Shown here one piece after another: positions 1 through 59,650 of a DNA stretch of 59,650 nucleotides (position 1 is the first letter of the stretch; the number at the start of each line of letters is the position of its first letter). Position numbers and translations under genes: made by a program. The notes beneath the pieces were generated by a model. It was not told the origin of the DNA, ran no database searches, and saw only the letters and a program-made list of their open reading frames with translations. The stretch is from Chloroflexota bacterium (lineage in GTDB: Bacteria > Chloroflexota > Dehalococcoidia > SM23-28-2 > RBG-16-64-32): assembly GCA_022561635.1 (NCBI GenBank), contig JADFQV010000004.1, positions 1 through 59,650 of the forward strand, read 5' to 3'.

Positions 1-1
1 G

Positions 2-244
2 TATGCGCTCAGCTTTTTCGTCTTCCTGCCGGAGGTCGGCTTCACCTTCGGCATGCTGTCGATCGCCGCGATGTTCTACTACACGGTGAGTGGCGTGCGG
101 GCCGCCGCCCCGGAGGCGAGCGCCGGTGCCGCCGTGCTGTCCGTCGGCGCAGGGTTCGTGCTCTGGATCACCGTGATGGCGCTGATATCAGACCCGGGCG
201 ACAACTTCTTCAACGGCCCCTTCGTCTACAGCATCGGCGACTAG
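2..244 (+). CDS. Membrane protein, C-terminal part (truncated by window edge)
   Basis: Frame is open from base 2 (YALSFFVFLPEVGFTFGMLSIAAMFYY...) with hydrophobic segments; stop at 242-244. Confidence 0.6.
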   Translation, partial: YALSFFVFLPEVGFTFGMLSIAAMFYYTVSGVRAAAPEASAGAAVLSVGAGFVLWITVMALISDPGDNFFNGPFVYSIGD

Positions 245-651
245 GCGGACGCGTCGTCGCCTGTCGGCACTTCGCTGATCTCGCCGTCCGTGATGCGGAA
301 CGCGCGCACCACCGGGTTTTCCTGGTCCTCCAGCGACACCAGCACGTAGTACGGGTCCGGCCAGTTGGTCGCCAGGCGCACGTCCGTCGGCGAAGGATAG
401 GCCTCGCTGCGCGTGTGTGAGTGGTAGACGGCCAGGAAGTCCCAGCCGTTGTCGTCGATGTCGTGCAGGAAACGCAACAGCTCGCGGTCGTCCACCCGGT
501 AGCGGAACTCGCTGTCCTCGGAGTTCGTCGCGCGAACGACCTTCACGGGCTTCCCGTCCACGCCGGCCAGCATCCCGCAGCACTCCTTGGGGAACTGCTC
601 GCGCGCGTGGGCGATCATCTGCTCCCGGACGTCGTCGGTGAGCGGCAGCAT
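241..651 (-). CDS. mec: JAMM/MPN+ metalloprotease, Mec-like (sulfur carrier-cysteine peptidase)
   Basis: ECCG Glu plus YHSHTRSEAYPSPTD (HxH-x7-S-xx-D JAMM motif); last gene of the cysM operon. Confidence 0.9.
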   Translation of the reverse strand: MLPLTDDVREQMIAHAREQFPKECCGMLAGVDGKPVKVVRATNSEDSEFRYRVDDRELLRFLHDIDDNGWDFLAVYHSHTRSEAYPSPTDVRLATNWPDPYYVLVSLEDQENPVVRAFRITDGEISEVPTGDDASA

Positions 652-1025
652 CAGTCGGCGACCGGGCCGACGTGGGTGGCGTCAATATACACACCTGACT
701 CCTGGTCGATGCCGAACACACCTCTGACCCGCACCTCGCGGCCGACGAGACCATCGAGTGAGTCCCGGCCCGCGTACTCTCGGATGATGACCGCGAAGTT
801 TCCGTTGCCGATCAGCTCGTAGCGGTCATGCTCTTCACTAAAGCCGAGCACGCCTACCGTCGTCACGGAATCGCCGTCGAAGTGGTTGGGGGCGCTGGTC
901 AGATCGTGCACCGAGACTTGCTGCACTGAGGCGACCGATTCGCCGCCGTGCTTGAGGAGAAAGGTCGCGGAGAGCACCAACGCGGCAAGCGCCGTGATCG
1001 CAGCGTACATCAGCGTGCGGCCCAT
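651..1025 (-). CDS. Membrane-anchored hypothetical protein, possible OB-fold
   Basis: MGRTLMYAAITALAALVLSATFLL N-terminal TM followed by a beta-rich domain (GDSVTTVGVL...GREVRVRGVF); ATG at 1025; stop overlaps mec start. Confidence 0.7.
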   Translation of the reverse strand: MGRTLMYAAITALAALVLSATFLLKHGGESVASVQQVSVHDLTSAPNHFDGDSVTTVGVLGFSEEHDRYELIGNGNFAVIIREYAGRDSLDGLVGREVRVRGVFGIDQESGVYIDATHVGPVAD

Positions 1026-1038
1026 CAGCGGCGCCCAC

Positions 1039-1977
1039 CTACCACCAGATCGTGCCCTGCGTCTCTTCGGGCGTCTCGTCGTAGTCCCGGCTCCAGAGCT
1101 CGGTCGAGAGGTACTTCCAGCCGCCGTCGGCCAGAAGCGCCACGACGTTGCCGCTTTCCAGCCGCTCAGCCGCACGCACGGCCACCTTGAGCACAGCGCC
1201 GGAGGAGATGCCGGCGAAGATCGCTTCTTTCTGCATCAGCTCTTTCGTCATGTGAAACGAGGACACTGAATCGACTACGATGCGGCCGTCCAGGACGGAC
1301 TCATCCAGCACCGGCGGGATGAACCCTTCCTCAAGCGCACGCAGCCCCTGCACCAGGTCGCCCGGGTGCGGCACGGCGGCGACGACTTTGACGTCGCTGA
1401 GGTTCTCCTTGAGGTAGCGCCCGACGCCGGTCAGGGTGCCACCCGTGCCGAGGCCGGCGACGAAAACGCTGACATCGGGCAAGTCGCGGAGGATTTCGGG
1501 GCCCGTCGTCTCATAGTGGGCGCGCGGGTTGTTCTCGTTACCATACTGGTACGGCATGAAGTAGCGGCCCGGCTCATCCTGAACCATCTGCTGCGCCTTG
1601 AATACGGCGTCGTTGGTGCTGGTCGCGTTCTCCGCATAGACGACATCAGCGCCGAAGGCACGGAGCAGCGCCTCGCGCTCGGGCGTCACGTTGTCCGGCA
1701 GGACGCAGAGGAGCGGATAGCCCTTGAGGCGGCAGACCATCGCCAGGCTGATGCCGGTGTTGCCGCTGGTCGGCTCGAGCACCGTCTGGCCCGGCTGCAG
1801 CTCACCGGCCTCTTCAGCGGCACGGATCATGAAGAGGGCGATGCGGTCCTTGACGCTGCCAGTCGGGTTATATCCTTCCAGCTTCACGTAGACGCCAACG
1901 CCCGGCTTTGGGCTGAAGTGGTTCAGCCGCACCAAAGGCGTGTTGCCGATGGCGTCAAGGATCGAGTCGTAAGCCAT
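1039..1977 (-). CDS. cysM: CysM-type (O-phosphoserine / carrier-thiocarboxylate) cysteine synthase
   Basis: PLP motif NPTGSVKDR, GLGTGGT, GLRALEEGF with Arg, ADGGWKYLST and aromatic C-terminus as in mycobacterial CysM; neighbours are a Ubl and a JAMM protease. Confidence 0.88.
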   Translation of the reverse strand: MAYDSILDAIGNTPLVRLNHFSPKPGVGVYVKLEGYNPTGSVKDRIALFMIRAAEEAGELQPGQTVLEPTSGNTGISLAMVCRLKGYPLLCVLPDNVTPEREALLRAFGADVVYAENATSTNDAVFKAQQMVQDEPGRYFMPYQYGNENNPRAHYETTGPEILRDLPDVSVFVAGLGTGGTLTGVGRYLKENLSDVKVVAAVPHPGDLVQGLRALEEGFIPPVLDESVLDGRIVVDSVSSFHMTKELMQKEAIFAGISSGAVLKVAVRAAERLESGNVVALLADGGWKYLSTELWSRDYDETPEETQGTIWW

Positions 1978-1994
1978 TTCGGTTCCCGCGCCGC

Positions 1995-2270
1995 CTACGA
2001 TCCGCCGGCGAGGGCAGGGAGGATCGAGACGACGTCGCCGTCCTTGAGCGCCGTGTCGAGCTGGTCCAGGAAGCGGATGTCTTCGTCGTTGAGGTAGACG
2101 TTCACGAAGCGGTGGATCTCGCCGTCCGTCATCACCATGTCGTGAAAGCCCGGAAAGCGCCCGTCGATGTCGGCCAGCAGGTCACGCACGTTATCGCCGT
2201 TGGCCTGGATGGAGCGCTCGCCGCCCAGGTGCTTCTGCATGTTCGCCGTCACGCGCACGTCGATCGCCAC
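1995..2270 (-). CDS. MoaD/ThiS-family sulfur carrier (CysO-like) ending GG-S
   Basis: GTG start overlaps upstream TAG (TAGTG); RFVNVYLNDEDIRFL...DVVSILPALAGGS. Confidence 0.9.
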   Translation of the reverse strand: MAIDVRVTANMQKHLGGERSIQANGDNVRDLLADIDGRFPGFHDMVMTDGEIHRFVNVYLNDEDIRFLDQLDTALKDGDVVSILPALAGGS

Positions 2271-3379
2271 TAGCTCTGCGCCCCGATCACGTGCTCGCCC
2301 GGGAATGGCGCGCCGCAGAAGCCCTCGTAGTCGATAAGCTCGGTCACAGTGGGGTTGTCGCCGCAAAGCGGGCACTGGGGGTCGCGACGCAGCTTAACGA
2401 CACGGAACTCCATGCCCAGCGCGTCGACGATCAGCAGTCGGCTGACGAGCGACTCGCCGATGCCGAGGATCTGCTTGATCGTCTCGATCGCCTGGATCGA
2501 CCCCATCACGCCCGTGAGCGCGCCGAGCACACCAGCCTCGGCGCAGCTCGGCACCATGCCGGGCGGCGGCGGCGCCGGGAAGAGGCAGCGGTAGCAGCCC
2601 TGGCCCGGCACGAAGACGGTGGCTTGACCGTCGAAGAGGAGGATGCTGCCGTCGACCAGCGTCTTGCCGGCGAAGTAGGCGGCATCGTTGACCAGGTAGC
2701 GCGTCGTGAAGTTGTCTGCGCCGTTCACGACGATGTCGTACTGGGGGATGATCTCCATCGCGTTGTCCGAAGTGATTGGCGTCTCGTGGAGGACGACGTT
2801 GACGTCCGGGTTGTAGGCGTTGAGGGTCTCCTTCGCCGACTCGGTCTTGCGCTTGCCCACATCGGCGGTCTGGTGCAGCACCTGCCGCTGCAGGTTCGAA
2901 AGGTCGACAGTGTCGAACTCGACGATGCCGATCGTACCGACGCCGGCAAGGGCGAGGTAGAGAGCCGCCGGTCCGCCGAGGCCGCCAGCGCCGATAATCA
3001 GTACCTTGGCCTCCAGTAACTTACGCTGGCCGGATGAGCCAACCTGCGGCATGATGATGTGCCGCGAGTAGCGCTCCACCTGATCCGGCGTCAGCGCGCC
3101 CACAGCTCCGCCGGCGATGGCCGGTATCACGGCCATCTCGTCGCCGTCTTTCACTGGTGTCTCCTTACCCTGGAGCGAATGTATCTCCGTGTTGTTGACG
3201 TAGATGTTGATGTGGCCGGGGATCTGGTCGTTTTCGTCGTAGATCATGTGCCGTAGCGACGGGAACTGCGCCCCCAGCTTGTCCAGCACCTCGCCCACCG
3301 TATCGCCGGCGGTCTTCACATGCGTCTGATTGCCGGCCAGCTTTCTGAACGGCGTTGGTATGTACACCGTGACCGGCAT
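2270..3379 (-). CDS. Ubl (MoaD-like)::MoeB/ThiF E1-like adenylyltransferase fusion, no rhodanese domain
   Basis: GGAGG RBS before ATG 3379; about 90-aa Ubl ending IPAIAGG-A, then RYSRHI, GAGGLG, SNLQRQ, CYRC, PSCAEAG, CPLC. Confidence 0.9.
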   Translation of the reverse strand: MPVTVYIPTPFRKLAGNQTHVKTAGDTVGEVLDKLGAQFPSLRHMIYDENDQIPGHINIYVNNTEIHSLQGKETPVKDGDEMAVIPAIAGGAVGALTPDQVERYSRHIIMPQVGSSGQRKLLEAKVLIIGAGGLGGPAALYLALAGVGTIGIVEFDTVDLSNLQRQVLHQTADVGKRKTESAKETLNAYNPDVNVVLHETPITSDNAMEIIPQYDIVVNGADNFTTRYLVNDAAYFAGKTLVDGSILLFDGQATVFVPGQGCYRCLFPAPPPPGMVPSCAEAGVLGALTGVMGSIQAIETIKQILGIGESLVSRLLIVDALGMEFRVVKLRRDPQCPLCGDNPTVTELIDYEGFCGAPFPGEHVIGAQS

Positions 3380-3419
3380 CTCATTCCTCCCTGTTACTTT
3401 TGACTTCCGCACCACCATC

Positions 3420-4334
3420 TCAGGCCTCCATCTGTAAGTATCGCTCACCGGTATCGCACAGCACAGTAACGACGCGCTTGCCCTCGCCCAGCCGCTTCGC
3501 CACCTGGATCGCCGCAACGACGTTGGCTCCGGACGAGATGCCGACGAGAAGCCCCTCTTCGGCGCAGAGACGGCGTGACATGTCGATCGCGTCCTGGTCG
3601 CTGATGGCGATGATATCGTTGTAGATTTCGCGGTTCAGGATGCCGGGCACGAAGCTGGCGCCGATGCCCTGGATCGCGTGGACGCCGGCGCGGCCGCCCT
3701 GCAGCACCGGCGAGCGCTCCGGCTCGACAGCGACGATGTTCAGCTCCGGCAGCTTCTGGCGCAGCACCTCGCCGACGCCCGTGATCGTGCCGCCGGTGCC
3801 AACGCCGGCGACGAAGGCGTCGATGCGGCCTTCCGTCGCCTCCAGGATCTCCACCGCGGTCGTCTGGCGGTGGATCTCTGGGTTGGCCGGATTCTCGAAC
3901 TGCTGGAGCATGATGTGTTCAGGCTGGCCGACCAGCTCTTGTGCGGCGTAGACGGCGCCGGTCATCCCCTCGATCGCCGGCGTCAGGACGACCTTCGCGC
4001 CGTAGCGGGCGAGGAGGTCGCGCCGGGCGAGGCTCATGTCCTCGGGCATCGTCACGATCAGCTTGTACCCCTTCACGGCGGCGACCATCGCCAGGCCGAT
4101 TCCGGTGTTGCCGCTGGTCGGCTCGACGATCGTATTGCCGGCCTTGAGGCGCCCATCGCGCTCGGCAGCTTCGATCATCGCCAGGGCGATGCGGTCCTTG
4201 ACGCTGCCGCCCGGGTTCAGAGACTCCATCTTGCCGACGACTTCGGCCGAGCCCTCGGGGACGACGCGGCCCAGCCGCACCATGGGCGTGCCGCCTATGA
4301 GGTCGAGAACGTTATCGGCGATCTTCTTGGCCAT
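3420..4334 (-). CDS. cysK: Cysteine synthase A (O-acetylserine sulfhydrylase)
   Basis: [45 protein letters not shown]. Confidence 0.93.
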
Positions 4335-4342
4335 CACAACTC

Positions 4343-4786
4343 CTAGATGATATAGCGGGTGGCGCCCGGCTGCGCCAGCCTGTCCCGCTCGGCGAGATCG
4401 GCGATCGTAGTACTCGATAGCACGCCGACGATGGCGTCGCGCACGGCAGCCCACATCTCGGACTGAGCACAGCCGCCGTTCTTCGCGCAGCCGCTTGTCT
4501 CGTCGAGGCAATCGACGGCCATTATCGGACCTTCCAGCGCCGCGATCACGTCGCTCACCTGTATCTGCGCCGGCGGCCGGGTCAGTGAGTGGCCGCCCTG
4601 GGGTCCGCGCACGCTGCGCACGAAACCGGCGCGGCGCAACGTCCCCAGCAGCTGCTCCAGATAAGACTCCGGAATGGCCTTCGCGGCAGCGATGTCGCCG
4701 CTCTGCGTCGGCTTGCCGTCGCCATAGCGGTGGGCAAGCTCTATCAGGGCGCGCAGTCCGTAGTCTCCCTTGGTTGAAATCTTCAT
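4343..4786 (-). CDS. Rrf2-family transcriptional regulator (CymR/IscR-like)
   Basis: [28 protein letters not shown]; three Cys (C-x6-C-x5-C); ends RYII. Confidence 0.92.
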
Positions 4787-4791
4787 AGTCT

Positions 4792-4816
4792 AAAGTCGAG
4801 TATCTCCATCAAGAAT
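4792..4816. promoter_or_regulatory. Putative Rrf2 operator (IscR type-1-like) overlapping the cys operon transcription start
   Basis: AAAGTCGAGTATCTCCATCAAGAAT; CTAAAGTCGAGTAT (4790-4803) recurs exactly at 9924-9937; minus-strand extended -10 TGtTACTAT at 4815-4823. Confidence 0.65.
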
Positions 4817-4822
4817 AGTAAC

Positions 4823-4839
4823 ATACCCCGGTGGGGTAT
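4823..4839. promoter_or_regulatory. Putative CsoR/CstR-family operator
   Basis: Perfect palindrome ATACCCC-GGT-GGGGTAT directly upstream of the -10 element. Confidence 0.65.
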
Positions 4840-4848
4840 AGCGACAGA

Positions 4849-5970
4849 TCATACCAGAAAGAGCACCAACGGCACGATGAAGATCGCCGCCATGAACGTG
4901 CCGAACGCGCGCCGGTCGTGCGTAATGTGGTTGGCGGCGTTGATGATCGCGGAGGAGTAGGGCTTGTAAAAAAACAGCAGCACCACGAGCGAGATCACCG
5001 CGCCCACCACCATCTGCGTGAAGACGATCGTGAAGGCTCGCGGCGAGTCTAGTAGCAGCGCGGCGACCATGGTGTCGACCCAGGTCGTGATGTTGGCGCC
5101 CATGATGTAGGGAATGATCGCGTTGCGGCGGATGTACCCCTTGAGTGAGAGCGGGATGAGAAGGGTCAAAGAGATCGAGACCGAGAGCGTGATCGCCGTG
5201 ATCGCCATGCCCAGGCCCAGCATCGGCAGCGGGCGGTGGAACCACTCCCGGGCGCGCTCCAGGCGGCCCGTCGAGCCACCCGACTCCAGGTTCGGCAGCG
5301 CACGATCAAACACGGCGAACGCCAGCAGCAGGACAGCGATGCCGATAACGAACAGCATCAGGTCCGGCACGGCGTCGGCGACACGATTGACCAGCGGCTC
5401 GTACGCCACCTCGACAAACGAGGTGACGGCGCCGGGCGTACCGACGCTGATATCGTCGAACCAACCGCTCTCCAGCACGAGGATGCCCAGAGGCAGGGCC
5501 GGCAGCCACAGCGTGAACGCCGTCAGCAGGGCCACGACGCCGATGTACAGGCCGTCGGCCGAGCGCTTATGCGTGACCCAGAGAACGAAGCCGACGAAGA
5601 GCACGATGAACGAGGCACCCAGCCGCGATCCGTTGATCATCGCGAACGCCTCGAGGTCAGATATCGTGCCGGAGGCGAAGAGGCTGAGCGAGATCGCCGC
5701 GACGGGCGAGCCGCTCATCACGATGTACGAGCCCAACCAGCCGAATCCCAGCAGGTTCAGCACCCCATCGGCCGAAAAGCGCGAGAGGACGGGCGAGAGA
5801 CCCACCGCGCCGGCCGTCAGTAGCTCCAGCGCGAAGATGAAGAGGAACAAGCCCGCCAGGCTGTAGGCGACGCGCAAGGCGGCGCCGGCGATGGCGCGCC
5901 AGCGGGGGTGTGGCACGGCCACGGGCAGCGACGCCGCGGGCAAGGCGGCCTCGCCCGGGTCAGATTGCAT
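4849..5970 (-). CDS. Na+/Pi-cotransporter-like (NptA/SLC34-related) membrane protein; candidate sulfur-oxyanion transporter
   Basis: Many TM segments and two repeat halves (SGSPVAA...NGSRLGAS; LSVSISL...YIMGANITT resembling GANIGT); overlaps the sat stop. Confidence 0.7.
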
Positions 5971-7147
5971 GCTTCGGCGTCGACCTCTCCTGCATCGCCT
6001 CGATCAGCACCCTGGCGACTTCGGGGCGGGAGAATTCGGGCGGCGGCGCGATGCCGCCGGCCAGCATCTCGCGCACCTGCGTGCCGGAAAGGAAGATCCG
6101 GTCCTCGGCCTGGTGCGGGCAGGTCTTGGTGCTGCCCATGCCCTCGCATTTCTTGCAGAAGAACGAGTGCTCGAACATCAGCGGCGTGATGCCCAGCGCC
6201 CCGGGATCGATCTCGCTGAAGATCAGCTGCGCGTCGAACGTGCCGTAGTACTTGCCGACGCCGGCGTGGTCGCGCCCGACGATGAAGTGCGTGCAGCCGA
6301 AGTTCTTGCGCACGAGCGCGTGGAAGACGGCCTCGCGCGGCCCAGCGTAGCGCATCGCGGCCGGGTTCACGGAGAGCACGACGCTGTTCGACGGATAGTA
6401 GTTCTCGATCAGGACCTCGTAGCAGCGCATGCGCACGTCGGCCGGGATGTCGCCCTCCTTCGTGTCGCCCACCAGCGGGTGCAGCAGGAGACCGTCCACG
6501 ATCTCCATGGCGGCCTTCTGGATGTACTCGTGTGCACGGTGGACCGGGTTACGCGTCTGAAAGCCGACGACGGTCTTCCAGTCGCGCTCGGCAAAAGCGG
6601 CGCGGGTCTGCGCCGGTGTCAGACGGTACTGCGGGAAGTCGTCGTAGTGTGGCCTCTCGATAACGCGCAGCGGGCCGCCCAGCAGCGTGTCGCCCTGCGC
6701 GTAGAGGGCGGCGACGCCGGGGTGGGCCTCGTCTTCGGTGCGGTAGACGCTGTTCGCCTCCGCCTTCTTGTCGTAGCCGAACTTCTCGCGGACTTCGAGG
6801 ACGCCGAGAATGTTCCCCGCCTTGTCCGTCAGCGCGACTTCCTCGCCCTCCTTGATCGCCGCCGCCACCTCATCGGAAACGGCGAGCGTGATCGGCATCG
6901 GCCACGGCAGGCCGCCGGCCAGGTGCATCTCGGCGACGACGGCGCGGTAGTCGTCCTGCGTCATGAAGCCATCGAGCGGACTGTAGCCGCCGGTGGTCAG
7001 CAGCTCGAGGTCCGAGAGGCTGCGGGAGTCGAGCTCCACGGTGGGCAGGCCTGCGGCGTGCTCGCGCAGGGATTTGGCTTCTTCGCCGGTAGCCAGCAGG
7101 TTTATCAGCCGCCCTCCGTGGGCGGGGATCGTCTCTCCCGTCGTCAT
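5960..7147 (-). CDS. sat: Sulfate adenylyltransferase
   Basis: [30 protein letters not shown]...CPH zinc site. Confidence 0.97.
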
Positions 7148-7234
7148 CGCTTCTCCATTCCGGTATGCGTTTGAAAGGACAGGGCCACGGTTGTGCGCCG
7201 TGGCCCTGTGGTGTCCGTTTCCGGGTCGGGCAGC

Positions 7235-7957
7235 CTAGTCGTGCAGGCCGCACTCCTTGAATTCGGGGTTCTCCCACCACCAGCGGCCGGCGCGGATGTC
7301 CTCGCCGTCCTTGATGGCGCGCGAGCACGGGGCACAACCGATGCTGGGGTAGTGCTGATCGTGAAGCTTGTTGTATGGAACCTCGTTCGCCTTGATGTAT
7401 GTCCAGACGTCATCAAGCGACCAGTCGATGATCGGATTCACCTTGACGATGCCGTTGCCTGCGTCCCACTCGACGGCGGGCGTGTCCGTGCGGGTCACAG
7501 CCTGGTCGCGGCGGAGGCCTGTCATCCACGCCTCGGCGTCGGCCAGGGCGCGCTTTAGCGGCTGCACCTTGCGGATGCCGCAGCACTCCTTGCGCAGCTC
7601 GACGCTATCGCGGAAAGAAAAGAAGCCCTTCTCGCGTGTCAGCGCCTCGACTTTGTCGCTGTCGGGGAACATGACCTCGATCGGGATGTCCTTGTGGCGA
7701 AGGCGTGTGTCCTCCATCACCTGGTACGTCTCGTCGTTGAGGCGGCCGGTGTCCAGCGTGAAGACGCGGATCTGCGGCTCCGCCTTGGCGATGATGTCCA
7801 TCAGGGCCACGTCTTCGGCGCCGAAGCTGTTGGCGAACTTGATGCCGCCGCCGAACGCCTCGCCTGCCCAGCGGACGATCTCCTCCGCAGACTTGCCAGC
7901 AAGCTGGCGGTTGAGGTCTTCGATGTCGGCCTCACTGTACTTGGTTGCTTCTTTCAC
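7235..7957 (-). CDS. cysH: APS reductase (CysH family, Fe-S type)
   Basis: LDTG, ECCGIRKV, SIGCAPC, RAGRW, ECGLH; the CC plus CxxC pattern marks [4Fe-4S] APS reductases. Confidence 0.93.
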   Translation of the reverse strand: MKEATKYSEADIEDLNRQLAGKSAEEIVRWAGEAFGGGIKFANSFGAEDVALMDIIAKAEPQIRVFTLDTGRLNDETYQVMEDTRLRHKDIPIEVMFPDSDKVEALTREKGFFSFRDSVELRKECCGIRKVQPLKRALADAEAWMTGLRRDQAVTRTDTPAVEWDAGNGIVKVNPIIDWSLDDVWTYIKANEVPYNKLHDQHYPSIGCAPCSRAIKDGEDIRAGRWWWENPEFKECGLHD

Positions 7958-8069
7958 TCTGGGTGCCCTCCCTGGCTAGGTCTGCTTGGTTGGTGGTCGC
8001 TCGATCAGGGACGCGTCTAGCGCTGCCCCTTCCGTATCGTGTCTGTCTCTAGCTAACTCATGTACCCGC

Positions 8070-9884
8070 CTAGACGGAGCATTCACCCTCGCCGCGGATG
8101 ACTTCGAACAGCTCTTCCTTGCCCCAGTCCATGTAGACGTCGATGTCCTCGTGGACCGGGCCCACTTCCTTGAACTCGTCGAAGAGCGAGTCAAACGTCT
8201 TCGCCCCGAGGCGGTCGACGAAGGCGACGAACTCCTCGCCCTCGTTTCGGTTGGCGACGTAGTGGTCGATCATCTTCTTGACGGCCTGCGGCGTGCGCTT
8301 GGACGGCACTCGCGCGACGCGTGTCGCGAACTTGCCGCCGCCGATGTAGTTGCCGCCGCCGAGGAAGATGTCGAAGCAGGGGATCGTAGCACCGTTGGCG
8401 CTGAACGACGATCCCTGGAGGCCGATCGCCGCGAGGTGGTGCTGGGAGCAGCCGTTGGGGCAGCCACTGGCCTTGACGTTGATCGCCTGCACCAGCGGGT
8501 CGTCCTGGTAGCCCCAGTCATTCAACGCCGCCTCGCGGATCGCCTCGCTGACACCGGTCGAGGAGGTGATGCCCATCTTGCAGGAGTCGGTTCCGGGGCA
8601 GCCGACGACATCCGAAAGCAGTCCGGCGTCCGGATCGCCGAAGCCGATCTTCTTGATCTCGGAGTGAAGCGCCGGTAGACCAGCTTCGTGAACCCATCGC
8701 AGCACCAGGTTCTGGTTCTGCTGCGTGCGCGCATTGCCACCGCTAAAGCGACGCATGATGTCGCCGACGGCGCGGAACTGCTCCGGCGAGAGGTTGCCGA
8801 GTGGGATCGTCAGTGTCACAGCGACGTAGCCGGGCTGTGGCTGCTGAACGACGTTCGTCTTTACCCAGCGCTCGAAGTCGGGGCCGGGTTGGACGCTGTT
8901 GGGCGCCGGGCCTGGCGTCGGGCCTTCGGGCGCGAGCTGCTTCAGCGCCGGCATGTCGAGCGGCTCCCAGGCCCACGGCTGTGCCAGCTCTTCGTCGACC
9001 TGGCGGCGGAACTCTTCGATGCCCAGCTTCTTGACGATGAACTTGACGCGGGCCTTGTTCATGTTCTTGCGCAGGAAGTTGGGTATGCCGCCTTCCTTGT
9101 CGAAGACCTTGAGCGCGGCCTCGGCGACGCGGATGTACTGGCCGTCGTCGGCGCGGGCGAACTCCCAGAGAGTCTCAGCTGCGCGCACCATCGTCGAGGT
9201 GCCGCCGCCGACGACGATCTTGAAACCGCGCACTTCCTCGCCGTTCTCCTCCCGAAGGGCGGCGACGAAGCCCATGTCATGGAACGGACTGCCGGCGCAG
9301 TCGATCGGGCCGCAGGAGAATGACGTCTTCCACTTGCGGGGCATGTTCTGGCAGATCGGATTACGGATCATGTTTCTGGCGTAGGCAGCCAGGTACGGCG
9401 TCACGTCGAACAGCTGGTGATCGGTGACGCCAGCATAGGGGCAGCCTGTCACGTTGCGCACGGTGTGCCCGCAGGCCTCCCGCGTCGAGAGTCCGGCTTC
9501 GGCGAGGATGCGCATGACCGTGCTGGCCTGGTCCAGCGGCACGAAGTGGAACTGGATGTTCTCACGAGTGGTGATGTGGCCGCGGCGCATGCCGGAGTGC
9601 TTCTCCGCCACTTCGGCGAGGGCGTCCATCTGCTCCGCGTTGACGCCGCCGTACGGCAGCTTGATGCGCATCATCTGCATGTTTTCCTGGCGCTGGCCGT
9701 AGGTGCCCATGCGCAGGCGGTAGGGGACAAAGTCGGACTCAAGGTCGGGGCTCTTCTGGTAGACCTTGGTCTCGGTGTCGAAGTTGTCGAACTCTTCTTC
9801 GAGCGTGACGAAGACGTGCCCGGCTTTAAGGTCTTTGGGCACCTTCGGATGCGCCTGGAACGTGTCTGGCTCTTGAACAGTCAT
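8070..9884 (-). CDS. sir: Siroheme/[4Fe-4S] sulfite reductase (ferredoxin type)
   Basis: GTYGQRQ, HITTRENIQ, MPRKWK, GCPGTDSC, SGCPNGCSQH; first gene of sir-cysH-sat. Confidence 0.9.
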   Translation of the reverse strand: MTVQEPDTFQAHPKVPKDLKAGHVFVTLEEEFDNFDTETKVYQKSPDLESDFVPYRLRMGTYGQRQENMQMMRIKLPYGGVNAEQMDALAEVAEKHSGMRRGHITTRENIQFHFVPLDQASTVMRILAEAGLSTREACGHTVRNVTGCPYAGVTDHQLFDVTPYLAAYARNMIRNPICQNMPRKWKTSFSCGPIDCAGSPFHDMGFVAALREENGEEVRGFKIVVGGGTSTMVRAAETLWEFARADDGQYIRVAEAALKVFDKEGGIPNFLRKNMNKARVKFIVKKLGIEEFRRQVDEELAQPWAWEPLDMPALKQLAPEGPTPGPAPNSVQPGPDFERWVKTNVVQQPQPGYVAVTLTIPLGNLSPEQFRAVGDIMRRFSGGNARTQQNQNLVLRWVHEAGLPALHSEIKKIGFGDPDAGLLSDVVGCPGTDSCKMGITSSTGVSEAIREAALNDWGYQDDPLVQAINVKASGCPNGCSQHHLAAIGLQGSSFSANGATIPCFDIFLGGGNYIGGGKFATRVARVPSKRTPQAVKKMIDHYVANRNEGEEFVAFVDRLGAKTFDSLFDEFKEVGPVHEDIDVYMDWGKEELFEVIRGEGECSV

Positions 9885-9925
9885 GGCCGTCTCCTTCCGG
9901 TCTGCGGACTCAAGCCTTTGCAGCT

Positions 9926-9950
9926 AAAGTCGAGTATTCCAGTCCGGTAA
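9926..9950. promoter_or_regulatory. Second putative Rrf2 operator, upstream of sir
   Basis: AAAGTCGAGTATTCCAGTCCGGTAA; imperfect dyad resembling IscR type-1 sites; shares 14 bp with 4790-4803. Confidence 0.65.
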
Positions 9951-10028
9951 GTCAAAATTGTATCTGTCGAAGCGCCTGCCTGTCAAACGCCAGAGCCGCT
10001 TCAGCCGCGGAAAATGCGCGTTCGGCCT

Positions 10029-10268
10029 CTATGGCGGGGCGCTGCCGCTGATCCGGTCTTGCAGATACTCGCCGAGGTCGTGCAGGAAGTCGATCGGGTC
10101 GTCGATGGCGTCTTCTGCGCCTTCGCGCAGTTCGACGGCGACGTTGAGGAGGGGCAACAGGGTGTCAGAGAAGTCGGGGAATCGCTCGGCGATGAGTTCC
10201 GGAGCTTCCCCGGCGCTGAGTAGCGCCAGGGCCTCTTCCAAAACGAGCGAAAGCGCCGGATCGTCCAA
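10029..10268 (-). CDS. Small acidic helical hypothetical protein
   Basis: GGGAGGG RBS before TTG; LEEALALLSAG...RFPDFSDTLLPLL. Confidence 0.6.
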   Translation of the reverse strand: MDDPALSLVLEEALALLSAGEAPELIAERFPDFSDTLLPLLNVAVELREGAEDAIDDPIDFLHDLGEYLQDRISGSAPP

Positions 10269-10436
10269 GTGTGAGCCCTCCCGTTTGCCGCAATGACGGG
10301 GTTTCTGGCCGGCGCCACCAATACATCACATTGGCATTGAGACGTCAATACCTGACGATAGGCTGCGCATTACGGGAGTGTTACGCCTTGAGACGATCCG
10401 ACGTCTGTGCGGCCCAGGTAAACGCCGGCGCTTGGT

Positions 10437-10772
10437 CTAGGCACCGCCGGCGACGGCGGGCACGATGCTCACCTCGTCACCGCCGGTGAGAGGCGTGGCG
10501 AGGCCGGCCTGAAAGCGGACGTCCTCACCGTTGATGTAGACGTTGACGAAGCGTCGCAGCTCGCCGCTCTCGTCGCAGAGGCGCTCCTTCATGCCAGGGT
10601 AGCGCGCCTCCAGGGCGTCGATGCACTCGGCCAGCGTCGATCCCTCGCCCGCGACGACGGACTCTTCGCCGGTCAGCTTGCGCAGCGGCATCGGTATGCG
10701 GACGGTGATGGTCAGACCGGCGCTCCCCGTCCCGCCGCCAGCCTCCTGCTCAGGCTCTCGTTGCATCGCCAT
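10437..10772 (-). CDS. MoaD/ThiS-family sulfur carrier ending GG-A
   Basis: VRIPMPLRKLT...RRFVNVYINGEDVRF...EVSIVPAVAGGA. Confidence 0.9.
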   Translation of the reverse strand: MAMQREPEQEAGGGTGSAGLTITVRIPMPLRKLTGEESVVAGEGSTLAECIDALEARYPGMKERLCDESGELRRFVNVYINGEDVRFQAGLATPLTGGDEVSIVPAVAGGA

Positions 10773-10778
10773 ATGTCA

Positions 10779-11021
10779 CTATCCCTCCACAACGTCTTCG
10801 TAGACCGGGTCGACGCGAACGCCCTGTTCCCTGACCCAGTCGAGGCTGCGTTCGATCTCATCCTGATCCCCGTCGAGCTCCAGAATCACCCACCCACGCT
10901 CGTCCGTGACGTCCGCGCGCCGGATGTTGGTGATGACCTTGAAGTCCTTGGCCAGCTTCCAGATGATGGGATCCTTAATCAATTGCTCAACGAAGGTGAA
11001 TTTGGTGCGTACCGTTGCCAT
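10779..11021 (-). CDS. Stand-alone NIL-domain protein
   Basis: ATG at 11021; DPIIWKLAKDFKVITNIRRADV...GWVILELDG...SLDWVREQGVRVDP. Confidence 0.85.
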   Translation of the reverse strand: MATVRTKFTFVEQLIKDPIIWKLAKDFKVITNIRRADVTDERGWVILELDGDQDEIERSLDWVREQGVRVDPVYEDVVEG

Positions 11022-11023
11022 CT

Positions 11024-12280
11024 CTATACCGCTTTCGTCAAGGGCAGCGCGCCCTCGCGTTCTTCGAGCGCCCGCTCGAACGATTCGATGTTGGCCTCTA
11101 CGGTCAGCGCCGGCTTCAGCGCCGGCGCCACGGCTTCCTGCGTCTTCAGACCGGCGCCGGTGATGAAGGCGACGACGACTTCGTCGGGCTCCACACGACC
11201 TTCCCGGACGAGACGGCGGAGGCCGGAGACCACGACACCGCCGGCAGTCTCGGCGAAGATGCCTTCGGTCTCGGCCAGGAGCTGGATGCCCTCGACGATC
11301 TCTTCGTCGGGGACTGCGACGGCCGACCCATTCGTGCTCCTCATCGTTTTTAGAGCGTAGTACCCATCGGCCGGATTGCCAATGGCCAGCGACTTGGCGA
11401 TCGTGTTCGGCTTCTGCGGCCGGATGTTCCACGAGTCGCGACCGTACGCCTCGGCGATCGGCGAGCAGCCGAGGGCCTGGGCGCCGCTCATGCGCGTCGG
11501 GTTCCAGTCGGTCAGACCGAGCCAGGCCAGCTCCTTGATGCCTTTGTATATCTTGGTCAAGAGCGAGCCGCTGGCCATCGGCACGATGCAGTGATCCGGC
11601 GCGCGCCAGCCCAGCTGCTCGCAGACCTCGTGGCCCAGCGTCTTGCTGCCCTCGGCGTAGTACGGCCGGATGTTGATGTTGACGAACGCCCACGGGTACT
11701 TGTCCCCCAGTTCGCTGCACAGGCGGTTGACGTCGTCGTAGCTGCCGTCGACGGCGACCAGCGTCGGCGCGTAGACCGCCGAGCCGATGATCTTGCCCCG
11801 CTCCAGGTCCGAGGGGATGAAGACGCGGGCCTGCATCCCGGCGCGGGCGGCGTGGGCGGCGACGCTGTTCGCCAGGTTGCCCGTCGAGGCGCAGGCCAGG
11901 GTATCGAACTCGAAATCGCGGGCGACGCTGCAGGCGACGGAGACGACGCGATCCTTGAACGACCACGTGGGGTTCACGCAGTCGTTCTTGAGGTAGAGGC
12001 GGCTCAGGCCCAGTTCGCGGCCCAGGTTCGGGGCGCGCAGGAGCGGCGTATAGCCGGTGCCGATGTCGACGGCGTCCTCGGCGTCGACGGGAAGAAGGTC
12101 GGCGTAACGCCACATCGTCGGCGGGCCGGCCTCGATGCGTTCACGGGTGACGTGGCCCGCGAGCGCTGCGTAGTCGTACACGACCTCCAGCGGGCCGAAG
12201 CAGAACTCGCAGACGTTCGAGGGCTCTAGTTGATATTCACGGCCGCATTCGCGGCATTTGAGTTTCTTGGCGACTGACAC
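11024..12280 (-). CDS. Threonine synthase-like PLP enzyme (candidate carrier-dependent homocysteine synthase)
   Basis: GGAGG RBS then GTG 12280; N-terminal CREC/CEFC zinc ribbon, NPTWSFKDR, ASTGN, RPYYAEGSKT, ITGAGLKT. Confidence 0.88.
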   Translation of the reverse strand: MSVAKKLKCRECGREYQLEPSNVCEFCFGPLEVVYDYAALAGHVTRERIEAGPPTMWRYADLLPVDAEDAVDIGTGYTPLLRAPNLGRELGLSRLYLKNDCVNPTWSFKDRVVSVACSVARDFEFDTLACASTGNLANSVAAHAARAGMQARVFIPSDLERGKIIGSAVYAPTLVAVDGSYDDVNRLCSELGDKYPWAFVNINIRPYYAEGSKTLGHEVCEQLGWRAPDHCIVPMASGSLLTKIYKGIKELAWLGLTDWNPTRMSGAQALGCSPIAEAYGRDSWNIRPQKPNTIAKSLAIGNPADGYYALKTMRSTNGSAVAVPDEEIVEGIQLLAETEGIFAETAGGVVVSGLRRLVREGRVEPDEVVVAFITGAGLKTQEAVAPALKPALTVEANIESFERALEEREGALPLTKAV

Positions 12281-12409
12281 GTGGTTCCTCCGGGACGACA
12301 ATCGATGTGGACGTTAGCGCAGGCCCGCGGGCCTCCCGAGCCGCCTGAGGCGGACGGAGGCCCGGGCCATCGCCATCTGTGCCCGGGTCCGCTGTTGTGT
12401 CGTCATACG

Positions 12410-12440
12410 AAAAAAGCCCCCGCGCAGAGCGTAAGGGGCC
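12410..12440 (-). terminator. Intrinsic terminator of the SAM riboswitch expression platform
   Basis: Minus strand: GCCCC...GGGGC stem followed by TTTTTT. Confidence 0.8.
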
Positions 12441-12448
12441 TGGAAAGC

Positions 12449-12550
12449 TCCTCATCGTTCTCCCGTTAGGGAGTCGGCATTGGCACCGTGTCTCGCGGGA
12501 CCGGTTGCCGGGCTTCACAGGGCCGTGCCCTCCACCGCTCTGGATAAGGT
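12449..12550 (-). ncRNA. SAM-I (S-box) riboswitch
   Basis: Minus strand CTTATCCAGAGCGGTGGAGGGCACGGCCCTGTGAAGCCCGGCAACC...GGTGCCAA...GATGAG matches the SAM-I consensus. Confidence 0.96.
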
Positions 12551-12569
12551 CTATTGATTTGTATCCGAA

Positions 12570-12599
12570 ATGCTAACACCGGCACGGAGCAAGCGTCAA
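12570..12599 (-). promoter_or_regulatory. Sigma70-type promoter of the riboswitch operon
   Basis: TTGACG, 18-bp spacer, TAGCAT with extended TG. Confidence 0.6.
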
Positions 12600-12718
12600 C
12601 GAGCGGCGGTAGTCGCTACTGCGTCACGAGCAGCTAGGAGCCGAGGAGCGGGCAGCGACGACCAGGGCGATGGGGCGGCCAAGAGTGGCGCGGCAGCGTA
12701 GAGTGACCGGCCGCTGTG

Positions 12719-13063
12719 CTAGGCGGGGCTCGTCTGCCGGGTGCGCCGCTCGGGCGAGCGCGCGAACTTCTGGACCAGCTCGGCCATGACGGTGTCCAGC
12801 GTGATGCCACTGAGAGTCGGGTGCTTGAATGCGGCCTCGAGGTTCACAGTGTAATGATGGCGGCGGCCTTCGCGGCGGATCTCGAGCATGTCGGCGCGGC
12901 GCAGGTCTCCGATGAGGCCCCAGACTGTGCGCTGCGTGAGCGACATTTCATCGGCGATCTCCCGAATCGTGCAGTCGGGATTGACCGCGATGTAGAAGAG
13001 CACGGCGCCGTGGCTGGACACGACGTACCAGTGGTTCGCTATCGAGTTACCGTGAGTTCCCAT
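12719..13063 (-). CDS. Winged-helix (MarR/AsnC-like) DNA-binding protein
   Basis: SSHGAVLFYIAVNPDCTIREIADEMSLTQRTV...REGRRHHYTV. Confidence 0.8.
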   Translation of the reverse strand: MGTHGNSIANHWYVVSSHGAVLFYIAVNPDCTIREIADEMSLTQRTVWGLIGDLRRADMLEIRREGRRHHYTVNLEAAFKHPTLSGITLDTVMAELVQKFARSPERRTRQTSPA

Positions 13064-13168
13064 AGTTCATCCGTTGTTTCTGGCATCGACCCGTTGAATA
13101 ATTCCGGCTTCCGCCTTCTAGAGATGTCCCAACAGTAGAACAGTAGGGGTCGGCCGCCGTTACAGCGC

Positions 13169-13402
13169 TTAGCGGAGCAGAATCGCCGTGACCCGCTTCT
13201 CGTCAAGCGGGGCCGCGGCCACCTCTTCGCCATCGACGGCGATCACCGGAATGCGCGATCCGTAGAGTTCGTTCGCGCGGGCATCAGCCTCTATGTTTAC
13301 GTACTCGATCTCGAAGTGGGTCTGCCTCTGCAGACGCTTGAGCATCGACGCCGCTTCCTCGCAAAGGCCGCAATCTGCCTTCGTGTAGAGGGTGACTATC
13401 AT
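13169..13402 (-). CDS. Glutaredoxin-like protein (DUF836 type)
   Basis: LYTKADCGLCEEA...YGSRIPVI. Confidence 0.85.
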   Translation of the reverse strand: MIVTLYTKADCGLCEEAASMLKRLQRQTHFEIEYVNIEADARANELYGSRIPVIAVDGEEVAAAPLDEKRVTAILLR

Positions 13403-14289
13403 TCTGTCTGTGGTTCCTCAGCCGGTGCGTCATCAGGCTTCGCCTTTTCTTCGCGAGACGTGCGCCGTTCCCAATCGCGCTCGGCGCGCTCCTCGGCCGG
13501 GGGCGTGCGCAGCAGGTAGATGACCCCGCCGATGCCGATCGGCATCGCGGCTAGGGCGATGACTTGCGCCGTCGTCAGGCCCAGGAGAATCTCATCGTCC
13601 AGGCGCAAGAAGCTGACCCAGAAGCGCAAGAACCCGTATAGGAACAGCCACGCGAAGAACGTGACGCCGGCGCGAGGCACCCTGGTATAGATGACGACGA
13701 GCGCCAGGAATATCAGGAGGTCGCCGATCAGCTCGTAGCCGACCGCCGGGTGTTGCGGTGCCAGCGGGTGCCCGAACGCCGGGCTGTTGGCGTTGGTGTA
13801 GATGATGCCCCAGGGCAGCCCGGTGCTTTCCGCGAAGTGTTCTCCGTTGATGATGTCGCCGAAGCGGCCGATCGCCATGCCCATGGTGGCGCCGATGGCC
13901 CCGATGTCCAGGGCGCGAGTGACGTTGGGCACTTTCGCGAAGTATCCATACGTCAGGCCGCCTATCGCACCGCCGATCAGTGCGCCGTAGATCGAGATGC
14001 CGCCGGCGTTGAGCGAGAATATCTGGCCGATATCGTTCTCGAAGTCGCCCCAGTTTTCGATGACGTAGAGAGTGCGCGCGCCAATAATGCCGCCGATGAC
14101 CAGCGCCAGCGCGGCGTTGTAGATCATGTCTTCCGAATAGCCCATCCGCCGCGCCAGCCAGGCCGCGACAGTGACGCCGGCGATGACGCCGAGCGCCGTG
14201 AAAACGCCGTGCCAGGTGATCTCCAGGCCGGCGATATCGACGAGCGTCGGGTCGATGCCGATTTCGATCGTCAGGATCGCGTTAATCAT
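13399..14289 (-). CDS. lgt: Prolipoprotein diacylglyceryl transferase
   Basis: ITWHG, IGARTLYV, GGISIYG, IGRFGDIINGE, HPAVGYE. Confidence 0.9.
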   Translation of the reverse strand: MINAILTIEIGIDPTLVDIAGLEITWHGVFTALGVIAGVTVAAWLARRMGYSEDMIYNAALALVIGGIIGARTLYVIENWGDFENDIGQIFSLNAGGISIYGALIGGAIGGLTYGYFAKVPNVTRALDIGAIGATMGMAIGRFGDIINGEHFAESTGLPWGIIYTNANSPAFGHPLAPQHPAVGYELIGDLLIFLALVVIYTRVPRAGVTFFAWLFLYGFLRFWVSFLRLDDEILLGLTTAQVIALAAMPIGIGGVIYLLRTPPAEERAERDWERRTSREEKAKPDDAPAEEPQTE

Positions 14290-16033
14290 CGTCCTCTGTT
14301 TCCTCCGCTAACTCCGCGCCCGCCTGCACGGCCAGCCTGCGCATTTCCGATGTGTAGTCTGCCTGTCCGGCGGCCTGCCCCGCCAGGGACGCACCACCGC
14401 GCGTTATCTTAGCCCAGAGCCGCCTCCGCGGCACCCAGAACGTAATCATCAGGCCGATGACGATCGCCGCCGCGCCGATCCAGATCAGATAGTCGGAGCG
14501 ATCACGCCGAACGTCGATGCCGGAGAATTCACGCTGGCCCTCAAACTTGTACTCGTATCCATCGATCAGGAGCGCGCCTCCGGCAGACAGCGTCACCGCC
14601 TGCGAGGTTAGCCCCACGATCGTCAGCTCTGGCTCGCCTCCCCCGCTTGGCGCCTCGACGTTGGTGCCGTCGGATGTCGTGTCGGTACCGAAGATGACGT
14701 TGTTCATCTGCAGGCGAATCGGCTCGCCGGCATCGATCGATTCCGGCAGCGGCAGGTCCAGCGCGAAGCCCGCCGGGATCCGCTCCAGACCGATGTACGA
14801 GAAGACGAGCCCGCCCGACTCTACGCTCTCGCCGGCCGCCAGACGCAGGGTCTCCGGGCTGTCGCCGAGGTCGAAGACGAGCAGTTCATCGCCATCGTCG
14901 GCGTCCTGAGGCAGGAGCAGCGTCAGCACCGTGCCGTCGTCCAGGCGAATGAGACCGCCGTGGAACACCTCGTCGTTGATCTCGAAAGTGTCCGGCAGCA
15001 CCACCGTCTGATCGATCAGCCTGGCGCCGTTCTCGTTGTCGATCCGCAGGTGCGCGGCCGGGCTGCGCATCGCCAGCGCCAGCGTCTCGCGATAGATGAC
15101 GTTGCCGGTCGCCGTGTCGCGTACGACGAGTTCAGCGCCGAAGCCGAAGTAGGCTACCTGATAGAAACGATAGCCGTCATAGCTGCAAGGCGTGTTGACC
15201 GTGGACGAACAGCGCAGCACCTCTTCGCCACCGCGGTAGATCGCCAGGTCAGAGCGGTAGTCCAGCGGCTGCCCGTCCGGGGCGAACTCGGCATACGAGT
15301 CGACGAGCTCGACCTGCATCTGGTTCTCGTGCTTGACCGGGAAGACCGGCAGCGTCGAACCCTCGGCCAGGAAGAGACCAGAAGAGAACGAGTCGACGCG
15401 ACTGACAACAGCGGCGAGGATGAAGACGATCACCGCGGCGTGTGTGAGCAGCGTGCCCAGCTGCGCCATCTGGAAGCGGTCCGCAAAGAGGAAAGTGGCC
15501 TCACCCTCCTGCCAGCGTTCCACCTTGTAGCGGGAGCGGCGGAGGCCAGCCTCCAGTCGCTCGACATCGACAGCGCCCTCGATGCGCAGACGGTGCGGCG
15601 CCTGGTCGAAGTAGCGATCGGGCACGCGCTTGCGCGGGCGCGAGATCGTTGACCAGATGCCAGGGAACCGGCTGACGACGTAGGCCGCCGTCGAAATAAC
15701 GGTGATGGCCAACAGCACGCTGAACCAGCTGGCGTGGAAGATGTCGAAGAGTCCGACGGCGTCCATGGGACTCGTCAGGAAGCCGAATGTGCCCTCCTTC
15801 TCAGCCAGCCACTCGGCCTCGAGGACAGCGTCGCCGCGCACGTTGAGCGGCGTCTGAGCGATCAACACGCCGGCGAGGCTGACAAGCGTGATCGCGACGA
15901 GGAGCACGATGGCGAAGCGGACGTTGGTGAAGAGCCACCAGACCGCGCGCAGCGGGTTGATCAAGCTCAGCGAGCGCGTCCAGCCACTGGCCGAGCGACG
16001 TTTGGGCTCCGAGGCCGCCCTACCCGCCGCCAT
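14282..16033 (-). CDS. resB: Cytochrome c biogenesis protein ResB/Ccs1
   Basis: FAIVLL...DIFHASWF, LLTHAAV (conserved His), VNTPCSYDGYRFYQ, C-terminal TM FWVPRRRLW; ATG 16033 overlaps the upstream stop. Confidence 0.85.
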   Translation of the reverse strand: MAAGRAASEPKRRSASGWTRSLSLINPLRAVWWLFTNVRFAIVLLVAITLVSLAGVLIAQTPLNVRGDAVLEAEWLAEKEGTFGFLTSPMDAVGLFDIFHASWFSVLLAITVISTAAYVVSRFPGIWSTISRPRKRVPDRYFDQAPHRLRIEGAVDVERLEAGLRRSRYKVERWQEGEATFLFADRFQMAQLGTLLTHAAVIVFILAAVVSRVDSFSSGLFLAEGSTLPVFPVKHENQMQVELVDSYAEFAPDGQPLDYRSDLAIYRGGEEVLRCSSTVNTPCSYDGYRFYQVAYFGFGAELVVRDTATGNVIYRETLALAMRSPAAHLRIDNENGARLIDQTVVLPDTFEINDEVFHGGLIRLDDGTVLTLLLPQDADDGDELLVFDLGDSPETLRLAAGESVESGGLVFSYIGLERIPAGFALDLPLPESIDAGEPIRLQMNNVIFGTDTTSDGTNVEAPSGGGEPELTIVGLTSQAVTLSAGGALLIDGYEYKFEGQREFSGIDVRRDRSDYLIWIGAAAIVIGLMITFWVPRRRLWAKITRGGASLAGQAAGQADYTSEMRRLAVQAGAELAEETEDDD

Positions 16034-16718
16034 CGCCCTCGCCCCCTCCGAGGATCGCCGCGATGCGCTCCTCCAGCTCGGACTGTTCGATCGCGCCCTG
16101 CACGTTGGTGCCGCGCTCTTCGGCCTCAAACGGGCCGATGAAGGCGCTCTCGATCACGCCGTCACGACCGATGAAGTAGGTCGCGGGCAAGCCGAGCAGC
16201 CGGTAGTCGTCGCCCACCTCACCGTCGCGGTCGATGAGCACCGGGAAGTCGATGCCGAAGTCTTCGGTGAACGGCCGGATGATCGACTCGCTCTCCTGGA
16301 GGTTCAGACCGATGACCACGAGGCCCTCGTCGCGGTGGGCGTCGTAGGCCGCGACGAACTGCGGCATCTCCTTGCGGCAGGGGCCACACCAGGTCGCCCA
16401 GAAGTTGAGCACTACGGGCTGGCCTCGGAAGTCGCTGAGGCGCGTCTCCTCACCGTCGAGCCCCTGCAGAAGGAAGTCCGGCGCCAGCGCGCCCTCCTCC
16501 GCACTGACGTTCGCGCCGAGTGGAACCATCGCCGCCGGCAGTGCGACCGGGCCGTAGCGCTCGCCGGTGTTGCTTACGCCGCCACCGTCTCCGCCGGCCT
16601 CGAGCCACCAGATGACGGCGGCGATGGCGACAACGACCGCCGCCGGGTACAGCCAGCGGCGGAGGGCGCTGCGACGCTTGGGCGCCGGGCGCGGCAGTTC
16701 GGTGGCGTCATCAGTCAT
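16020..16718 (-). CDS. TlpA/ResA-like thiol-disulfide oxidoreductase
   Basis: N-terminal TM; NFWATWCGPCRKEMP. Confidence 0.9.
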   Translation of the reverse strand: MTDDATELPRPAPKRRSALRRWLYPAAVVVAIAAVIWWLEAGGDGGGVSNTGERYGPVALPAAMVPLGANVSAEEGALAPDFLLQGLDGEETRLSDFRGQPVVLNFWATWCGPCRKEMPQFVAAYDAHRDEGLVVIGLNLQESESIIRPFTEDFGIDFPVLIDRDGEVGDDYRLLGLPATYFIGRDGVIESAFIGPFEAEERGTNVQGAIEQSELEERIAAILGGGEGDGGG

Positions 16719-16755
16719 AGCCAGTAAAGAATACGCCGGTGGGGCGCTGCGGGCA

Positions 16756-17769
16756 TCACTCGCCGAAGAAGGCGTCCGTATAGAGAGCCCGCACGACGTC
16801 CGGCGGATCACCGTCGCCCAGGAAAGAAGAGCCGATGCGCAACTCGAAGTGCAGGTGGTTCTCGACGCCCGGGCTCGCTACCGATTCGAGCGTGCCGGAA
16901 TCGCCGACGAAGCCGACGACCTCACCCTGCGCCACGGTCGCGCCCGCAAGCAGGTCGTCCGGAACACCCTCCAGGTGACTATAGCGCGTAATGAAGCCGT
17001 CTCCGTGATCGATCCAGACCTGGCGCCCCCGGAATCGATCGAGCGAAGCGGTGTCGGTGAAGCCCTGCGCCACCACCTTCGCCAGCAGCTCGTCCAACGT
17101 GCTCTGCGTCAGCGGCTCGTAGATATGGTCCACGCGGATCACCCGGCCCGCCTTCGAGGCGAGCGCCGGCGTGCCCAGCGGGACGTCAACGCAAGCGAAG
17201 TCGGTGAAGAAGTCGACGCCCTCGTGTATTCCGGCGCGGTACTCGCGTGGCGCGTTCGGCATCTGGTTGTCGTCCGACGGGATGCAGGCGCCGGCGACGG
17301 GGATCAGCCAGCCGGTGCCCGCGGGATTGTCGATCTCGATGGTAGGCTCGGGCGCCGGCTCGTCTTCGGGCGGAACGGTCGAGCCGACTATCAGCAAGAC
17401 CTGCCCCACGCTGAGAACCGAGTCCAGCGTCAGTCCGTTCGCAGAGGCCAGCTCCTCGACCGGGATGCCGAAGCGGGCGGCGATATCCCAGAGACTGTCG
17501 CCGCTCACAATCGTGTAGTCGAAGTCGCCGGACGTGGCTGTCGGCGCCGCGGTTGGAGGGGTCGTCAGCGTCGGCGAGGGGGCGGCGGACGGCGTCTGCG
17601 TCACCTCGTCCGCGCCGGACCCGCCACCGCAGGCAGCCGACAGGAAAACGGCGGCCGCGAGGACCGCCGTCGTGGCGAAGCCGATGAGCGTTCGCCTACT
17701 TCTTAACGGGATAGCCCTCTTCCTCCATCGCCGCCTCGATGCCTCCCAGCGGTGTCTGGCCGGGATCAT
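16756..17769 (-). CDS. LysM + M23 peptidase lipoprotein (start uncertain)
   Basis: Lipobox LSAAC; [13 protein letters not shown] LysM; HEGVD and HLHF M23 motifs. Confidence 0.85.
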
Positions 17770-17905
17770 ATTCGACGACCACCTGCTTGCCGTCCGGATC
17801 GCCGGATACGAACTGCACGCCAGGCAGCTTTTCGACCGACTTGCGTATCGTCTGGATGCAGTGGTCGCAGGATATCTCGGGGGCCTCCAGGGTCGCGCGC
17901 TCCAT
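17696..17905 (-). CDS. copZ: Copper chaperone (HMA domain)
   Basis: GAGGAGG RBS; ISCDHC; MEEEGYPV. Confidence 0.85.
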
Positions 17906-17926
17906 CGTCAACCTCCTCAGTCAACT

Positions 17927-18673
17927 TCAGCGGCGGATTATGCTCCGCCGCGTCGCCAGACGCAACGCTTCGGCGTGCGCCTGCTCTTCTACCATATCGT
18001 CCAGCGGCGCCAGCCGCACGTCGCCGTTCTCCCCGGCCAGCGCCAGGGCGAGGAGGTGGTCAGCGAAGCGCGGGTTCTTGGGCAGCAACGAGCCGTGCAG
18101 GTACGTCCCGTAAACGTTGCGGCAGACGGCGCCCTCGCCACCGTCGTCGCCGTTGTTGCCGAAACCCGTCACGACGCTACCGAGGGGGCGCGCCCGCGGG
18201 CCCAGGTGCGTTCGCCCACCGTGGTTCTCGAAGCCGACCAGCGTCTCCCCCTCCCACTCGATGACCACGTTGCCGATGAAGCGCTTGGCGTCCGGCCCCG
18301 GGTGCTCCGTCCAGAGGTCGAGCAGGCCGACGCCCGGCAGCTCCCCACCATCCGCCGAGCGATAGTACGCGCCCATCAGCTGATAACCGCCGCAGACGGC
18401 CAGCAGCACGCCGTCGCGTTCAACGTACTCCTGGAGCGCCTCGCCTTTGACGTCGCGCAGGTCGTCCACCACGCGGCGCTGTTCGGCGTCCTGCGCGCCG
18501 CCGATGAAGACGAGATCGTAAGCGCCGGGATCGAAGGCGTCGCCGATCGAAAGCTCGTCAAGCTCGAACTCGATCTCGCGGCCCCTGCAGCGACGCTCGA
18601 AGCACATGATGTTGCCGCGATCACCGTAGATGTTCATCAGCTTCGGGTAGAGGTGCGCGAGACGTAATTTCAC
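17927..18673 (-). CDS. gatD: Lipid II isoglutaminyl synthase glutaminase subunit (CobQ-like)
   Basis: MNIYGDRGN, AVCGGYQL, GFENHGG, TYLHGSLLPKNP. Confidence 0.9.
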   Translation of the reverse strand: MKLRLAHLYPKLMNIYGDRGNIMCFERRCRGREIEFELDELSIGDAFDPGAYDLVFIGGAQDAEQRRVVDDLRDVKGEALQEYVERDGVLLAVCGGYQLMGAYYRSADGGELPGVGLLDLWTEHPGPDAKRFIGNVVIEWEGETLVGFENHGGRTHLGPRARPLGSVVTGFGNNGDDGGEGAVCRNVYGTYLHGSLLPKNPRFADHLLALALAGENGDVRLAPLDDMVEEQAHAEALRLATRRSIIRR

Positions 18674-20064
18674 CGCGCGTCGCCCTCCCAGAATGCCCCG
18701 CGGCCCGACCAGCGGCCGAGGATGTTGCGCACGTCCAGCATCGCCGTGTAGGTCGGAATCACGTACAGCGTGCCGCCCTCCGGCGTGGCGGCGATCGCCT
18801 GCCGCAGCGCCAGCTTGGCATCGTGCTCGACTTCAGGCCGCTCACCAAGGCCGGCGTACTTCAGGCGCAACGCCATGTCCCAGGCGCGCCGCCCGGAGAC
18901 GACGAGCGAGGCGACGCCCCCGGACAACAGCTCGAAGTCGACGTCCCAGATCCAGGAGATGTCCCGCCCGTCGGCGATATCGTCGTTGAGGAAGACGGCC
19001 AGGTGCTTCGGCGCGCCGTCCGCGGTGATGGTGCGGATCACCTGGTTCACGCCCGCCGGGTTCTTGGCGAGGATCACCTGCACCTCGCGGCCGTCGACCG
19101 CCAGCCGTTCCTGGCGCCCGAACGCGGCGGTGACACCGGCCAGACCCTGCTCGATCGCCTTCGTTTCGATGCCTAGCGCAACGGCGAGGGCGGTCGCCGC
19201 GGCGGCGTTATAGGCGTTGTAGAGGCCGACGAGCGGCAGGCGCACACTAACTTCGCCGGCGAGCGTCCTCAGCGTCACGTTCATCCCATCGTTCGCCGTC
19301 GTCAGCGCCGAGACGGCGACGTCCGGCGTTGGCCGCGCGCGGTGGCAGCCGGGGCAGCGCCAGTGGCCGAGATGTCCGTAGAACACCACCGCGTACTCCA
19401 ACTCGGACCCGCAGGCGTAACACCAGCGCGCGTCCGCGGCGTGCTCCAGCGACCCGCCGGCCTGCGTCTCATCGTCGACGCCGTAGAGGACAACCTTGCC
19501 CAGCGCGACGTCTGAAAGAGAGGCGACGGCCGGATCGTCGGCGTTCAGCGCCAGCGTCACCTCGGCCGGGAAGGAGCGCACGGCCGCCCGCCAGAGGGTG
19601 GCGACGGTCTCAACTTCGCCGTAGCGGTCGAGCTGATCGCGGAAGAGGTTCGTGAAGAGCACGGCCCGGGGTTCGACGCTGCGGGCGACCAGCGGCATCG
19701 TCGCCTCGTCCACCTCGAAGATGCCGATGCGCTTCTTGGGCGCCGAAAAGCTGCCGTCCCAGCGTACCGATCCGGCGAGGGCCGCGGCGACACCGCGCAT
19801 CATGTTCGAGCCCTCGCGGTTCGCCACCGGCCGCAGGCCGGCCTTCCGGCAGATGCCGCGCACCATGCGCGCCGTCGTCGTCTTGCCGTTGGTGCCGGTG
19901 ACGAGCGCGCTGCCCTGCCCCAGGCGCGCAGCCAGCGTCGGCACAAGGCCGGGATCGAGGCGTTCGGCGACCAGGCCGGGGAGCGCCGTTCCGCCGCCGC
20001 GACGCAGGCCGCGGCTGAGCGCGGCGACGGTGCGGGCGGCGAGGATGGCGGCAGTTAGTCTCAC
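18670..20064 (-). CDS. murT: Lipid II isoglutaminyl synthase, Mur ligase subunit
   Basis: GTNGKTTT, NLFRDQLDRYGE, two CxxC pairs, KNPAG, DGRDISWIWD, PTYTAML; GTG 20064 lies 7 nt after TAGAAT. Confidence 0.9.
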   Translation of the reverse strand: MRLTAAILAARTVAALSRGLRRGGGTALPGLVAERLDPGLVPTLAARLGQGSALVTGTNGKTTTARMVRGICRKAGLRPVANREGSNMMRGVAAALAGSVRWDGSFSAPKKRIGIFEVDEATMPLVARSVEPRAVLFTNLFRDQLDRYGEVETVATLWRAAVRSFPAEVTLALNADDPAVASLSDVALGKVVLYGVDDETQAGGSLEHAADARWCYACGSELEYAVVFYGHLGHWRCPGCHRARPTPDVAVSALTTANDGMNVTLRTLAGEVSVRLPLVGLYNAYNAAAATALAVALGIETKAIEQGLAGVTAAFGRQERLAVDGREVQVILAKNPAGVNQVIRTITADGAPKHLAVFLNDDIADGRDISWIWDVDFELLSGGVASLVVSGRRAWDMALRLKYAGLGERPEVEHDAKLALRQAIAATPEGGTLYVIPTYTAMLDVRNILGRWSGRGAFWEGDAR

Positions 20065-20118
20065 GTCTGAGATTCTAAACGCTTGCCATCTCTGACGGTG
20101 ACGGTGACAATGCGTGAG

Positions 20119-21342
20119 ATGTCTATCGAATATCGCCACATCAAGGACGAGGACTTCGAGGAGATCGCGAAACTGGAAGCGATCGCCTTCTATGGCCGTC
20201 CGCGCGAAGAGGACACCGCCCTGATGCGCAAGAACTTCCAGCCGGAGTGGACACTAGCCGCCTTCGACGACGGCAAGCCTGTCGCCTCCGTTCGCACGCT
20301 CCCCAGCGTGCGCCTGATGCACGGCACGAAGACTCCGTTCGGACTGATCTCACCAGTGACCTGCTACGCGGCTTATCGGCGACAGGGGCACGTGGCGAAG
20401 CTGCTCGTGCGGTCGCTGGAGCTGATGAAGGAGCGTGGGCAGCCAATCTCGGGGCTCTACACTCCGCATGACGCGCTCTACCGCCGCTACGGCTGGGAGC
20501 GCGCCGAGGAGAAGCGTAGCCTCAGCTTCGATCCCGGCCGGCTCGAGTTCCGCACACCGGCCCCACGCGGGAAGACACGGCCGGCGACCCAGGACGACTG
20601 GAAGACGCTCGACGCCATCTACCGCCAGCACGTCGATCCGCTCAACGGAGCGCTCATTCGCGTCGAGAATTGGTGGCGGTTCTTCGTCCTGATCGACTTT
20701 GAAAGCAAGGGCCAGCGGGAACGCGACATCGTGGTCTGGGTGGACGAGTCAGGCGAAGACCGGGGCTACGTCGTCTACCAGAACCGCCCGACGGGACAGC
20801 GGGAAAACGGCTGGCCGCAACAAGAGATCTTTTTGCGCGACTTCGTAGCGCTCGACGCCGGCGCTTACCGCGGCCTCTGGCAGCACATCCTGACGCACGA
20901 TCTGGCGTCAAACGTCGTCTACGAGTCGCACCCGGATGACCCGTTCGTGGACCTCTGCGAGGATCCGTTCGTCGTCACGGTGAAGCGGGGCGAGGGGCCG
21001 ATGATCCGGATCGTGGACGTCGAGGGCGCGATCGCCTCCCGGCCGTACTCCGGCGGCAGTTCAGCGTCGTTCACCGTGCGCATCAGCGACGAGAGCGCGC
21101 CCTGGAACGAGGGCGTCTGGCACCTCGAAGCTGGCGAAGGCGGGATGCGTGCCAAAAAGACGGACGCCGCAGCCGACGTCGAGATGAGCGTCAACTTCCT
21201 GGCGCCGCTTTACACCGGCTTCCGGACGGCGGAAACGCTGGCGGCCGCCGGCATGATCACGGTGCACAGGGCCGAGGCGCTGGCCGAGATCACGAACGCC
21301 TTCGCGGTCACCGACCCACCGTTCACGCAAGACTACTACTAG
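20119..21342 (+). CDS. Eis-like GNAT acetyltransferase with C-terminal SCP2-like domain
   Basis: YRRQGHVAKLL, LYRRYGWE, RIVDVEGA, APWNEG; promoter TTGCCA-17-GACAAT at 20083-20111. Confidence 0.85.
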   Translation: MSIEYRHIKDEDFEEIAKLEAIAFYGRPREEDTALMRKNFQPEWTLAAFDDGKPVASVRTLPSVRLMHGTKTPFGLISPVTCYAAYRRQGHVAKLLVRSLELMKERGQPISGLYTPHDALYRRYGWERAEEKRSLSFDPGRLEFRTPAPRGKTRPATQDDWKTLDAIYRQHVDPLNGALIRVENWWRFFVLIDFESKGQRERDIVVWVDESGEDRGYVVYQNRPTGQRENGWPQQEIFLRDFVALDAGAYRGLWQHILTHDLASNVVYESHPDDPFVDLCEDPFVVTVKRGEGPMIRIVDVEGAIASRPYSGGSSASFTVRISDESAPWNEGVWHLEAGEGGMRAKKTDAAADVEMSVNFLAPLYTGFRTAETLAAAGMITVHRAEALAEITNAFAVTDPPFTQDYY

Positions 21343-22199
21343 CCGCGGCGGCTCTCGATCAGGGCCCGCATCTCGCCGCGCGACAGGCCGTCCTCCAGCG
21401 ACGTCATCGTTCCGGGGCCGAGCAGCTCTTCGGACAGCTTTTTGACTCCGCCCACAGCCGCGAAGAGAAACATGCTTCCGAAGCTGACGCGGGCGACACC
21501 CAGCTCCTGCAGCTCAGGCACGCTGGGCGAGCCGGGACCAGCGATGACGCTGACCGGCGCCGGCACCTCCGCGGCGAACGTGCGGATCGTCTCGCTGTCC
21601 GTGATGCCCCAGGTGAAGACGCACTCGGCGCCGGCTTCGGCGAAGGCCTGCCCACGACGGACCGCCTCGGCGAGCGCCGCCGGCGGGTCATCGCGCAGCG
21701 CCAGGAAGGCGTCGGTGCGGGCGTTGAGCAGGAACTCGGAGCCCAGCTCCCGGCGGGCGTCCATGAAGGCGGCGATCTTCTCCAGCTGTCCCTCGAGCGG
21801 CAGGAGCGAGAGTCCGTCGTCTCCGTGCACGCCGTCCTCCATGTTCATGCCGACGACGCCGCCCGCGACGAACGCGCGCACGGTCTCCCTCACCTCGTCG
21901 GGGCCACCGAAGCCGTCCTCGCCGTCAGCGTTGACCGGCACGTCGACGGCACCGGCGATCTCGCTCATCAGCGCGACCGTCCGCTCGCGGCCGACGTTGC
22001 GGTCCGGCCGACCGGAGGCGTTGGCGATCGCCGAGCTGCTACCCTGCACGGCCTTGAAGCCGAGGTGCTGGAAGAGGAGCGCGCTGAGGACGTTGAACGC
22101 GCCGGGCATGATCAGGATTTCGGGCGCTTGCAGCAGGTCGCGCAGGCGGCGGCATTTCTCGTTGGTGGCGGCTATTAGATCAGCGGAAACTTCTGGCAC
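21339..22199 (-). CDS. Isocitrate lyase/PEP mutase family protein
   Basis: PVNADGEDGFG, GMNMEDG, LNARTD, EAGAECVF. Confidence 0.88.
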   Translation of the reverse strand: MPEVSADLIAATNEKCRRLRDLLQAPEILIMPGAFNVLSALLFQHLGFKAVQGSSSAIANASGRPDRNVGRERTVALMSEIAGAVDVPVNADGEDGFGGPDEVRETVRAFVAGGVVGMNMEDGVHGDDGLSLLPLEGQLEKIAAFMDARRELGSEFLLNARTDAFLALRDDPPAALAEAVRRGQAFAEAGAECVFTWGITDSETIRTFAAEVPAPVSVIAGPGSPSVPELQELGVARVSFGSMFLFAAVGGVKKLSEELLGPGTMTSLEDGLSRGEMRALIESRRG

Positions 22200-22285
22200 G
22201 GGTCACCTCCGCCGCCAGAGTATACCGGGGCCGCCGGGCGTCGGCTAGACGACTTCGTCGGCCCGGCGTTGGCTTGCGCTCAGTG

Positions 22286-22687
22286 TCACTTCGTCGCGTA
22301 CTTCTCCGGCTCCGCGTCGAACGACTCTTTGCAGTTGAGGTTGCAGAAGTAGTGCGTCTGCCCCTCGAACTCCGAGGAACCCGCGGCCTTTGCGGGGTCG
22401 ATCTCCATCCCGCAGACGGGATCCTTGACGAGCTTCTCCAGGACAACCTCCTCCGAAACGGTGGACTCCGTCGTTTCTCTGCCAGCCCGCTCCCGCAGCA
22501 GCGAAGGCACGATCGGCATGAGGATGATCATCGTCAGCAGGAAGACCCATCCCGCGCCGCCGATGCGCGCCACCCAGCCGTAGCCGGCGGCGGTCGCCAG
22601 GCCGAAGAGGACAACCGCGGCGAGCGACGCACTAGCCGTGTAGATGACGGCCGAAACCGTGTTCACGTTGTCGTCGCTGATCCTCAT
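22286..22687 (-). CDS. Two-TM membrane protein with C-terminal YHS domain
   Basis: KDPVCGMEID...HYFCNLNCKESFDAEPEKY. Confidence 0.85.
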   Translation of the reverse strand: MRISDDNVNTVSAVIYTASASLAAVVLFGLATAAGYGWVARIGGAGWVFLLTMIILMPIVPSLLRERAGRETTESTVSEEVVLEKLVKDPVCGMEIDPAKAAGSSEFEGQTHYFCNLNCKESFDAEPEKYATK

Positions 22688-23913
22688 CGCTTGGCCTCCA
22701 AAGCTTCATCGGTCTGAGATCTCTGCGTGCTCTCGTATCGCTCGATCATCGCCCGGATGAAGTCGTACGCCTTCACGACGGAACCGATGTCAACGTTATC
22801 CGGGGTATCTGTGCTCCAGTGGTAGTGGGGGATGAAGCCGGCAGCGTTGACAGAGGCAACCGTGACAGCCGGTATCCCGCGGTGTGTAGCGACAAGAGCG
22901 TCACTGGCGAATGGAGCAGTCTTGACGGCGCGAACTCCCGTGGAGCTGGGATCACGGGCTGCCCTGGCGGCGAGATCGAGCGCAGCCTCATCGTATCGGT
23001 AGCGCCGGAGGAAACCTTCGCCTTCAAAGTAGACGACCTCGCCGGAGCCGCACATCTCAATCGCGATGAACAAGGGCTGCTTCTGGCGCAGCTCTTCTTG
23101 ATGTCGTTCTAGTAACGCCTTGATGCCTCCCAAAAAGCCCTCTTCGCTTCCCGTTGACACAAACCACACATCCAGGCCTTCGGGCGGCGCTGAGGCGATG
23201 CTCTCAGCGAGCGCGAGCAAGACAGCGACGCCGCTGGCGTTGTCATTGGCACCAGGTGATACAGGCGAGCGCGAGTTATCGAAGAACAATGCAGCATACG
23301 CAAGACACACGAGGCCTCCTGCAATAAGCAACCCGCTCGTGATCGCGCCGCCGGCCCCGATCGCCGACATGGAGGCGGCCACAGTCACGATCAGAATCGC
23401 GATGAAGAGGATGTACAGGGGTGGCGGTGAGCCGCGGCCGCGCGCAATCAACCAGGGGTGAAACGCTGATCCCGAGCGCGCGGCGTCGTGATGTGCACCA
23501 ATCAGCAGGGTCGCAGACGCCGCCCGGTTGCCCGATCGCGCCAGCACGTTCCAAGAGACGCGCTTGGGGAAAAGGCTGCCCAGCAGCCGAAATCGTGCAG
23601 TCAGTTCGCCCCAGACGGAGATGGCGACGATAGCTGCGACAATGGCACCGGCGACGGCGAGCTGCTGTCCAAAGAAGAGAGGGAGGCTGGCTGCCACAGC
23701 CGCCACGAGCAAGTGCGAGCCCCAGATAACGCCGTAGTCCGGGTTAAAACGGAAAGACTCGATCTCTGCTGACAGACCCAAGCCAGCCAGCCGCTCGCGC
23801 AGCCAGTCAGCCGCTGCGTGCTCGCCTGCCGACGCAGGTGGTCGTGGGATCGCTGCCAGGGCGCGAATGTCGGCCGCCATCCGAGTTGCCAGACCGACCT
23901 GCCCCCCGTCCAC
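22684..23913 (-). CDS. Membrane-embedded M28-family metallopeptidase
   Basis: GAHHD, GANDNASG, GSEE, SDA, HYHWSTD; internal TM helices. Confidence 0.85.
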   Translation of the reverse strand: MDGGQVGLATRMAADIRALAAIPRPPASAGEHAAADWLRERLAGLGLSAEIESFRFNPDYGVIWGSHLLVAAVAASLPLFFGQQLAVAGAIVAAIVAISVWGELTARFRLLGSLFPKRVSWNVLARSGNRAASATLLIGAHHDAARSGSAFHPWLIARGRGSPPPLYILFIAILIVTVAASMSAIGAGGAITSGLLIAGGLVCLAYAALFFDNSRSPVSPGANDNASGVAVLLALAESIASAPPEGLDVWFVSTGSEEGFLGGIKALLERHQEELRQKQPLFIAIEMCGSGEVVYFEGEGFLRRYRYDEAALDLAARAARDPSSTGVRAVKTAPFASDALVATHRGIPAVTVASVNAAGFIPHYHWSTDTPDNVDIGSVVKAYDFIRAMIERYESTQRSQTDEALEAKR

Positions 23914-26484
23914 TCAGGCCTCCCGCGCGAACTGCGCCTGCTCCGCGAGCGCGTCACGTTCGGCCGGAGCCGACGGTGGGCCGCGCCTGATCGGCGGCGT
24001 GTAGCCGCGCATGCGAAGCGTGTTCATCGTCACGGAGAAGCTGCTCGTGGCCATGAGGAGCGCGGCCAGCTCGGGGCTCACGATCTGCGTCACCCACGGG
24101 TAGAGGATGCCGGCCGCCAGCGGCAGCATCGCCGCGTTGTATCCGAACGCCCAACCGAGGTTCTGGCGCACCAGGCGCATCGTCTGCCGCGAGATCTGGA
24201 TCGCGGCTATCACATCGAGGATATCGTCGCGAATCAGGATCACGTTGCCGGTCTCGCGAGCGACGTCCGTGCCACTGCCCAGCGCGATGCCGACGTCGGC
24301 CTGCGCCAACGCCGGCGCGTCGTTGACGCCGTCGCCGACCATCGCCACGACCTGTCCGGACTCCTGCAGCTTCTTGACCTCGGCCGCCTTCTCGCCCGGC
24401 AGCACCTCGGCGAGGACGCGGTCGATCCCGAGGGCGCGGCCGATGGCGTCAGCGGTGCGCCTGTTGTCGCCCGTGATCATGGCGACCTCCATGCCGAGGG
24501 CCTTCAGCTCGCGCACCGCGCGCTCGGACGTCTCCTTCAGAGTGTCCGCGACGGCGACGATTCCAACAGCCGCGCCATCTCGGGCGACGAACATCACGGT
24601 CTTGCCTTCGATCTCCAGGCGCTCGACCTCGTCCAGCAAGGCATCGATGTCCACGCCGCGGTCGGCCATCAAGCGCCGGTTGCCGAGGAGGACCCGCGCG
24701 CCGTCCACGGTCGCCTCGACGCCGTGGCCCGGGATCGAGTCGAATCCCTCGGGCTGCGGCACGGAGAGACCGCGCTCGCGGGCGCCCTGGACGATCGCAT
24801 CACCGAGCGGATGCTCGGAGTCGCGTTCGACGGAGGCGGCGAGGGCGAGCACTTCGTCCGAGGTGACATCGGTGACCGACGGCTCGCCTTTCGTTAGCGT
24901 GCCGGTCTTGTCGAGAATGACGGTGCGGACGCGGGAGGTGGCCTCGACGGCGTCTGCGCCCTTGAACAGGATGCCGAACTCAGCGCCCTTGCCGGTGCCG
25001 GCCATCATCGCCGCCGGCGTTGCCAGGCCGACGGCGCAGGGGCAGGAGATGATAAGAACGGTGACGGAGACCAGGAGCGCGAAGCCGAACACCTCCAGTT
25101 CGCCCAGGTCGTACGGCGTCAGGACGAGGCGCGTGGCTTCGGAGAAAAAGAGGTCATAGCCGGCGAAGAACCAGAAGAGGAACACGACCAGCGCCAGCGC
25201 GTGCACGGCGAGGATGAAGTTGCCGGCGACGCGGTCAGCCAGCGCCTGGATCGGCGCCTTCGTCGTCTGCGCTTCCTCCACGAGCCGGATGATCTGAGCG
25301 ATCGCGGTGTCGGCACCGACGCGGCCGGCCTCGAAGCGGAAGGCCCCCGTCTTGTTGATCGCGCCGGCGATCACGTTGTCGCCCTCGCGCTTCTCGACGG
25401 GTATGCTCTCGCCGGTGATAACGGACTCGTCCACCGCCGAGTAGCCTGAGACGACGACTCCGTCGACCGGGATCGCGTCGCCCGGCCGCACGGCGACTAT
25501 GTCGCCGACCTCGACCTCGTCTGCCGGAATCTCGATCTCCTTGCCGCCACGAACGACGGTGGCCCGGCGCGGACGCAGCTTCATCAGCTTGCGGATCGCC
25601 TCGGACGTACGGCCGCGGGTGAGCGCCTCAAGATAACGGCCGAGCACGATGAAGGCGATGAGGAGCGCGGCGGCCTCGAAGTAGATGGCGTTTTCGCCGC
25701 CGAAGCCGGCGTCAGGAAAGAACGTGTTGATGACGGCGATCCCGTAGGCAGCGCCGATGCCAGTGGCGTACAACAGGTTCATGTCGGTGACGCCCCGGCG
25801 CAGGCCGTTCCACGAGTGCACGAAGAACTGACGGCCCGGACCTAACACCAGCGGCGTCGTCAGCGCGAAGAGAAGATACTTATTGCTGAGCCAGTCCGGC
25901 ATGAAGCTGTCCAGGGGCGCGAACTTCGATAACGTGAAGAGCATGACGAGCAGCCCAAGCGGCCAGGCGATGAGCATGGCCCGCGTCTGGCGCTTGAGCT
26001 CCTCCTGCCGCAGCTTTCGCTCGCGGTCGATGCCTTCTTCGCCTTCGCCGCGGTCTTCCACCTCGTAGCCGAGGGCACGGATCGTCTTCTTTATCTCGGC
26101 GGCGGAGACGGCGGAGTCGAGGAAGTCGACTGTCACCGTGTCTGTCGCGAAGTTGAACGCAACGTCTCGAATGCCGGGGAGGCCGCGCACGGCGGGTCCT
26201 ATGACGTGCTCGCAGTGGCCCGCTGTCATGCCGAGCACGAGCAGGCTGATCTTCGCGCCCGGCACGTCGTAGCCGATCTCCTCGACGCGCTCGACCATCG
26301 CCGGCACGTCGCAGGCGGACGGGTCGTAGACGATGCCCGCTTTGCCGGCGCTGAGGTTAACGGTCGCTGCGTCGACGCCGGGCAGGTCGTTGAGCGTCTT
26401 TTCGACTTTGCGCACGCAGGCGGCGCAGGTCATCCCCGCAATGGGGATCGAGATTTCCTTGCGATCAGTGGTCGCTTTAGCCAT
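23914..26484 (-). CDS. copA: Cu(I)-translocating P1B-1 ATPase
   Basis: [38 protein letters not shown]. Confidence 0.96.
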
Positions 26485-26490
26485 CGCTGT

Positions 26491-27135
26491 CTATCCTTCC
26501 GCGCGGATGAAGATCGCCAGGGGGCTCTTCACGTCCAGCAGCTCGACGCGCTCGAAGCCAGCTTCGCTGATGATCGAGCGCAGCTGTTCGGCGTAGTCGT
26601 CCGGCAGGCGGTGGCCGATCAGGTGCGAGAGGAAACCGACGAAGCCTCGGCTGGGCTTGAGGTCGACGACAACGAGCCTGCCGCCGGGCTTCAGCACGCG
26701 TTTCACCTCTGCCAGACCGCGCAGCTTAAGGTCGTCCGGTAAGTGGTGGATCATGAAGCTGCTGAGGGCGGCGTCGAATTCACCGTCGGCGAACGGCAGG
26801 TCCTCTATAGGCGCAACCCGGAAGTCGACGTCGCGGCCCTTCTTCGCCGCCTTGCGCCGGGCGATCTTGATCATGTCTGGGGAGGCGTCGATGCCGGCAG
26901 AGCGGCCTTCCTCGCCGACGCGTCGCGCAGCCCGCAGCGTCAGGTCCCCCGTGCCGCAGCCAACGTCGAGCACTGCCTCGCCGGCCTTCAGGCGCGCGGC
27001 TCTCACCGCCGACTTGCGAGCGCCCGGCATCGAGCCAAGCGTCACGGCCCAGGTGCAAGCGTCGTACAAGTGTGCCCACCAGGTGATCGTCGCGCCAGCG
27101 GTCTCCGGAACACGGTCGTGAGTATGAGTCGTCAT
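26491..27135 (-). CDS. Class I SAM-dependent methyltransferase (UbiE-like)
   Basis: VLDVGCGTG, EDLPFADGEFD, RVLKPGG. Confidence 0.9.
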   Translation of the reverse strand: MTTHTHDRVPETAGATITWWAHLYDACTWAVTLGSMPGARKSAVRAARLKAGEAVLDVGCGTGDLTLRAARRVGEEGRSAGIDASPDMIKIARRKAAKKGRDVDFRVAPIEDLPFADGEFDAALSSFMIHHLPDDLKLRGLAEVKRVLKPGGRLVVVDLKPSRGFVGFLSHLIGHRLPDDYAEQLRSIISEAGFERVELLDVKSPLAIFIRAEG

Positions 27136-27144
27136 GCTGCCCCC

Positions 27145-27411
27145 TTAGCGGTTCGCCAGCTCGTAGAGGTCGAGCAGCTCGTCGATTACCTGGTCGTCGC
27201 GGCCATCCTTGATGCCCTCGACGACGCAGTTGTGGAGGTGGCCGTCGAGCATCAACTGCTCCATCTTTTCGATGGCGCGGCGAACGGCGAACGTCTGCTT
27301 GAGGACGTCGACGCAATACTTGTCTTCCTCTATCATGCGCCGCACGCCCTGCAGGTGTCCTTCAATGAAGGCCAACCGCTTGAGCACGTCCTGCTGCTTC
27401 TCTGGCTGCAT
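27145..27411 (-). CDS. csoR: Copper-sensing repressor
   Basis: KRLAFIEGHLQGVRRM, YC...HLHNC (Cys-His-Cys Cu(I) fingerprint); heads the copA operon. Confidence 0.9.
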   Translation of the reverse strand: MQPEKQQDVLKRLAFIEGHLQGVRRMIEEDKYCVDVLKQTFAVRRAIEKMEQLMLDGHLHNCVVEGIKDGRDDQVIDELLDLYELANR

Positions 27412-27429
27412 GTGATCTCTCCTATCACC

Positions 27430-27452
27430 CATACCCCCCCGGTGGGGGTCTG
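27430..27452. promoter_or_regulatory. CsoR operator
   Basis: CATACCCCCCCGGTGGGGGTCTG C-tract/G-tract dyad just upstream of csoR. Confidence 0.7.
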
Positions 27453-27586
27453 CACAGCTACCATAGCACCGTCCCGCGTCCGGTGGGAAGTGACGACGCT
27501 CACAAATGCTGGCGAGACTTTGCGGGTCTGGCACAATGGGGCGCTCTCTGACGCCGGTGGACGGAGCCGCGCGCCGAAGCGCCGGC

Positions 27587-28672
27587 CTAAGGCGCGACGA
27601 CGCCCAGCGCTTCGTTGGCGGCGGTCACCGATAGACCCGGAGTGGGGCCGCCGGTAGGCACGTAGATGCGGTCGCCGACGACGGCCGCGCCCATGCCGTG
27701 ACGAGCCGTCGGCAGGGGCGGCATCACCAGCCAGACGCCGGACGCCGCGTCGTACGCTTCGTTTGCATCGAACGTGCCTTCGAGGCCCTCGCCGCCCATC
27801 ACGTAGACGGTGCCGTCGAGCGCGGCGACGGCGAGGCCGCTGCGCGCCGTCGGCAGCGGGGCCAGAGCAGTCCACGCGTCGGTCAGCGGGTCGTATGCCT
27901 CGTTCGCATCCAGGTTCAGTCCGATGTCGACCTCGATCCGCCCGCCGATGACGTAGATGACGCCGTCGACGACTGCGGCACCGAGATGATCCCGGATCGT
28001 TGGCAAAGGCGCGGCCGCGGACCACTCTCCCGTTGCCAGATCCCAAACGTCGACTTCGGCGATGTTTAAGGGGGCATCGACAGGGCCGAAGGTGGCGCCG
28101 CCGATCAGGTAGATCCTGCCGTCAACCTCGGCCACGGCGTGCCCGGCGCGGATGCGCGGCATCTCCGCCACGTCTGCCCACTGATCGGTGGCGGGGTCGT
28201 ACTCGTAGACCGTGCTCGTCGGTGAGCGGAAGGAGACGAGGTAGCCCCCGAAGACGTAGAGCTTGCCGCCGTAGCCGATCGCCGCGGCGTGGTGCCGTGG
28301 CTCCGGCAGTGGCGCCGCCTCTGACCACGAGTCCGTCGCCGGATCGTACACCTCGACCATCGTCCTGGTCGCGCCGCTGGTGTCGAAGCCGCCGATTACG
28401 TATATGCGGCCGTCCAGCTCGCCGACGGCGACTTCGGATCGCGGAGAGGGCATGGGCGCCAGAGAGGTCCAAGCGAGGGAGCCGGGCTCTGCGTCAGTCG
28501 CGCCGAGCGAGGTCGTTGCGCCGGGCGATGAGTCACCGGGCGGTGTGGCGCTGCCTGCGTCGTCGTCGCCGGAGCAGCCGCTGATGGCGACGGCGATCAG
28601 GATCAGGGCCGGCAGCAGCGCCCTCGATACCACCAGACCTGACGATTTGAAGGCGGCGGGGAGACGAGGCAC
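27587..28672 (-). CDS. Kelch-repeat beta-propeller lipoprotein
   Basis: Lipobox AISGC; six repeats of P.R...A...G.IYV.GG...YDP...W. Confidence 0.9.
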   Translation of the reverse strand: MPRLPAAFKSSGLVVSRALLPALILIAVAISGCSGDDDAGSATPPGDSSPGATTSLGATDAEPGSLAWTSLAPMPSPRSEVAVGELDGRIYVIGGFDTSGATRTMVEVYDPATDSWSEAAPLPEPRHHAAAIGYGGKLYVFGGYLVSFRSPTSTVYEYDPATDQWADVAEMPRIRAGHAVAEVDGRIYLIGGATFGPVDAPLNIAEVDVWDLATGEWSAAAPLPTIRDHLGAAVVDGVIYVIGGRIEVDIGLNLDANEAYDPLTDAWTALAPLPTARSGLAVAALDGTVYVMGGEGLEGTFDANEAYDAASGVWLVMPPLPTARHGMGAAVVGDRIYVPTGGPTPGLSVTAANEALGVVAP

Positions 28673-28748
28673 CTCCGCATTGTACGGCCCTCGGGGCGCC
28701 GACGTACCCTTAGTGAGAGCTTCCTACTCTCATTAGTGTCGACTCTAA

Positions 28749-29531
28749 GTGTTGGAGGTCAGATTGCCTAAGCGAGCGAGACGCCGAAGATATACAAAGA
28801 GCACCGGCCCGACTGCATCAAGACTACTCATCTCGATCGCCGGCATCGCCGTGGTCGCCATTCTCGTGCTCGCCGCCGGATGGTGGTTCTTCGTCCGCAG
28901 CGACGCCAAGCTGGCCACCGGGCCGCCGGCTATTCCAGAGGATCTAATCGACGCCAGCGATGCGCCCGGCGCCGACGGCGACGGCACGGACTTACTCACT
29001 TTCCGCATCATCGCCGACCGCTCCGAGGCAGCGTACTTCGTCGGCGAGCAGCTCGCATCGCTGAGCATACCCTCGACCGCCTCGGGCACGACTGGCGATG
29101 TCGGGGGTGAGTTCCACCTGACACCGGACGGCACAGCGCTGGCAGCGGATACGACGTCGCAGTTCACGATCGGCCTGACGTCGCTCCGGAGCGATGAGTC
29201 AATCCGCGACAACCGGGTGCAAGGCGCGCTGGAGACGGGTCTCTTCCCGACGGCGACGTTCACGTTCACGAGCTTCACGGGATACGACCCGTTGATTCCC
29301 GAGGGTGAGCAGCAGGACATCCGGCTCACCGGCACGCTCGACCTGCACGGAGTCCAACGTGAGGTGACCTGGAAGGTGGAGCTGCTGCGTCAGGCGAACG
29401 TGATCACGGCGCTGGCCACTGTCACGATCGCCTTCGCTGACTACGGCATCACGCCGCCAAGCGTCGGCGGCTTCACCCTGGTCGGGAACGACGCAACGCT
29501 GCAGGTGCAACTGGTGGCGGAGACGATCTAG
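28749..29531 (+). CDS. YceI-family protein with N-terminal anchor (start uncertain)
   Basis: SLRSDESIRDNR, FPTATF, GTLDLHGVQREV, FADYGITPP. Confidence 0.85.
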   Translation: MLEVRLPKRARRRRYTKSTGPTASRLLISIAGIAVVAILVLAAGWWFFVRSDAKLATGPPAIPEDLIDASDAPGADGDGTDLLTFRIIADRSEAAYFVGEQLASLSIPSTASGTTGDVGGEFHLTPDGTALAADTTSQFTIGLTSLRSDESIRDNRVQGALETGLFPTATFTFTSFTGYDPLIPEGEQQDIRLTGTLDLHGVQREVTWKVELLRQANVITALATVTIAFADYGITPPSVGGFTLVGNDATLQVQLVAETI

Positions 29532-29564
29532 CACTGCCTCCGGCGGCCAGGGACGGGGCGTTCG

Positions 29565-30605
29565 CTACTTTGAGGGATCCAGCAGGACCTTCACGCAGTT
29601 GTCCTCGCGCTTGGTGAAGATGTCGTATCCGTGCGCCGCATCTGACATCGGCAGCCGATGGGTGATGATCTGCGAGGGGTCGGCCTTGCCTTCCTGGATC
29701 ATCCCCATCAGATCGCCCATGTAGCGCTTGACCGGGCACATGCCGATCTTGAACGTGATGTCGCGCATGAACGAGAAGAACATCGGGAACGGGAACTCGG
29801 GCTCTGTGTACATGCCAACGGCGCTGATCGTGCCCGCCGGCCGCACGTAGTTCCAGCAGTCCTTGAGCGAAGCCTCGAGACCGACCGCCTCGAGGACGAC
29901 GTCAGCGCCGCGACCGTCTGTGGCGTCGCGGATGATCGCCTTGGCGTCCTCCTTGGACATGTTGATCGGCGTGGCGCCGATCTTCTTCGCCATCGCCAGG
30001 CGCTCCGGCATCCGGTCGATGGCGAACACCTGCTTGGGCTCAAACGTCAGCGCTCCCATCTGCGCGAAGAGACCGACCGGCCCCGACCCGACGACAGCCA
30101 CCGTGTCGCCCGGCTTGATGTCGCCGCGGTCGGCGGCGAAGTAGCCGGTGGAGAAGATGTCGCCGACGAAGATCGCTTTCTCATCGCTAAGCCCGTCCGG
30201 CACTTTCTCCAGCGTGTAGTGACCGTTGGGCACGCGCAGGAACTCTGCCTGGGCGCCGGCCAGCTGCATGAAGCCAAACGTCTGCTGCTGCGTGCAGACG
30301 CTGGGCCAGCCGCTCTTGCAGTAGTAGCAGTCGCCGCAGGAGGAGACGAACGAGCCGACGACGCGGTCGCCCGGATTGAAGTTGCTGATGCCCGCGCCCG
30401 TCTCGACGACTTCGCCGATGTACTCGTGGCCGATGGTCCAGCCGGTCCCGGGCAGCGGCATGCGGCCGTCATAGACGTGCATGTCGGAGCCGCAGATGGC
30501 CGCAGACGTGACCTTGATGATGACGTCGTTGGCGTCCTGGATCGCTGGATCGTCCACGTTCTCGACCTTGATGTCGAAGGGTCCATGGAATGTCACGGCG
30601 CGCAT
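29565..30605 (-). CDS. Zn-dependent alcohol dehydrogenase (formaldehyde dehydrogenase-like)
   Basis: ICGSDMH, GHE, CGDCYYC..C, GSGPVG. Confidence 0.92.
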   Translation of the reverse strand: MRAVTFHGPFDIKVENVDDPAIQDANDVIIKVTSAAICGSDMHVYDGRMPLPGTGWTIGHEYIGEVVETGAGISNFNPGDRVVGSFVSSCGDCYYCKSGWPSVCTQQQTFGFMQLAGAQAEFLRVPNGHYTLEKVPDGLSDEKAIFVGDIFSTGYFAADRGDIKPGDTVAVVGSGPVGLFAQMGALTFEPKQVFAIDRMPERLAMAKKIGATPINMSKEDAKAIIRDATDGRGADVVLEAVGLEASLKDCWNYVRPAGTISAVGMYTEPEFPFPMFFSFMRDITFKIGMCPVKRYMGDLMGMIQEGKADPSQIITHRLPMSDAAHGYDIFTKREDNCVKVLLDPSK

Positions 30606-30679
30606 GAGGCGTTCCTCCTAGTATTCGTTTCGAGCGTGTTGAGGATACGCGCAGACGGTAACGCCGACAAGACGGGCGA

Positions 30680-31395
30680 CTACTCGGGGTCTTCCGGAAT
30701 CAGGAGGGCGAACTCCGCTGGCAGCATGATCCCGCGCGAGAGTTCGCCTGTCTCCGGCCAGTACGCACGAACCACGATCGTGCCGTCCTTGAGTTGGAAC
30801 TCGACCTGGTACTGGTCGAGTTCCGCGTGCTCGCGGTCCGCGTGATCGGCCGCGGAGTCCAGCACCATGCCAACGATCGACGTTATTTCGTCAGCATCGC
30901 GAACATCGGTCGATCGGCTGCCGCCCGACGTCGACCGCACGCGGAAGAGCGTCACCTTGCCACGAATGTCGAGGATGTCGGCGCCCGTCTCGGCGTTCGG
31001 GTTCGTGCTGGCCTCGTAGACCGTGAAGCCGTCACCGGTAGGGCTTTCCGCCGTCACCCGGAACGATGGTGCGTAGTCCTGCAGCGAGTAGATGGGCGTG
31101 CCCGGATCGAGAAAGGCGGCGTCACCGTCCTTACTTTGTAGCGGAGCCCGGCGCTCCCGGACAGTCGACAGCTCACCTCGGCGATCTGCTTGCCTGGGAC
31201 GGGCGGCTCAACCCAGTCGATGTCGCCGGACGATCCCGGCTCGCCCGCCGGGCAGTCGCGCGGCTCCGCCGACGCCGTCGCGGTTTCGGCATCAGGCACC
31301 GCCGTCGGGGACAGGCCGTCGCCGCCAGTGCAGCTCACGAGCGCCGCCGCCGCAAGAGCGACAAACGGTGGGAGCAGGCGCGTCATCATTCTCAC
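30680..31395 (-). pseudogene. Frameshifted lipoprotein gene (two ORFs joined by a -1 shift near 31135)
   Basis: ORF1 has lipobox LVSC...IDWV...RYK; the alternate frame continues KDGDAAFLDPGTPIYSLQDYAPSFRV directly into the 30680-31057 ORF. Confidence 0.65.
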
Positions 31396-31405
31396 CCACT
31401 ACGGG

Positions 31406-31431
31406 GACGGATGCCGCACCAGATTGGTTCC
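31406..31431 (-). promoter_or_regulatory. Putative ECF sigma promoter
   Basis: GGAACC-16 bp-CGTC just upstream of the lipoprotein start. Confidence 0.5.
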
Positions 31432-31447
31432 CGCTGCTGGAGTGAGG

Positions 31448-31756
31448 TCAGCCGATGCGCTCGACGAAGACCTTCATCACGCCGCCGCAGATCTTGTCTT
31501 CGCCGTCGATCGGGTTGGTGAGATCGACGTCGACGAGGCGCGGGCGACCGTCCTTGTGCGTCTCCATCGCCTCGTAGATCACCTCCGCCTCGCCACAGCC
31601 GCCACCGATCGTGCCGCAGAACGTGCCGTCGGCGCGCACCAGCAGCCGCGCCCCCGGCCGGCGCGGCGTCGAGCCTCGCGTCTCGGCCACGGTAGCCACG
31701 ACGACAGCCTCACCGGCGCCGAGGGAACGTTGGATCTCGCGGAACACTTCGTCCAT
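31448..31756 (-). CDS. Small XdhC/CoxI-domain protein
   Basis: TRGSTPRRPGARLLV...GTIGGGCGE...ICGG. Confidence 0.88.
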   Translation of the reverse strand: MDEVFREIQRSLGAGEAVVVATVAETRGSTPRRPGARLLVRADGTFCGTIGGGCGEAEVIYEAMETHKDGRPRLVDVDLTNPIDGEDKICGGVMKVFVERIG

Positions 31757-31797
31757 ACCCATATATTATGCAGCGAGAAGACGAAGGGAGTGAAACT

Positions 31798-32313
31798 ATG
31801 ACCCAGCAGGAGACACCGAGCCCGCCGCCGACGAACGTCGTAGGCGACTTCAACGAGATCGCCGAGGAGTTCACGAAGCGAGTCAGCCGCATCGTCTGGT
31901 GCACGGTAGCCACTGTGGACACGAAGGACCGCCCGCGTACGCGCCTTCTGCACCCGATCTGGGAGACGGACGGCGGGCTCGTCGGCCACATCGCCACCGG
32001 CCGCCACTCGCTCAAGGAGAAGCACATCGCGCGCAACGCCAACGTCTCGCTGACGTACTGGGACCAGGGGCAGGAGCAGGTCTACGTCGACGGGACGGCG
32101 AGTTGGGCCGACGACGCAGCTGAGAAGCGCCGCATCTGGGACCTCTTCAAGGACACGCCCCCACCCTACGGCTACGATCCAGCGATGATCTGGCCAGACG
32201 GCGTCGAGAGCGCGGAGTTCGGCGTCCTCACGCTGACGCCCCGCCGCGTCGAGCTATACGGCCTCGCGGACCTGATGGCGGGAAGACCGCCGACGGTCTG
32301 GCGCGCGGGCTAG
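31798..32313 (+). CDS. Pyridoxamine 5'-phosphate oxidase-like (split-barrel flavin/F420-binding) protein
   Basis: WCTVATVD...PRTRLLHPIWE...SLKEKHIARNANVSLTYW. Confidence 0.82.
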   Translation: MTQQETPSPPPTNVVGDFNEIAEEFTKRVSRIVWCTVATVDTKDRPRTRLLHPIWETDGGLVGHIATGRHSLKEKHIARNANVSLTYWDQGQEQVYVDGTASWADDAAEKRRIWDLFKDTPPPYGYDPAMIWPDGVESAEFGVLTLTPRRVELYGLADLMAGRPPTVWRAG

Positions 32314-32329
32314 GCGTCTCCTGCTCAGA

Positions 32330-34546
<2,217 letters not shown>

Positions 34547-34668
34547 CTAGTCGTGAGTGCACCCGGAGGCTCATGCTCGGCCTGTTGGCCCGGATGACTT
34601 AGGCAGACCCAACGGCCGGGCCGCGAAGTCTCCGTTCCGGCGTATTGTATCGCAGATCAAGGGTCTCT

Positions 34669-35046
34669 TTATCGGGCAATGCCCACGGCACCAGCGTGCG
34701 CCGCTGCGAAGGCCGCGAAGCCGATCGCCAGGCTGAGCACGACGTACAGCCCCGACCGCAGCGGATCGTCGTCGCGGACGTAATGCCAGCCCTCGTAGAT
34801 GAACGTCGAGAACGTCGTCATCGCGCCGAGAAAGCCCACCGTGAGGAACGTTCTTACGTCCGGCGAAAAGGCATCGCGCTCCTCGACCAGGCCCAACACG
34901 ACGCCGAGCAGCGCGCAGCCGAGCACGTTGACACCCAGGGTTCCCCAGGGAAACCCGATCCCCAGCTCGCCGTACAGCCGCACCGCCAGCAGATAGCGCG
35001 CGACTGCGCCCAGCGCGCCGCCCGCCGCCACCGCCAGTAGCGTCAC
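34669..35046 (-). CDS. crcB: Fluoride channel
   Basis: GGALGAVARY, FPWGTLGVN, GFLGAMTTFSTF. Confidence 0.93.
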   Translation of the reverse strand: MTLLAVAAGGALGAVARYLLAVRLYGELGIGFPWGTLGVNVLGCALLGVVLGLVEERDAFSPDVRTFLTVGFLGAMTTFSTFIYEGWHYVRDDDPLRSGLYVVLSLAIGFAAFAAAHAGAVGIAR

Positions 35047-35861
35047 TCGCCGCGGCCTTCGCTGAGGGAACGGCCGTGGCCGCCGCGCTGCAGGAGGATG
35101 ATCTCGGCCATCACGCTGACGGCGATCTCTGCCGGCGACTCGGCACCGATGTCGAGGCCGATGGGCGTGTGCACCTTCGCCACCTCTTCCGGGTCTGCGC
35201 CATCCTCAACGAGATGTTTGAGCACGGCCTTCGCCCGCCGCCGCGAGCCGATCATGCCAACGTAAGCAGCGCCGCGGCCGATGACGCCGCGCAGACTGGC
35301 CTCGTCGTGCTTGTGGCCGCGCGTCACAGCGACGACGTAGGTCGTGCTGTCCAGCGGGTAGTCCGCCAGCACCTCGTCAAAGCGGCCGCGGATCACTCTC
35401 TCGGCCTCCGGGAAGCGCTCCGGGTCGGCGTACTCCGGCCGGTCGTCGATCACGGTGACGCGGAAGCCACAGAGGCTGGCGATCTCGGACAGCGCCTTGC
35501 CCACGTGGCCACCGCCGGCGATGACCAGCGCGCACGACTGTTCGTGCACCTCGACCATCACCTGGAACGCCTCGCCGGCTGCCTCGCGGCGGCTCTGCTC
35601 CTCGCCAGCGGACGAGAGATAGAGCGTGTGCACGCGGTGGCGCCGAAACGCCCCCCCTGCGCCCGCCGTGATCACCGAATCGAGCGCGGCCACACCAAGC
35701 GATCCGAAAGTGGAGCCGTCGGTCCGCACCAGCAGCTTCGCACCGACGTGCTCTCCCTGGCCGTCGGGCGCGGCCATCACGGTGGCCACGAGGACGGGAT
35801 TGCCGCCCTCCAGCGCACCCACGACCTGTTCGGCGATGCGGGCTTCCAGTGAATCCGCCAT
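35043..35861 (-). CDS. XdhC-family protein (Rossmann domain)
   Basis: GGGHVG, DDRPEYA, TRGHKHD, YVGMIGSRRR, PIGLDIGAESPAEIA. Confidence 0.9.
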   Translation of the reverse strand: MADSLEARIAEQVVGALEGGNPVLVATVMAAPDGQGEHVGAKLLVRTDGSTFGSLGVAALDSVITAGAGGAFRRHRVHTLYLSSAGEEQSRREAAGEAFQVMVEVHEQSCALVIAGGGHVGKALSEIASLCGFRVTVIDDRPEYADPERFPEAERVIRGRFDEVLADYPLDSTTYVVAVTRGHKHDEASLRGVIGRGAAYVGMIGSRRRAKAVLKHLVEDGADPEEVAKVHTPIGLDIGAESPAEIAVSVMAEIILLQRGGHGRSLSEGRGE

Positions 35862-35869
35862 CTCAGGCT

Positions 35870-36265
35870 CTACGCACCCGCCCGGTCGACCGTAAACGCC
35901 AGGAACTCGATGCGGTTGCCGCCGGGGTCGCGGGCGAAGAAGCGCGCCCGGCCCTCTATCGGGATCGCTTCCTCCAGTTCGCAGCCGGCGGCGCTGAGGC
36001 GCTTCCGCAGACCATCGAGGTCGTTCGTGACAAGCGCCGGGTGCCTGTCGCTCAATTCGGGCTCGCCATCGGGGTCTGTCTCGAAGCGAAGGTGCAGCTC
36101 CTGATCGCCGATGCGATACCAGACGCCCGTTCGTCCAGCGTCGGAGAGCGATTGCGGACGCCGCATCTCCTCGAGGCCGAGCAGCTCGCCGTAGAAGCGC
36201 CTCGCCTCGTCAGCCAGGGCGGCCGGAACGATCATCTGCACGTGCTGAAGACTGACGATGCTCAT
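35870..36265 (-). CDS. VOC/glyoxalase family protein
   Basis: QHVQM, RFYGELLGL, HPAL, RDPGGNRIE. Confidence 0.88.
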   Translation of the reverse strand: MSIVSLQHVQMIVPAALADEARRFYGELLGLEEMRRPQSLSDAGRTGVWYRIGDQELHLRFETDPDGEPELSDRHPALVTNDLDGLRKRLSAAGCELEEAIPIEGRARFFARDPGGNRIEFLAFTVDRAGA

Positions 36266-36274
36266 GACGAGCCC

Positions 36275-37357
<1,083 letters not shown>

Positions 37358-37407
37358 TACGCCTCGCAGCGTAAGAGCGATGCGTCGCGAGGGTCAAGGA
37401 AGGCCGC

Positions 37408-37453
37408 TTGACACTCCGGGGTGCGCGGTTACCATAGTGACCGATCAGTCACT
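37408..37453 (+). promoter_or_regulatory. P450 promoter with TetR-type palindromic operator
   Basis: TTGACA-16-TACCAT followed by AGTGACCGATCAGTCACT (37436-37453). Confidence 0.65.
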
Positions 37454-37491
37454 TGGGCCATAAACGCGGCCGCCGAAGGGAGATCTCGACA

Positions 37492-38709
37492 ATGGTGACA
37501 GCGGAATTCAATCCGTTAACCCCAGAAGCCCTGGCAGACCCCTACCCGATGTACCGGGAGCTGCTGGCGCACAACCCGGTCTCCTGGAACTCCACGTTTC
37601 AGACGTGGGTCTTCACGCGCTACGAAGACGTTGACGCCATCCTTACCCACCAGCAGACATCAGCCGACCGTCGCAGCGGCTCCAATTCGTTCGCCGAGAT
37701 GCAGCGCAAGTACATCGAAGAGCATCCGGAGGACCTCTTCGTTCGCGCCCCGACGATGCTGACGGCTGACCCACCCGAGCACACTCGTCTGCGCCGCCTG
37801 GTCAGCAAGGCGTTCACGCCGCGCGCCGTCGAGAACTTGCGCCCGCGCATCCAGAGTATCGTCGACGAGATTCTTGACGACGTCGCCGGCGACGGCGAGA
37901 TGGACCTCGTGCAGACGGTCGGTTACCCGCTGCCGGTGATCGTCATCGCCGAGATGCTCGGCGTGCCCACGAAGGACCGTGCGAAATTCAAAGAGTGGTC
38001 CGATGACATCGTGGCGACGCTCGGTGGCCCCTTCACGCCGCAAGACGTGCTGCAAGCGGCCGAGAAGGCGCGGCACGCCCTCGTCGAGTATCTCTCCGGC
38101 GTGATCGAGGAACGCCGCAAGGACCCGCAAGACGACTTGATCAGCGGCCTCATCGCCGCCGAGGACGAAGGCACCGCCCTGAGCACACAGGAGATCTACT
38201 CGACGACGATCCTTCTCCTCGTCGCCGGCAACGAGACGACGACCCACCTGATCGACAACGGCATGCTGGCCCTGCTCAAGAACCCGGAGCAGATGCAGCT
38301 ACTGCGGGACGACCCGTCGCTGATCAAGTCCGCCGTCGAGGAGCTGTTGCGCTTCATCGGCCCCGTCCAGGCCACCGGCCGCACTTTCACGGAGGACGCG
38401 GAGATCGGTGGCCAGGCGCTAAAGGCGCGCGAATCGACCCTCGTCCTCCTGGGCGCCGCCAATCACGATCCCGCGAAGTGGGGCGACAACGCCGACAAGC
38501 TGGACGTGACGCGAAATCCCGTCGACCACGTCGGCCTTGGCGACGGCATCCACTTCTGCCTGGGCGCCCCGCTGGCCCGCGCCGAGGCGCAGATCACCAT
38601 CAGCACCCTGCTCGAACGCTTCCCGAAACTCAAGCTGGCCGTCGACGAGCCGGAGTGGGGCGGAACGTTCATCATCCGCGGCGTGAAAAGCCTGCCGCTG
38701 ACGTTCTAA
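37492..38709 (+). CDS. Cytochrome P450
   Basis: DPPEHTRLR, AGNETT, EELLR, GDGIHFCLGAPLAR heme Cys. Confidence 0.96.
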   Translation: MVTAEFNPLTPEALADPYPMYRELLAHNPVSWNSTFQTWVFTRYEDVDAILTHQQTSADRRSGSNSFAEMQRKYIEEHPEDLFVRAPTMLTADPPEHTRLRRLVSKAFTPRAVENLRPRIQSIVDEILDDVAGDGEMDLVQTVGYPLPVIVIAEMLGVPTKDRAKFKEWSDDIVATLGGPFTPQDVLQAAEKARHALVEYLSGVIEERRKDPQDDLISGLIAAEDEGTALSTQEIYSTTILLLVAGNETTTHLIDNGMLALLKNPEQMQLLRDDPSLIKSAVEELLRFIGPVQATGRTFTEDAEIGGQALKARESTLVLLGAANHDPAKWGDNADKLDVTRNPVDHVGLGDGIHFCLGAPLARAEAQITISTLLERFPKLKLAVDEPEWGGTFIIRGVKSLPLTF

Positions 38710-38729
38710 CGCGACCTCTCACAGGCGTG

Positions 38730-38765
38730 AAAGAAAACCGCCCCACCGTTATGGTGGGGCGGTTT
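38730..38765 (-). terminator. Intrinsic terminator (13-bp stem; U-tract on minus strand, possibly bidirectional)
   Basis: AAACCGCCCCACC-GTTAT-GGTGGGGCGGTTT preceded by an A-rich run on plus. Confidence 0.75.
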
Positions 38766-38928
38766 CGGTTACTTGTCGTCACAGGACACCTTGCCGGAGA
38801 CATCCTGTGACGAGCCCAAAAGGGAGGGTTTGGGACCATAAATACAGACGGCGGCCCCAACCCTCCGTTACAAGCCTCACGCGCCTTCACAGAGTCTCAA
38901 CGCCGCGTCTGGCACCAGCGTAACGGCC

Positions 38929-39606
38929 ATGCGACTATACCTGTTGCACATGATGAGGGTTGGCAGATTGGACGAGCGCAGGCCTCTTCTGCGGGGCTAC
39001 TTTCACCTCGCCGCCGCGCTGGCGGCCGTAGTAGGTTGCGTCGTCCTCGTCATCCTCGCCGACACACCGCGTGCCTACGTCGGCGGCGCCGTCTTCGCGG
39101 TCAGCCTGATAGCCCTCTACACGATCAGCGCCACCTATCACACGATCACCTGGGGTCGCCGCGCACACGCCGTCCTCAAGCGTCTCGACCACGCGATGAT
39201 CTTCGTGCTCATCGCCGGCACCTACACCCCGCTCTGCCTGCTGGCCGCCAGCGACCCTTGGGGCCTCAGAATTTTGGCCATCGTCTGGTCCATCGCCGCT
39301 GTCGGAATCGTGCTCAAGCTCGTCTGGCCGGGCGCGCCACGCTGGCTCGGCGTCGGGCTCTACCTGGCGACCGGCTGGGTCGCGCTCGTGGCGGCGACTG
39401 AGCTGACCGACTGGTTCGCGCTCGTGCCGCTCCTCTTGCTCGCCGGCGGCGGCTTGCTCTACTCGGCCGGCGGCGTGATCTACGCCTTACGCCGGCCGGA
39501 CCCGTTCCCTAGCGTCTTCGGCTACCACGAAGTCTTCCATGTCCTCGTCATCGGCGGCAGCGTCCTGCACTACTCGCTCATCGCCGGCTACCTGATGACG
39601 TCCTAG
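38929..39606 (+). CDS. Hemolysin III / PAQR (TrhA) family membrane protein
   Basis: LRGYFH, SATYH, RLDHAMIFVLIAGTYTP, FGYHEVFH. Confidence 0.92.
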   Translation: MRLYLLHMMRVGRLDERRPLLRGYFHLAAALAAVVGCVVLVILADTPRAYVGGAVFAVSLIALYTISATYHTITWGRRAHAVLKRLDHAMIFVLIAGTYTPLCLLAASDPWGLRILAIVWSIAAVGIVLKLVWPGAPRWLGVGLYLATGWVALVAATELTDWFALVPLLLLAGGGLLYSAGGVIYALRRPDPFPSVFGYHEVFHVLVIGGSVLHYSLIAGYLMTS

Positions 39607-40260
39607 ACCCGTCTCGCAGACCTCGGCCAGCGCACATCGATCACACAGCGGCTCCGCCCGGCAGGCGTCCTTCGCGTGCTCCACGATCAGCGCATGGTAC
39701 TCGCCGAAGAGCGCCGCGTCCCGTGGCAGGGACTCCTCGAATAGCCGCTGCCAGGCGTCGTACGTGTCTCGGCCGGGCCGGAAGCCCAGGCGCGAGAACG
39801 TCCGGCGGGTGTATGCGTCGACGACGAAGAACGGCTGCCGCGCCGCATAGACGAGGATCACGTCCGCGGTCTCCGCGCCGATGCCATGAGTGGCGAGGAG
39901 AGCCCGCCGCAGCTCCTCACGCGGCGCCGCCAACAGGCGCTCTAGGTCGCCTTCAAAGCCCGCGTCCAGCATCTCCAGGAAGGCCAGCAGCTTGCGCGCC
40001 TTGCTCCGGTAGAAGCCGCTGGGACGGATCAGCTCCGCCAGCTCGGCGGCCGAAAGCGCCCGCATCGCGGCCGGTGAGAGCGCACCCGCCTGCTTCAGAT
40101 TCGCCAGCGCCTTCTCCACGTTCGTCCAGGCCGTCCGCTGCGTGAGAATCGCACCGACGATCACCTCAAACGGACCGTCAGCGGGCCACCAGCCGCGCGG
40201 CCCGTACCGCTCTACGAGTCGCTCGTAGACGTCACGAACGCGGTCCTCGCGCTCGGTCAT
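39487..40260 (-). CDS. Endonuclease III-related HhH-GPD protein
   Basis: WWPADGPFEVIVGAILTQ, GIGAETAD, VVDAYTRR, C-x6-C-x2-C-x5-C. Confidence 0.88.
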   Translation of the reverse strand: MTEREDRVRDVYERLVERYGPRGWWPADGPFEVIVGAILTQRTAWTNVEKALANLKQAGALSPAAMRALSAAELAELIRPSGFYRSKARKLLAFLEMLDAGFEGDLERLLAAPREELRRALLATHGIGAETADVILVYAARQPFFVVDAYTRRTFSRLGFRPGRDTYDAWQRLFEESLPRDAALFGEYHALIVEHAKDACRAEPLCDRCALAEVCETGLGRHQVAGDERVVQDAAADDEDMEDFVVAEDARERVRPA

Positions 40261-40775
40261 CCGTTGCGCCAGGACTGGGCGTCTTCGACCCACTTCGGGA
40301 GGCGCGCGTCCGCGACGGAGTCATAGTAGGGCAGGTACGGCTTGACGTCGAGGACGGGCGAGCCGTCGATGGCGTCGAGGCCGCGCACCTTGAGCACATT
40401 CTCGTTCACGGCCAGCAGCGGCACAGGCGTCACGAGCAGCGGGTTGGGCCTGATCTGGCTGCGCGTGGCCAGCACCCCCATCAGCGGGTTCTCTTCGTCG
40501 TCGCGTGGGTGCAGTTGCGGCTTCGACCCGCGCACATCTTCCGGGACTTTGTGCGGCCAGAAGACGATGATCACGTGCGAGTAGTCGCCGAGGTTGAGGA
40601 GCATGTCCGCCAGCTCGGGCCGTATGATCACACGCGACTCTACGTTGGCCCAGCCGTCCGCCATCGGCTTCTTCACGCCGTTGCGGACGTAGCCGATCGG
40701 CGTCAGCTTGACGTCCGGCAGCTCCGGAAAGGCTTCGGGCTCGCGGCGGAAGGCGCGGCGCAGTCGATCGAGCAT
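40257..40775 (-). CDS. tsaA: TrmO/TsaA-family tRNA methyltransferase
   Basis: LTPIGYV, GVLATRSQIRPNP, GLDAIDGSPVLDVKPY. Confidence 0.88.
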   Translation of the reverse strand: MLDRLRRAFRREPEAFPELPDVKLTPIGYVRNGVKKPMADGWANVESRVIIRPELADMLLNLGDYSHVIIVFWPHKVPEDVRGSKPQLHPRDDEENPLMGVLATRSQIRPNPLLVTPVPLLAVNENVLKVRGLDAIDGSPVLDVKPYLPYYDSVADARLPKWVEDAQSWRNG

Positions 40776-40873
40776 GGGAAGCCATTATAGCGTCGGCGGC
40801 GAGCGCTGGCAGGCGAGGCGCTTGTGGTAGAATTTCGCCACGCCTAGATATGGAATTCAGCGGAGGTCGCCCA

Positions 40874-41767
40874 ATGGAACTCGGACGCGTGCTAACGGCC
40901 ATGGCCACGCCCTTCGATCGCGAAGGGCAGGTGGACTATGGCCAGGCCAAGCGTCTCTCGCTCGCCCTCCTAGACGCTGGTAGCGACGGCCTCGTGGTCG
41001 CCGGCACGACGGGCGAGGCACCAACGCTGTCGCACGACGAGAAGCTGGCGCTTTTCCGCGAGGTGAAGGCAGCGGTCGGCGACCGCGGCGCTGTGATCGC
41101 CGGCACGGGCACGAACAACACGGCCGCCAGCATCGAGCTGTCGCGAGAGGCCGAGGCGATCGGCGTCGACGCTCTGCTGCTGACGGCGCCGTACTACAGC
41201 AGGCCACCACAGGAGGGCCTCTTCCGGCACTTCCAGGCGATCGCTGCCGCGACGTCGCTGCCGTGCATCCTTTACAACATCCCGAGCCGCACCGCCGTCA
41301 ACGTGACAGCGGCGACGCAGCTGCGTCTGGCCGAGATCCCCAACATAGCCGGCGTCAAAGAGGCGTCCGGAGACCTCGACCAGATCGCCGAGATCATCGA
41401 GGGCGCGCACGACTTTCTCGTCTGGAGCGGCGACGATCAGATGGCGCTGCCGATCGTCGCGATCGGCGGTTACGGCGTCGTCGGTGTGGCAACACACCTC
41501 GTCGGCCTGCAGATGCGGGCGATGATTGAGGCGCAGCTCGATGGCCGCGGCTCCGAGGCGGCGACGATCCACCGCCGCTTGCTGCCGCTGATGAAGACGT
41601 TGATGACGGCCGCGCCGAACCCGATCCCCCTCAAGTACGCACTCAACCACGTCGGCTTCCAGGTGGGCGGGCTGCGACTGCCGCTCATCGAAGCCGACGC
41701 CGCTGTCGCCGAAAGCGTCGTCGCGGAGCTGAGCCGACACCAGATCGATCTCGCCGTCGCTGTCTGA
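40874..41767 (+). CDS. dapA: 4-hydroxy-tetrahydrodipicolinate synthase
   Basis: GTTGE, PYYSRP, LYNIPSRT, GVKEA, WSGDD, PNPIP. Confidence 0.95.
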   Translation: MELGRVLTAMATPFDREGQVDYGQAKRLSLALLDAGSDGLVVAGTTGEAPTLSHDEKLALFREVKAAVGDRGAVIAGTGTNNTAASIELSREAEAIGVDALLLTAPYYSRPPQEGLFRHFQAIAAATSLPCILYNIPSRTAVNVTAATQLRLAEIPNIAGVKEASGDLDQIAEIIEGAHDFLVWSGDDQMALPIVAIGGYGVVGVATHLVGLQMRAMIEAQLDGRGSEAATIHRRLLPLMKTLMTAAPNPIPLKYALNHVGFQVGGLRLPLIEADAAVAESVVAELSRHQIDLAVAV

Positions 41768-41791
41768 GCGACGCGAAAGGAGCCCCCGCAT

Positions 41792-42742
41792 ATGGAGTAC
41801 AAGTCCCTTGGTGCATCCGGCCTGCAGGTCTCGGTCGTTGGGCTGGGCTGCAACAACTTCGGCATGCGCATCGACAAGGAGAAGTCGGCTGAGGTCGTGG
41901 GCCGAGCGCTGGAGTTGGGGATCAACTTCTTCGACACAGCCGACATCTACGGCGGCACGCTGTCCGAGCAGTTCCTCGGCGAGGCGCTGGGCGAGCGGCG
42001 TCCGCACGTCATCGTCGCCACGAAGTTCGGCGGCCCGACGGGCGAGGGCCCGGGCAACCGGGGCGGCTCGCGCGGCTACATCATTCGGGCGGTCGAGGCC
42101 AGCCTTCGCCGCCTGAACACCGACTACATCGACCTCTACCAGTACCACTTCCCGGACGTCAAGACGCCCATCGAGGAGTCGCTGCGGGCGATGGACGACC
42201 TGGTTCGCTCGGGCAAGGTGCGCTACATCGGCTCATCTAACATGTCCGCGTGGCAGGCCGTCGAGGCGCACTGGGTGGCGACGAGCGAGCACCTGAACCC
42301 GTTCATCACGGCGCAGAACGAATACAGCCTGATCGACCGCCGCGCCGAGCGGGAGCTGGTGCCGGCCTGCCGCAAATACGGCATCGGCCTTCTGCCTTAC
42401 TTCCCCCTGGCCAGCGGCCTCCTCACCGGCAAGTACAGCCGCGGCGAGGCGCCGGCCGATGACACGCGCATCGGGGCCTGGGGCGCCCGCGGCCAGCAGC
42501 TGCTGACGGACCGCAACTTCGACGTCGTCGAGGGGCTGCAGAAGTTCGCCGCGGAACGAGACAAGAGCCTGCTGGACATCGCGATCGGCTGGCTCGCCGC
42601 CCAGGACCCCGTCTCCAGCGTCATCGCCGGCGCGACGAAGCCGGAGCAGGTGGAGCAGAACGCGGCCGCGGCCGACCTCCACCTGTCGCGGGAGGAGCTG
42701 GCGGAGATCGACACGATCACCTCAGGAAAGGGAGAGGCGTGA
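41792..42742 (+). CDS. Aldo/keto reductase
   Basis: GLGCNNFG, FFDTADIY, DYIDLYQYH, PYFPLASGLLTGKY. Confidence 0.93.
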   Translation: MEYKSLGASGLQVSVVGLGCNNFGMRIDKEKSAEVVGRALELGINFFDTADIYGGTLSEQFLGEALGERRPHVIVATKFGGPTGEGPGNRGGSRGYIIRAVEASLRRLNTDYIDLYQYHFPDVKTPIEESLRAMDDLVRSGKVRYIGSSNMSAWQAVEAHWVATSEHLNPFITAQNEYSLIDRRAERELVPACRKYGIGLLPYFPLASGLLTGKYSRGEAPADDTRIGAWGARGQQLLTDRNFDVVEGLQKFAAERDKSLLDIAIGWLAAQDPVSSVIAGATKPEQVEQNAAAADLHLSREELAEIDTITSGKGEA

Positions 42743-43212
42743 TGGCCCGATTCCAGATGCGCATAGACAGGGTATGGGCGCCGGCGGTGCTAGTCGGCGG
42801 CGCCACGCGGAGTAACTCGTACGTAGACGTAACGCCTGAGGCGGTGACGTTCCACTTCGGCTACATCTTCAACCACACCCAGGGCCGCGACGAAATTCGC
42901 GATGTGAGGGCGCGCAGCTGGCCCTGGTGGATGGGCATCGGCTGGCGCAGCAACCTGCGCGGCCTCCTCGGGCTCGTCGGCTCGTACCGCAACGTCGTCG
43001 AGGTCAGCTTCGAGCGTCGCTCGCTCGCCTGGGGCGTCCTGCCGATGGACCGCATCGCCATCTCGGTGGAGGATCCGGAAGGCCTGATCAAGGCGCTGAA
43101 GCCGCCGGCGAGCGCAAAGGCCAAGAAGCCGCCCGCAAAGAGATCGGCCCGCCGCAGCACGCGAAACAACGGCACTGCGACCAAGCGCCGCACAAAGCGC
43201 AAGGCTGAATAG
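42739..43212 (+). CDS. Hypothetical protein (beta domain with basic C-terminal tail)
   Basis: Coupled to the upstream stop (GTGA); ends SVEDPEGL followed by a Lys/Arg-rich tail. Confidence 0.7.
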   Translation: MMARFQMRIDRVWAPAVLVGGATRSNSYVDVTPEAVTFHFGYIFNHTQGRDEIRDVRARSWPWWMGIGWRSNLRGLLGLVGSYRNVVEVSFERRSLAWGVLPMDRIAISVEDPEGLIKALKPPASAKAKKPPAKRSARRSTRNNGTATKRRTKRKAE

Positions 43213-43293
43213 TGGACGACCGCCTTTGCCCGCCGCTCTCCCGGTCGCTATCATCCACGCTCAGAACGACACGCCCCTCGGAAGGAGCCCAAC

Positions 43294-44802
43294 GTGAAAA
43301 TTAACGTCGAGAGCGGAGATATTACACAGCACGAGGCGAAGGTGATCATCGTCAACCTGTTCCAGGGCGTGAAGAGCCCCGGCGGCGCGACGGGCGCCGT
43401 CGATGCCGCGCTCGAGGGTGGCATCACCGCCCTCATCAGCGAAGGCGAGATCAAGGGCAAGGGCGGCGAGGCCTTACTCGTCCACACGCTCGGGCGAATG
43501 CCGTCGCCGCGCGTCATCATCGCTGGGCTGGGCAAGCAGGATTCGTTTGATCTCAACGTCATCCGCAACCTGATGGGCACCGCCCTCAGGCGCGCCCGCA
43601 TGACCGGTGCTAAGACGGTCGCAACCATCGTCCACGGCGCTGGCATCGCCGGGCTGGAGACGGCGGACTGCGCGCAGGCGATCGCCGAAGGCGCGCTCAT
43701 GGGCGAGTACCGCTTCCGCAAGTACAAGAGCGTCGAAGACCCCTCGTTCCGCGAGATCGATACGCTGACGATCGTGGAGTCCGACCGGCGAAAGCTGCGC
43801 GCCATCGAGCGGGGAGTAGAGCGCGGCGAGACGATGGCCGCCGCCGCCAACTTCACGCGCGACATGGCGAACGAGCCCGGCAACGAGCTACCGCCGACGG
43901 AGCTGGCAAAACGCGCGACGAGGCTTTGCGCCCAGGCCGGCATCGACTGCGAGGTCCTGGACGACGCTCAGCTGAAGAAGCTGGGCATGGGCGCGCTGCT
44001 CGGCGTGGGCGCTGGCTCGGCGCGCAAGCCGCGCTTCGTGATCATGCGCTACAGGGGCGACCGGCGAACGAAAAAGACGCTTGGCCTCATTGGCAAGGGC
44101 ATCACCTTCGACTCCGGCGGCATCTCGATCAAGCCGGCGGCCGGCATGGAGGCGATGAAGGGCGACATGTCGGGCGGCGCCGCGGTCATCGCCACGATGT
44201 GGGCGCTGGGCAAGCTGAAGCCGCGCATCAACGTCACGGGAATCGTGCCGACGGCGGAGAACATGCCCTCCGGCAGCGCCACCCGGCCGGGAGACGTCCT
44301 GCGTGCCATGAACGGCAAGACGATCGAGGTCATCAACACGGATGCGGAGGGCCGCCTGATCCTGGCCGACGCCATCTGCTACGCGCGCCAGGAGAAGCTC
44401 TCGCCGATCGTCGACGTGGCGACCCTGACCGGCGCGATGATGATCGCTCTGGGCAACCGCGCGACCGGCTTCTTCGCCACCGACGACGCGCTCGCCGATC
44501 AGATCACCAGCGCCGGTGAGAAGTCGGGCGAGCTGATGTGGCGCTTCCCGCTAATCGCTGAGTACCGTGAGGACCTGAAGAGCACCATCGCGGACATCAA
44601 GAACACGGGCGTGCGGGGCGGCGGGGCGATCAGCGCCGCGAAGTTCCTGCACTTCTTCGCCGAGGACACACCCTGGGCGCACATCGATATGGCCGGCACC
44701 GATGAGTCGCCCAAGGACCGAGGGCTCTGGGTAAAGGGCTCGACCGGCATTCCGACGCGCACGCTCATCAACTTCGTGCTCGCCCGCGCGCCCCGGCGAT
44801 AG
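43294..44802 (+). CDS. pepA: Leucyl aminopeptidase (M17)
   Basis: GKGITFDSGG, MKGDMSG, NTDAEGRL, WAHIDMAG. Confidence 0.95.
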   Translation: MKINVESGDITQHEAKVIIVNLFQGVKSPGGATGAVDAALEGGITALISEGEIKGKGGEALLVHTLGRMPSPRVIIAGLGKQDSFDLNVIRNLMGTALRRARMTGAKTVATIVHGAGIAGLETADCAQAIAEGALMGEYRFRKYKSVEDPSFREIDTLTIVESDRRKLRAIERGVERGETMAAAANFTRDMANEPGNELPPTELAKRATRLCAQAGIDCEVLDDAQLKKLGMGALLGVGAGSARKPRFVIMRYRGDRRTKKTLGLIGKGITFDSGGISIKPAAGMEAMKGDMSGGAAVIATMWALGKLKPRINVTGIVPTAENMPSGSATRPGDVLRAMNGKTIEVINTDAEGRLILADAICYARQEKLSPIVDVATLTGAMMIALGNRATGFFATDDALADQITSAGEKSGELMWRFPLIAEYREDLKSTIADIKNTGVRGGGAISAAKFLHFFAEDTPWAHIDMAGTDESPKDRGLWVKGSTGIPTRTLINFVLARAPRR

Positions 44803-44842
44803 CTGCAAGCCGTTCCGAGAGGTGGCGCCGGGATCAGCGCGC

Positions 44843-45020
44843 CTAGCGCCGGCGGAAGATCGTGCGGAAGACCATCCAGATGCCGAACGCCGTAAGGCCG
44901 GTCGTGATGATGCGGGTCCAGTCGAGGATCGGGACGAGGCGCGTCTCGTCGCCGTCCACTTCCAGAACGCCGACCGGCTGTACGCGGACGGCGCCACCGC
45001 CACCGCCGGCCAGTGTGGGC
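44843..45020 (-). pseudogene. 5'-truncated remnant of a YtfJ/GerW-like gene
   Basis: AGGGGGAVRVQPVGVLEVDGDETRLVPILDWTRII plus TM, RRR, stop; no ATG/GTG/TTG between the upstream in-frame stop (~45090) and the Gly-rich motif. Confidence 0.55.
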
Positions 45021-45036
45021 GGGCCGGCGGCGGGCC

Positions 45037-45867
45037 CTAGGCCCGGTCGGCTACGACGAGGAGCCAGTTGCGGGGCACTTCCGTAACGTTAAGCTCTGCG
45101 AACGTCAATCGAGCGGCCTTCGTCAGCGCACGCGCACCAGCCTCCAGCGGGACGCCGGGCAGCACGCCTTCGATCCAGAGACTGTACTCACTGATCGCCT
45201 CGAAGCCGCTGAGTGGCACCTGAACCGTGATGACTTCCTTGTCGCGCACCTTGAATCCGTTGGAGGTCAGCAGCGTCACGTACTCTTCCTCAGTCAGCCT
45301 CTGGCGCGCCTGAACGCGCGTCTTGTCCGGTGACAGGCCGTACTCCTTCTTCAGTACGCGCAGGGCCTTCATCATCCAGCGGCGGTAGAACATTTCGGCC
45401 TCAGGCGGCTCCGCGCCCAGGTAGAACGAGGTGTTGAAGGAGAACGTGCCGTCCTCGCCCAGAGTCTCCAGGATCTCCTGCAGGACGTGGTCCTTCTCCT
45501 CGACGAGGTGGATGGCGTTGCAGAAGAAGACGGCGTCCACCGGCTTCTTCACGAGTTGCGTCAGCACTTCGGCGCCGCCCTGGATGAAGCGGACGACGGC
45601 GCCCCGGAACTCTTCCAGATTGCGTCGTGCGATACCGAGCGCGGTCTCGCACGGCTCGATGGCGATCACTTCGGCGTTGTCGTTCGCCACTTCCTGGGCG
45701 ATCAGCTTCGTCACCGCGCCCGTTCCCGCGCCGAGGTCGACGACGCGCTGGCCCTTGGCGAGCCGCGTGAGGGCGACGAGGCGCTCATTTACCTCGTGGT
45801 AGAAGGGGTGCTGCGCGAACCTCTCCAGCGTGAAGCTGGCCTGTCCTGCGTCTGCGGTGGATGTCAT
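45037..45867 (-). CDS. Class I SAM-dependent methyltransferase
   Basis: VVDLGAGTG, VIAIEP, FCNAIHL. Confidence 0.85.
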   Translation of the reverse strand: MTSTADAGQASFTLERFAQHPFYHEVNERLVALTRLAKGQRVVDLGAGTGAVTKLIAQEVANDNAEVIAIEPCETALGIARRNLEEFRGAVVRFIQGGAEVLTQLVKKPVDAVFFCNAIHLVEEKDHVLQEILETLGEDGTFSFNTSFYLGAEPPEAEMFYRRWMMKALRVLKKEYGLSPDKTRVQARQRLTEEEYVTLLTSNGFKVRDKEVITVQVPLSGFEAISEYSLWIEGVLPGVPLEAGARALTKAARLTFAELNVTEVPRNWLLVVADRA

Positions 45868-45869
45868 AT

Positions 45870-47072
45870 TTAGGCCTCAAATAGTCTCTGAACCTTGTCG
45901 AGTATACGCCACGCAACTTCGTATTTGCTCATCAGCGGCCACTCTTCTTGCTCGCCCTTGCCATCGATCACCAGCACGCGGTTGGTGTCGACGCTAAAGC
46001 CGGCGTCGGTGGCCGTGATGTCGTTGGCGACGATCAGGTCCAGGCCCTTCGACTCGATCTTGGCCTTCGCGTTCGCCACCAGATCCTGGCTCTCCGCCGC
46101 GAAGCCGACCTTCACAAGCCCCCGTGGGCGGCCCACTTCGGCCAGAATGTCCGGCGTCGGCGCCAGGTGCAGCGAGAGCGACTCGCGCCCCTTGCGCTTG
46201 ATTTTCTCACCCACCGGCTCGGCGGGCTGAAAGTCCGCGACGGCGGCAGCCATGATGAGGGCGTGGGCGCCGTCGCAGGCGGCGAGGATGGCGTCGCGCA
46301 TCTGGGTCGCGCTGCGCACGCGCTGGACGTCCACGCCGTAAGGGTCCGGCAGCGCCGCTTCGCCCGAGACGAGGACGACGTCTGCGCCGCGGTCACGCGC
46401 GGCCTCGGCGACGGCGAACCCCATCTTGCCCGACGATTCGTTGCCGATGAAGCGCACTGGGTCGATCGCCTCGCGTGTGCCGCCGGCGGAGACGACGATC
46501 TTTTTACCTGTTAGGTTGCCGCCCCGGCCGAGCGCGGTTCTCACAGCACCCAAAAGAATCGGCACCTCGGACATCCGCCCCGTCCCCATCTGGCCGGACG
46601 CCAGGCGCCCTTCCTCCGGGCCAACGAAGCTTACCCCGCGTGAACGCAGCGTATCGACGTTCGCCTGCGTCGCAGCGTGCTCCCACATGTGAGGGTCCAT
46701 CGCCGGGGCGACCAGGACGGGCGCCTGCGTTGCCAGCGCGGTCAGGCTCACGAGGTCTTCCGCCAGCCCGTGCGCCATGCGGGCCAGCATCGTCGCCGTC
46801 GCCGGCGCAATCACCATCAGGTCGGCTCGCCGCGCCAGGACTACGTGCAGCTCGGCGATCTCCGACGCTTCGTCCCACATGTCGTGGTAGGCGCGGCGGC
46901 CAGTCACGCTCTGGAAGGTGATGGGCGCCACAAATCGAGTCGCCGATTCGGTCATCGCCACGTCGACGGCAGCGCCGGCCTGGGTCAGCTTACTGGCGAG
47001 GTCGGGCGCCTTGTAGGCAGCAATGCTCCCCGTAACGCCGAGGACGATCTGCTTGTCGGTCAGGTTGTACAT
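45870..47072 (-). CDS. coaBC: Phosphopantothenoylcysteine decarboxylase/ligase
   Basis: GVTGSIAAYK, APAM, IDPVRFIGNESSGKMG, VGFAAE. Confidence 0.95.
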   Translation of the reverse strand: MYNLTDKQIVLGVTGSIAAYKAPDLASKLTQAGAAVDVAMTESATRFVAPITFQSVTGRRAYHDMWDEASEIAELHVVLARRADLMVIAPATATMLARMAHGLAEDLVSLTALATQAPVLVAPAMDPHMWEHAATQANVDTLRSRGVSFVGPEEGRLASGQMGTGRMSEVPILLGAVRTALGRGGNLTGKKIVVSAGGTREAIDPVRFIGNESSGKMGFAVAEAARDRGADVVLVSGEAALPDPYGVDVQRVRSATQMRDAILAACDGAHALIMAAAVADFQPAEPVGEKIKRKGRESLSLHLAPTPDILAEVGRPRGLVKVGFAAESQDLVANAKAKIESKGLDLIVANDITATDAGFSVDTNRVLVIDGKGEQEEWPLMSKYEVAWRILDKVQRLFEA

Positions 47073-47078
47073 GTCCGC

Positions 47079-47846
47079 TTACGCCTTGTTCATCTCATGA
47101 ATGAGACGTAGGCCGATGAGTGTCAGTTGCGTGTCGACCTTATCGATAGCGTCGGTCTCCCGGGCGATGATTTCGGCCCAGCCGCCGGTACCGATGACTT
47201 TGGCCGAACCGCCCAACTCTTCCTTGATGCGGGCCACGATGCCTTCGACGAGGCCCACGTACCCGAAAAGGATACCAGATTGGATAGCGCCCACCGTGTT
47301 ACGGCCGATCGCCGTTTCCGGCCGATGCAGCTCCACCCGGGAGAGCTTGGCGGCGCGCCTGAAGAGCGCTTCGGAGGCGATGCCAAGCCCCGGTGCGATA
47401 GCGCCGCCGAGGTAATCGCCGTCGCCGTTGATCGCGTCGAAGACGGTCGCCGTGCCGAGGTCGACGATGACCAGCGGCGGGCCGTAAAGCTTGATCGCCG
47501 CGACTGCGTCGGCGACGCGGTCCGCCCCGACGTCGCGCGGCGAGTCATAGACGATGCGCAGCCCCGTCCGCACGCCGGTCGTGACGTGCAGCGGGGAGAT
47601 GTTGAAGCAGCGCTGGACGACCGCGTCGAAGACGGGCTCCAGGTCCGGAACGACGACGGCCATGATCGCCTCGTCAACAGCGTCCGCGGCGACCGATTCG
47701 TGCTGGAGGAGGCTGAGGATGATGACGGCGTACTCATCCGGCAGGCGCTCGACGTCGGTGGCGATGCGCCACGTCGCAATAAGATCTTCGCCGTCGAAGA
47801 TGCCGAGCGTGATGTTGGTGTTGCCGACGTCCAAGGTGAGTAGCAT
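47079..47846 (-). CDS. coaX: Type III pantothenate kinase
   Basis: DVGNT, VGADR, VDLGTAT, GGAIAPG, TGG. Confidence 0.95.
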   Translation of the reverse strand: MLLTLDVGNTNITLGIFDGEDLIATWRIATDVERLPDEYAVIILSLLQHESVAADAVDEAIMAVVVPDLEPVFDAVVQRCFNISPLHVTTGVRTGLRIVYDSPRDVGADRVADAVAAIKLYGPPLVIVDLGTATVFDAINGDGDYLGGAIAPGLGIASEALFRRAAKLSRVELHRPETAIGRNTVGAIQSGILFGYVGLVEGIVARIKEELGGSAKVIGTGGWAEIIARETDAIDKVDTQLTLIGLRLIHEMNKA

Positions 47847-47967
47847 GAGGTCCCCGGAAGAGGGGTGCGGTCATTATAACGCGGGTAAAAAATTGGCCCG
47901 TAACCGCTCCGTCTTTAAGGCGTTCGAAAAGGGCGGCATAGTCTATGCCCTGATTAACATAAAGCGA

Positions 47968-47997
47968 TTGACGCCCTTGACGCCTCCCTGCTATCTT
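47968..47997 (+). promoter_or_regulatory. Putative dnaA promoter
   Basis: TTGACG-18-TATCTT with extended TG. Confidence 0.5.
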
Positions 47998-48052
47998 CCC
48001 GCCATCCGCTCCGCCAAACACCCTACTTCTACTTCACACGGAGGCGCTCCTG

Positions 48053-49444
48053 ATGGCAGACCCCACGGCTCAACGTGTCTGGGACACTGCCCTCGGCCAG
48101 CTCCAGATTCATGTCACGAAGCCAAACTATGACACTTGGCTCAAGGACACTCTGGGGCTCCGGCACGAGGACGGAAACTTTATCGTGGGAGTCCCGACGG
48201 AGTTCGTGAAGGAATGGCTAGGAACCCGCATGAGGGGGATCGTTTCACAGACCGTTGGCGGCATTCTGGGCCAGCCGACTGAGGTCTCGTTCGAGATCAT
48301 CGGCACCAACAGTAAGCGAAACGGTCAGGTGCACGTGAACCGCAACGGCCGAGCAGCGGCCAAGACGGCAGAGATGTCGCTGGACGAGGCCTCGCCTGTG
48401 CACTCCTTGATCTCAAGCCCCTTGCTCAAACAGCGGCTGAACCCTCGCTACACCTTCCGGACGTTCGTCATCGCGGACTCCAACCGCATCGCTGCAGCGG
48501 CGGCCCTGGCAGCGGCCGAAAAACCCGGGGAGGACTACAACCCTCTCTTCATCTACAGCAGTCCCGGCCTGGGCAAGACTCACCTCTTGCAGGCGATCGC
48601 CCTGCGCGCCGGCCAGATCAACATCAACGCCCTCTACGTCACCTCGGAGCAGTTCGTCAACGACTTCATCACCTCGATCGCCCAGAGCCGCACCGATGAG
48701 TTCCGCCGACGCTACCGCTCCGTGCAGCTCCTGCTGCTCGACGACGTGCAGTTCCTTGGCTCCAAAGGCAAGTCGCAGGAGGAGTTCTTCTACACCTTCA
48801 ACGACCTGCACTCCAACGGCTGCCAGATCGTCCTCGCCGGTGACCGGCCGCCGGCGGCCATCCCCGGCATGGAGGCGCGGCTATCGTCCCGCTTCCAATG
48901 GGGGCTGACGGCCGACATCGCGCCGCCGGACGAGGAGACACGACTCGCCATCCTGATGGCCAAGGCCAGCGAACGGCGGGTCGACCTGCCGATCGAGGTG
49001 CTGCGCTATCTCGCGGACCGCGTCCGGGACAACATCCGCGCGCTGGAGGGCTGCCTCAACCGCGTCGTCGCCTACGCTCGTCTGACGCAAAGCACGATCA
49101 ACCTCGAAGTCGCGCGGAAAGCGCTGGACGCTCTGACACCGACCGCCGCCGCGCCCGCCAACCCGCAGGCGATCCTGGAGGCCGTCTCGGAATACTACAG
49201 CGTGCCGCTGGCTGCGATCACCGGCAAGAGCCGCGCCAAGCAGATCGTCGAGGCGCGCCACATCGGGATGTACCTCCTGCGAGAGGACGCCGAGCTGGCC
49301 CTCAAGCAGGTCGGCCTGCTCCTCGGCCACCGCGACCACTCAACCGTGATCCACGGCGTGCAGAAGATCACGCGCGCCCTGATCGCGGACCCGCGCCTCA
49401 GTGCGCAGTTGACGGAGATCAGGGAGAGCGTTTCCCACTTGTAA
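48053..49444 (+). CDS. dnaA: Chromosomal replication initiator
   Basis: LNPRYTF, YNPLFIY, GLGKTHLL, DDVQFL, QEEFF, RDHSTVIH. Confidence 0.98.
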   Translation: MADPTAQRVWDTALGQLQIHVTKPNYDTWLKDTLGLRHEDGNFIVGVPTEFVKEWLGTRMRGIVSQTVGGILGQPTEVSFEIIGTNSKRNGQVHVNRNGRAAAKTAEMSLDEASPVHSLISSPLLKQRLNPRYTFRTFVIADSNRIAAAAALAAAEKPGEDYNPLFIYSSPGLGKTHLLQAIALRAGQININALYVTSEQFVNDFITSIAQSRTDEFRRRYRSVQLLLLDDVQFLGSKGKSQEEFFYTFNDLHSNGCQIVLAGDRPPAAIPGMEARLSSRFQWGLTADIAPPDEETRLAILMAKASERRVDLPIEVLRYLADRVRDNIRALEGCLNRVVAYARLTQSTINLEVARKALDALTPTAAAPANPQAILEAVSEYYSVPLAAITGKSRAKQIVEARHIGMYLLREDAELALKQVGLLLGHRDHSTVIHGVQKITRALIADPRLSAQLTEIRESVSHL

Positions 49445-49680
49445 CTCCACAACCTGTGAGCGAATCCACAGAAGACCGGGGTTGGAGCGACGCCAGCCCC
49501 GGTCTTTTCTCGCCCGCGCGATGTTACGGAAAGTGCCGCCGCCGGTAATCCACCGCCGTCCACCCCCTCGACGCGCGCAGCCCACAGGCTTTCCCCAGCA
49601 CCGGAGCGTACGCCGCCAACACATCCACACCTCTACGACGGCGACTACGAAGAGGTATTTATATATGCCGAACTTATAAT
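49443..49680. other. Probable oriC (degenerate DnaA boxes, DnaA-trio array, AT-rich unwinding element)
   Basis: Co-oriented boxes AACTCCACA, GAATCCACA, TAATCCACC, CAGCCCACA, ACATCCACA; the last is followed by TAC GAC GGC GAC TAC GAA GAG and TATTTATATAT. Confidence 0.8.
49470..49510 (+). terminator. dnaA terminator
   Basis: AAGACCGGGGTTGG...CCAGCCCCGGTCTT followed by TTCT. Confidence 0.7.
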
Positions 49681-49686
49681 AGGTGT

Positions 49687-50976
49687 GTGATAGACCGCGT
49701 AGAACTGACATTGAAGGGTGGAGACGGTGGAAACGGGGTCGTCAGCTTCCGCCGCGAGAAGTTCGTACCCCGTGGCGGACCCGATGGCGGAGATGGTGGC
49801 GCCGGTGCTGACGTCGTCATCACCGCCAGCCGCTCTGTGCGCACGCTGAAGGAGCTCGGCCGTCGCCGCATCTACCGGGCGGACCGTGGGTCGCACGGCC
49901 AGGGGTCGGACAAGGCGGGCCGCCGTGGCAAGAAGCTCGAACTAAAGGTTCCCGTCGGCACGCTGATCACGATCATCGGCGATGACGGGGAGGAAAAGCC
50001 GCTGGGCGACCTGACCAGCGAAGGTCGCAGCGTGATCGCCGCGGCTGGGGGCATGGGGGGCTGGGGCAACGCCCGCTTCACCACCTCCGTTCACCGCGCG
50101 CCGCGCATCGCCCAGCGAGGTCAGCTGGGACAAGAGCGTCGTGTTCGGCTCGACCTCAAGCTGCTGGCGGACGTCGGCCTGGTTGGGCTGCCGAACGCTG
50201 GCAAGTCGACGCTTCTCGCCGCCATGTCGGCAGCCCGGCCGCGGGTCGGCGCCTACCCGTTCACGACGCTGGAGCCCAGCCTCGGCGTCGTCGACGTCGG
50301 CTGGCAGCGGTTCGTGGTCGCGGACATACCGGGCCTGATAGAGGGCGCGCACGAAGGCGCCGGCCTGGGCCTCGACTTCCTGCGTCACGTCGAGCGCACC
50401 CGTCTGCTCGTCCACCTGATCGATGGCGGCAACCAGGATCCGTGGGCCGACATGCTGGCGATCAACCGGGAGCTAAGCGAGTACGGCCAGGGGCTGCAAG
50501 GGAGGCAGCAGATCGTGGCGCTCAACAAGGTCGACATGGTGGAGGTCGCGGAGCGCCGGGGGGAACTGGAAGCGCTGTTCCGGAAGGGCGAGGTCGAGCC
50601 GGTGTTCATCTCGGCGGCCGGCGGCGAGGGTGTCGAGGATCTGGTCAAGGAGCTGGCGCACCGCCTCAAGGAGATGGACGAGGCAGAGGCGGCGCTCAAC
50701 GCCGCGAAGGCGGAAGAGGAGCCGCCACCACCGGTGGTGCGCCCCGACGGACGGCCCGGCAGCGTCACCATCGACCGCCAGGATGGCGCCTATCACGTGG
50801 CTGGGGAGCGCGCGGTCGCCTTCGCCGAGATGATGCCATTGGAGATCGAGGAGGGCCGGGCCGAACTGTGGCGACGCTTTGGCCTCTGGGGCGTCGTCGG
50901 CGCGCTCAAGCGTGCCGGCGCCAAGCGGGGAGACCGGATCGTCCTGGGCAGCGTCGAGCTGGAGCTGGAAGCGTGA
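49687..50976 (+). CDS. obgE: GTPase ObgE
   Basis: FRREKFVPRGGPDGGDGG, GLPNAGKST, YPFTT, DIPG, NKVD. Confidence 0.97.
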   Translation: MIDRVELTLKGGDGGNGVVSFRREKFVPRGGPDGGDGGAGADVVITASRSVRTLKELGRRRIYRADRGSHGQGSDKAGRRGKKLELKVPVGTLITIIGDDGEEKPLGDLTSEGRSVIAAAGGMGGWGNARFTTSVHRAPRIAQRGQLGQERRVRLDLKLLADVGLVGLPNAGKSTLLAAMSAARPRVGAYPFTTLEPSLGVVDVGWQRFVVADIPGLIEGAHEGAGLGLDFLRHVERTRLLVHLIDGGNQDPWADMLAINRELSEYGQGLQGRQQIVALNKVDMVEVAERRGELEALFRKGEVEPVFISAAGGEGVEDLVKELAHRLKEMDEAEAALNAAKAEEEPPPPVVRPDGRPGSVTIDRQDGAYHVAGERAVAFAEMMPLEIEEGRAELWRRFGLWGVVGALKRAGAKRGDRIVLGSVELELEA

Positions 50977-51566
50977 GGGTCGGCGTCCTCGGTGGCAGCT
51001 TCGACCCGATCCACGCCGGGCACCTGAGACTGGCGGAGACGGCGTACGAGCAGGCCGACCTGGCCCGGGTCGTCTTTGTCCCCGCCGGGTACCAGTGGCG
51101 CAAGGCCGATCAGCGGATGGCGCCGGCCGGCGAGCGCTGCGAAATGGTGCGTCTAGCGATCGCCGATAACGCTCACTTCGAGCTCGCTACGCTGGAAGTC
51201 GAGCGCGAGGGGCCGTCCTACTCGGACGTCACGCTCGAGGCGCTCAAGGAGGAGAGGCCGGGCGCCGAGCTCGTCTTCATCCTGGGCCGGGACGCACTGG
51301 CAGACCTGCCGAACTGGCACGCGCCTGAGAGGGTGCTGGAGCTGGCAACGCTGGCTGTGGCCGGTCGCGCCGGAGACGGCGGGCCAACGGCCTCTGAGAC
51401 GCTCCCCGGCGGACTGCGCGGGCGCGTCATCTGGCTCGACATGCCTCCGGTCGACGTCAGCGCGACGGACATCCGTGAGCGAGTGCGCGCAGGGCGCTCG
51501 CTGGAGGGCCTCGTCCCGCAGGCCGTCCGCGAGTACATCGCGGCCGAGAAGCTCTACCGCGACTAG
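50973..51566 (+). CDS. nadD: Nicotinate-nucleotide adenylyltransferase
   Basis: GGSFDPIHAGH, GPSYS, SATDIR; GTG overlaps the obgE stop. Confidence 0.94.
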   Translation: MRVGVLGGSFDPIHAGHLRLAETAYEQADLARVVFVPAGYQWRKADQRMAPAGERCEMVRLAIADNAHFELATLEVEREGPSYSDVTLEALKEERPGAELVFILGRDALADLPNWHAPERVLELATLAVAGRAGDGGPTASETLPGGLRGRVIWLDMPPVDVSATDIRERVRAGRSLEGLVPQAVREYIAAEKLYRD

Positions 51567-52003
51567 AGGACGAACGTCAGGCGCACCTGCGCGCCTTGCT
51601 CCGCCGCCCACTCGGCCATCGCCGCCAGCTCGCGCAGGCGCTCCGGCAACTCCGGCAGGGCCGACGTCTTCTCCTGCAGCTCTTCGTCCGAGTCGATCGC
51701 CGAGGCCACGGCCCGGGCGCACTCAGCCAGGCCTGCCCCGTCTTGCCAGAGTCGCCCCAGCAGTTCCTCCTCCACGGCGTTCTCTGCCGCCGCGTCGCCG
51801 AAGTTGAGCAGGGGACCCATGGGGACGCGCAGCCGGCGCTTGATAATACTCGAAGCCTTGGCCAGCGGGTGATCAGCGCCGTAGCGCTCGGAGTGCGCCA
51901 TCGAGATGAAGTAGACGATATCGCCGGAGTCGCCGAGGAACTCGACAGGTGGGTCGCCGGCGGTCGTTTCGAAGACGAGGACGGTCTGGGAAGGTTCAGG
52001 CAT
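51563..52003 (-). CDS. Hypothetical protein
   Basis: ATG 52003 overlaps the end of the upstream gene; plausible globular composition. Confidence 0.65.
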   Translation of the reverse strand: MPEPSQTVLVFETTAGDPPVEFLGDSGDIVYFISMAHSERYGADHPLAKASSIIKRRLRVPMGPLLNFGDAAAENAVEEELLGRLWQDGAGLAECARAVASAIDSDEELQEKTSALPELPERLRELAAMAEWAAEQGAQVRLTFVL

Positions 52004-52700
52004 CGGTTCGCCTGTAGGCGAGGGCGACGGCCGGGCGCTGGACGAACGACACGTCATAGCGTTCGTCGGCGGCGAGACGGCGCGCGTAGGACTTGATCTC
52101 CTCCGCCCAGGTGGGCCCGAGGACCTGTGACCAATCGACTGGCGACTGGCCCGTTACCGCGTGCTCCAGAAGAAACCAGTTCGACATGACCAACAGCCCG
52201 CCCGGCCGAACGAGGTCCGCAAGCCGGTCGTAGTACGAGGGTTGGGCGCCGAACCAGCCGTCGTCGTGGACGATGTCGTAGGTACTGTCGAGAGTGAGCA
52301 TGATGTCGTCCGCTTCGCCGGCCAGCGCCGAGATGCGATCGCCCATTCCGAAACGCTCCGCATAACGGCGGATCGCCTCGACATGCTCGGCGAAGCGGTC
52401 GATCGTCTCCACGAGCCCGCCGTCGCCGACGAAATCGGCGAACCAAAGGGCGCTGTAACCCAGCCCGCCGCCGATCTCGAGCACCCGCTTCGCGTTGGTG
52501 GCGCGGCCGATGGCGGCGAGCAGGCGCATCTTCAGAGCGCTCGAGGGATATACGCCGCACTCCTGCTCACCGCCGGCGAGGGTGGAGGCGTGCTCAACGC
52601 GGTGCGCTTCCGAGGCGTCTGCTACCTCGGCGAACGGATCTGCGCCCTGAATGCTGGACAAGAAGTCGTCGAGACGGGTCGGTTCGTCGTGGTCAGGCAC
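51996..52700 (-). CDS. O-methyltransferase family protein
   Basis: AKRVLEIGGGLGYSALW, LVRPGGLLV. Confidence 0.88.
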   Translation of the reverse strand: MPDHDEPTRLDDFLSSIQGADPFAEVADASEAHRVEHASTLAGGEQECGVYPSSALKMRLLAAIGRATNAKRVLEIGGGLGYSALWFADFVGDGGLVETIDRFAEHVEAIRRYAERFGMGDRISALAGEADDIMLTLDSTYDIVHDDGWFGAQPSYYDRLADLVRPGGLLVMSNWFLLEHAVTGQSPVDWSQVLGPTWAEEIKSYARRLAADERYDVSFVQRPAVALAYRRTDA

Positions 52701-52727
52701 GTGACCAGTATACGGACTGGTGAGGCG

Positions 52728-54677
<1,950 letters not shown>

Positions 54678-54936
54678 TTACAAGTACATTTTACCATATT
54701 TCGGCCTCTTCCGGTACCTAAAACCGCCTTGCCGACGGTCGTTAATCGGCGACGCCTCCGAACCTGCGGGGACTCACGTCTGGAGCAGATCGGGGCGCTT
54801 AGCCGCAGGCTCGCCTGTATTCGCTTCAACCACTACGATTGGACGTAAGACGCCCCGAGCCTGAGAGTGTCGCTGGCCAGACGTCGGTGCTAACGTTAAG
54901 GCTCTTGGTGAAAGTGCACGCAAGGAGGTAGCCCAC

Positions 54937-55221
54937 GTGCTGATTGTGAGTGACAGGGCGCTGGTCATGATGGCCAACGCGCTGGAGACCGGCCAGTTGC
55001 CCGAAGAGCAGGTCCTGCGGCTGGCGATGGGCGAGGACGGCGAGTTTGGCTTCGTTCTCGACGAGGCGCGTGACGGTGATGAGATCATCTCCCGCAACGA
55101 AAAGCCAGTACTTTACATCGACTTCGATACGGCGACGTCGCTTACTGGCGCCAAGCTGGACCTAGCGGAAGGCACGAGTTCGGCACGACTGGCGCTCAGG
55201 TTGCCTGAGCCAGACCTCTAG
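54937..55221 (+). CDS. Small HesB/IscA-fold-like protein without cysteines
   Basis: AAGGAGG RBS; MLIVSDRA...LRL...GDEII...PVLYID...L.GAKLD pattern. Confidence 0.6.
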   Translation: MLIVSDRALVMMANALETGQLPEEQVLRLAMGEDGEFGFVLDEARDGDEIISRNEKPVLYIDFDTATSLTGAKLDLAEGTSSARLALRLPEPDL

Positions 55222-55754
55222 CGAGGGGGCAACGTGATTCGGTACCGCAGGCCGAGCGGCCGTTTGTCTCCCCGCTGCTTTCGCTGCTCGGACCCGTCTA
55301 ACTGCCAGCCGGCGTTTTCGTAGAAGCGGCGCGCACGCTCGTTGTCGGCATAGACCCACAGCGTCGCCTCCGCGAAACCTTGGTCGGCGGCACTGGAAAT
55401 TGCCTGCGCGAGCAGGCTGCTGCCGCTGCCGACGCCCTCGCCGAGCCGATCCGGAGAAACGTACAGCCAGCCGACCTCAGCCGTATCCGCCGCCGCGTCC
55501 GGCTCATCGCTGCGCGACGTCGTGCAGAAGCCGACGATGCTGCCCGACTTGGCGGCGACCCAGATCGCCCCGTCCTGTCTCAGCGACTCGACCCTCCAGC
55601 GCCAGAACGTCTCGTGCGCGCCCGTCGAGAGCGCATCGAGCCAGTCGTCGGGCAGGATGCCGCGGTAGGCGCCACGCGAACTGGCGACGTGGACGGCGGC
55701 GATCGATGGTGCGTCTTCAGGTCGCGCTCCCCTGATCTCGATTCGTTCAGTCAC
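55218..55754 (-). CDS. GNAT acetyltransferase
   Basis: LYVSPDRLGEGVG, LWVYADNERARRFYE. Confidence 0.88.
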   Translation of the reverse strand: MTERIEIRGARPEDAPSIAAVHVASSRGAYRGILPDDWLDALSTGAHETFWRWRVESLRQDGAIWVAAKSGSIVGFCTTSRSDEPDAAADTAEVGWLYVSPDRLGEGVGSGSSLLAQAISSAADQGFAEATLWVYADNERARRFYENAGWQLDGSEQRKQRGDKRPLGLRYRITLPPR

Positions 55755-55757
55755 GGC

Positions 55758-56297
55758 TCAGTCCGTCCCGTCGCCAGCCAACCCGCGTATCATCGCCACC
55801 TGGTACCGCTCCCAGGCGTATCGACGGCTGGGCGCGTCGATGAAGCCCGGCGGTACCCACGTTTCGCCGCCGCCGTCAGTCGCTCCTAGCCGCTCGTAGA
55901 ACGCCCGCGCCCGCTTGTTCTGTTCGAGCACCGAGAGATAGAGGCCGCTCTCCGGGTACTTTGCGATGCACCAGTCGGCAGCTCTCGCCATCAGACTCCT
56001 GCCCAGACCGCGCCCCTGCCATGCGCTCCTCACGTGAAGGTTGTCGAGCAGCGTACCCCAGCGCGAGTCGTCCGCGCCGTAGGCGCAAACGAAGGCAGCG
56101 AACCGACGGTCTTCCTCCGCCACGACCACGAATTGATTGGCGGGCGGCGCTGACAGGCGTTCGTGCCAGACGGCTTTGCGCTCGTCGAGTATCGGACCGG
56201 GACTGTACTCATCGCGCGGGACTAGCCAGCTTCCGGCGTGAAGGGCGGCTATTGAAGTAGCGTCTGCGATCTGTGCGGCCCGGAATTCTAGCGTCAC
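55758..56297 (-). CDS. GNAT acetyltransferase
   Basis: LHVRSAWQGRGLG, VLEQNKRARAFYE. Confidence 0.88.
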   Translation of the reverse strand: MTLEFRAAQIADATSIAALHAGSWLVPRDEYSPGPILDERKAVWHERLSAPPANQFVVVAEEDRRFAAFVCAYGADDSRWGTLLDNLHVRSAWQGRGLGRSLMARAADWCIAKYPESGLYLSVLEQNKRARAFYERLGATDGGGETWVPPGFIDAPSRRYAWERYQVAMIRGLAGDGTD

Positions 56298-56303
56298 ACT
56301 GGC

Positions 56304-57320
56304 TTAGATCAGGTCGCGGGCGATCATCTCTTCGGCGATCTGGATGGCGTTCAGCGCCGCGCCCTTGCGCAGGTTGTCGCTGACGAGCCAGAAGGCGATA
56401 CCCATCGGGTGCGAGGCGTCCTGTCTTATGCGGCCCACGAACGTCTCGTCGCGGCCGGCGACGGCCCACGGCGTCGGGTAGATGCTGACCGACGGCTCGT
56501 CCTGGACGTAGATGCCGGGGGTTCCCTTGATCGTGTCGTGGAAGTCCTCGGGGGAGATCGGCCTGGCGAACTCGGCGTGCACGGCCTCTGAGTGCCCGGT
56601 GAAAACGGGCGTGCGCACACAAGTAGCGGAGACGGCAAGCTCCGGCGCGTGCATGATCTTGCGCGTCTCGTTGATGATCTTCCACTCTTCCTTCGTGTAG
56701 CCGCTGCCGAGAAAGACGTCGATCTGCGGCAGGAGGTTGAAGGCGATCTGATGCGGGTAGACGTGCGGCCGTGTGTCGTTGCCGTCGAGCACCTGGCGCG
56801 TCTGCTCGGTCAGCTCGGCGACGGCTGCGGCGCCGGTCCCCGACACCGACTGATACGTGTCGACGATTACGCGCACGAGTTCGTACTTCTGGTGCACCGG
56901 CCACAGCACATGGCAGAGCGGCGTAGTGGGGCAGTTGGGGATGGAGACGATGCCCTTGTGATCCTCGAGGTCGTCGGCGTTAACCTCCGGTACGACGAGC
57001 GGAACGTCCTCTTCCATGCGCCAGGCCGAGCTGTCGTCGATGCAGACGGCGCCGGCCTTGACCGCCGGCGGGATCAGCGTCTTCGAGACCTCAGTCGTCG
57101 CCGAGAAGAAGGCCAGGTCGACGGACTCGAACGACTTGGGCGTCGCCTCCTCAACCTCGATCTCCCACTCGCCGTAGGTGATCTTCTTGCCAACGGAGCG
57201 GTGCGACGCAAGAAGGCGCAGCCCCTTGATGGGGAAGGCCCTCTCTGCGGCGATCTTGAGGAACTCGCGGCCGACCAGGCCGGTGGCTCCCACGACGGCT
57301 ACGTTCAGAGGTGCTGGCAT
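56304..57320 (-). CDS. asd: Aspartate-semialdehyde dehydrogenase
   Basis: VGATGLVG, SSAWRM, PNC, YQSVSGTG, GHSE, DNLRKGAALNA; ATG at 57320. Confidence 0.96.
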   Translation of the reverse strand: MPAPLNVAVVGATGLVGREFLKIAAERAFPIKGLRLLASHRSVGKKITYGEWEIEVEEATPKSFESVDLAFFSATTEVSKTLIPPAVKAGAVCIDDSSAWRMEEDVPLVVPEVNADDLEDHKGIVSIPNCPTTPLCHVLWPVHQKYELVRVIVDTYQSVSGTGAAAVAELTEQTRQVLDGNDTRPHVYPHQIAFNLLPQIDVFLGSGYTKEEWKIINETRKIMHAPELAVSATCVRTPVFTGHSEAVHAEFARPISPEDFHDTIKGTPGIYVQDEPSVSIYPTPWAVAGRDETFVGRIRQDASHPMGIAFWLVSDNLRKGAALNAIQIAEEMIARDLI

Positions 57321-57403
57321 GGTGGAGTAATGGTAGCGAATCCACCGTTGGTGGGGCAATGGCCGAGCCGGCCTGCATCTGCGGATTTCGGCCCCGCGCG
57401 CTC

Positions 57404-58558
57404 TCAGAACCAGCGCCAGAGCCAGTTGCGCTCGAAGCCGACCTTGGCCCAGTGCCACATCCGGCTGGGGCCGCGCATGACGACGTCCGGCTCCGGCTCG
57501 TTGAAGAAGCGGCCCGTGATGTAGGTGCCGCGGCCGCCGCCTGTCTCCATGAAGCAGGCACCCTGGCCGCCGAAGTCCCAGAGCGGTTGGTTGCCGGCGA
57601 TCTCGGCGGCGATATTGCGCGCGACGACCTCGGCCTGGCCGTGCGCGAAAACGCCCGCCTTGGGCAGCTGCGTCCCGTTCGCCAGCGGGATCACCGTCGT
57701 GTCGCCGATCGCGTAGACATCGGGCGCGGCCGTCGCCAGGGTCTTGCGGTCGACGGCCACCCAGTCGCCACCGTTGACGAGCGCAGAACCCTTGAGCACG
57801 TTCGGCAGCCGGTGTACAGGCGTGGCGATAAGCATGTCGAAGCCGGCCTCTGAGCCGTCGCTGAAGTGGAGCTGCCCCTGTTCGTGGTCTACGGACTTCA
57901 GCGTGACGCCGCCAGTGAAGCCGATATCGCGCTCGTGGAGCAGGTCGAGCACGCGCCCGCCGATCTCTGGGCCGGTCGCTTTCAGCGGCACCTGCTCCGG
58001 TGAGTAGAGGTGCAGCTCGACTTCGCCGCGGATCTTGCGCTTGCGAAAGAAGTGCTCCAGGAGCATCGCTCCTTCGTATGGCGCCGGCGGGCAACGGTAC
58101 GGTAGTGCCGTCACGCAGACGGCTACGCGGCCGCCGCTGAGCTTCGGCAACTCCTCACGCAGGCCCTCCGAGCCTTCCGCGTGGTAGAAAGTCCACGCGC
58201 GGTTCAGGCCCGGCACCTCCTCCGAGGAGTAGTCGACGCCGAGGCTGATGACGAGGTAGTCGTACGGCAGCTCTTCGCCGTTCTGCGCCTGCACGCGCTT
58301 GTTTTCGAAGTCGAGGCCGGTGATCTCGGCTGCCTTGAACTCGATCCCCTTCCGCTCCAGCTTGCGCAAGTCTCGCGAGAGGCGCTCCACCCGGCGCTGG
58401 CCCAGCATCACCCAGGCGAACGAAGGCGCGAACGTGAAGATCGGCGAACGATCGACGAGAACGACGCGGTGCTCCTTGTCGAGCATCCTTCGCAGGCGGC
58501 TGGCGGCGACGAGGCCGCCGACCCCGGCGCCCAGGACGAGGACGGTCTTACCCGGCAT
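57404..58558 (-). CDS. Sulfide:quinone oxidoreductase / FCSD-like flavoprotein
   Basis: GAGVGG, YRCPPAPYE, YAIGD, LPKAGVFA, GACFMETG, C-terminal WAKVGFERNWL. Confidence 0.8.
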   Translation of the reverse strand: MPGKTVLVLGAGVGGLVAASRLRRMLDKEHRVVLVDRSPIFTFAPSFAWVMLGQRRVERLSRDLRKLERKGIEFKAAEITGLDFENKRVQAQNGEELPYDYLVISLGVDYSSEEVPGLNRAWTFYHAEGSEGLREELPKLSGGRVAVCVTALPYRCPPAPYEGAMLLEHFFRKRKIRGEVELHLYSPEQVPLKATGPEIGGRVLDLLHERDIGFTGGVTLKSVDHEQGQLHFSDGSEAGFDMLIATPVHRLPNVLKGSALVNGGDWVAVDRKTLATAAPDVYAIGDTTVIPLANGTQLPKAGVFAHGQAEVVARNIAAEIAGNQPLWDFGGQGACFMETGGGRGTYITGRFFNEPEPDVVMRGPSRMWHWAKVGFERNWLWRWF

Positions 58559-59378
58559 CGGCTGCGGAGTGGGGCCCCTCGGATTCGAAGCCGAACAACC
58601 CTTCGAGGCCGACAACGAGCGACTTCAGGTTCATTACTTCGCGCACCGCCAGTAAGACGCCGGGCATGAACGAGGCCCGGTCCGACGTGTCATGCCGGAT
58701 GCGGAGGGTCTCGCCCGTCCCACCGAATATCACTTCCTGGTGGGCGACGAGGCCCGGCAGGCGAACGCTGTGAATCGCGACGCCGTCGACGACGCCGCCT
58801 CGCGTACCCTGGATCGTCTCTCGCTTTGTCTCCGTTGCGCTCATTGGCTTGCCGTGAGCGTCGACGATCGCCTTGGCCGTCGCCAGCGAAGTGCCGGACG
58901 GGGCGTCGACTTTGCCGTCGTGGTGCTGCTCGACGATCTCAACGTGGTCGTAGAAGCGCGCGGCCATGCGCGACATCTGCTGCATGAGGATGGCCCCGAT
59001 CGCGAAGTTCGAGGCGACGACCGAGCCCAACTCTTGCTTGGCGCACTCTTTGCCCAGGTGTGAGACGAAGCTTTCGCTCAGTCCGCTTGTGCCCGAGACG
59101 AGGCGCACGCTGCCCTCCAGTGCCGCTTCCGCGAGCTTGGGCGTCCACTCGGCGCTCGTGAAGTCCACGATTACGTCGGGGCGGGTGCGGGTGATGAGGG
59201 CGGATGGGTCACGCTCGAACGGCACCAGTACCCCATCCTCACCGGGCAACGAGATGTACTCCTCGGTGGAGAGCAGGTCGACGACGCCGACCGGCTCCAT
59301 GTCGTTCTGGGCCGAAACGGCGTGCAGGACCTCACGGCCCATCTTGCCGCTGCCGCTGATCAGGACTTTGATCGTCAT
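58548..59378 (-). CDS. dapB: 4-hydroxy-tetrahydrodipicolinate reductase
   Basis: GKMG, DFT, NFAIG, EQHHDGKVDAPSGT, HSVRLPG. Confidence 0.96.
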   Translation of the reverse strand: MTIKVLISGSGKMGREVLHAVSAQNDMEPVGVVDLLSTEEYISLPGEDGVLVPFERDPSALITRTRPDVIVDFTSAEWTPKLAEAALEGSVRLVSGTSGLSESFVSHLGKECAKQELGSVVASNFAIGAILMQQMSRMAARFYDHVEIVEQHHDGKVDAPSGTSLATAKAIVDAHGKPMSATETKRETIQGTRGGVVDGVAIHSVRLPGLVAHQEVIFGGTGETLRIRHDTSDRASFMPGVLLAVREVMNLKSLVVGLEGLFGFESEGPHSAADAG

Positions 59379-59441
59379 GTGACACCGCCGGGCAGGGCGT
59401 GATCCGCGTTTAGCGGAGATGCCTGCCGAAGCGGGTACAGT

Positions 59442-59650
59442 CTACCAGCGTTTCATCGGTGCTGGGGGAGGAGGAGGCGGAGGGGTGCCCGGCTCGCGCC
59501 GGAATCCACCGTTGGGGCCGTCGTCGCCGCTGCCACCACCACTGCCACTGCTGCCGCTGCCGCCACTGCCGCCACCGCCACCGCTGCTGCGATAGGGGCT
59601 GCCACCGCTGCGCTGGCCGCCGCCGCCACCACCGCCGCTGCGCTGGCCGC
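59442..59650 (-). CDS. Gly/Ser/Pro-rich C-terminal tail of a gene truncated by the window edge (possibly pnp)
   Basis: GQRSGGGGGGGQRSGGSPYRSSGGG...PPPPPPPAPMKRW then stop; pnp is inferred only from recalled pnp-dapB synteny. Confidence 0.55.
   Translation of the reverse strand, partial: GQRSGGGGGGGQRSGGSPYRSSGGGGGSGGSGSSGSGGGSGDDGPNGGFRREPGTPPPPPPPAPMKRW

Follow-up and report, generated by a model that had tools for sequence, protein, structure and literature searches.

Within a 59,650-nucleotide stretch of DNA (the window) from an uncultured Dehalococcoidia (Chloroflexota) bacterium, we identified a sulfur-assimilation supercluster on the minus strand (positions 241-12550) that, from its gene content, appears to make cysteine (Cys) and homocysteine (Hcy) with sulfur passed on small ubiquitin-like carrier proteins. 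Comparison with relatives and with solved structures supports two carrier-dependent branches, one to Cys and one to Hcy, with one JAMM protease and one E1 serving both, in agreement with the initial annotation of this DNA; a single ThiF-family gene was found in this genome and in each of five near-complete relatives. What our analysis establishes for this cluster is its gene content, orthology, conservation and motif integrity. We consider it likely that the whole represents a two-unit supercluster for carrier-based Cys and Hcy synthesis, with a third carrier fused to the E1 and with carriers trimmed by the JAMM protease.

Gene content and organization of the cluster

The cluster contains three CysO-type ThiS/MoaD domains, one JAMM protease, one rhodanese-less E1, a sat-cysH-sir module and three PLP enzymes (CysM-like, 1039-1977; CysK, 3420-4337; ThrC-like, 11024-12280). 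Pfam, NCBIfam and motif reading thus confirmed the protease, E1 and sulfate reduction genes of the initial annotation, and Pfam and the DNA itself confirmed that none of the three ubiquitin-like (Ubl) domains has a free C-terminal Gly-Gly (they read GG-S, GG-A and GG-A-linker-E1). That annotation had described two PLP enzymes, each beside its own carrier; there are three, and the ThrC-like gene is separated from its carrier by a NIL gene. The third PLP enzyme, the 80-aa NIL gene and a SAM riboswitch on the ThrC-like operon are features beyond those noted earlier. The features are as follows:

241-651, minus: JAMM/MPN+ metalloprotease (Mec-like), 136 aa; Pfam Prok-JAB, 78.1 bits
651-1025, minus: small protein; a single N-terminal membrane helix is predicted; ORF kept between CysM and JAMM
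1039-1977, minus: CysM-type cysteine synthase; PALP, 237 bits
1995-2270, minus: CysO-like sulfur carrier, 91 aa; ThiS family (PF02597), 56.8 bits; C-terminus AGG-Ser
2270-3106, minus: E1 adenylyltransferase domain (MoeB/ThiF type); ThiF, 271 bits
3107-3379, minus: CysO-type Ubl domain, N-terminal on the E1; ThiS, 56.4 bits; ends G90-G91, linker A-V-G-A
3420-4337, minus: CysK, O-acetylserine sulfhydrylase type; TIGR01139 cysK, 429 bits (cut-off 351)
4343-4786, minus: Rrf2-family regulator, CymR-like; Rrf2, 134 bits
4849-5970, minus: Na/Pi-cotransporter family membrane protein; weak Na_Pi_cotrans match, 26 bits, under cut-off
5960-7147, minus: sulfate adenylyltransferase (sat); ATP-sulfurylase, 330 bits, plus PUA_2; PRK04149, 573 bits
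7235-7957, minus: APS/PAPS reductase CysH, APS type; PAPS_reduct, 158.6 bits
8070-9884, minus: sirohaem sulfite reductase, NirA/Sir family; NIR_SIR and NIR_SIR_ferr, two stretches each
9957-9986, minus: promoter-like site 5′ of sir; TTGACA-18-TACAAT, 11/12, consensus match only
10437-10772, minus: MetO-like sulfur carrier, 111 aa; ThiS, 72.2 bits; C-terminus AGG-Ala
10779-11021, minus: stand-alone NIL-domain protein, 80 aa; PF09383, 55.2 bits
11024-12280, minus: MetM-like homocysteine synthase, ThrC family, with N-terminal Cys4 zinc ribbon; PALP, 233 bits
12416-12430, minus: terminator-like hairpin and T run; consensus match, such matches being no more numerous than in shuffles
12449-12550, minus: SAM-I riboswitch aptamer; RF00162, full model 1-108
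12570-12599, minus: promoter-like site 5′ of the riboswitch; TTGACG-18-TAGCAT, 9/12 plus TG extension, consensus match only

Our comparison of related loci showed that the order MetM-NIL-MetO-(sir-cysH-sat-transporter)-Rrf2-CysK-Ubl::E1-CysO-CysM-(small)-JAMM recurs across Chloroflexota, and that the carrier-PLP enzyme pairs are kept over the phylum. The CysH protein scores 251.7 against the APS reductase model TIGR02055 (cut-off 235.3), and every NCBIfam equivalog match of the NirA/Sir protein is under cut-off. The membrane protein gene, which overlaps sat by 11 nt and whose Atlas clusters belong to the Na/Pi-cotransporter family (score 0.98), possibly encodes a sulfate importer. Sir-derived sulfide may charge the carriers, as proposed earlier from the adjacency of these genes, but in 11 related MetM-holding loci the cluster does not include sat-cysH-sir.

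The cysteine branch

The Cys branch corresponds to CysO/CysM/Mec of mycobacteria, where CysO-Cys is hydrolysed by Mec and where MoeZR is common to CysO and MoaD, as described in PMC3227635. The CysM-like enzyme is probably an O-phosphoserine sulfhydrylase that uses a carrier thiocarboxylate: its top solved relative is mycobacterial CysM (3DKI/3DWG, 299 bits over the full length, with a cysteine synthase next at 252), the arginine R213 aligns to R220 of that enzyme, and the C-terminal Trp tail is kept. Its 343.5 bits place it just below the cysKM subfamily cut-off (344.15) and far below the cysM equivalog cut-off. The carrier gene beside it begins with a GTG overlapping the E1 stop (TAGTG), and the protein has 4N6E_B (83 bits) and CysO 3DWG_C (80 bits) as its best solved relatives. 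Direct reading of the protease showed an intact JAMM motif (E23...H77-S-H79-x7-S87-x2-D90), its best solved relatives being 2KKS, 2KCQ and P. furiosus JAMM1. The small ORF at 651-1025 had no family match in Pfam or NCBIfam; in relatives, ORFs 37-83% identical to it occupy the CysM-JAMM interval.

The Rrf2 regulator, which adjoins CysK in nearly all related loci, scores 131.7 bits against the CymR model (cut-off 195). CysE, present in all five near-complete relatives, was not found in this genome, which is only 84% complete.

The homocysteine branch

The initial annotation had cited Wolinella HcyS as a precedent, but the Hcy branch is not of this HcyS/MetY type. It is instead of the Streptomyces MetM/MetO type, which has a ThrC-like enzyme and a SAM riboswitch and uses O-phosphohomoserine. 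We found no real MetB/MetY-family (Cys_Met_Meta_PP) enzyme in this genome or the five near-complete relatives, where the sole matches are partial (17-30 bits). The MetM-like protein (GTG start at 12280, placed from relatives) groups with riboswitch-linked MetM homologues of Streptomycetaceae, to which it is 55-57% identical, in a clade of 24 rows (100/99) separate from that of true ThrC; its carrier is 48-54% identical to those 3′ of MetM in Streptomycetaceae and has CysO 3DWG_C (89 bits) as best solved relative. Of five Streptomycetaceae loci, four have a SAM riboswitch ahead of MetM and all five have a MetO homologue after it. The riboswitch leading the operon here scores 76.6 bits (gathering score 44.4, E 2.9e-16), and the hairpin at 12416-12430 is its probable expression platform. 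The genome also has genes for ThrB (218.9 bits) and for MetE-like proteins.

The NIL gene accompanies MetM in all 18 Chloroflexota loci and in none of 6 MetM loci elsewhere. Its profile matches MetN (3DHX, E 5.8e-6) in the C2 domain, which binds methionine, and we propose that the protein may be a Met/Hcy-binding partner.

Two other readings of the carriers bear on both branches. The PLP enzymes might take free sulfide, with the carriers serving thiamin, molybdopterin or tRNA thiolation and the clustering reflecting shared sulfur regulation. CysK is by score a standard O-acetylserine sulfhydrylase, CysE occurs in relatives, and the sole E1 has to serve ThiS and MoaD too. However, a dedicated ThiS (with thiG-thiE-thiO) and a dedicated MoaD (with moaE) are encoded elsewhere in the genome, the cluster carriers group with CysO/MetO rather than with these, and their pairing with PLP enzymes is conserved, so that we judge this reading very unlikely. 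Alternatively, the Ubl, E1 and JAMM proteins could be mainly a system of archaeal SAMP-type protein conjugation, in which proximity to sulfur genes reflects regulation of those enzymes. Among named NCBIfam families, two carriers match SAMP1 best (51-70 bits, with the MetO-like and fused Ubls reaching the cut-off of 60), the E1 matches the SAMP-activating E1 UbaA (328 bits, under cut-off) and the JAMM protein matches desampylase (85 bits, under cut-off), and PMC4443979 reports that MoaE is reversibly regulated by SAMP1 and HvJAMM1 in Haloferax. Against this, each free carrier is co-operonic with a PLP enzyme whose orthologues are known to use carrier thiocarboxylates, the riboswitch controls the Hcy operon, CysO is nearest to all three carriers among solved structures, and the failure to find a canonical homocysteine-forming enzyme calls for a biosynthetic role; we hold the conjugation reading to be highly improbable.

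Free carriers and their C-terminal tails

The two free carriers end in ALAGGS-stop (GGC GGA TCG TAG) and AVAGGA-stop (GGC GGT GCC TAG). These tails are not sequencing slips, since the closest relatives have the same or similar ones (GGS in loci L041 and L043, and GGS on the MetO-like carrier of locus L042). CysO (3DWG_C) and 4N6E_B are the top solved matches of all three Ubls, which form separate groups in a FastTree tree of 91-aa sequences without support values.

The initial annotation had cast the JAMM protease as a gatekeeper acting through these masks, i.e., the carriers would be made inactive and JAMM activity would time the flow of sulfur into Cys and Hcy. It is true that all three carriers of the cluster lack a free GG, that MoaD elsewhere in the genome ends GG-SRAL, and that we found a single JAMM protease, the second JAB-family match being RadC-like. 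Relatives, however, do not conserve the masks: where the same cluster and JAMM occur, a free GG terminates 10 of 30 CysO-like and 10 of 19 MetO-like carriers, tails range from 0 to 14 residues with JAMM retained throughout, and those of 1-14 residues vary in length and sequence even where neighbouring genes are 90-97% identical. One would expect the tail to be retained if it formed a conserved gate, and the SAM riboswitch and Rrf2 regulator already supply regulation. This weakens the gatekeeper proposal, and we think a designed gate unlikely. Rather, the masks look like tails that are tolerated because JAMM would have to cut GG-Cys and GG-Hcy in any case.

The Ubl::E1 fusion

In the fused protein (2270-3379), the ThiS domain comprises residues 1-91 and runs through AIAGG|AVGALTPDQ into the ThiF domain. 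The Ubl has CysO 3DWG_C (55.6 bits) as best solved relative. The E1 belongs to the MoeB subfamily (PRK05690, 289.9; cut-off 266), carries GAGGLG, CYRC and CPLC motifs, and showed no rhodanese domain in a Pfam domain search. It has both CxxC motifs, a pattern that PMC3227635 assigns to MoeB and not to MoeZ, and since it lacks the rhodanese domain of MoeZR, the sulfur donor could be sulfide or a stand-alone rhodanese. As the sole E1, set against 6 ThiS-family genes here and 6-8 in each of the five near-complete relatives, it must also serve ThiS and MoaD.

A full Ubl+E1 match was found in 38 of 40 relatives from the order, and [ILMV]AGG is invariant at the junction (37 of 37 fusions), the linker after it spanning 1 to about 60 residues. 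In our view the fused Ubl is most likely a genuine CysO-family carrier, the third of the cluster, freed by JAMM at this GG. The main alternative, which we see as possible but the lesser prospect, is that the domain is never cut off and acts in docking, dimerisation or auto-inhibition, leaving the two free carriers to move sulfur. Ubl-ThiF fusions usually adjoin a stand-alone ThiS, from which Iyer et al. (2006, PMC1779556) argued for a different role of the fused domain; a free CysO-like gene lies between E1 and CysM here, making a third carrier not strictly needed; and linkers of 1-4 residues in several relatives leave scant protease access. On the other side, the diglycine is fixed but the residues beyond it are free to vary, and in split forms (L083, L132 and L133) a stop codon comes directly behind GG or GG-RW and the E1 continues in frame. 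In 8 loci of other phyla, moreover, the fused Ubl is the sole Ubl beside JAMM and/or a CysM/CysK-type enzyme. A single E1 must also remain open for ThiS, MoaD, CysO and MetO, and linear Ubl fusions are known JAMM substrates: PMC8832034 describes a MoaD-MoaE fusion cut by DRJAMM to yield a C-terminal Gly.

Model and implications

The chemical steps, substrates, tail and fusion cleavage and sulfur donor of the model that follows are what we infer from these genes. The genes would fall into two or more transcription units. The first, unit 1 (promoter-like site, sir, cysH, sat, transporter, Rrf2, cysK, Ubl::E1, cysO-like, cysM, small ORF, JAMM), would reduce sulfate to sulfide and make Cys by two routes, the ordinary CysE/CysK route and one of mycobacterial type. 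In the latter, the E1 would adenylate a CysO-type carrier at its C-terminal Gly; the adenylate would become a thiocarboxylate with sulfur from sulfide or from the persulfide of a stand-alone rhodanese; CysM would couple this to the aminoacrylate derived from O-phosphoserine; and, after an S-to-N shift, JAMM would hydrolyse the carrier-GG-Cys amide. The second, unit 2 (SAM riboswitch, metM-like, NIL, metO-like), would form Hcy from O-phosphohomoserine in the same carrier manner, as in Streptomyces MetM/MetO, and would be turned off by SAM. JAMM should also trim the GG-Ser and GG-Ala tails as a side effect of its regular activity, since these bonds are chemically of the same kind as those of the GG-Cys and GG-Hcy products, and would release the fused Ubl at its GG to serve as the third carrier.

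The initial annotation knew of no description of this combined architecture in Chloroflexota. Its core idea is already known: Table 2 of PMC13759103, citing Hasebe 2024, enters MetO, Mec, MoeZ and MetM with experimental evidence for Streptomyces, as a branched network in which Mec and one E1 are shared by the CysO and MetO branches. We found no literature on such a carrier network in Chloroflexota. What appears to be undescribed is the Ubl::E1 fusion with its invariant junction GG and variable linker, its position as this lineage's sole E1 of the ThiF family for six Ubl carriers, and the NIL gene conserved beside MetM.

Gene content and layout of the cluster

The window lies on contig C28 of a metagenome-assembled genome (1.81 Mb, 84% complete), and every real gene within 241-12550 is encoded on the minus strand. 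In transcription order, the cluster consists of the following features:

12599-12570, minus strand: promoter-like site, ahead of the riboswitch and first in transcription order
12449-12550, minus strand: SAM-I riboswitch (RF00162; 76.6 bits, gathering score 44.4; whole model matched); the MetM-like start lies 169 nt downstream
12430-12416, minus strand: terminator-like hairpin, 3' of the riboswitch
11024-12280, minus strand: ThrC-family (MetM-like) gene, with an N-terminal Cys4 ribbon
10779-11021, minus strand: NIL-domain gene, 80 aa
10437-10772, minus strand: ThiS-family carrier (MetO-like), C-terminus AGG-A
9986-9957, minus strand: good promoter-like site, within a 552-nt gap 3' of the MetO-like gene
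8070-9884, minus strand: sulfite reductase (sir)
7235-7957, minus strand: CysH, APS-type
5960-7147, minus strand: ATP sulfurylase (sat)
4849-5970, minus strand: membrane protein, Na/Pi-cotransporter family
4343-4786, minus strand: Rrf2 regulator
3420-4337, minus strand: CysK
2270-3379, minus strand: ThiS-ThiF fusion (Ubl::E1) without rhodanese
1995-2270, minus strand: ThiS-family carrier (CysO-like), C-terminus AGG-S; its GTG start overlaps the E1 stop
1039-1977, minus strand: CysM-like gene
651-1025, minus strand: small ORF without a family match, N-terminal hydrophobic helix; its stop overlaps the JAMM start
241-651, minus strand: JAMM (Mec-like) protease

Our analysis confirmed the elements claimed for this region in the initial annotation, i.e., three carriers masked by residues after their Gly-Gly, a JAMM protease, a rhodanese-less E1 and a sat-cysH-sir module, and the 3' ends of both free carriers (GG-S and GG-A) were confirmed by direct reading of the DNA. 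The same annotation counted two PLP enzymes, each next to its own carrier; there are in fact three (CysM-like, CysK and ThrC-family), and the NIL gene separates metM from the metO-like carrier. The NIL gene, the third PLP enzyme and the riboswitch had all been absent from that finding.

The small ORF between cysM and the JAMM gene is kept in relatives of the family (37-83% identity). The membrane protein gene and sat share 11 nt, and relatives show the two in synteny; the product may be a sulfate importer, which is not how its family is usually named. Just upstream of the riboswitch operon lies a MarR/winged-helix regulator gene (12719-13063, minus strand), followed by lgt and resB, and these three genes appear unrelated to the cluster.

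The cysteine branch resembles the mycobacterial CysO/CysM/Mec system

Among solved structures, mycobacterial CysM is the best match to the CysM-like protein (3DKI/3DWG/3DWI, 296-299 bits, full length), with the next cysteine synthase at 252 bits. R213 of the CysM-like protein aligns with R220 of mycobacterial CysM (3DWI numbering), a residue reportedly involved in phosphoserine recognition (Agren et al. 2008), and its C-terminal ...IWW tail aligns with the ...LW(A) of the mycobacterial enzyme. The CysO-like carrier (ThiS family, 56.8 bits), in which the GG is present and is followed by Ser, is encoded 17 nt upstream of cysM, and the JAMM protein contains a complete E...HxHx7Sx2D motif (E23, H77, H79, S87 and D90; Prok-JAB, 78 bits).

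The closest solved relatives of all three ubiquitin-like (Ubl) domains of the cluster are CysO (3DWG chain C) and 4N6E CysO, with respective scores of 80/83 bits for the CysO-like carrier, 56/53 for the fused Ubl and 89/80 for the MetO-like carrier. The three domains are mutually just 28-39% identical. They fall into separate groups in a FastTree of the Ubls, built from short sequences and without support values, which gives no more than a hint that the three carriers are old paralogues.

The mycobacterial CysO/CysM/Mec+/MoeZR route (Burns 2005; O'Leary 2008; Agren 2008, cited in PMC3227635) is described as running from E1 adenylation to a thiocarboxylate, which CysM adds to O-phosphoserine, and on to hydrolysis of the CysO-Cys adduct by Mec. 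What the window shares with it is an orthologue of CysM that keeps the O-phosphoserine Arg and the C-terminal tail, a gene for a CysO-type carrier immediately 5' of cysM, a JAMM gene within that operon, and a single E1 that also has to serve MoaD. In contrast to the system as described in PMC3227635, the window carrier ends GG-Ser rather than GG, the E1 differs from MoeZR in that it lacks a rhodanese, has both CxxC motifs and carries an N-terminal CysO-type Ubl of its own, and sat-cysH-sir, CysK and an Rrf2 regulator are clustered together with these genes.

By its score (429 bits, cut-off 351), CysK itself is an O-acetylserine sulfhydrylase of the standard type. There was no match to CysE in the 84%-complete window genome, and CysE was found above the cut-off in all five relatives that are 92-99% complete; the ordinary CysE/CysK route probably coexists with the carrier route, as it does in mycobacteria.

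The homocysteine branch has the arrangement of Streptomyces MetM/MetO

Using the ThrC-like protein to search five actinomycete genomes, chosen by way of the loci returned for the E1, we identified five loci with homologues (55-57% identity) in four of them (labelled Kitasatospora, twice, Streptomyces and Saccharothrix), with the fifth containing a ThrC-type match only (37%). In 5 of 5 of these Streptomycetaceae loci a carrier 48-54% identical to the window MetO-like protein is encoded directly after the MetM homologue, and in 4 of 5 a SAM riboswitch (RF00162, 75-79 bits) is located upstream of it. The carriers (loci L121-L124 and L126, labelled Kitasatospora, Streptomyces tateyamensis and Saccharothrix) end in AVAGG-Cys in four cases and in AVAGG in one; masking by a single residue is therefore usual in the actinomycete system too.

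A maximum-likelihood tree of 32 rows recovered a 24-row clade (support 100/99) made up of the Streptomycetaceae MetM homologues, 18 Chloroflexota sequences including that of the window and one Myxococcota sequence, and placed the true ThrC of the window genome (contig C2) in a separate clade (98/98) with the second ThrC copies of the actinomycetes; S. albulus MetM itself is absent from this tree, in which the MetM clade is anchored by the riboswitch-linked Streptomycetaceae homologues. A third ThrC-family paralogue of the window genome (G000:C37:52992-53972; TIGR00260, 172.7 bits) has a very long branch and belongs to neither the ThrC nor the MetM clade.

MetM/MetO is described as a Streptomyces pathway via O-phospho-L-homoserine (PMC12172450, PMC13759103 and a 2026 bioRxiv preprint; Hasebe et al. 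2024 as cited there), and S. albulus metM has a SAM riboswitch upstream (PMC12172450). The window shares with this system (PMC13759103 Table 2, PMC12172450 and the preprint) a ThrC-like enzyme from the MetM clade, followed downstream by a CysO-family carrier and preceded by a SAM riboswitch, a Mec-type protease and an E1 common to the homocysteine and cysteine branches, and a single residue after the carrier GG. It differs in that the tail of its MetO-like carrier is Ala, not the Cys of Streptomycetaceae, and in that its homocysteine operon forms one supercluster with the cysteine branch and the E1. Judged from sequence, the branch in the window thus has the MetM/MetO arrangement; O-phosphohomoserine is the predicted substrate of the MetM-like enzyme and MetO-thiocarboxylate its predicted sulfur donor, a reading that the genomic context fits. 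The window genome also encodes a homoserine kinase (ThrB, 218.9 bits).

The initial annotation had instead modelled this branch on Wolinella succinogenes, which reportedly makes homocysteine by a HcyS-Ala/HcyD/HcyF/MetY pathway (Krishnamoorthy and Begley 2011). The window resembles that system in the one-Ala mask after GG, in a JAMM for unmasking and product release, in a rhodanese-less E1 and in a sulfite reductase nearby. The sulfur acceptor, however, is a ThrC-family MetM-like enzyme in the window and is said to be an O-acetylhomoserine sulfhydrylase in Wolinella, and we found no true enzyme of the Cys_Met_Meta_PP family (PF01053; the family of MetB, MetC, MetY and MetZ), with 8 partial matches only in the window genome (at most 29.4 bits) and partial matches only (17-31 bits) in five near-complete relatives. 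The HcyS/MetY model is therefore replaced here by MetM/MetO, with the Ala mask common to both.

Two further observations concern genes of methionine synthesis and the carrier itself. A tandem pair of MetE-type (Meth_synt_2) genes, each encoding about 320 aa (G000:C56:1318-3305) and kept together in relatives, looks like short or split cobalamin-independent methionine synthases. An N-terminal extension of 19 residues (MAMQREPEQE...; 10716-10772, minus strand) is found in the window's MetO-like protein and in its two closest relatives, and the MetO-like proteins of other lineages, without the extension, have their start Met at the position of a CTG Leu in the window.

A NIL-domain gene accompanies MetM in Chloroflexota

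A profile of the NIL protein compared with solved structures gave as its sole match the C2 (NIL) domain of the MetN importer (3DHX, E 5.8e-6), a domain that binds methionine. The NIL gene is located directly after MetM, between metM and metO, in all 18 Chloroflexota loci that hold MetM, whereas it is absent from all five Streptomycetaceae MetM loci, and also from the Myxococcota locus L083. A sequence search returned 525 close homologues; these are either called simply "NIL domain-containing protein" or misnamed after MetN or the methanogen NIL-ferredoxin, and the Atlas contains similar 80-aa clusters in Chloroflexota and Actinomycetota. The homocysteine route of methanogens is described as including a NIL-ferredoxin protein (PMC13759103). 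Our guess is that the NIL protein is a Met- or Hcy-binding regulatory or substrate-handling partner of MetM; complex prediction of MetM and MetO with a NIL partner scored 0.00 in two control-free runs, a score that carries no weight for or against this guess.

The C-terminus of the NIL protein, D-[VI]-V-E-G, is invariant in the 18 aligned sequences (alignment A2), with the stop right after the Gly in 16 and with the other two ending GG and GGA. We considered this end as a carrier-like tail and dropped the idea, since the NIL domain of MetN ends close to the same alignment point.

Gene order recurs across Chloroflexota and carrier tails do not

A survey of carrier C-termini and synteny, of the kind proposed in the initial annotation, covered the loci returned for the E1, and it showed a recurring gene order and no conserved masks. 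Among the 80 loci returned for the E1, the recurring Chloroflexota order is MetM-NIL-MetO-(sir-cysH-sat-transporter)-Rrf2-CysK-Ubl::E1-CysO-CysM-(small)-JAMM; locus L064, in which several genes are frameshifted, was left out of arguments on missing genes. In 8 loci with MetM or NIL plus sir, the sulfate-reduction block is placed between MetO and Rrf2, and 11 loci holding MetM lack it there; association of the block with the carriers thus characterises the window's family and not the system.

For the compared loci we tabulated the C-terminus of every closed carrier ORF, leaving out one ORF cut at a contig end. At the CysO position, 10 of 30 carriers end in a free GG and 20 carry from 1 to 14 extra residues (tails S, R, A, I, N, WR, AR, RR, AQ, DR, AGS, EGGH, AGNHRPA, SRPVGTEL and SARAPRRPRRAGKA); at the MetO position in Chloroflexota, 10 of 19 have a free GG, and the other nine end in S, V, C, A, RL or SQAARTG. 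Genomes with 90-97% identity in the neighbouring genes can still have different tails, and the JAMM gene is present in every locus that extends far enough. Since JAMM would have to hydrolyse the Gly-Gly-Cys or Gly-Gly-Hcy peptide bond in each catalytic cycle, residues after the GG would be cheap and could be gained and lost by drift, and the simplest reading is that carrier tails are tolerated, drifting extras that JAMM trims. The proposal that JAMM is an unmasking gatekeeper thus retains its trimming mechanism, but a designed gate is unsupported, with the tails variable and often absent and JAMM kept wherever the loci extend far enough. Mec is listed as a "[MetO]-L-cysteine hydrolase" with experimental evidence (PMC13759103 Table 2), an activity that fits removal of the Streptomycetaceae GG-Cys tail.

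The MoaD of the window genome (G000:C2:68484-68786; L003:1486-1746, plus strand), whose gene overlaps moaE by 11 nt, ends ...PPVSGG-SRAL and is therefore a fourth carrier without a free GG, which would need trimming.

The fused Ubl is probably a carrier

Of 40 relatives belonging to this order, 38 gave a match to the full Ubl plus E1 (61-97% identity); of the remaining two, one is a 71%-complete genome without a match and the other (G037) has a split form only. The Ubl ends in [ILMV]AGG in all 37 fusions compared (36 from the E1 loci plus the window), followed by an unconserved linker of 1 to about 60 residues and then by the E1 helix ...L(T/S)xxE..RYSRH. The fusion is naturally split in three cases: the Ubl of L083 terminates as AIAGG-stop, with the E1 resuming in the same frame, and those of L132 and L133, both from the same order as the window, terminate as GG-RW-stop or GG-stop and lie directly against the E1. 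Outside Chloroflexota, the fusions have a C-terminal rhodanese (ThiS-ThiF-Rhodanese in 4 of 4 proteins tested) and occur in compact CysM-JAMM-fusion operons (L079, L081 and L085) or in fusion-CysK-JAMM groups (L072, L078 and L080), with no second Ubl detected by Ubl profile beside the fusion in the 8 loci examined.

The invariant GG, the variable linker, the split forms at the GG and the loci with the fused Ubl alone lead us to argue that the fused Ubl is a true carrier that would need exposure of its GG. Ubl domains at the N-terminus of ThiF-type E1 proteins were already described by Iyer, Burroughs and Aravind in 2006 (PMC1779556), with the Pelobacter case beside a cysteine synthase and an O-acetylhomoserine sulfhydrylase, and that account held the fused domain distinct from ThiS and proposed a different role for it, whereas the window domain belongs to the CysO type, its GG is invariant and it is linked to a JAMM. 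We regard a role other than carrier as possible but less likely here: the single E1 has to serve thiamin and molybdopterin synthesis too, and a permanently docked Ubl would be hard to reconcile with this. For the preferred reading, of a carrier released from the E1, there is a parallel in linear Ubl fusions processed by JAMM proteases (PMC8832034), namely HvJAMM1 acting on SAMP1 fusions and DRJAMM, whose cleavage of the D. radiodurans MoaD-MoaE fusion to give a C-terminal Gly is experimentally known; these likewise hold a GG in a peptide bond to a partner enzyme, with a JAMM in the genome. The partner in the window, however, is the E1 itself and not a sulfur-accepting enzyme, and cleavage, known there, is a prediction here.

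At least 531 clusters of these fusion proteins are present in public databases (Ubl-part query), and the best 120 of these all contain PF02597 plus PF00899, under the names MoeB, adenylyltransferase/sulfurtransferase and "ubiquitin-like small modifier protein 1".

Several side observations were made on these loci. The order in L132 (G035:C40) and L133 (G037:C1) is Rrf2, free Ubl, unfused E1, one further gene and a CysK-like gene, with no JAMM seen near this arrangement. The three-domain ThiS-ThiF-Rhodanese proteins (L079:8601-11422, L081, L085, L084, L072 and L078) come from MAGs labelled Neomarinimicrobiota, Deferribacteres, Zixibacteria and Bacillota, and in L079 a BolA-like gene follows. 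CysK was considered as a partner of the fused Ubl, on the basis of adjacency and of the fusion-CysK-JAMM order in Bacillota, and rejected as inseparable from a simpler Rrf2-CysK regulatory pair of the CymR/CysK type. The CymR/CysK pairing is that of B. subtilis, and the CymR regulon is mentioned in the 2026 bioRxiv preprint.

One E1 for many carriers

The window genome contains six ThiS-family genes, i.e., the three of the cluster, ThiS, MoaD and an orphan, and one gene only of the ThiF family. All 5 near-complete relatives, one of them a single contig, likewise have one ThiF match above the cut-off against 6-8 ThiS-family matches. With a sole ThiF gene for six carriers, thiamin and molybdopterin synthesis must also depend on the fused E1; in mycobacteria, MoeZR is described as serving both CysO and MoaD (PMC3227635). 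The ThiS of the window genome has a free Gly run at its end and is encoded with thiG-thiE-thiO. The orphan Ubl (G000:C64:30411-30572, locus L006) ends ...PPLAGG-stop and lies beside an alpha/beta hydrolase and two ORFs without a family.

A domain search found no rhodanese domain on the window E1, which has both CxxC motifs (the MoeB and not the MoeZ pattern according to PMC3227635) and is therefore not of the MoeZR type. Several stand-alone rhodanese genes are present elsewhere in the genome, and sulfide from the neighbouring Sir is a possible sulfur source for the E1.

A more speculative model, which we hold at somewhat less than even chances, is that Ubl::E1 is a self-loaded pro-enzyme, in which JAMM would cut at the invariant GG and release a third CysO-family carrier already docked on the only E1 of the cell; this E1 would then charge six carriers (ThiS, MoaD, CysO-like, MetO-like, the released one and the orphan), with the conserved NIL protein as a Met- or Hcy-sensing subunit of the MetM step.

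Novelty and biological meaning

Within the full-text literature, whose coverage leaves out most subscription journals and supplements, we found no account of such a Chloroflexota cluster, of a Ubl::E1 fusion released by a JAMM or of a metM operon containing a NIL gene. The initial annotation knew of no description of the combined architecture in Chloroflexota, which stands as far as this coverage goes, but the two-branch principle is already in print for Streptomyces (PMC13759103), and the general operon types have been since 2006 (PMC1779556). The supplements of PMC13759103 (S1C/S1D Text; MetO/Mec/MoeZ predictions) may already cover Chloroflexota.

The only NCBIfam curated cut-off that the MetM-like protein reaches is that of the threonine synthase model TIGR00260, and it is therefore likely to be annotated as threonine synthase; this name, together with MoeB and "ubiquitin-like small modifier protein 1" for the fusion, conceals the pathway. 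Dehalococcoidia and related Chloroflexota, an abundant and mostly uncultured group, are often scored as incomplete in amino-acid biosynthesis. The pathway predicted here accounts for homocysteine synthesis without an enzyme of the MetB/MetY type, and extends the MetM/MetO pathway of 2024, as predicted from sequence, from Streptomyces to a second phylum. If the pro-enzyme model is true, control of all thiocarboxylate sulfur flow (Cys, Hcy, thiamin and molybdopterin) in a widespread Dehalococcoidia lineage would rest with a single protease and a single E1.
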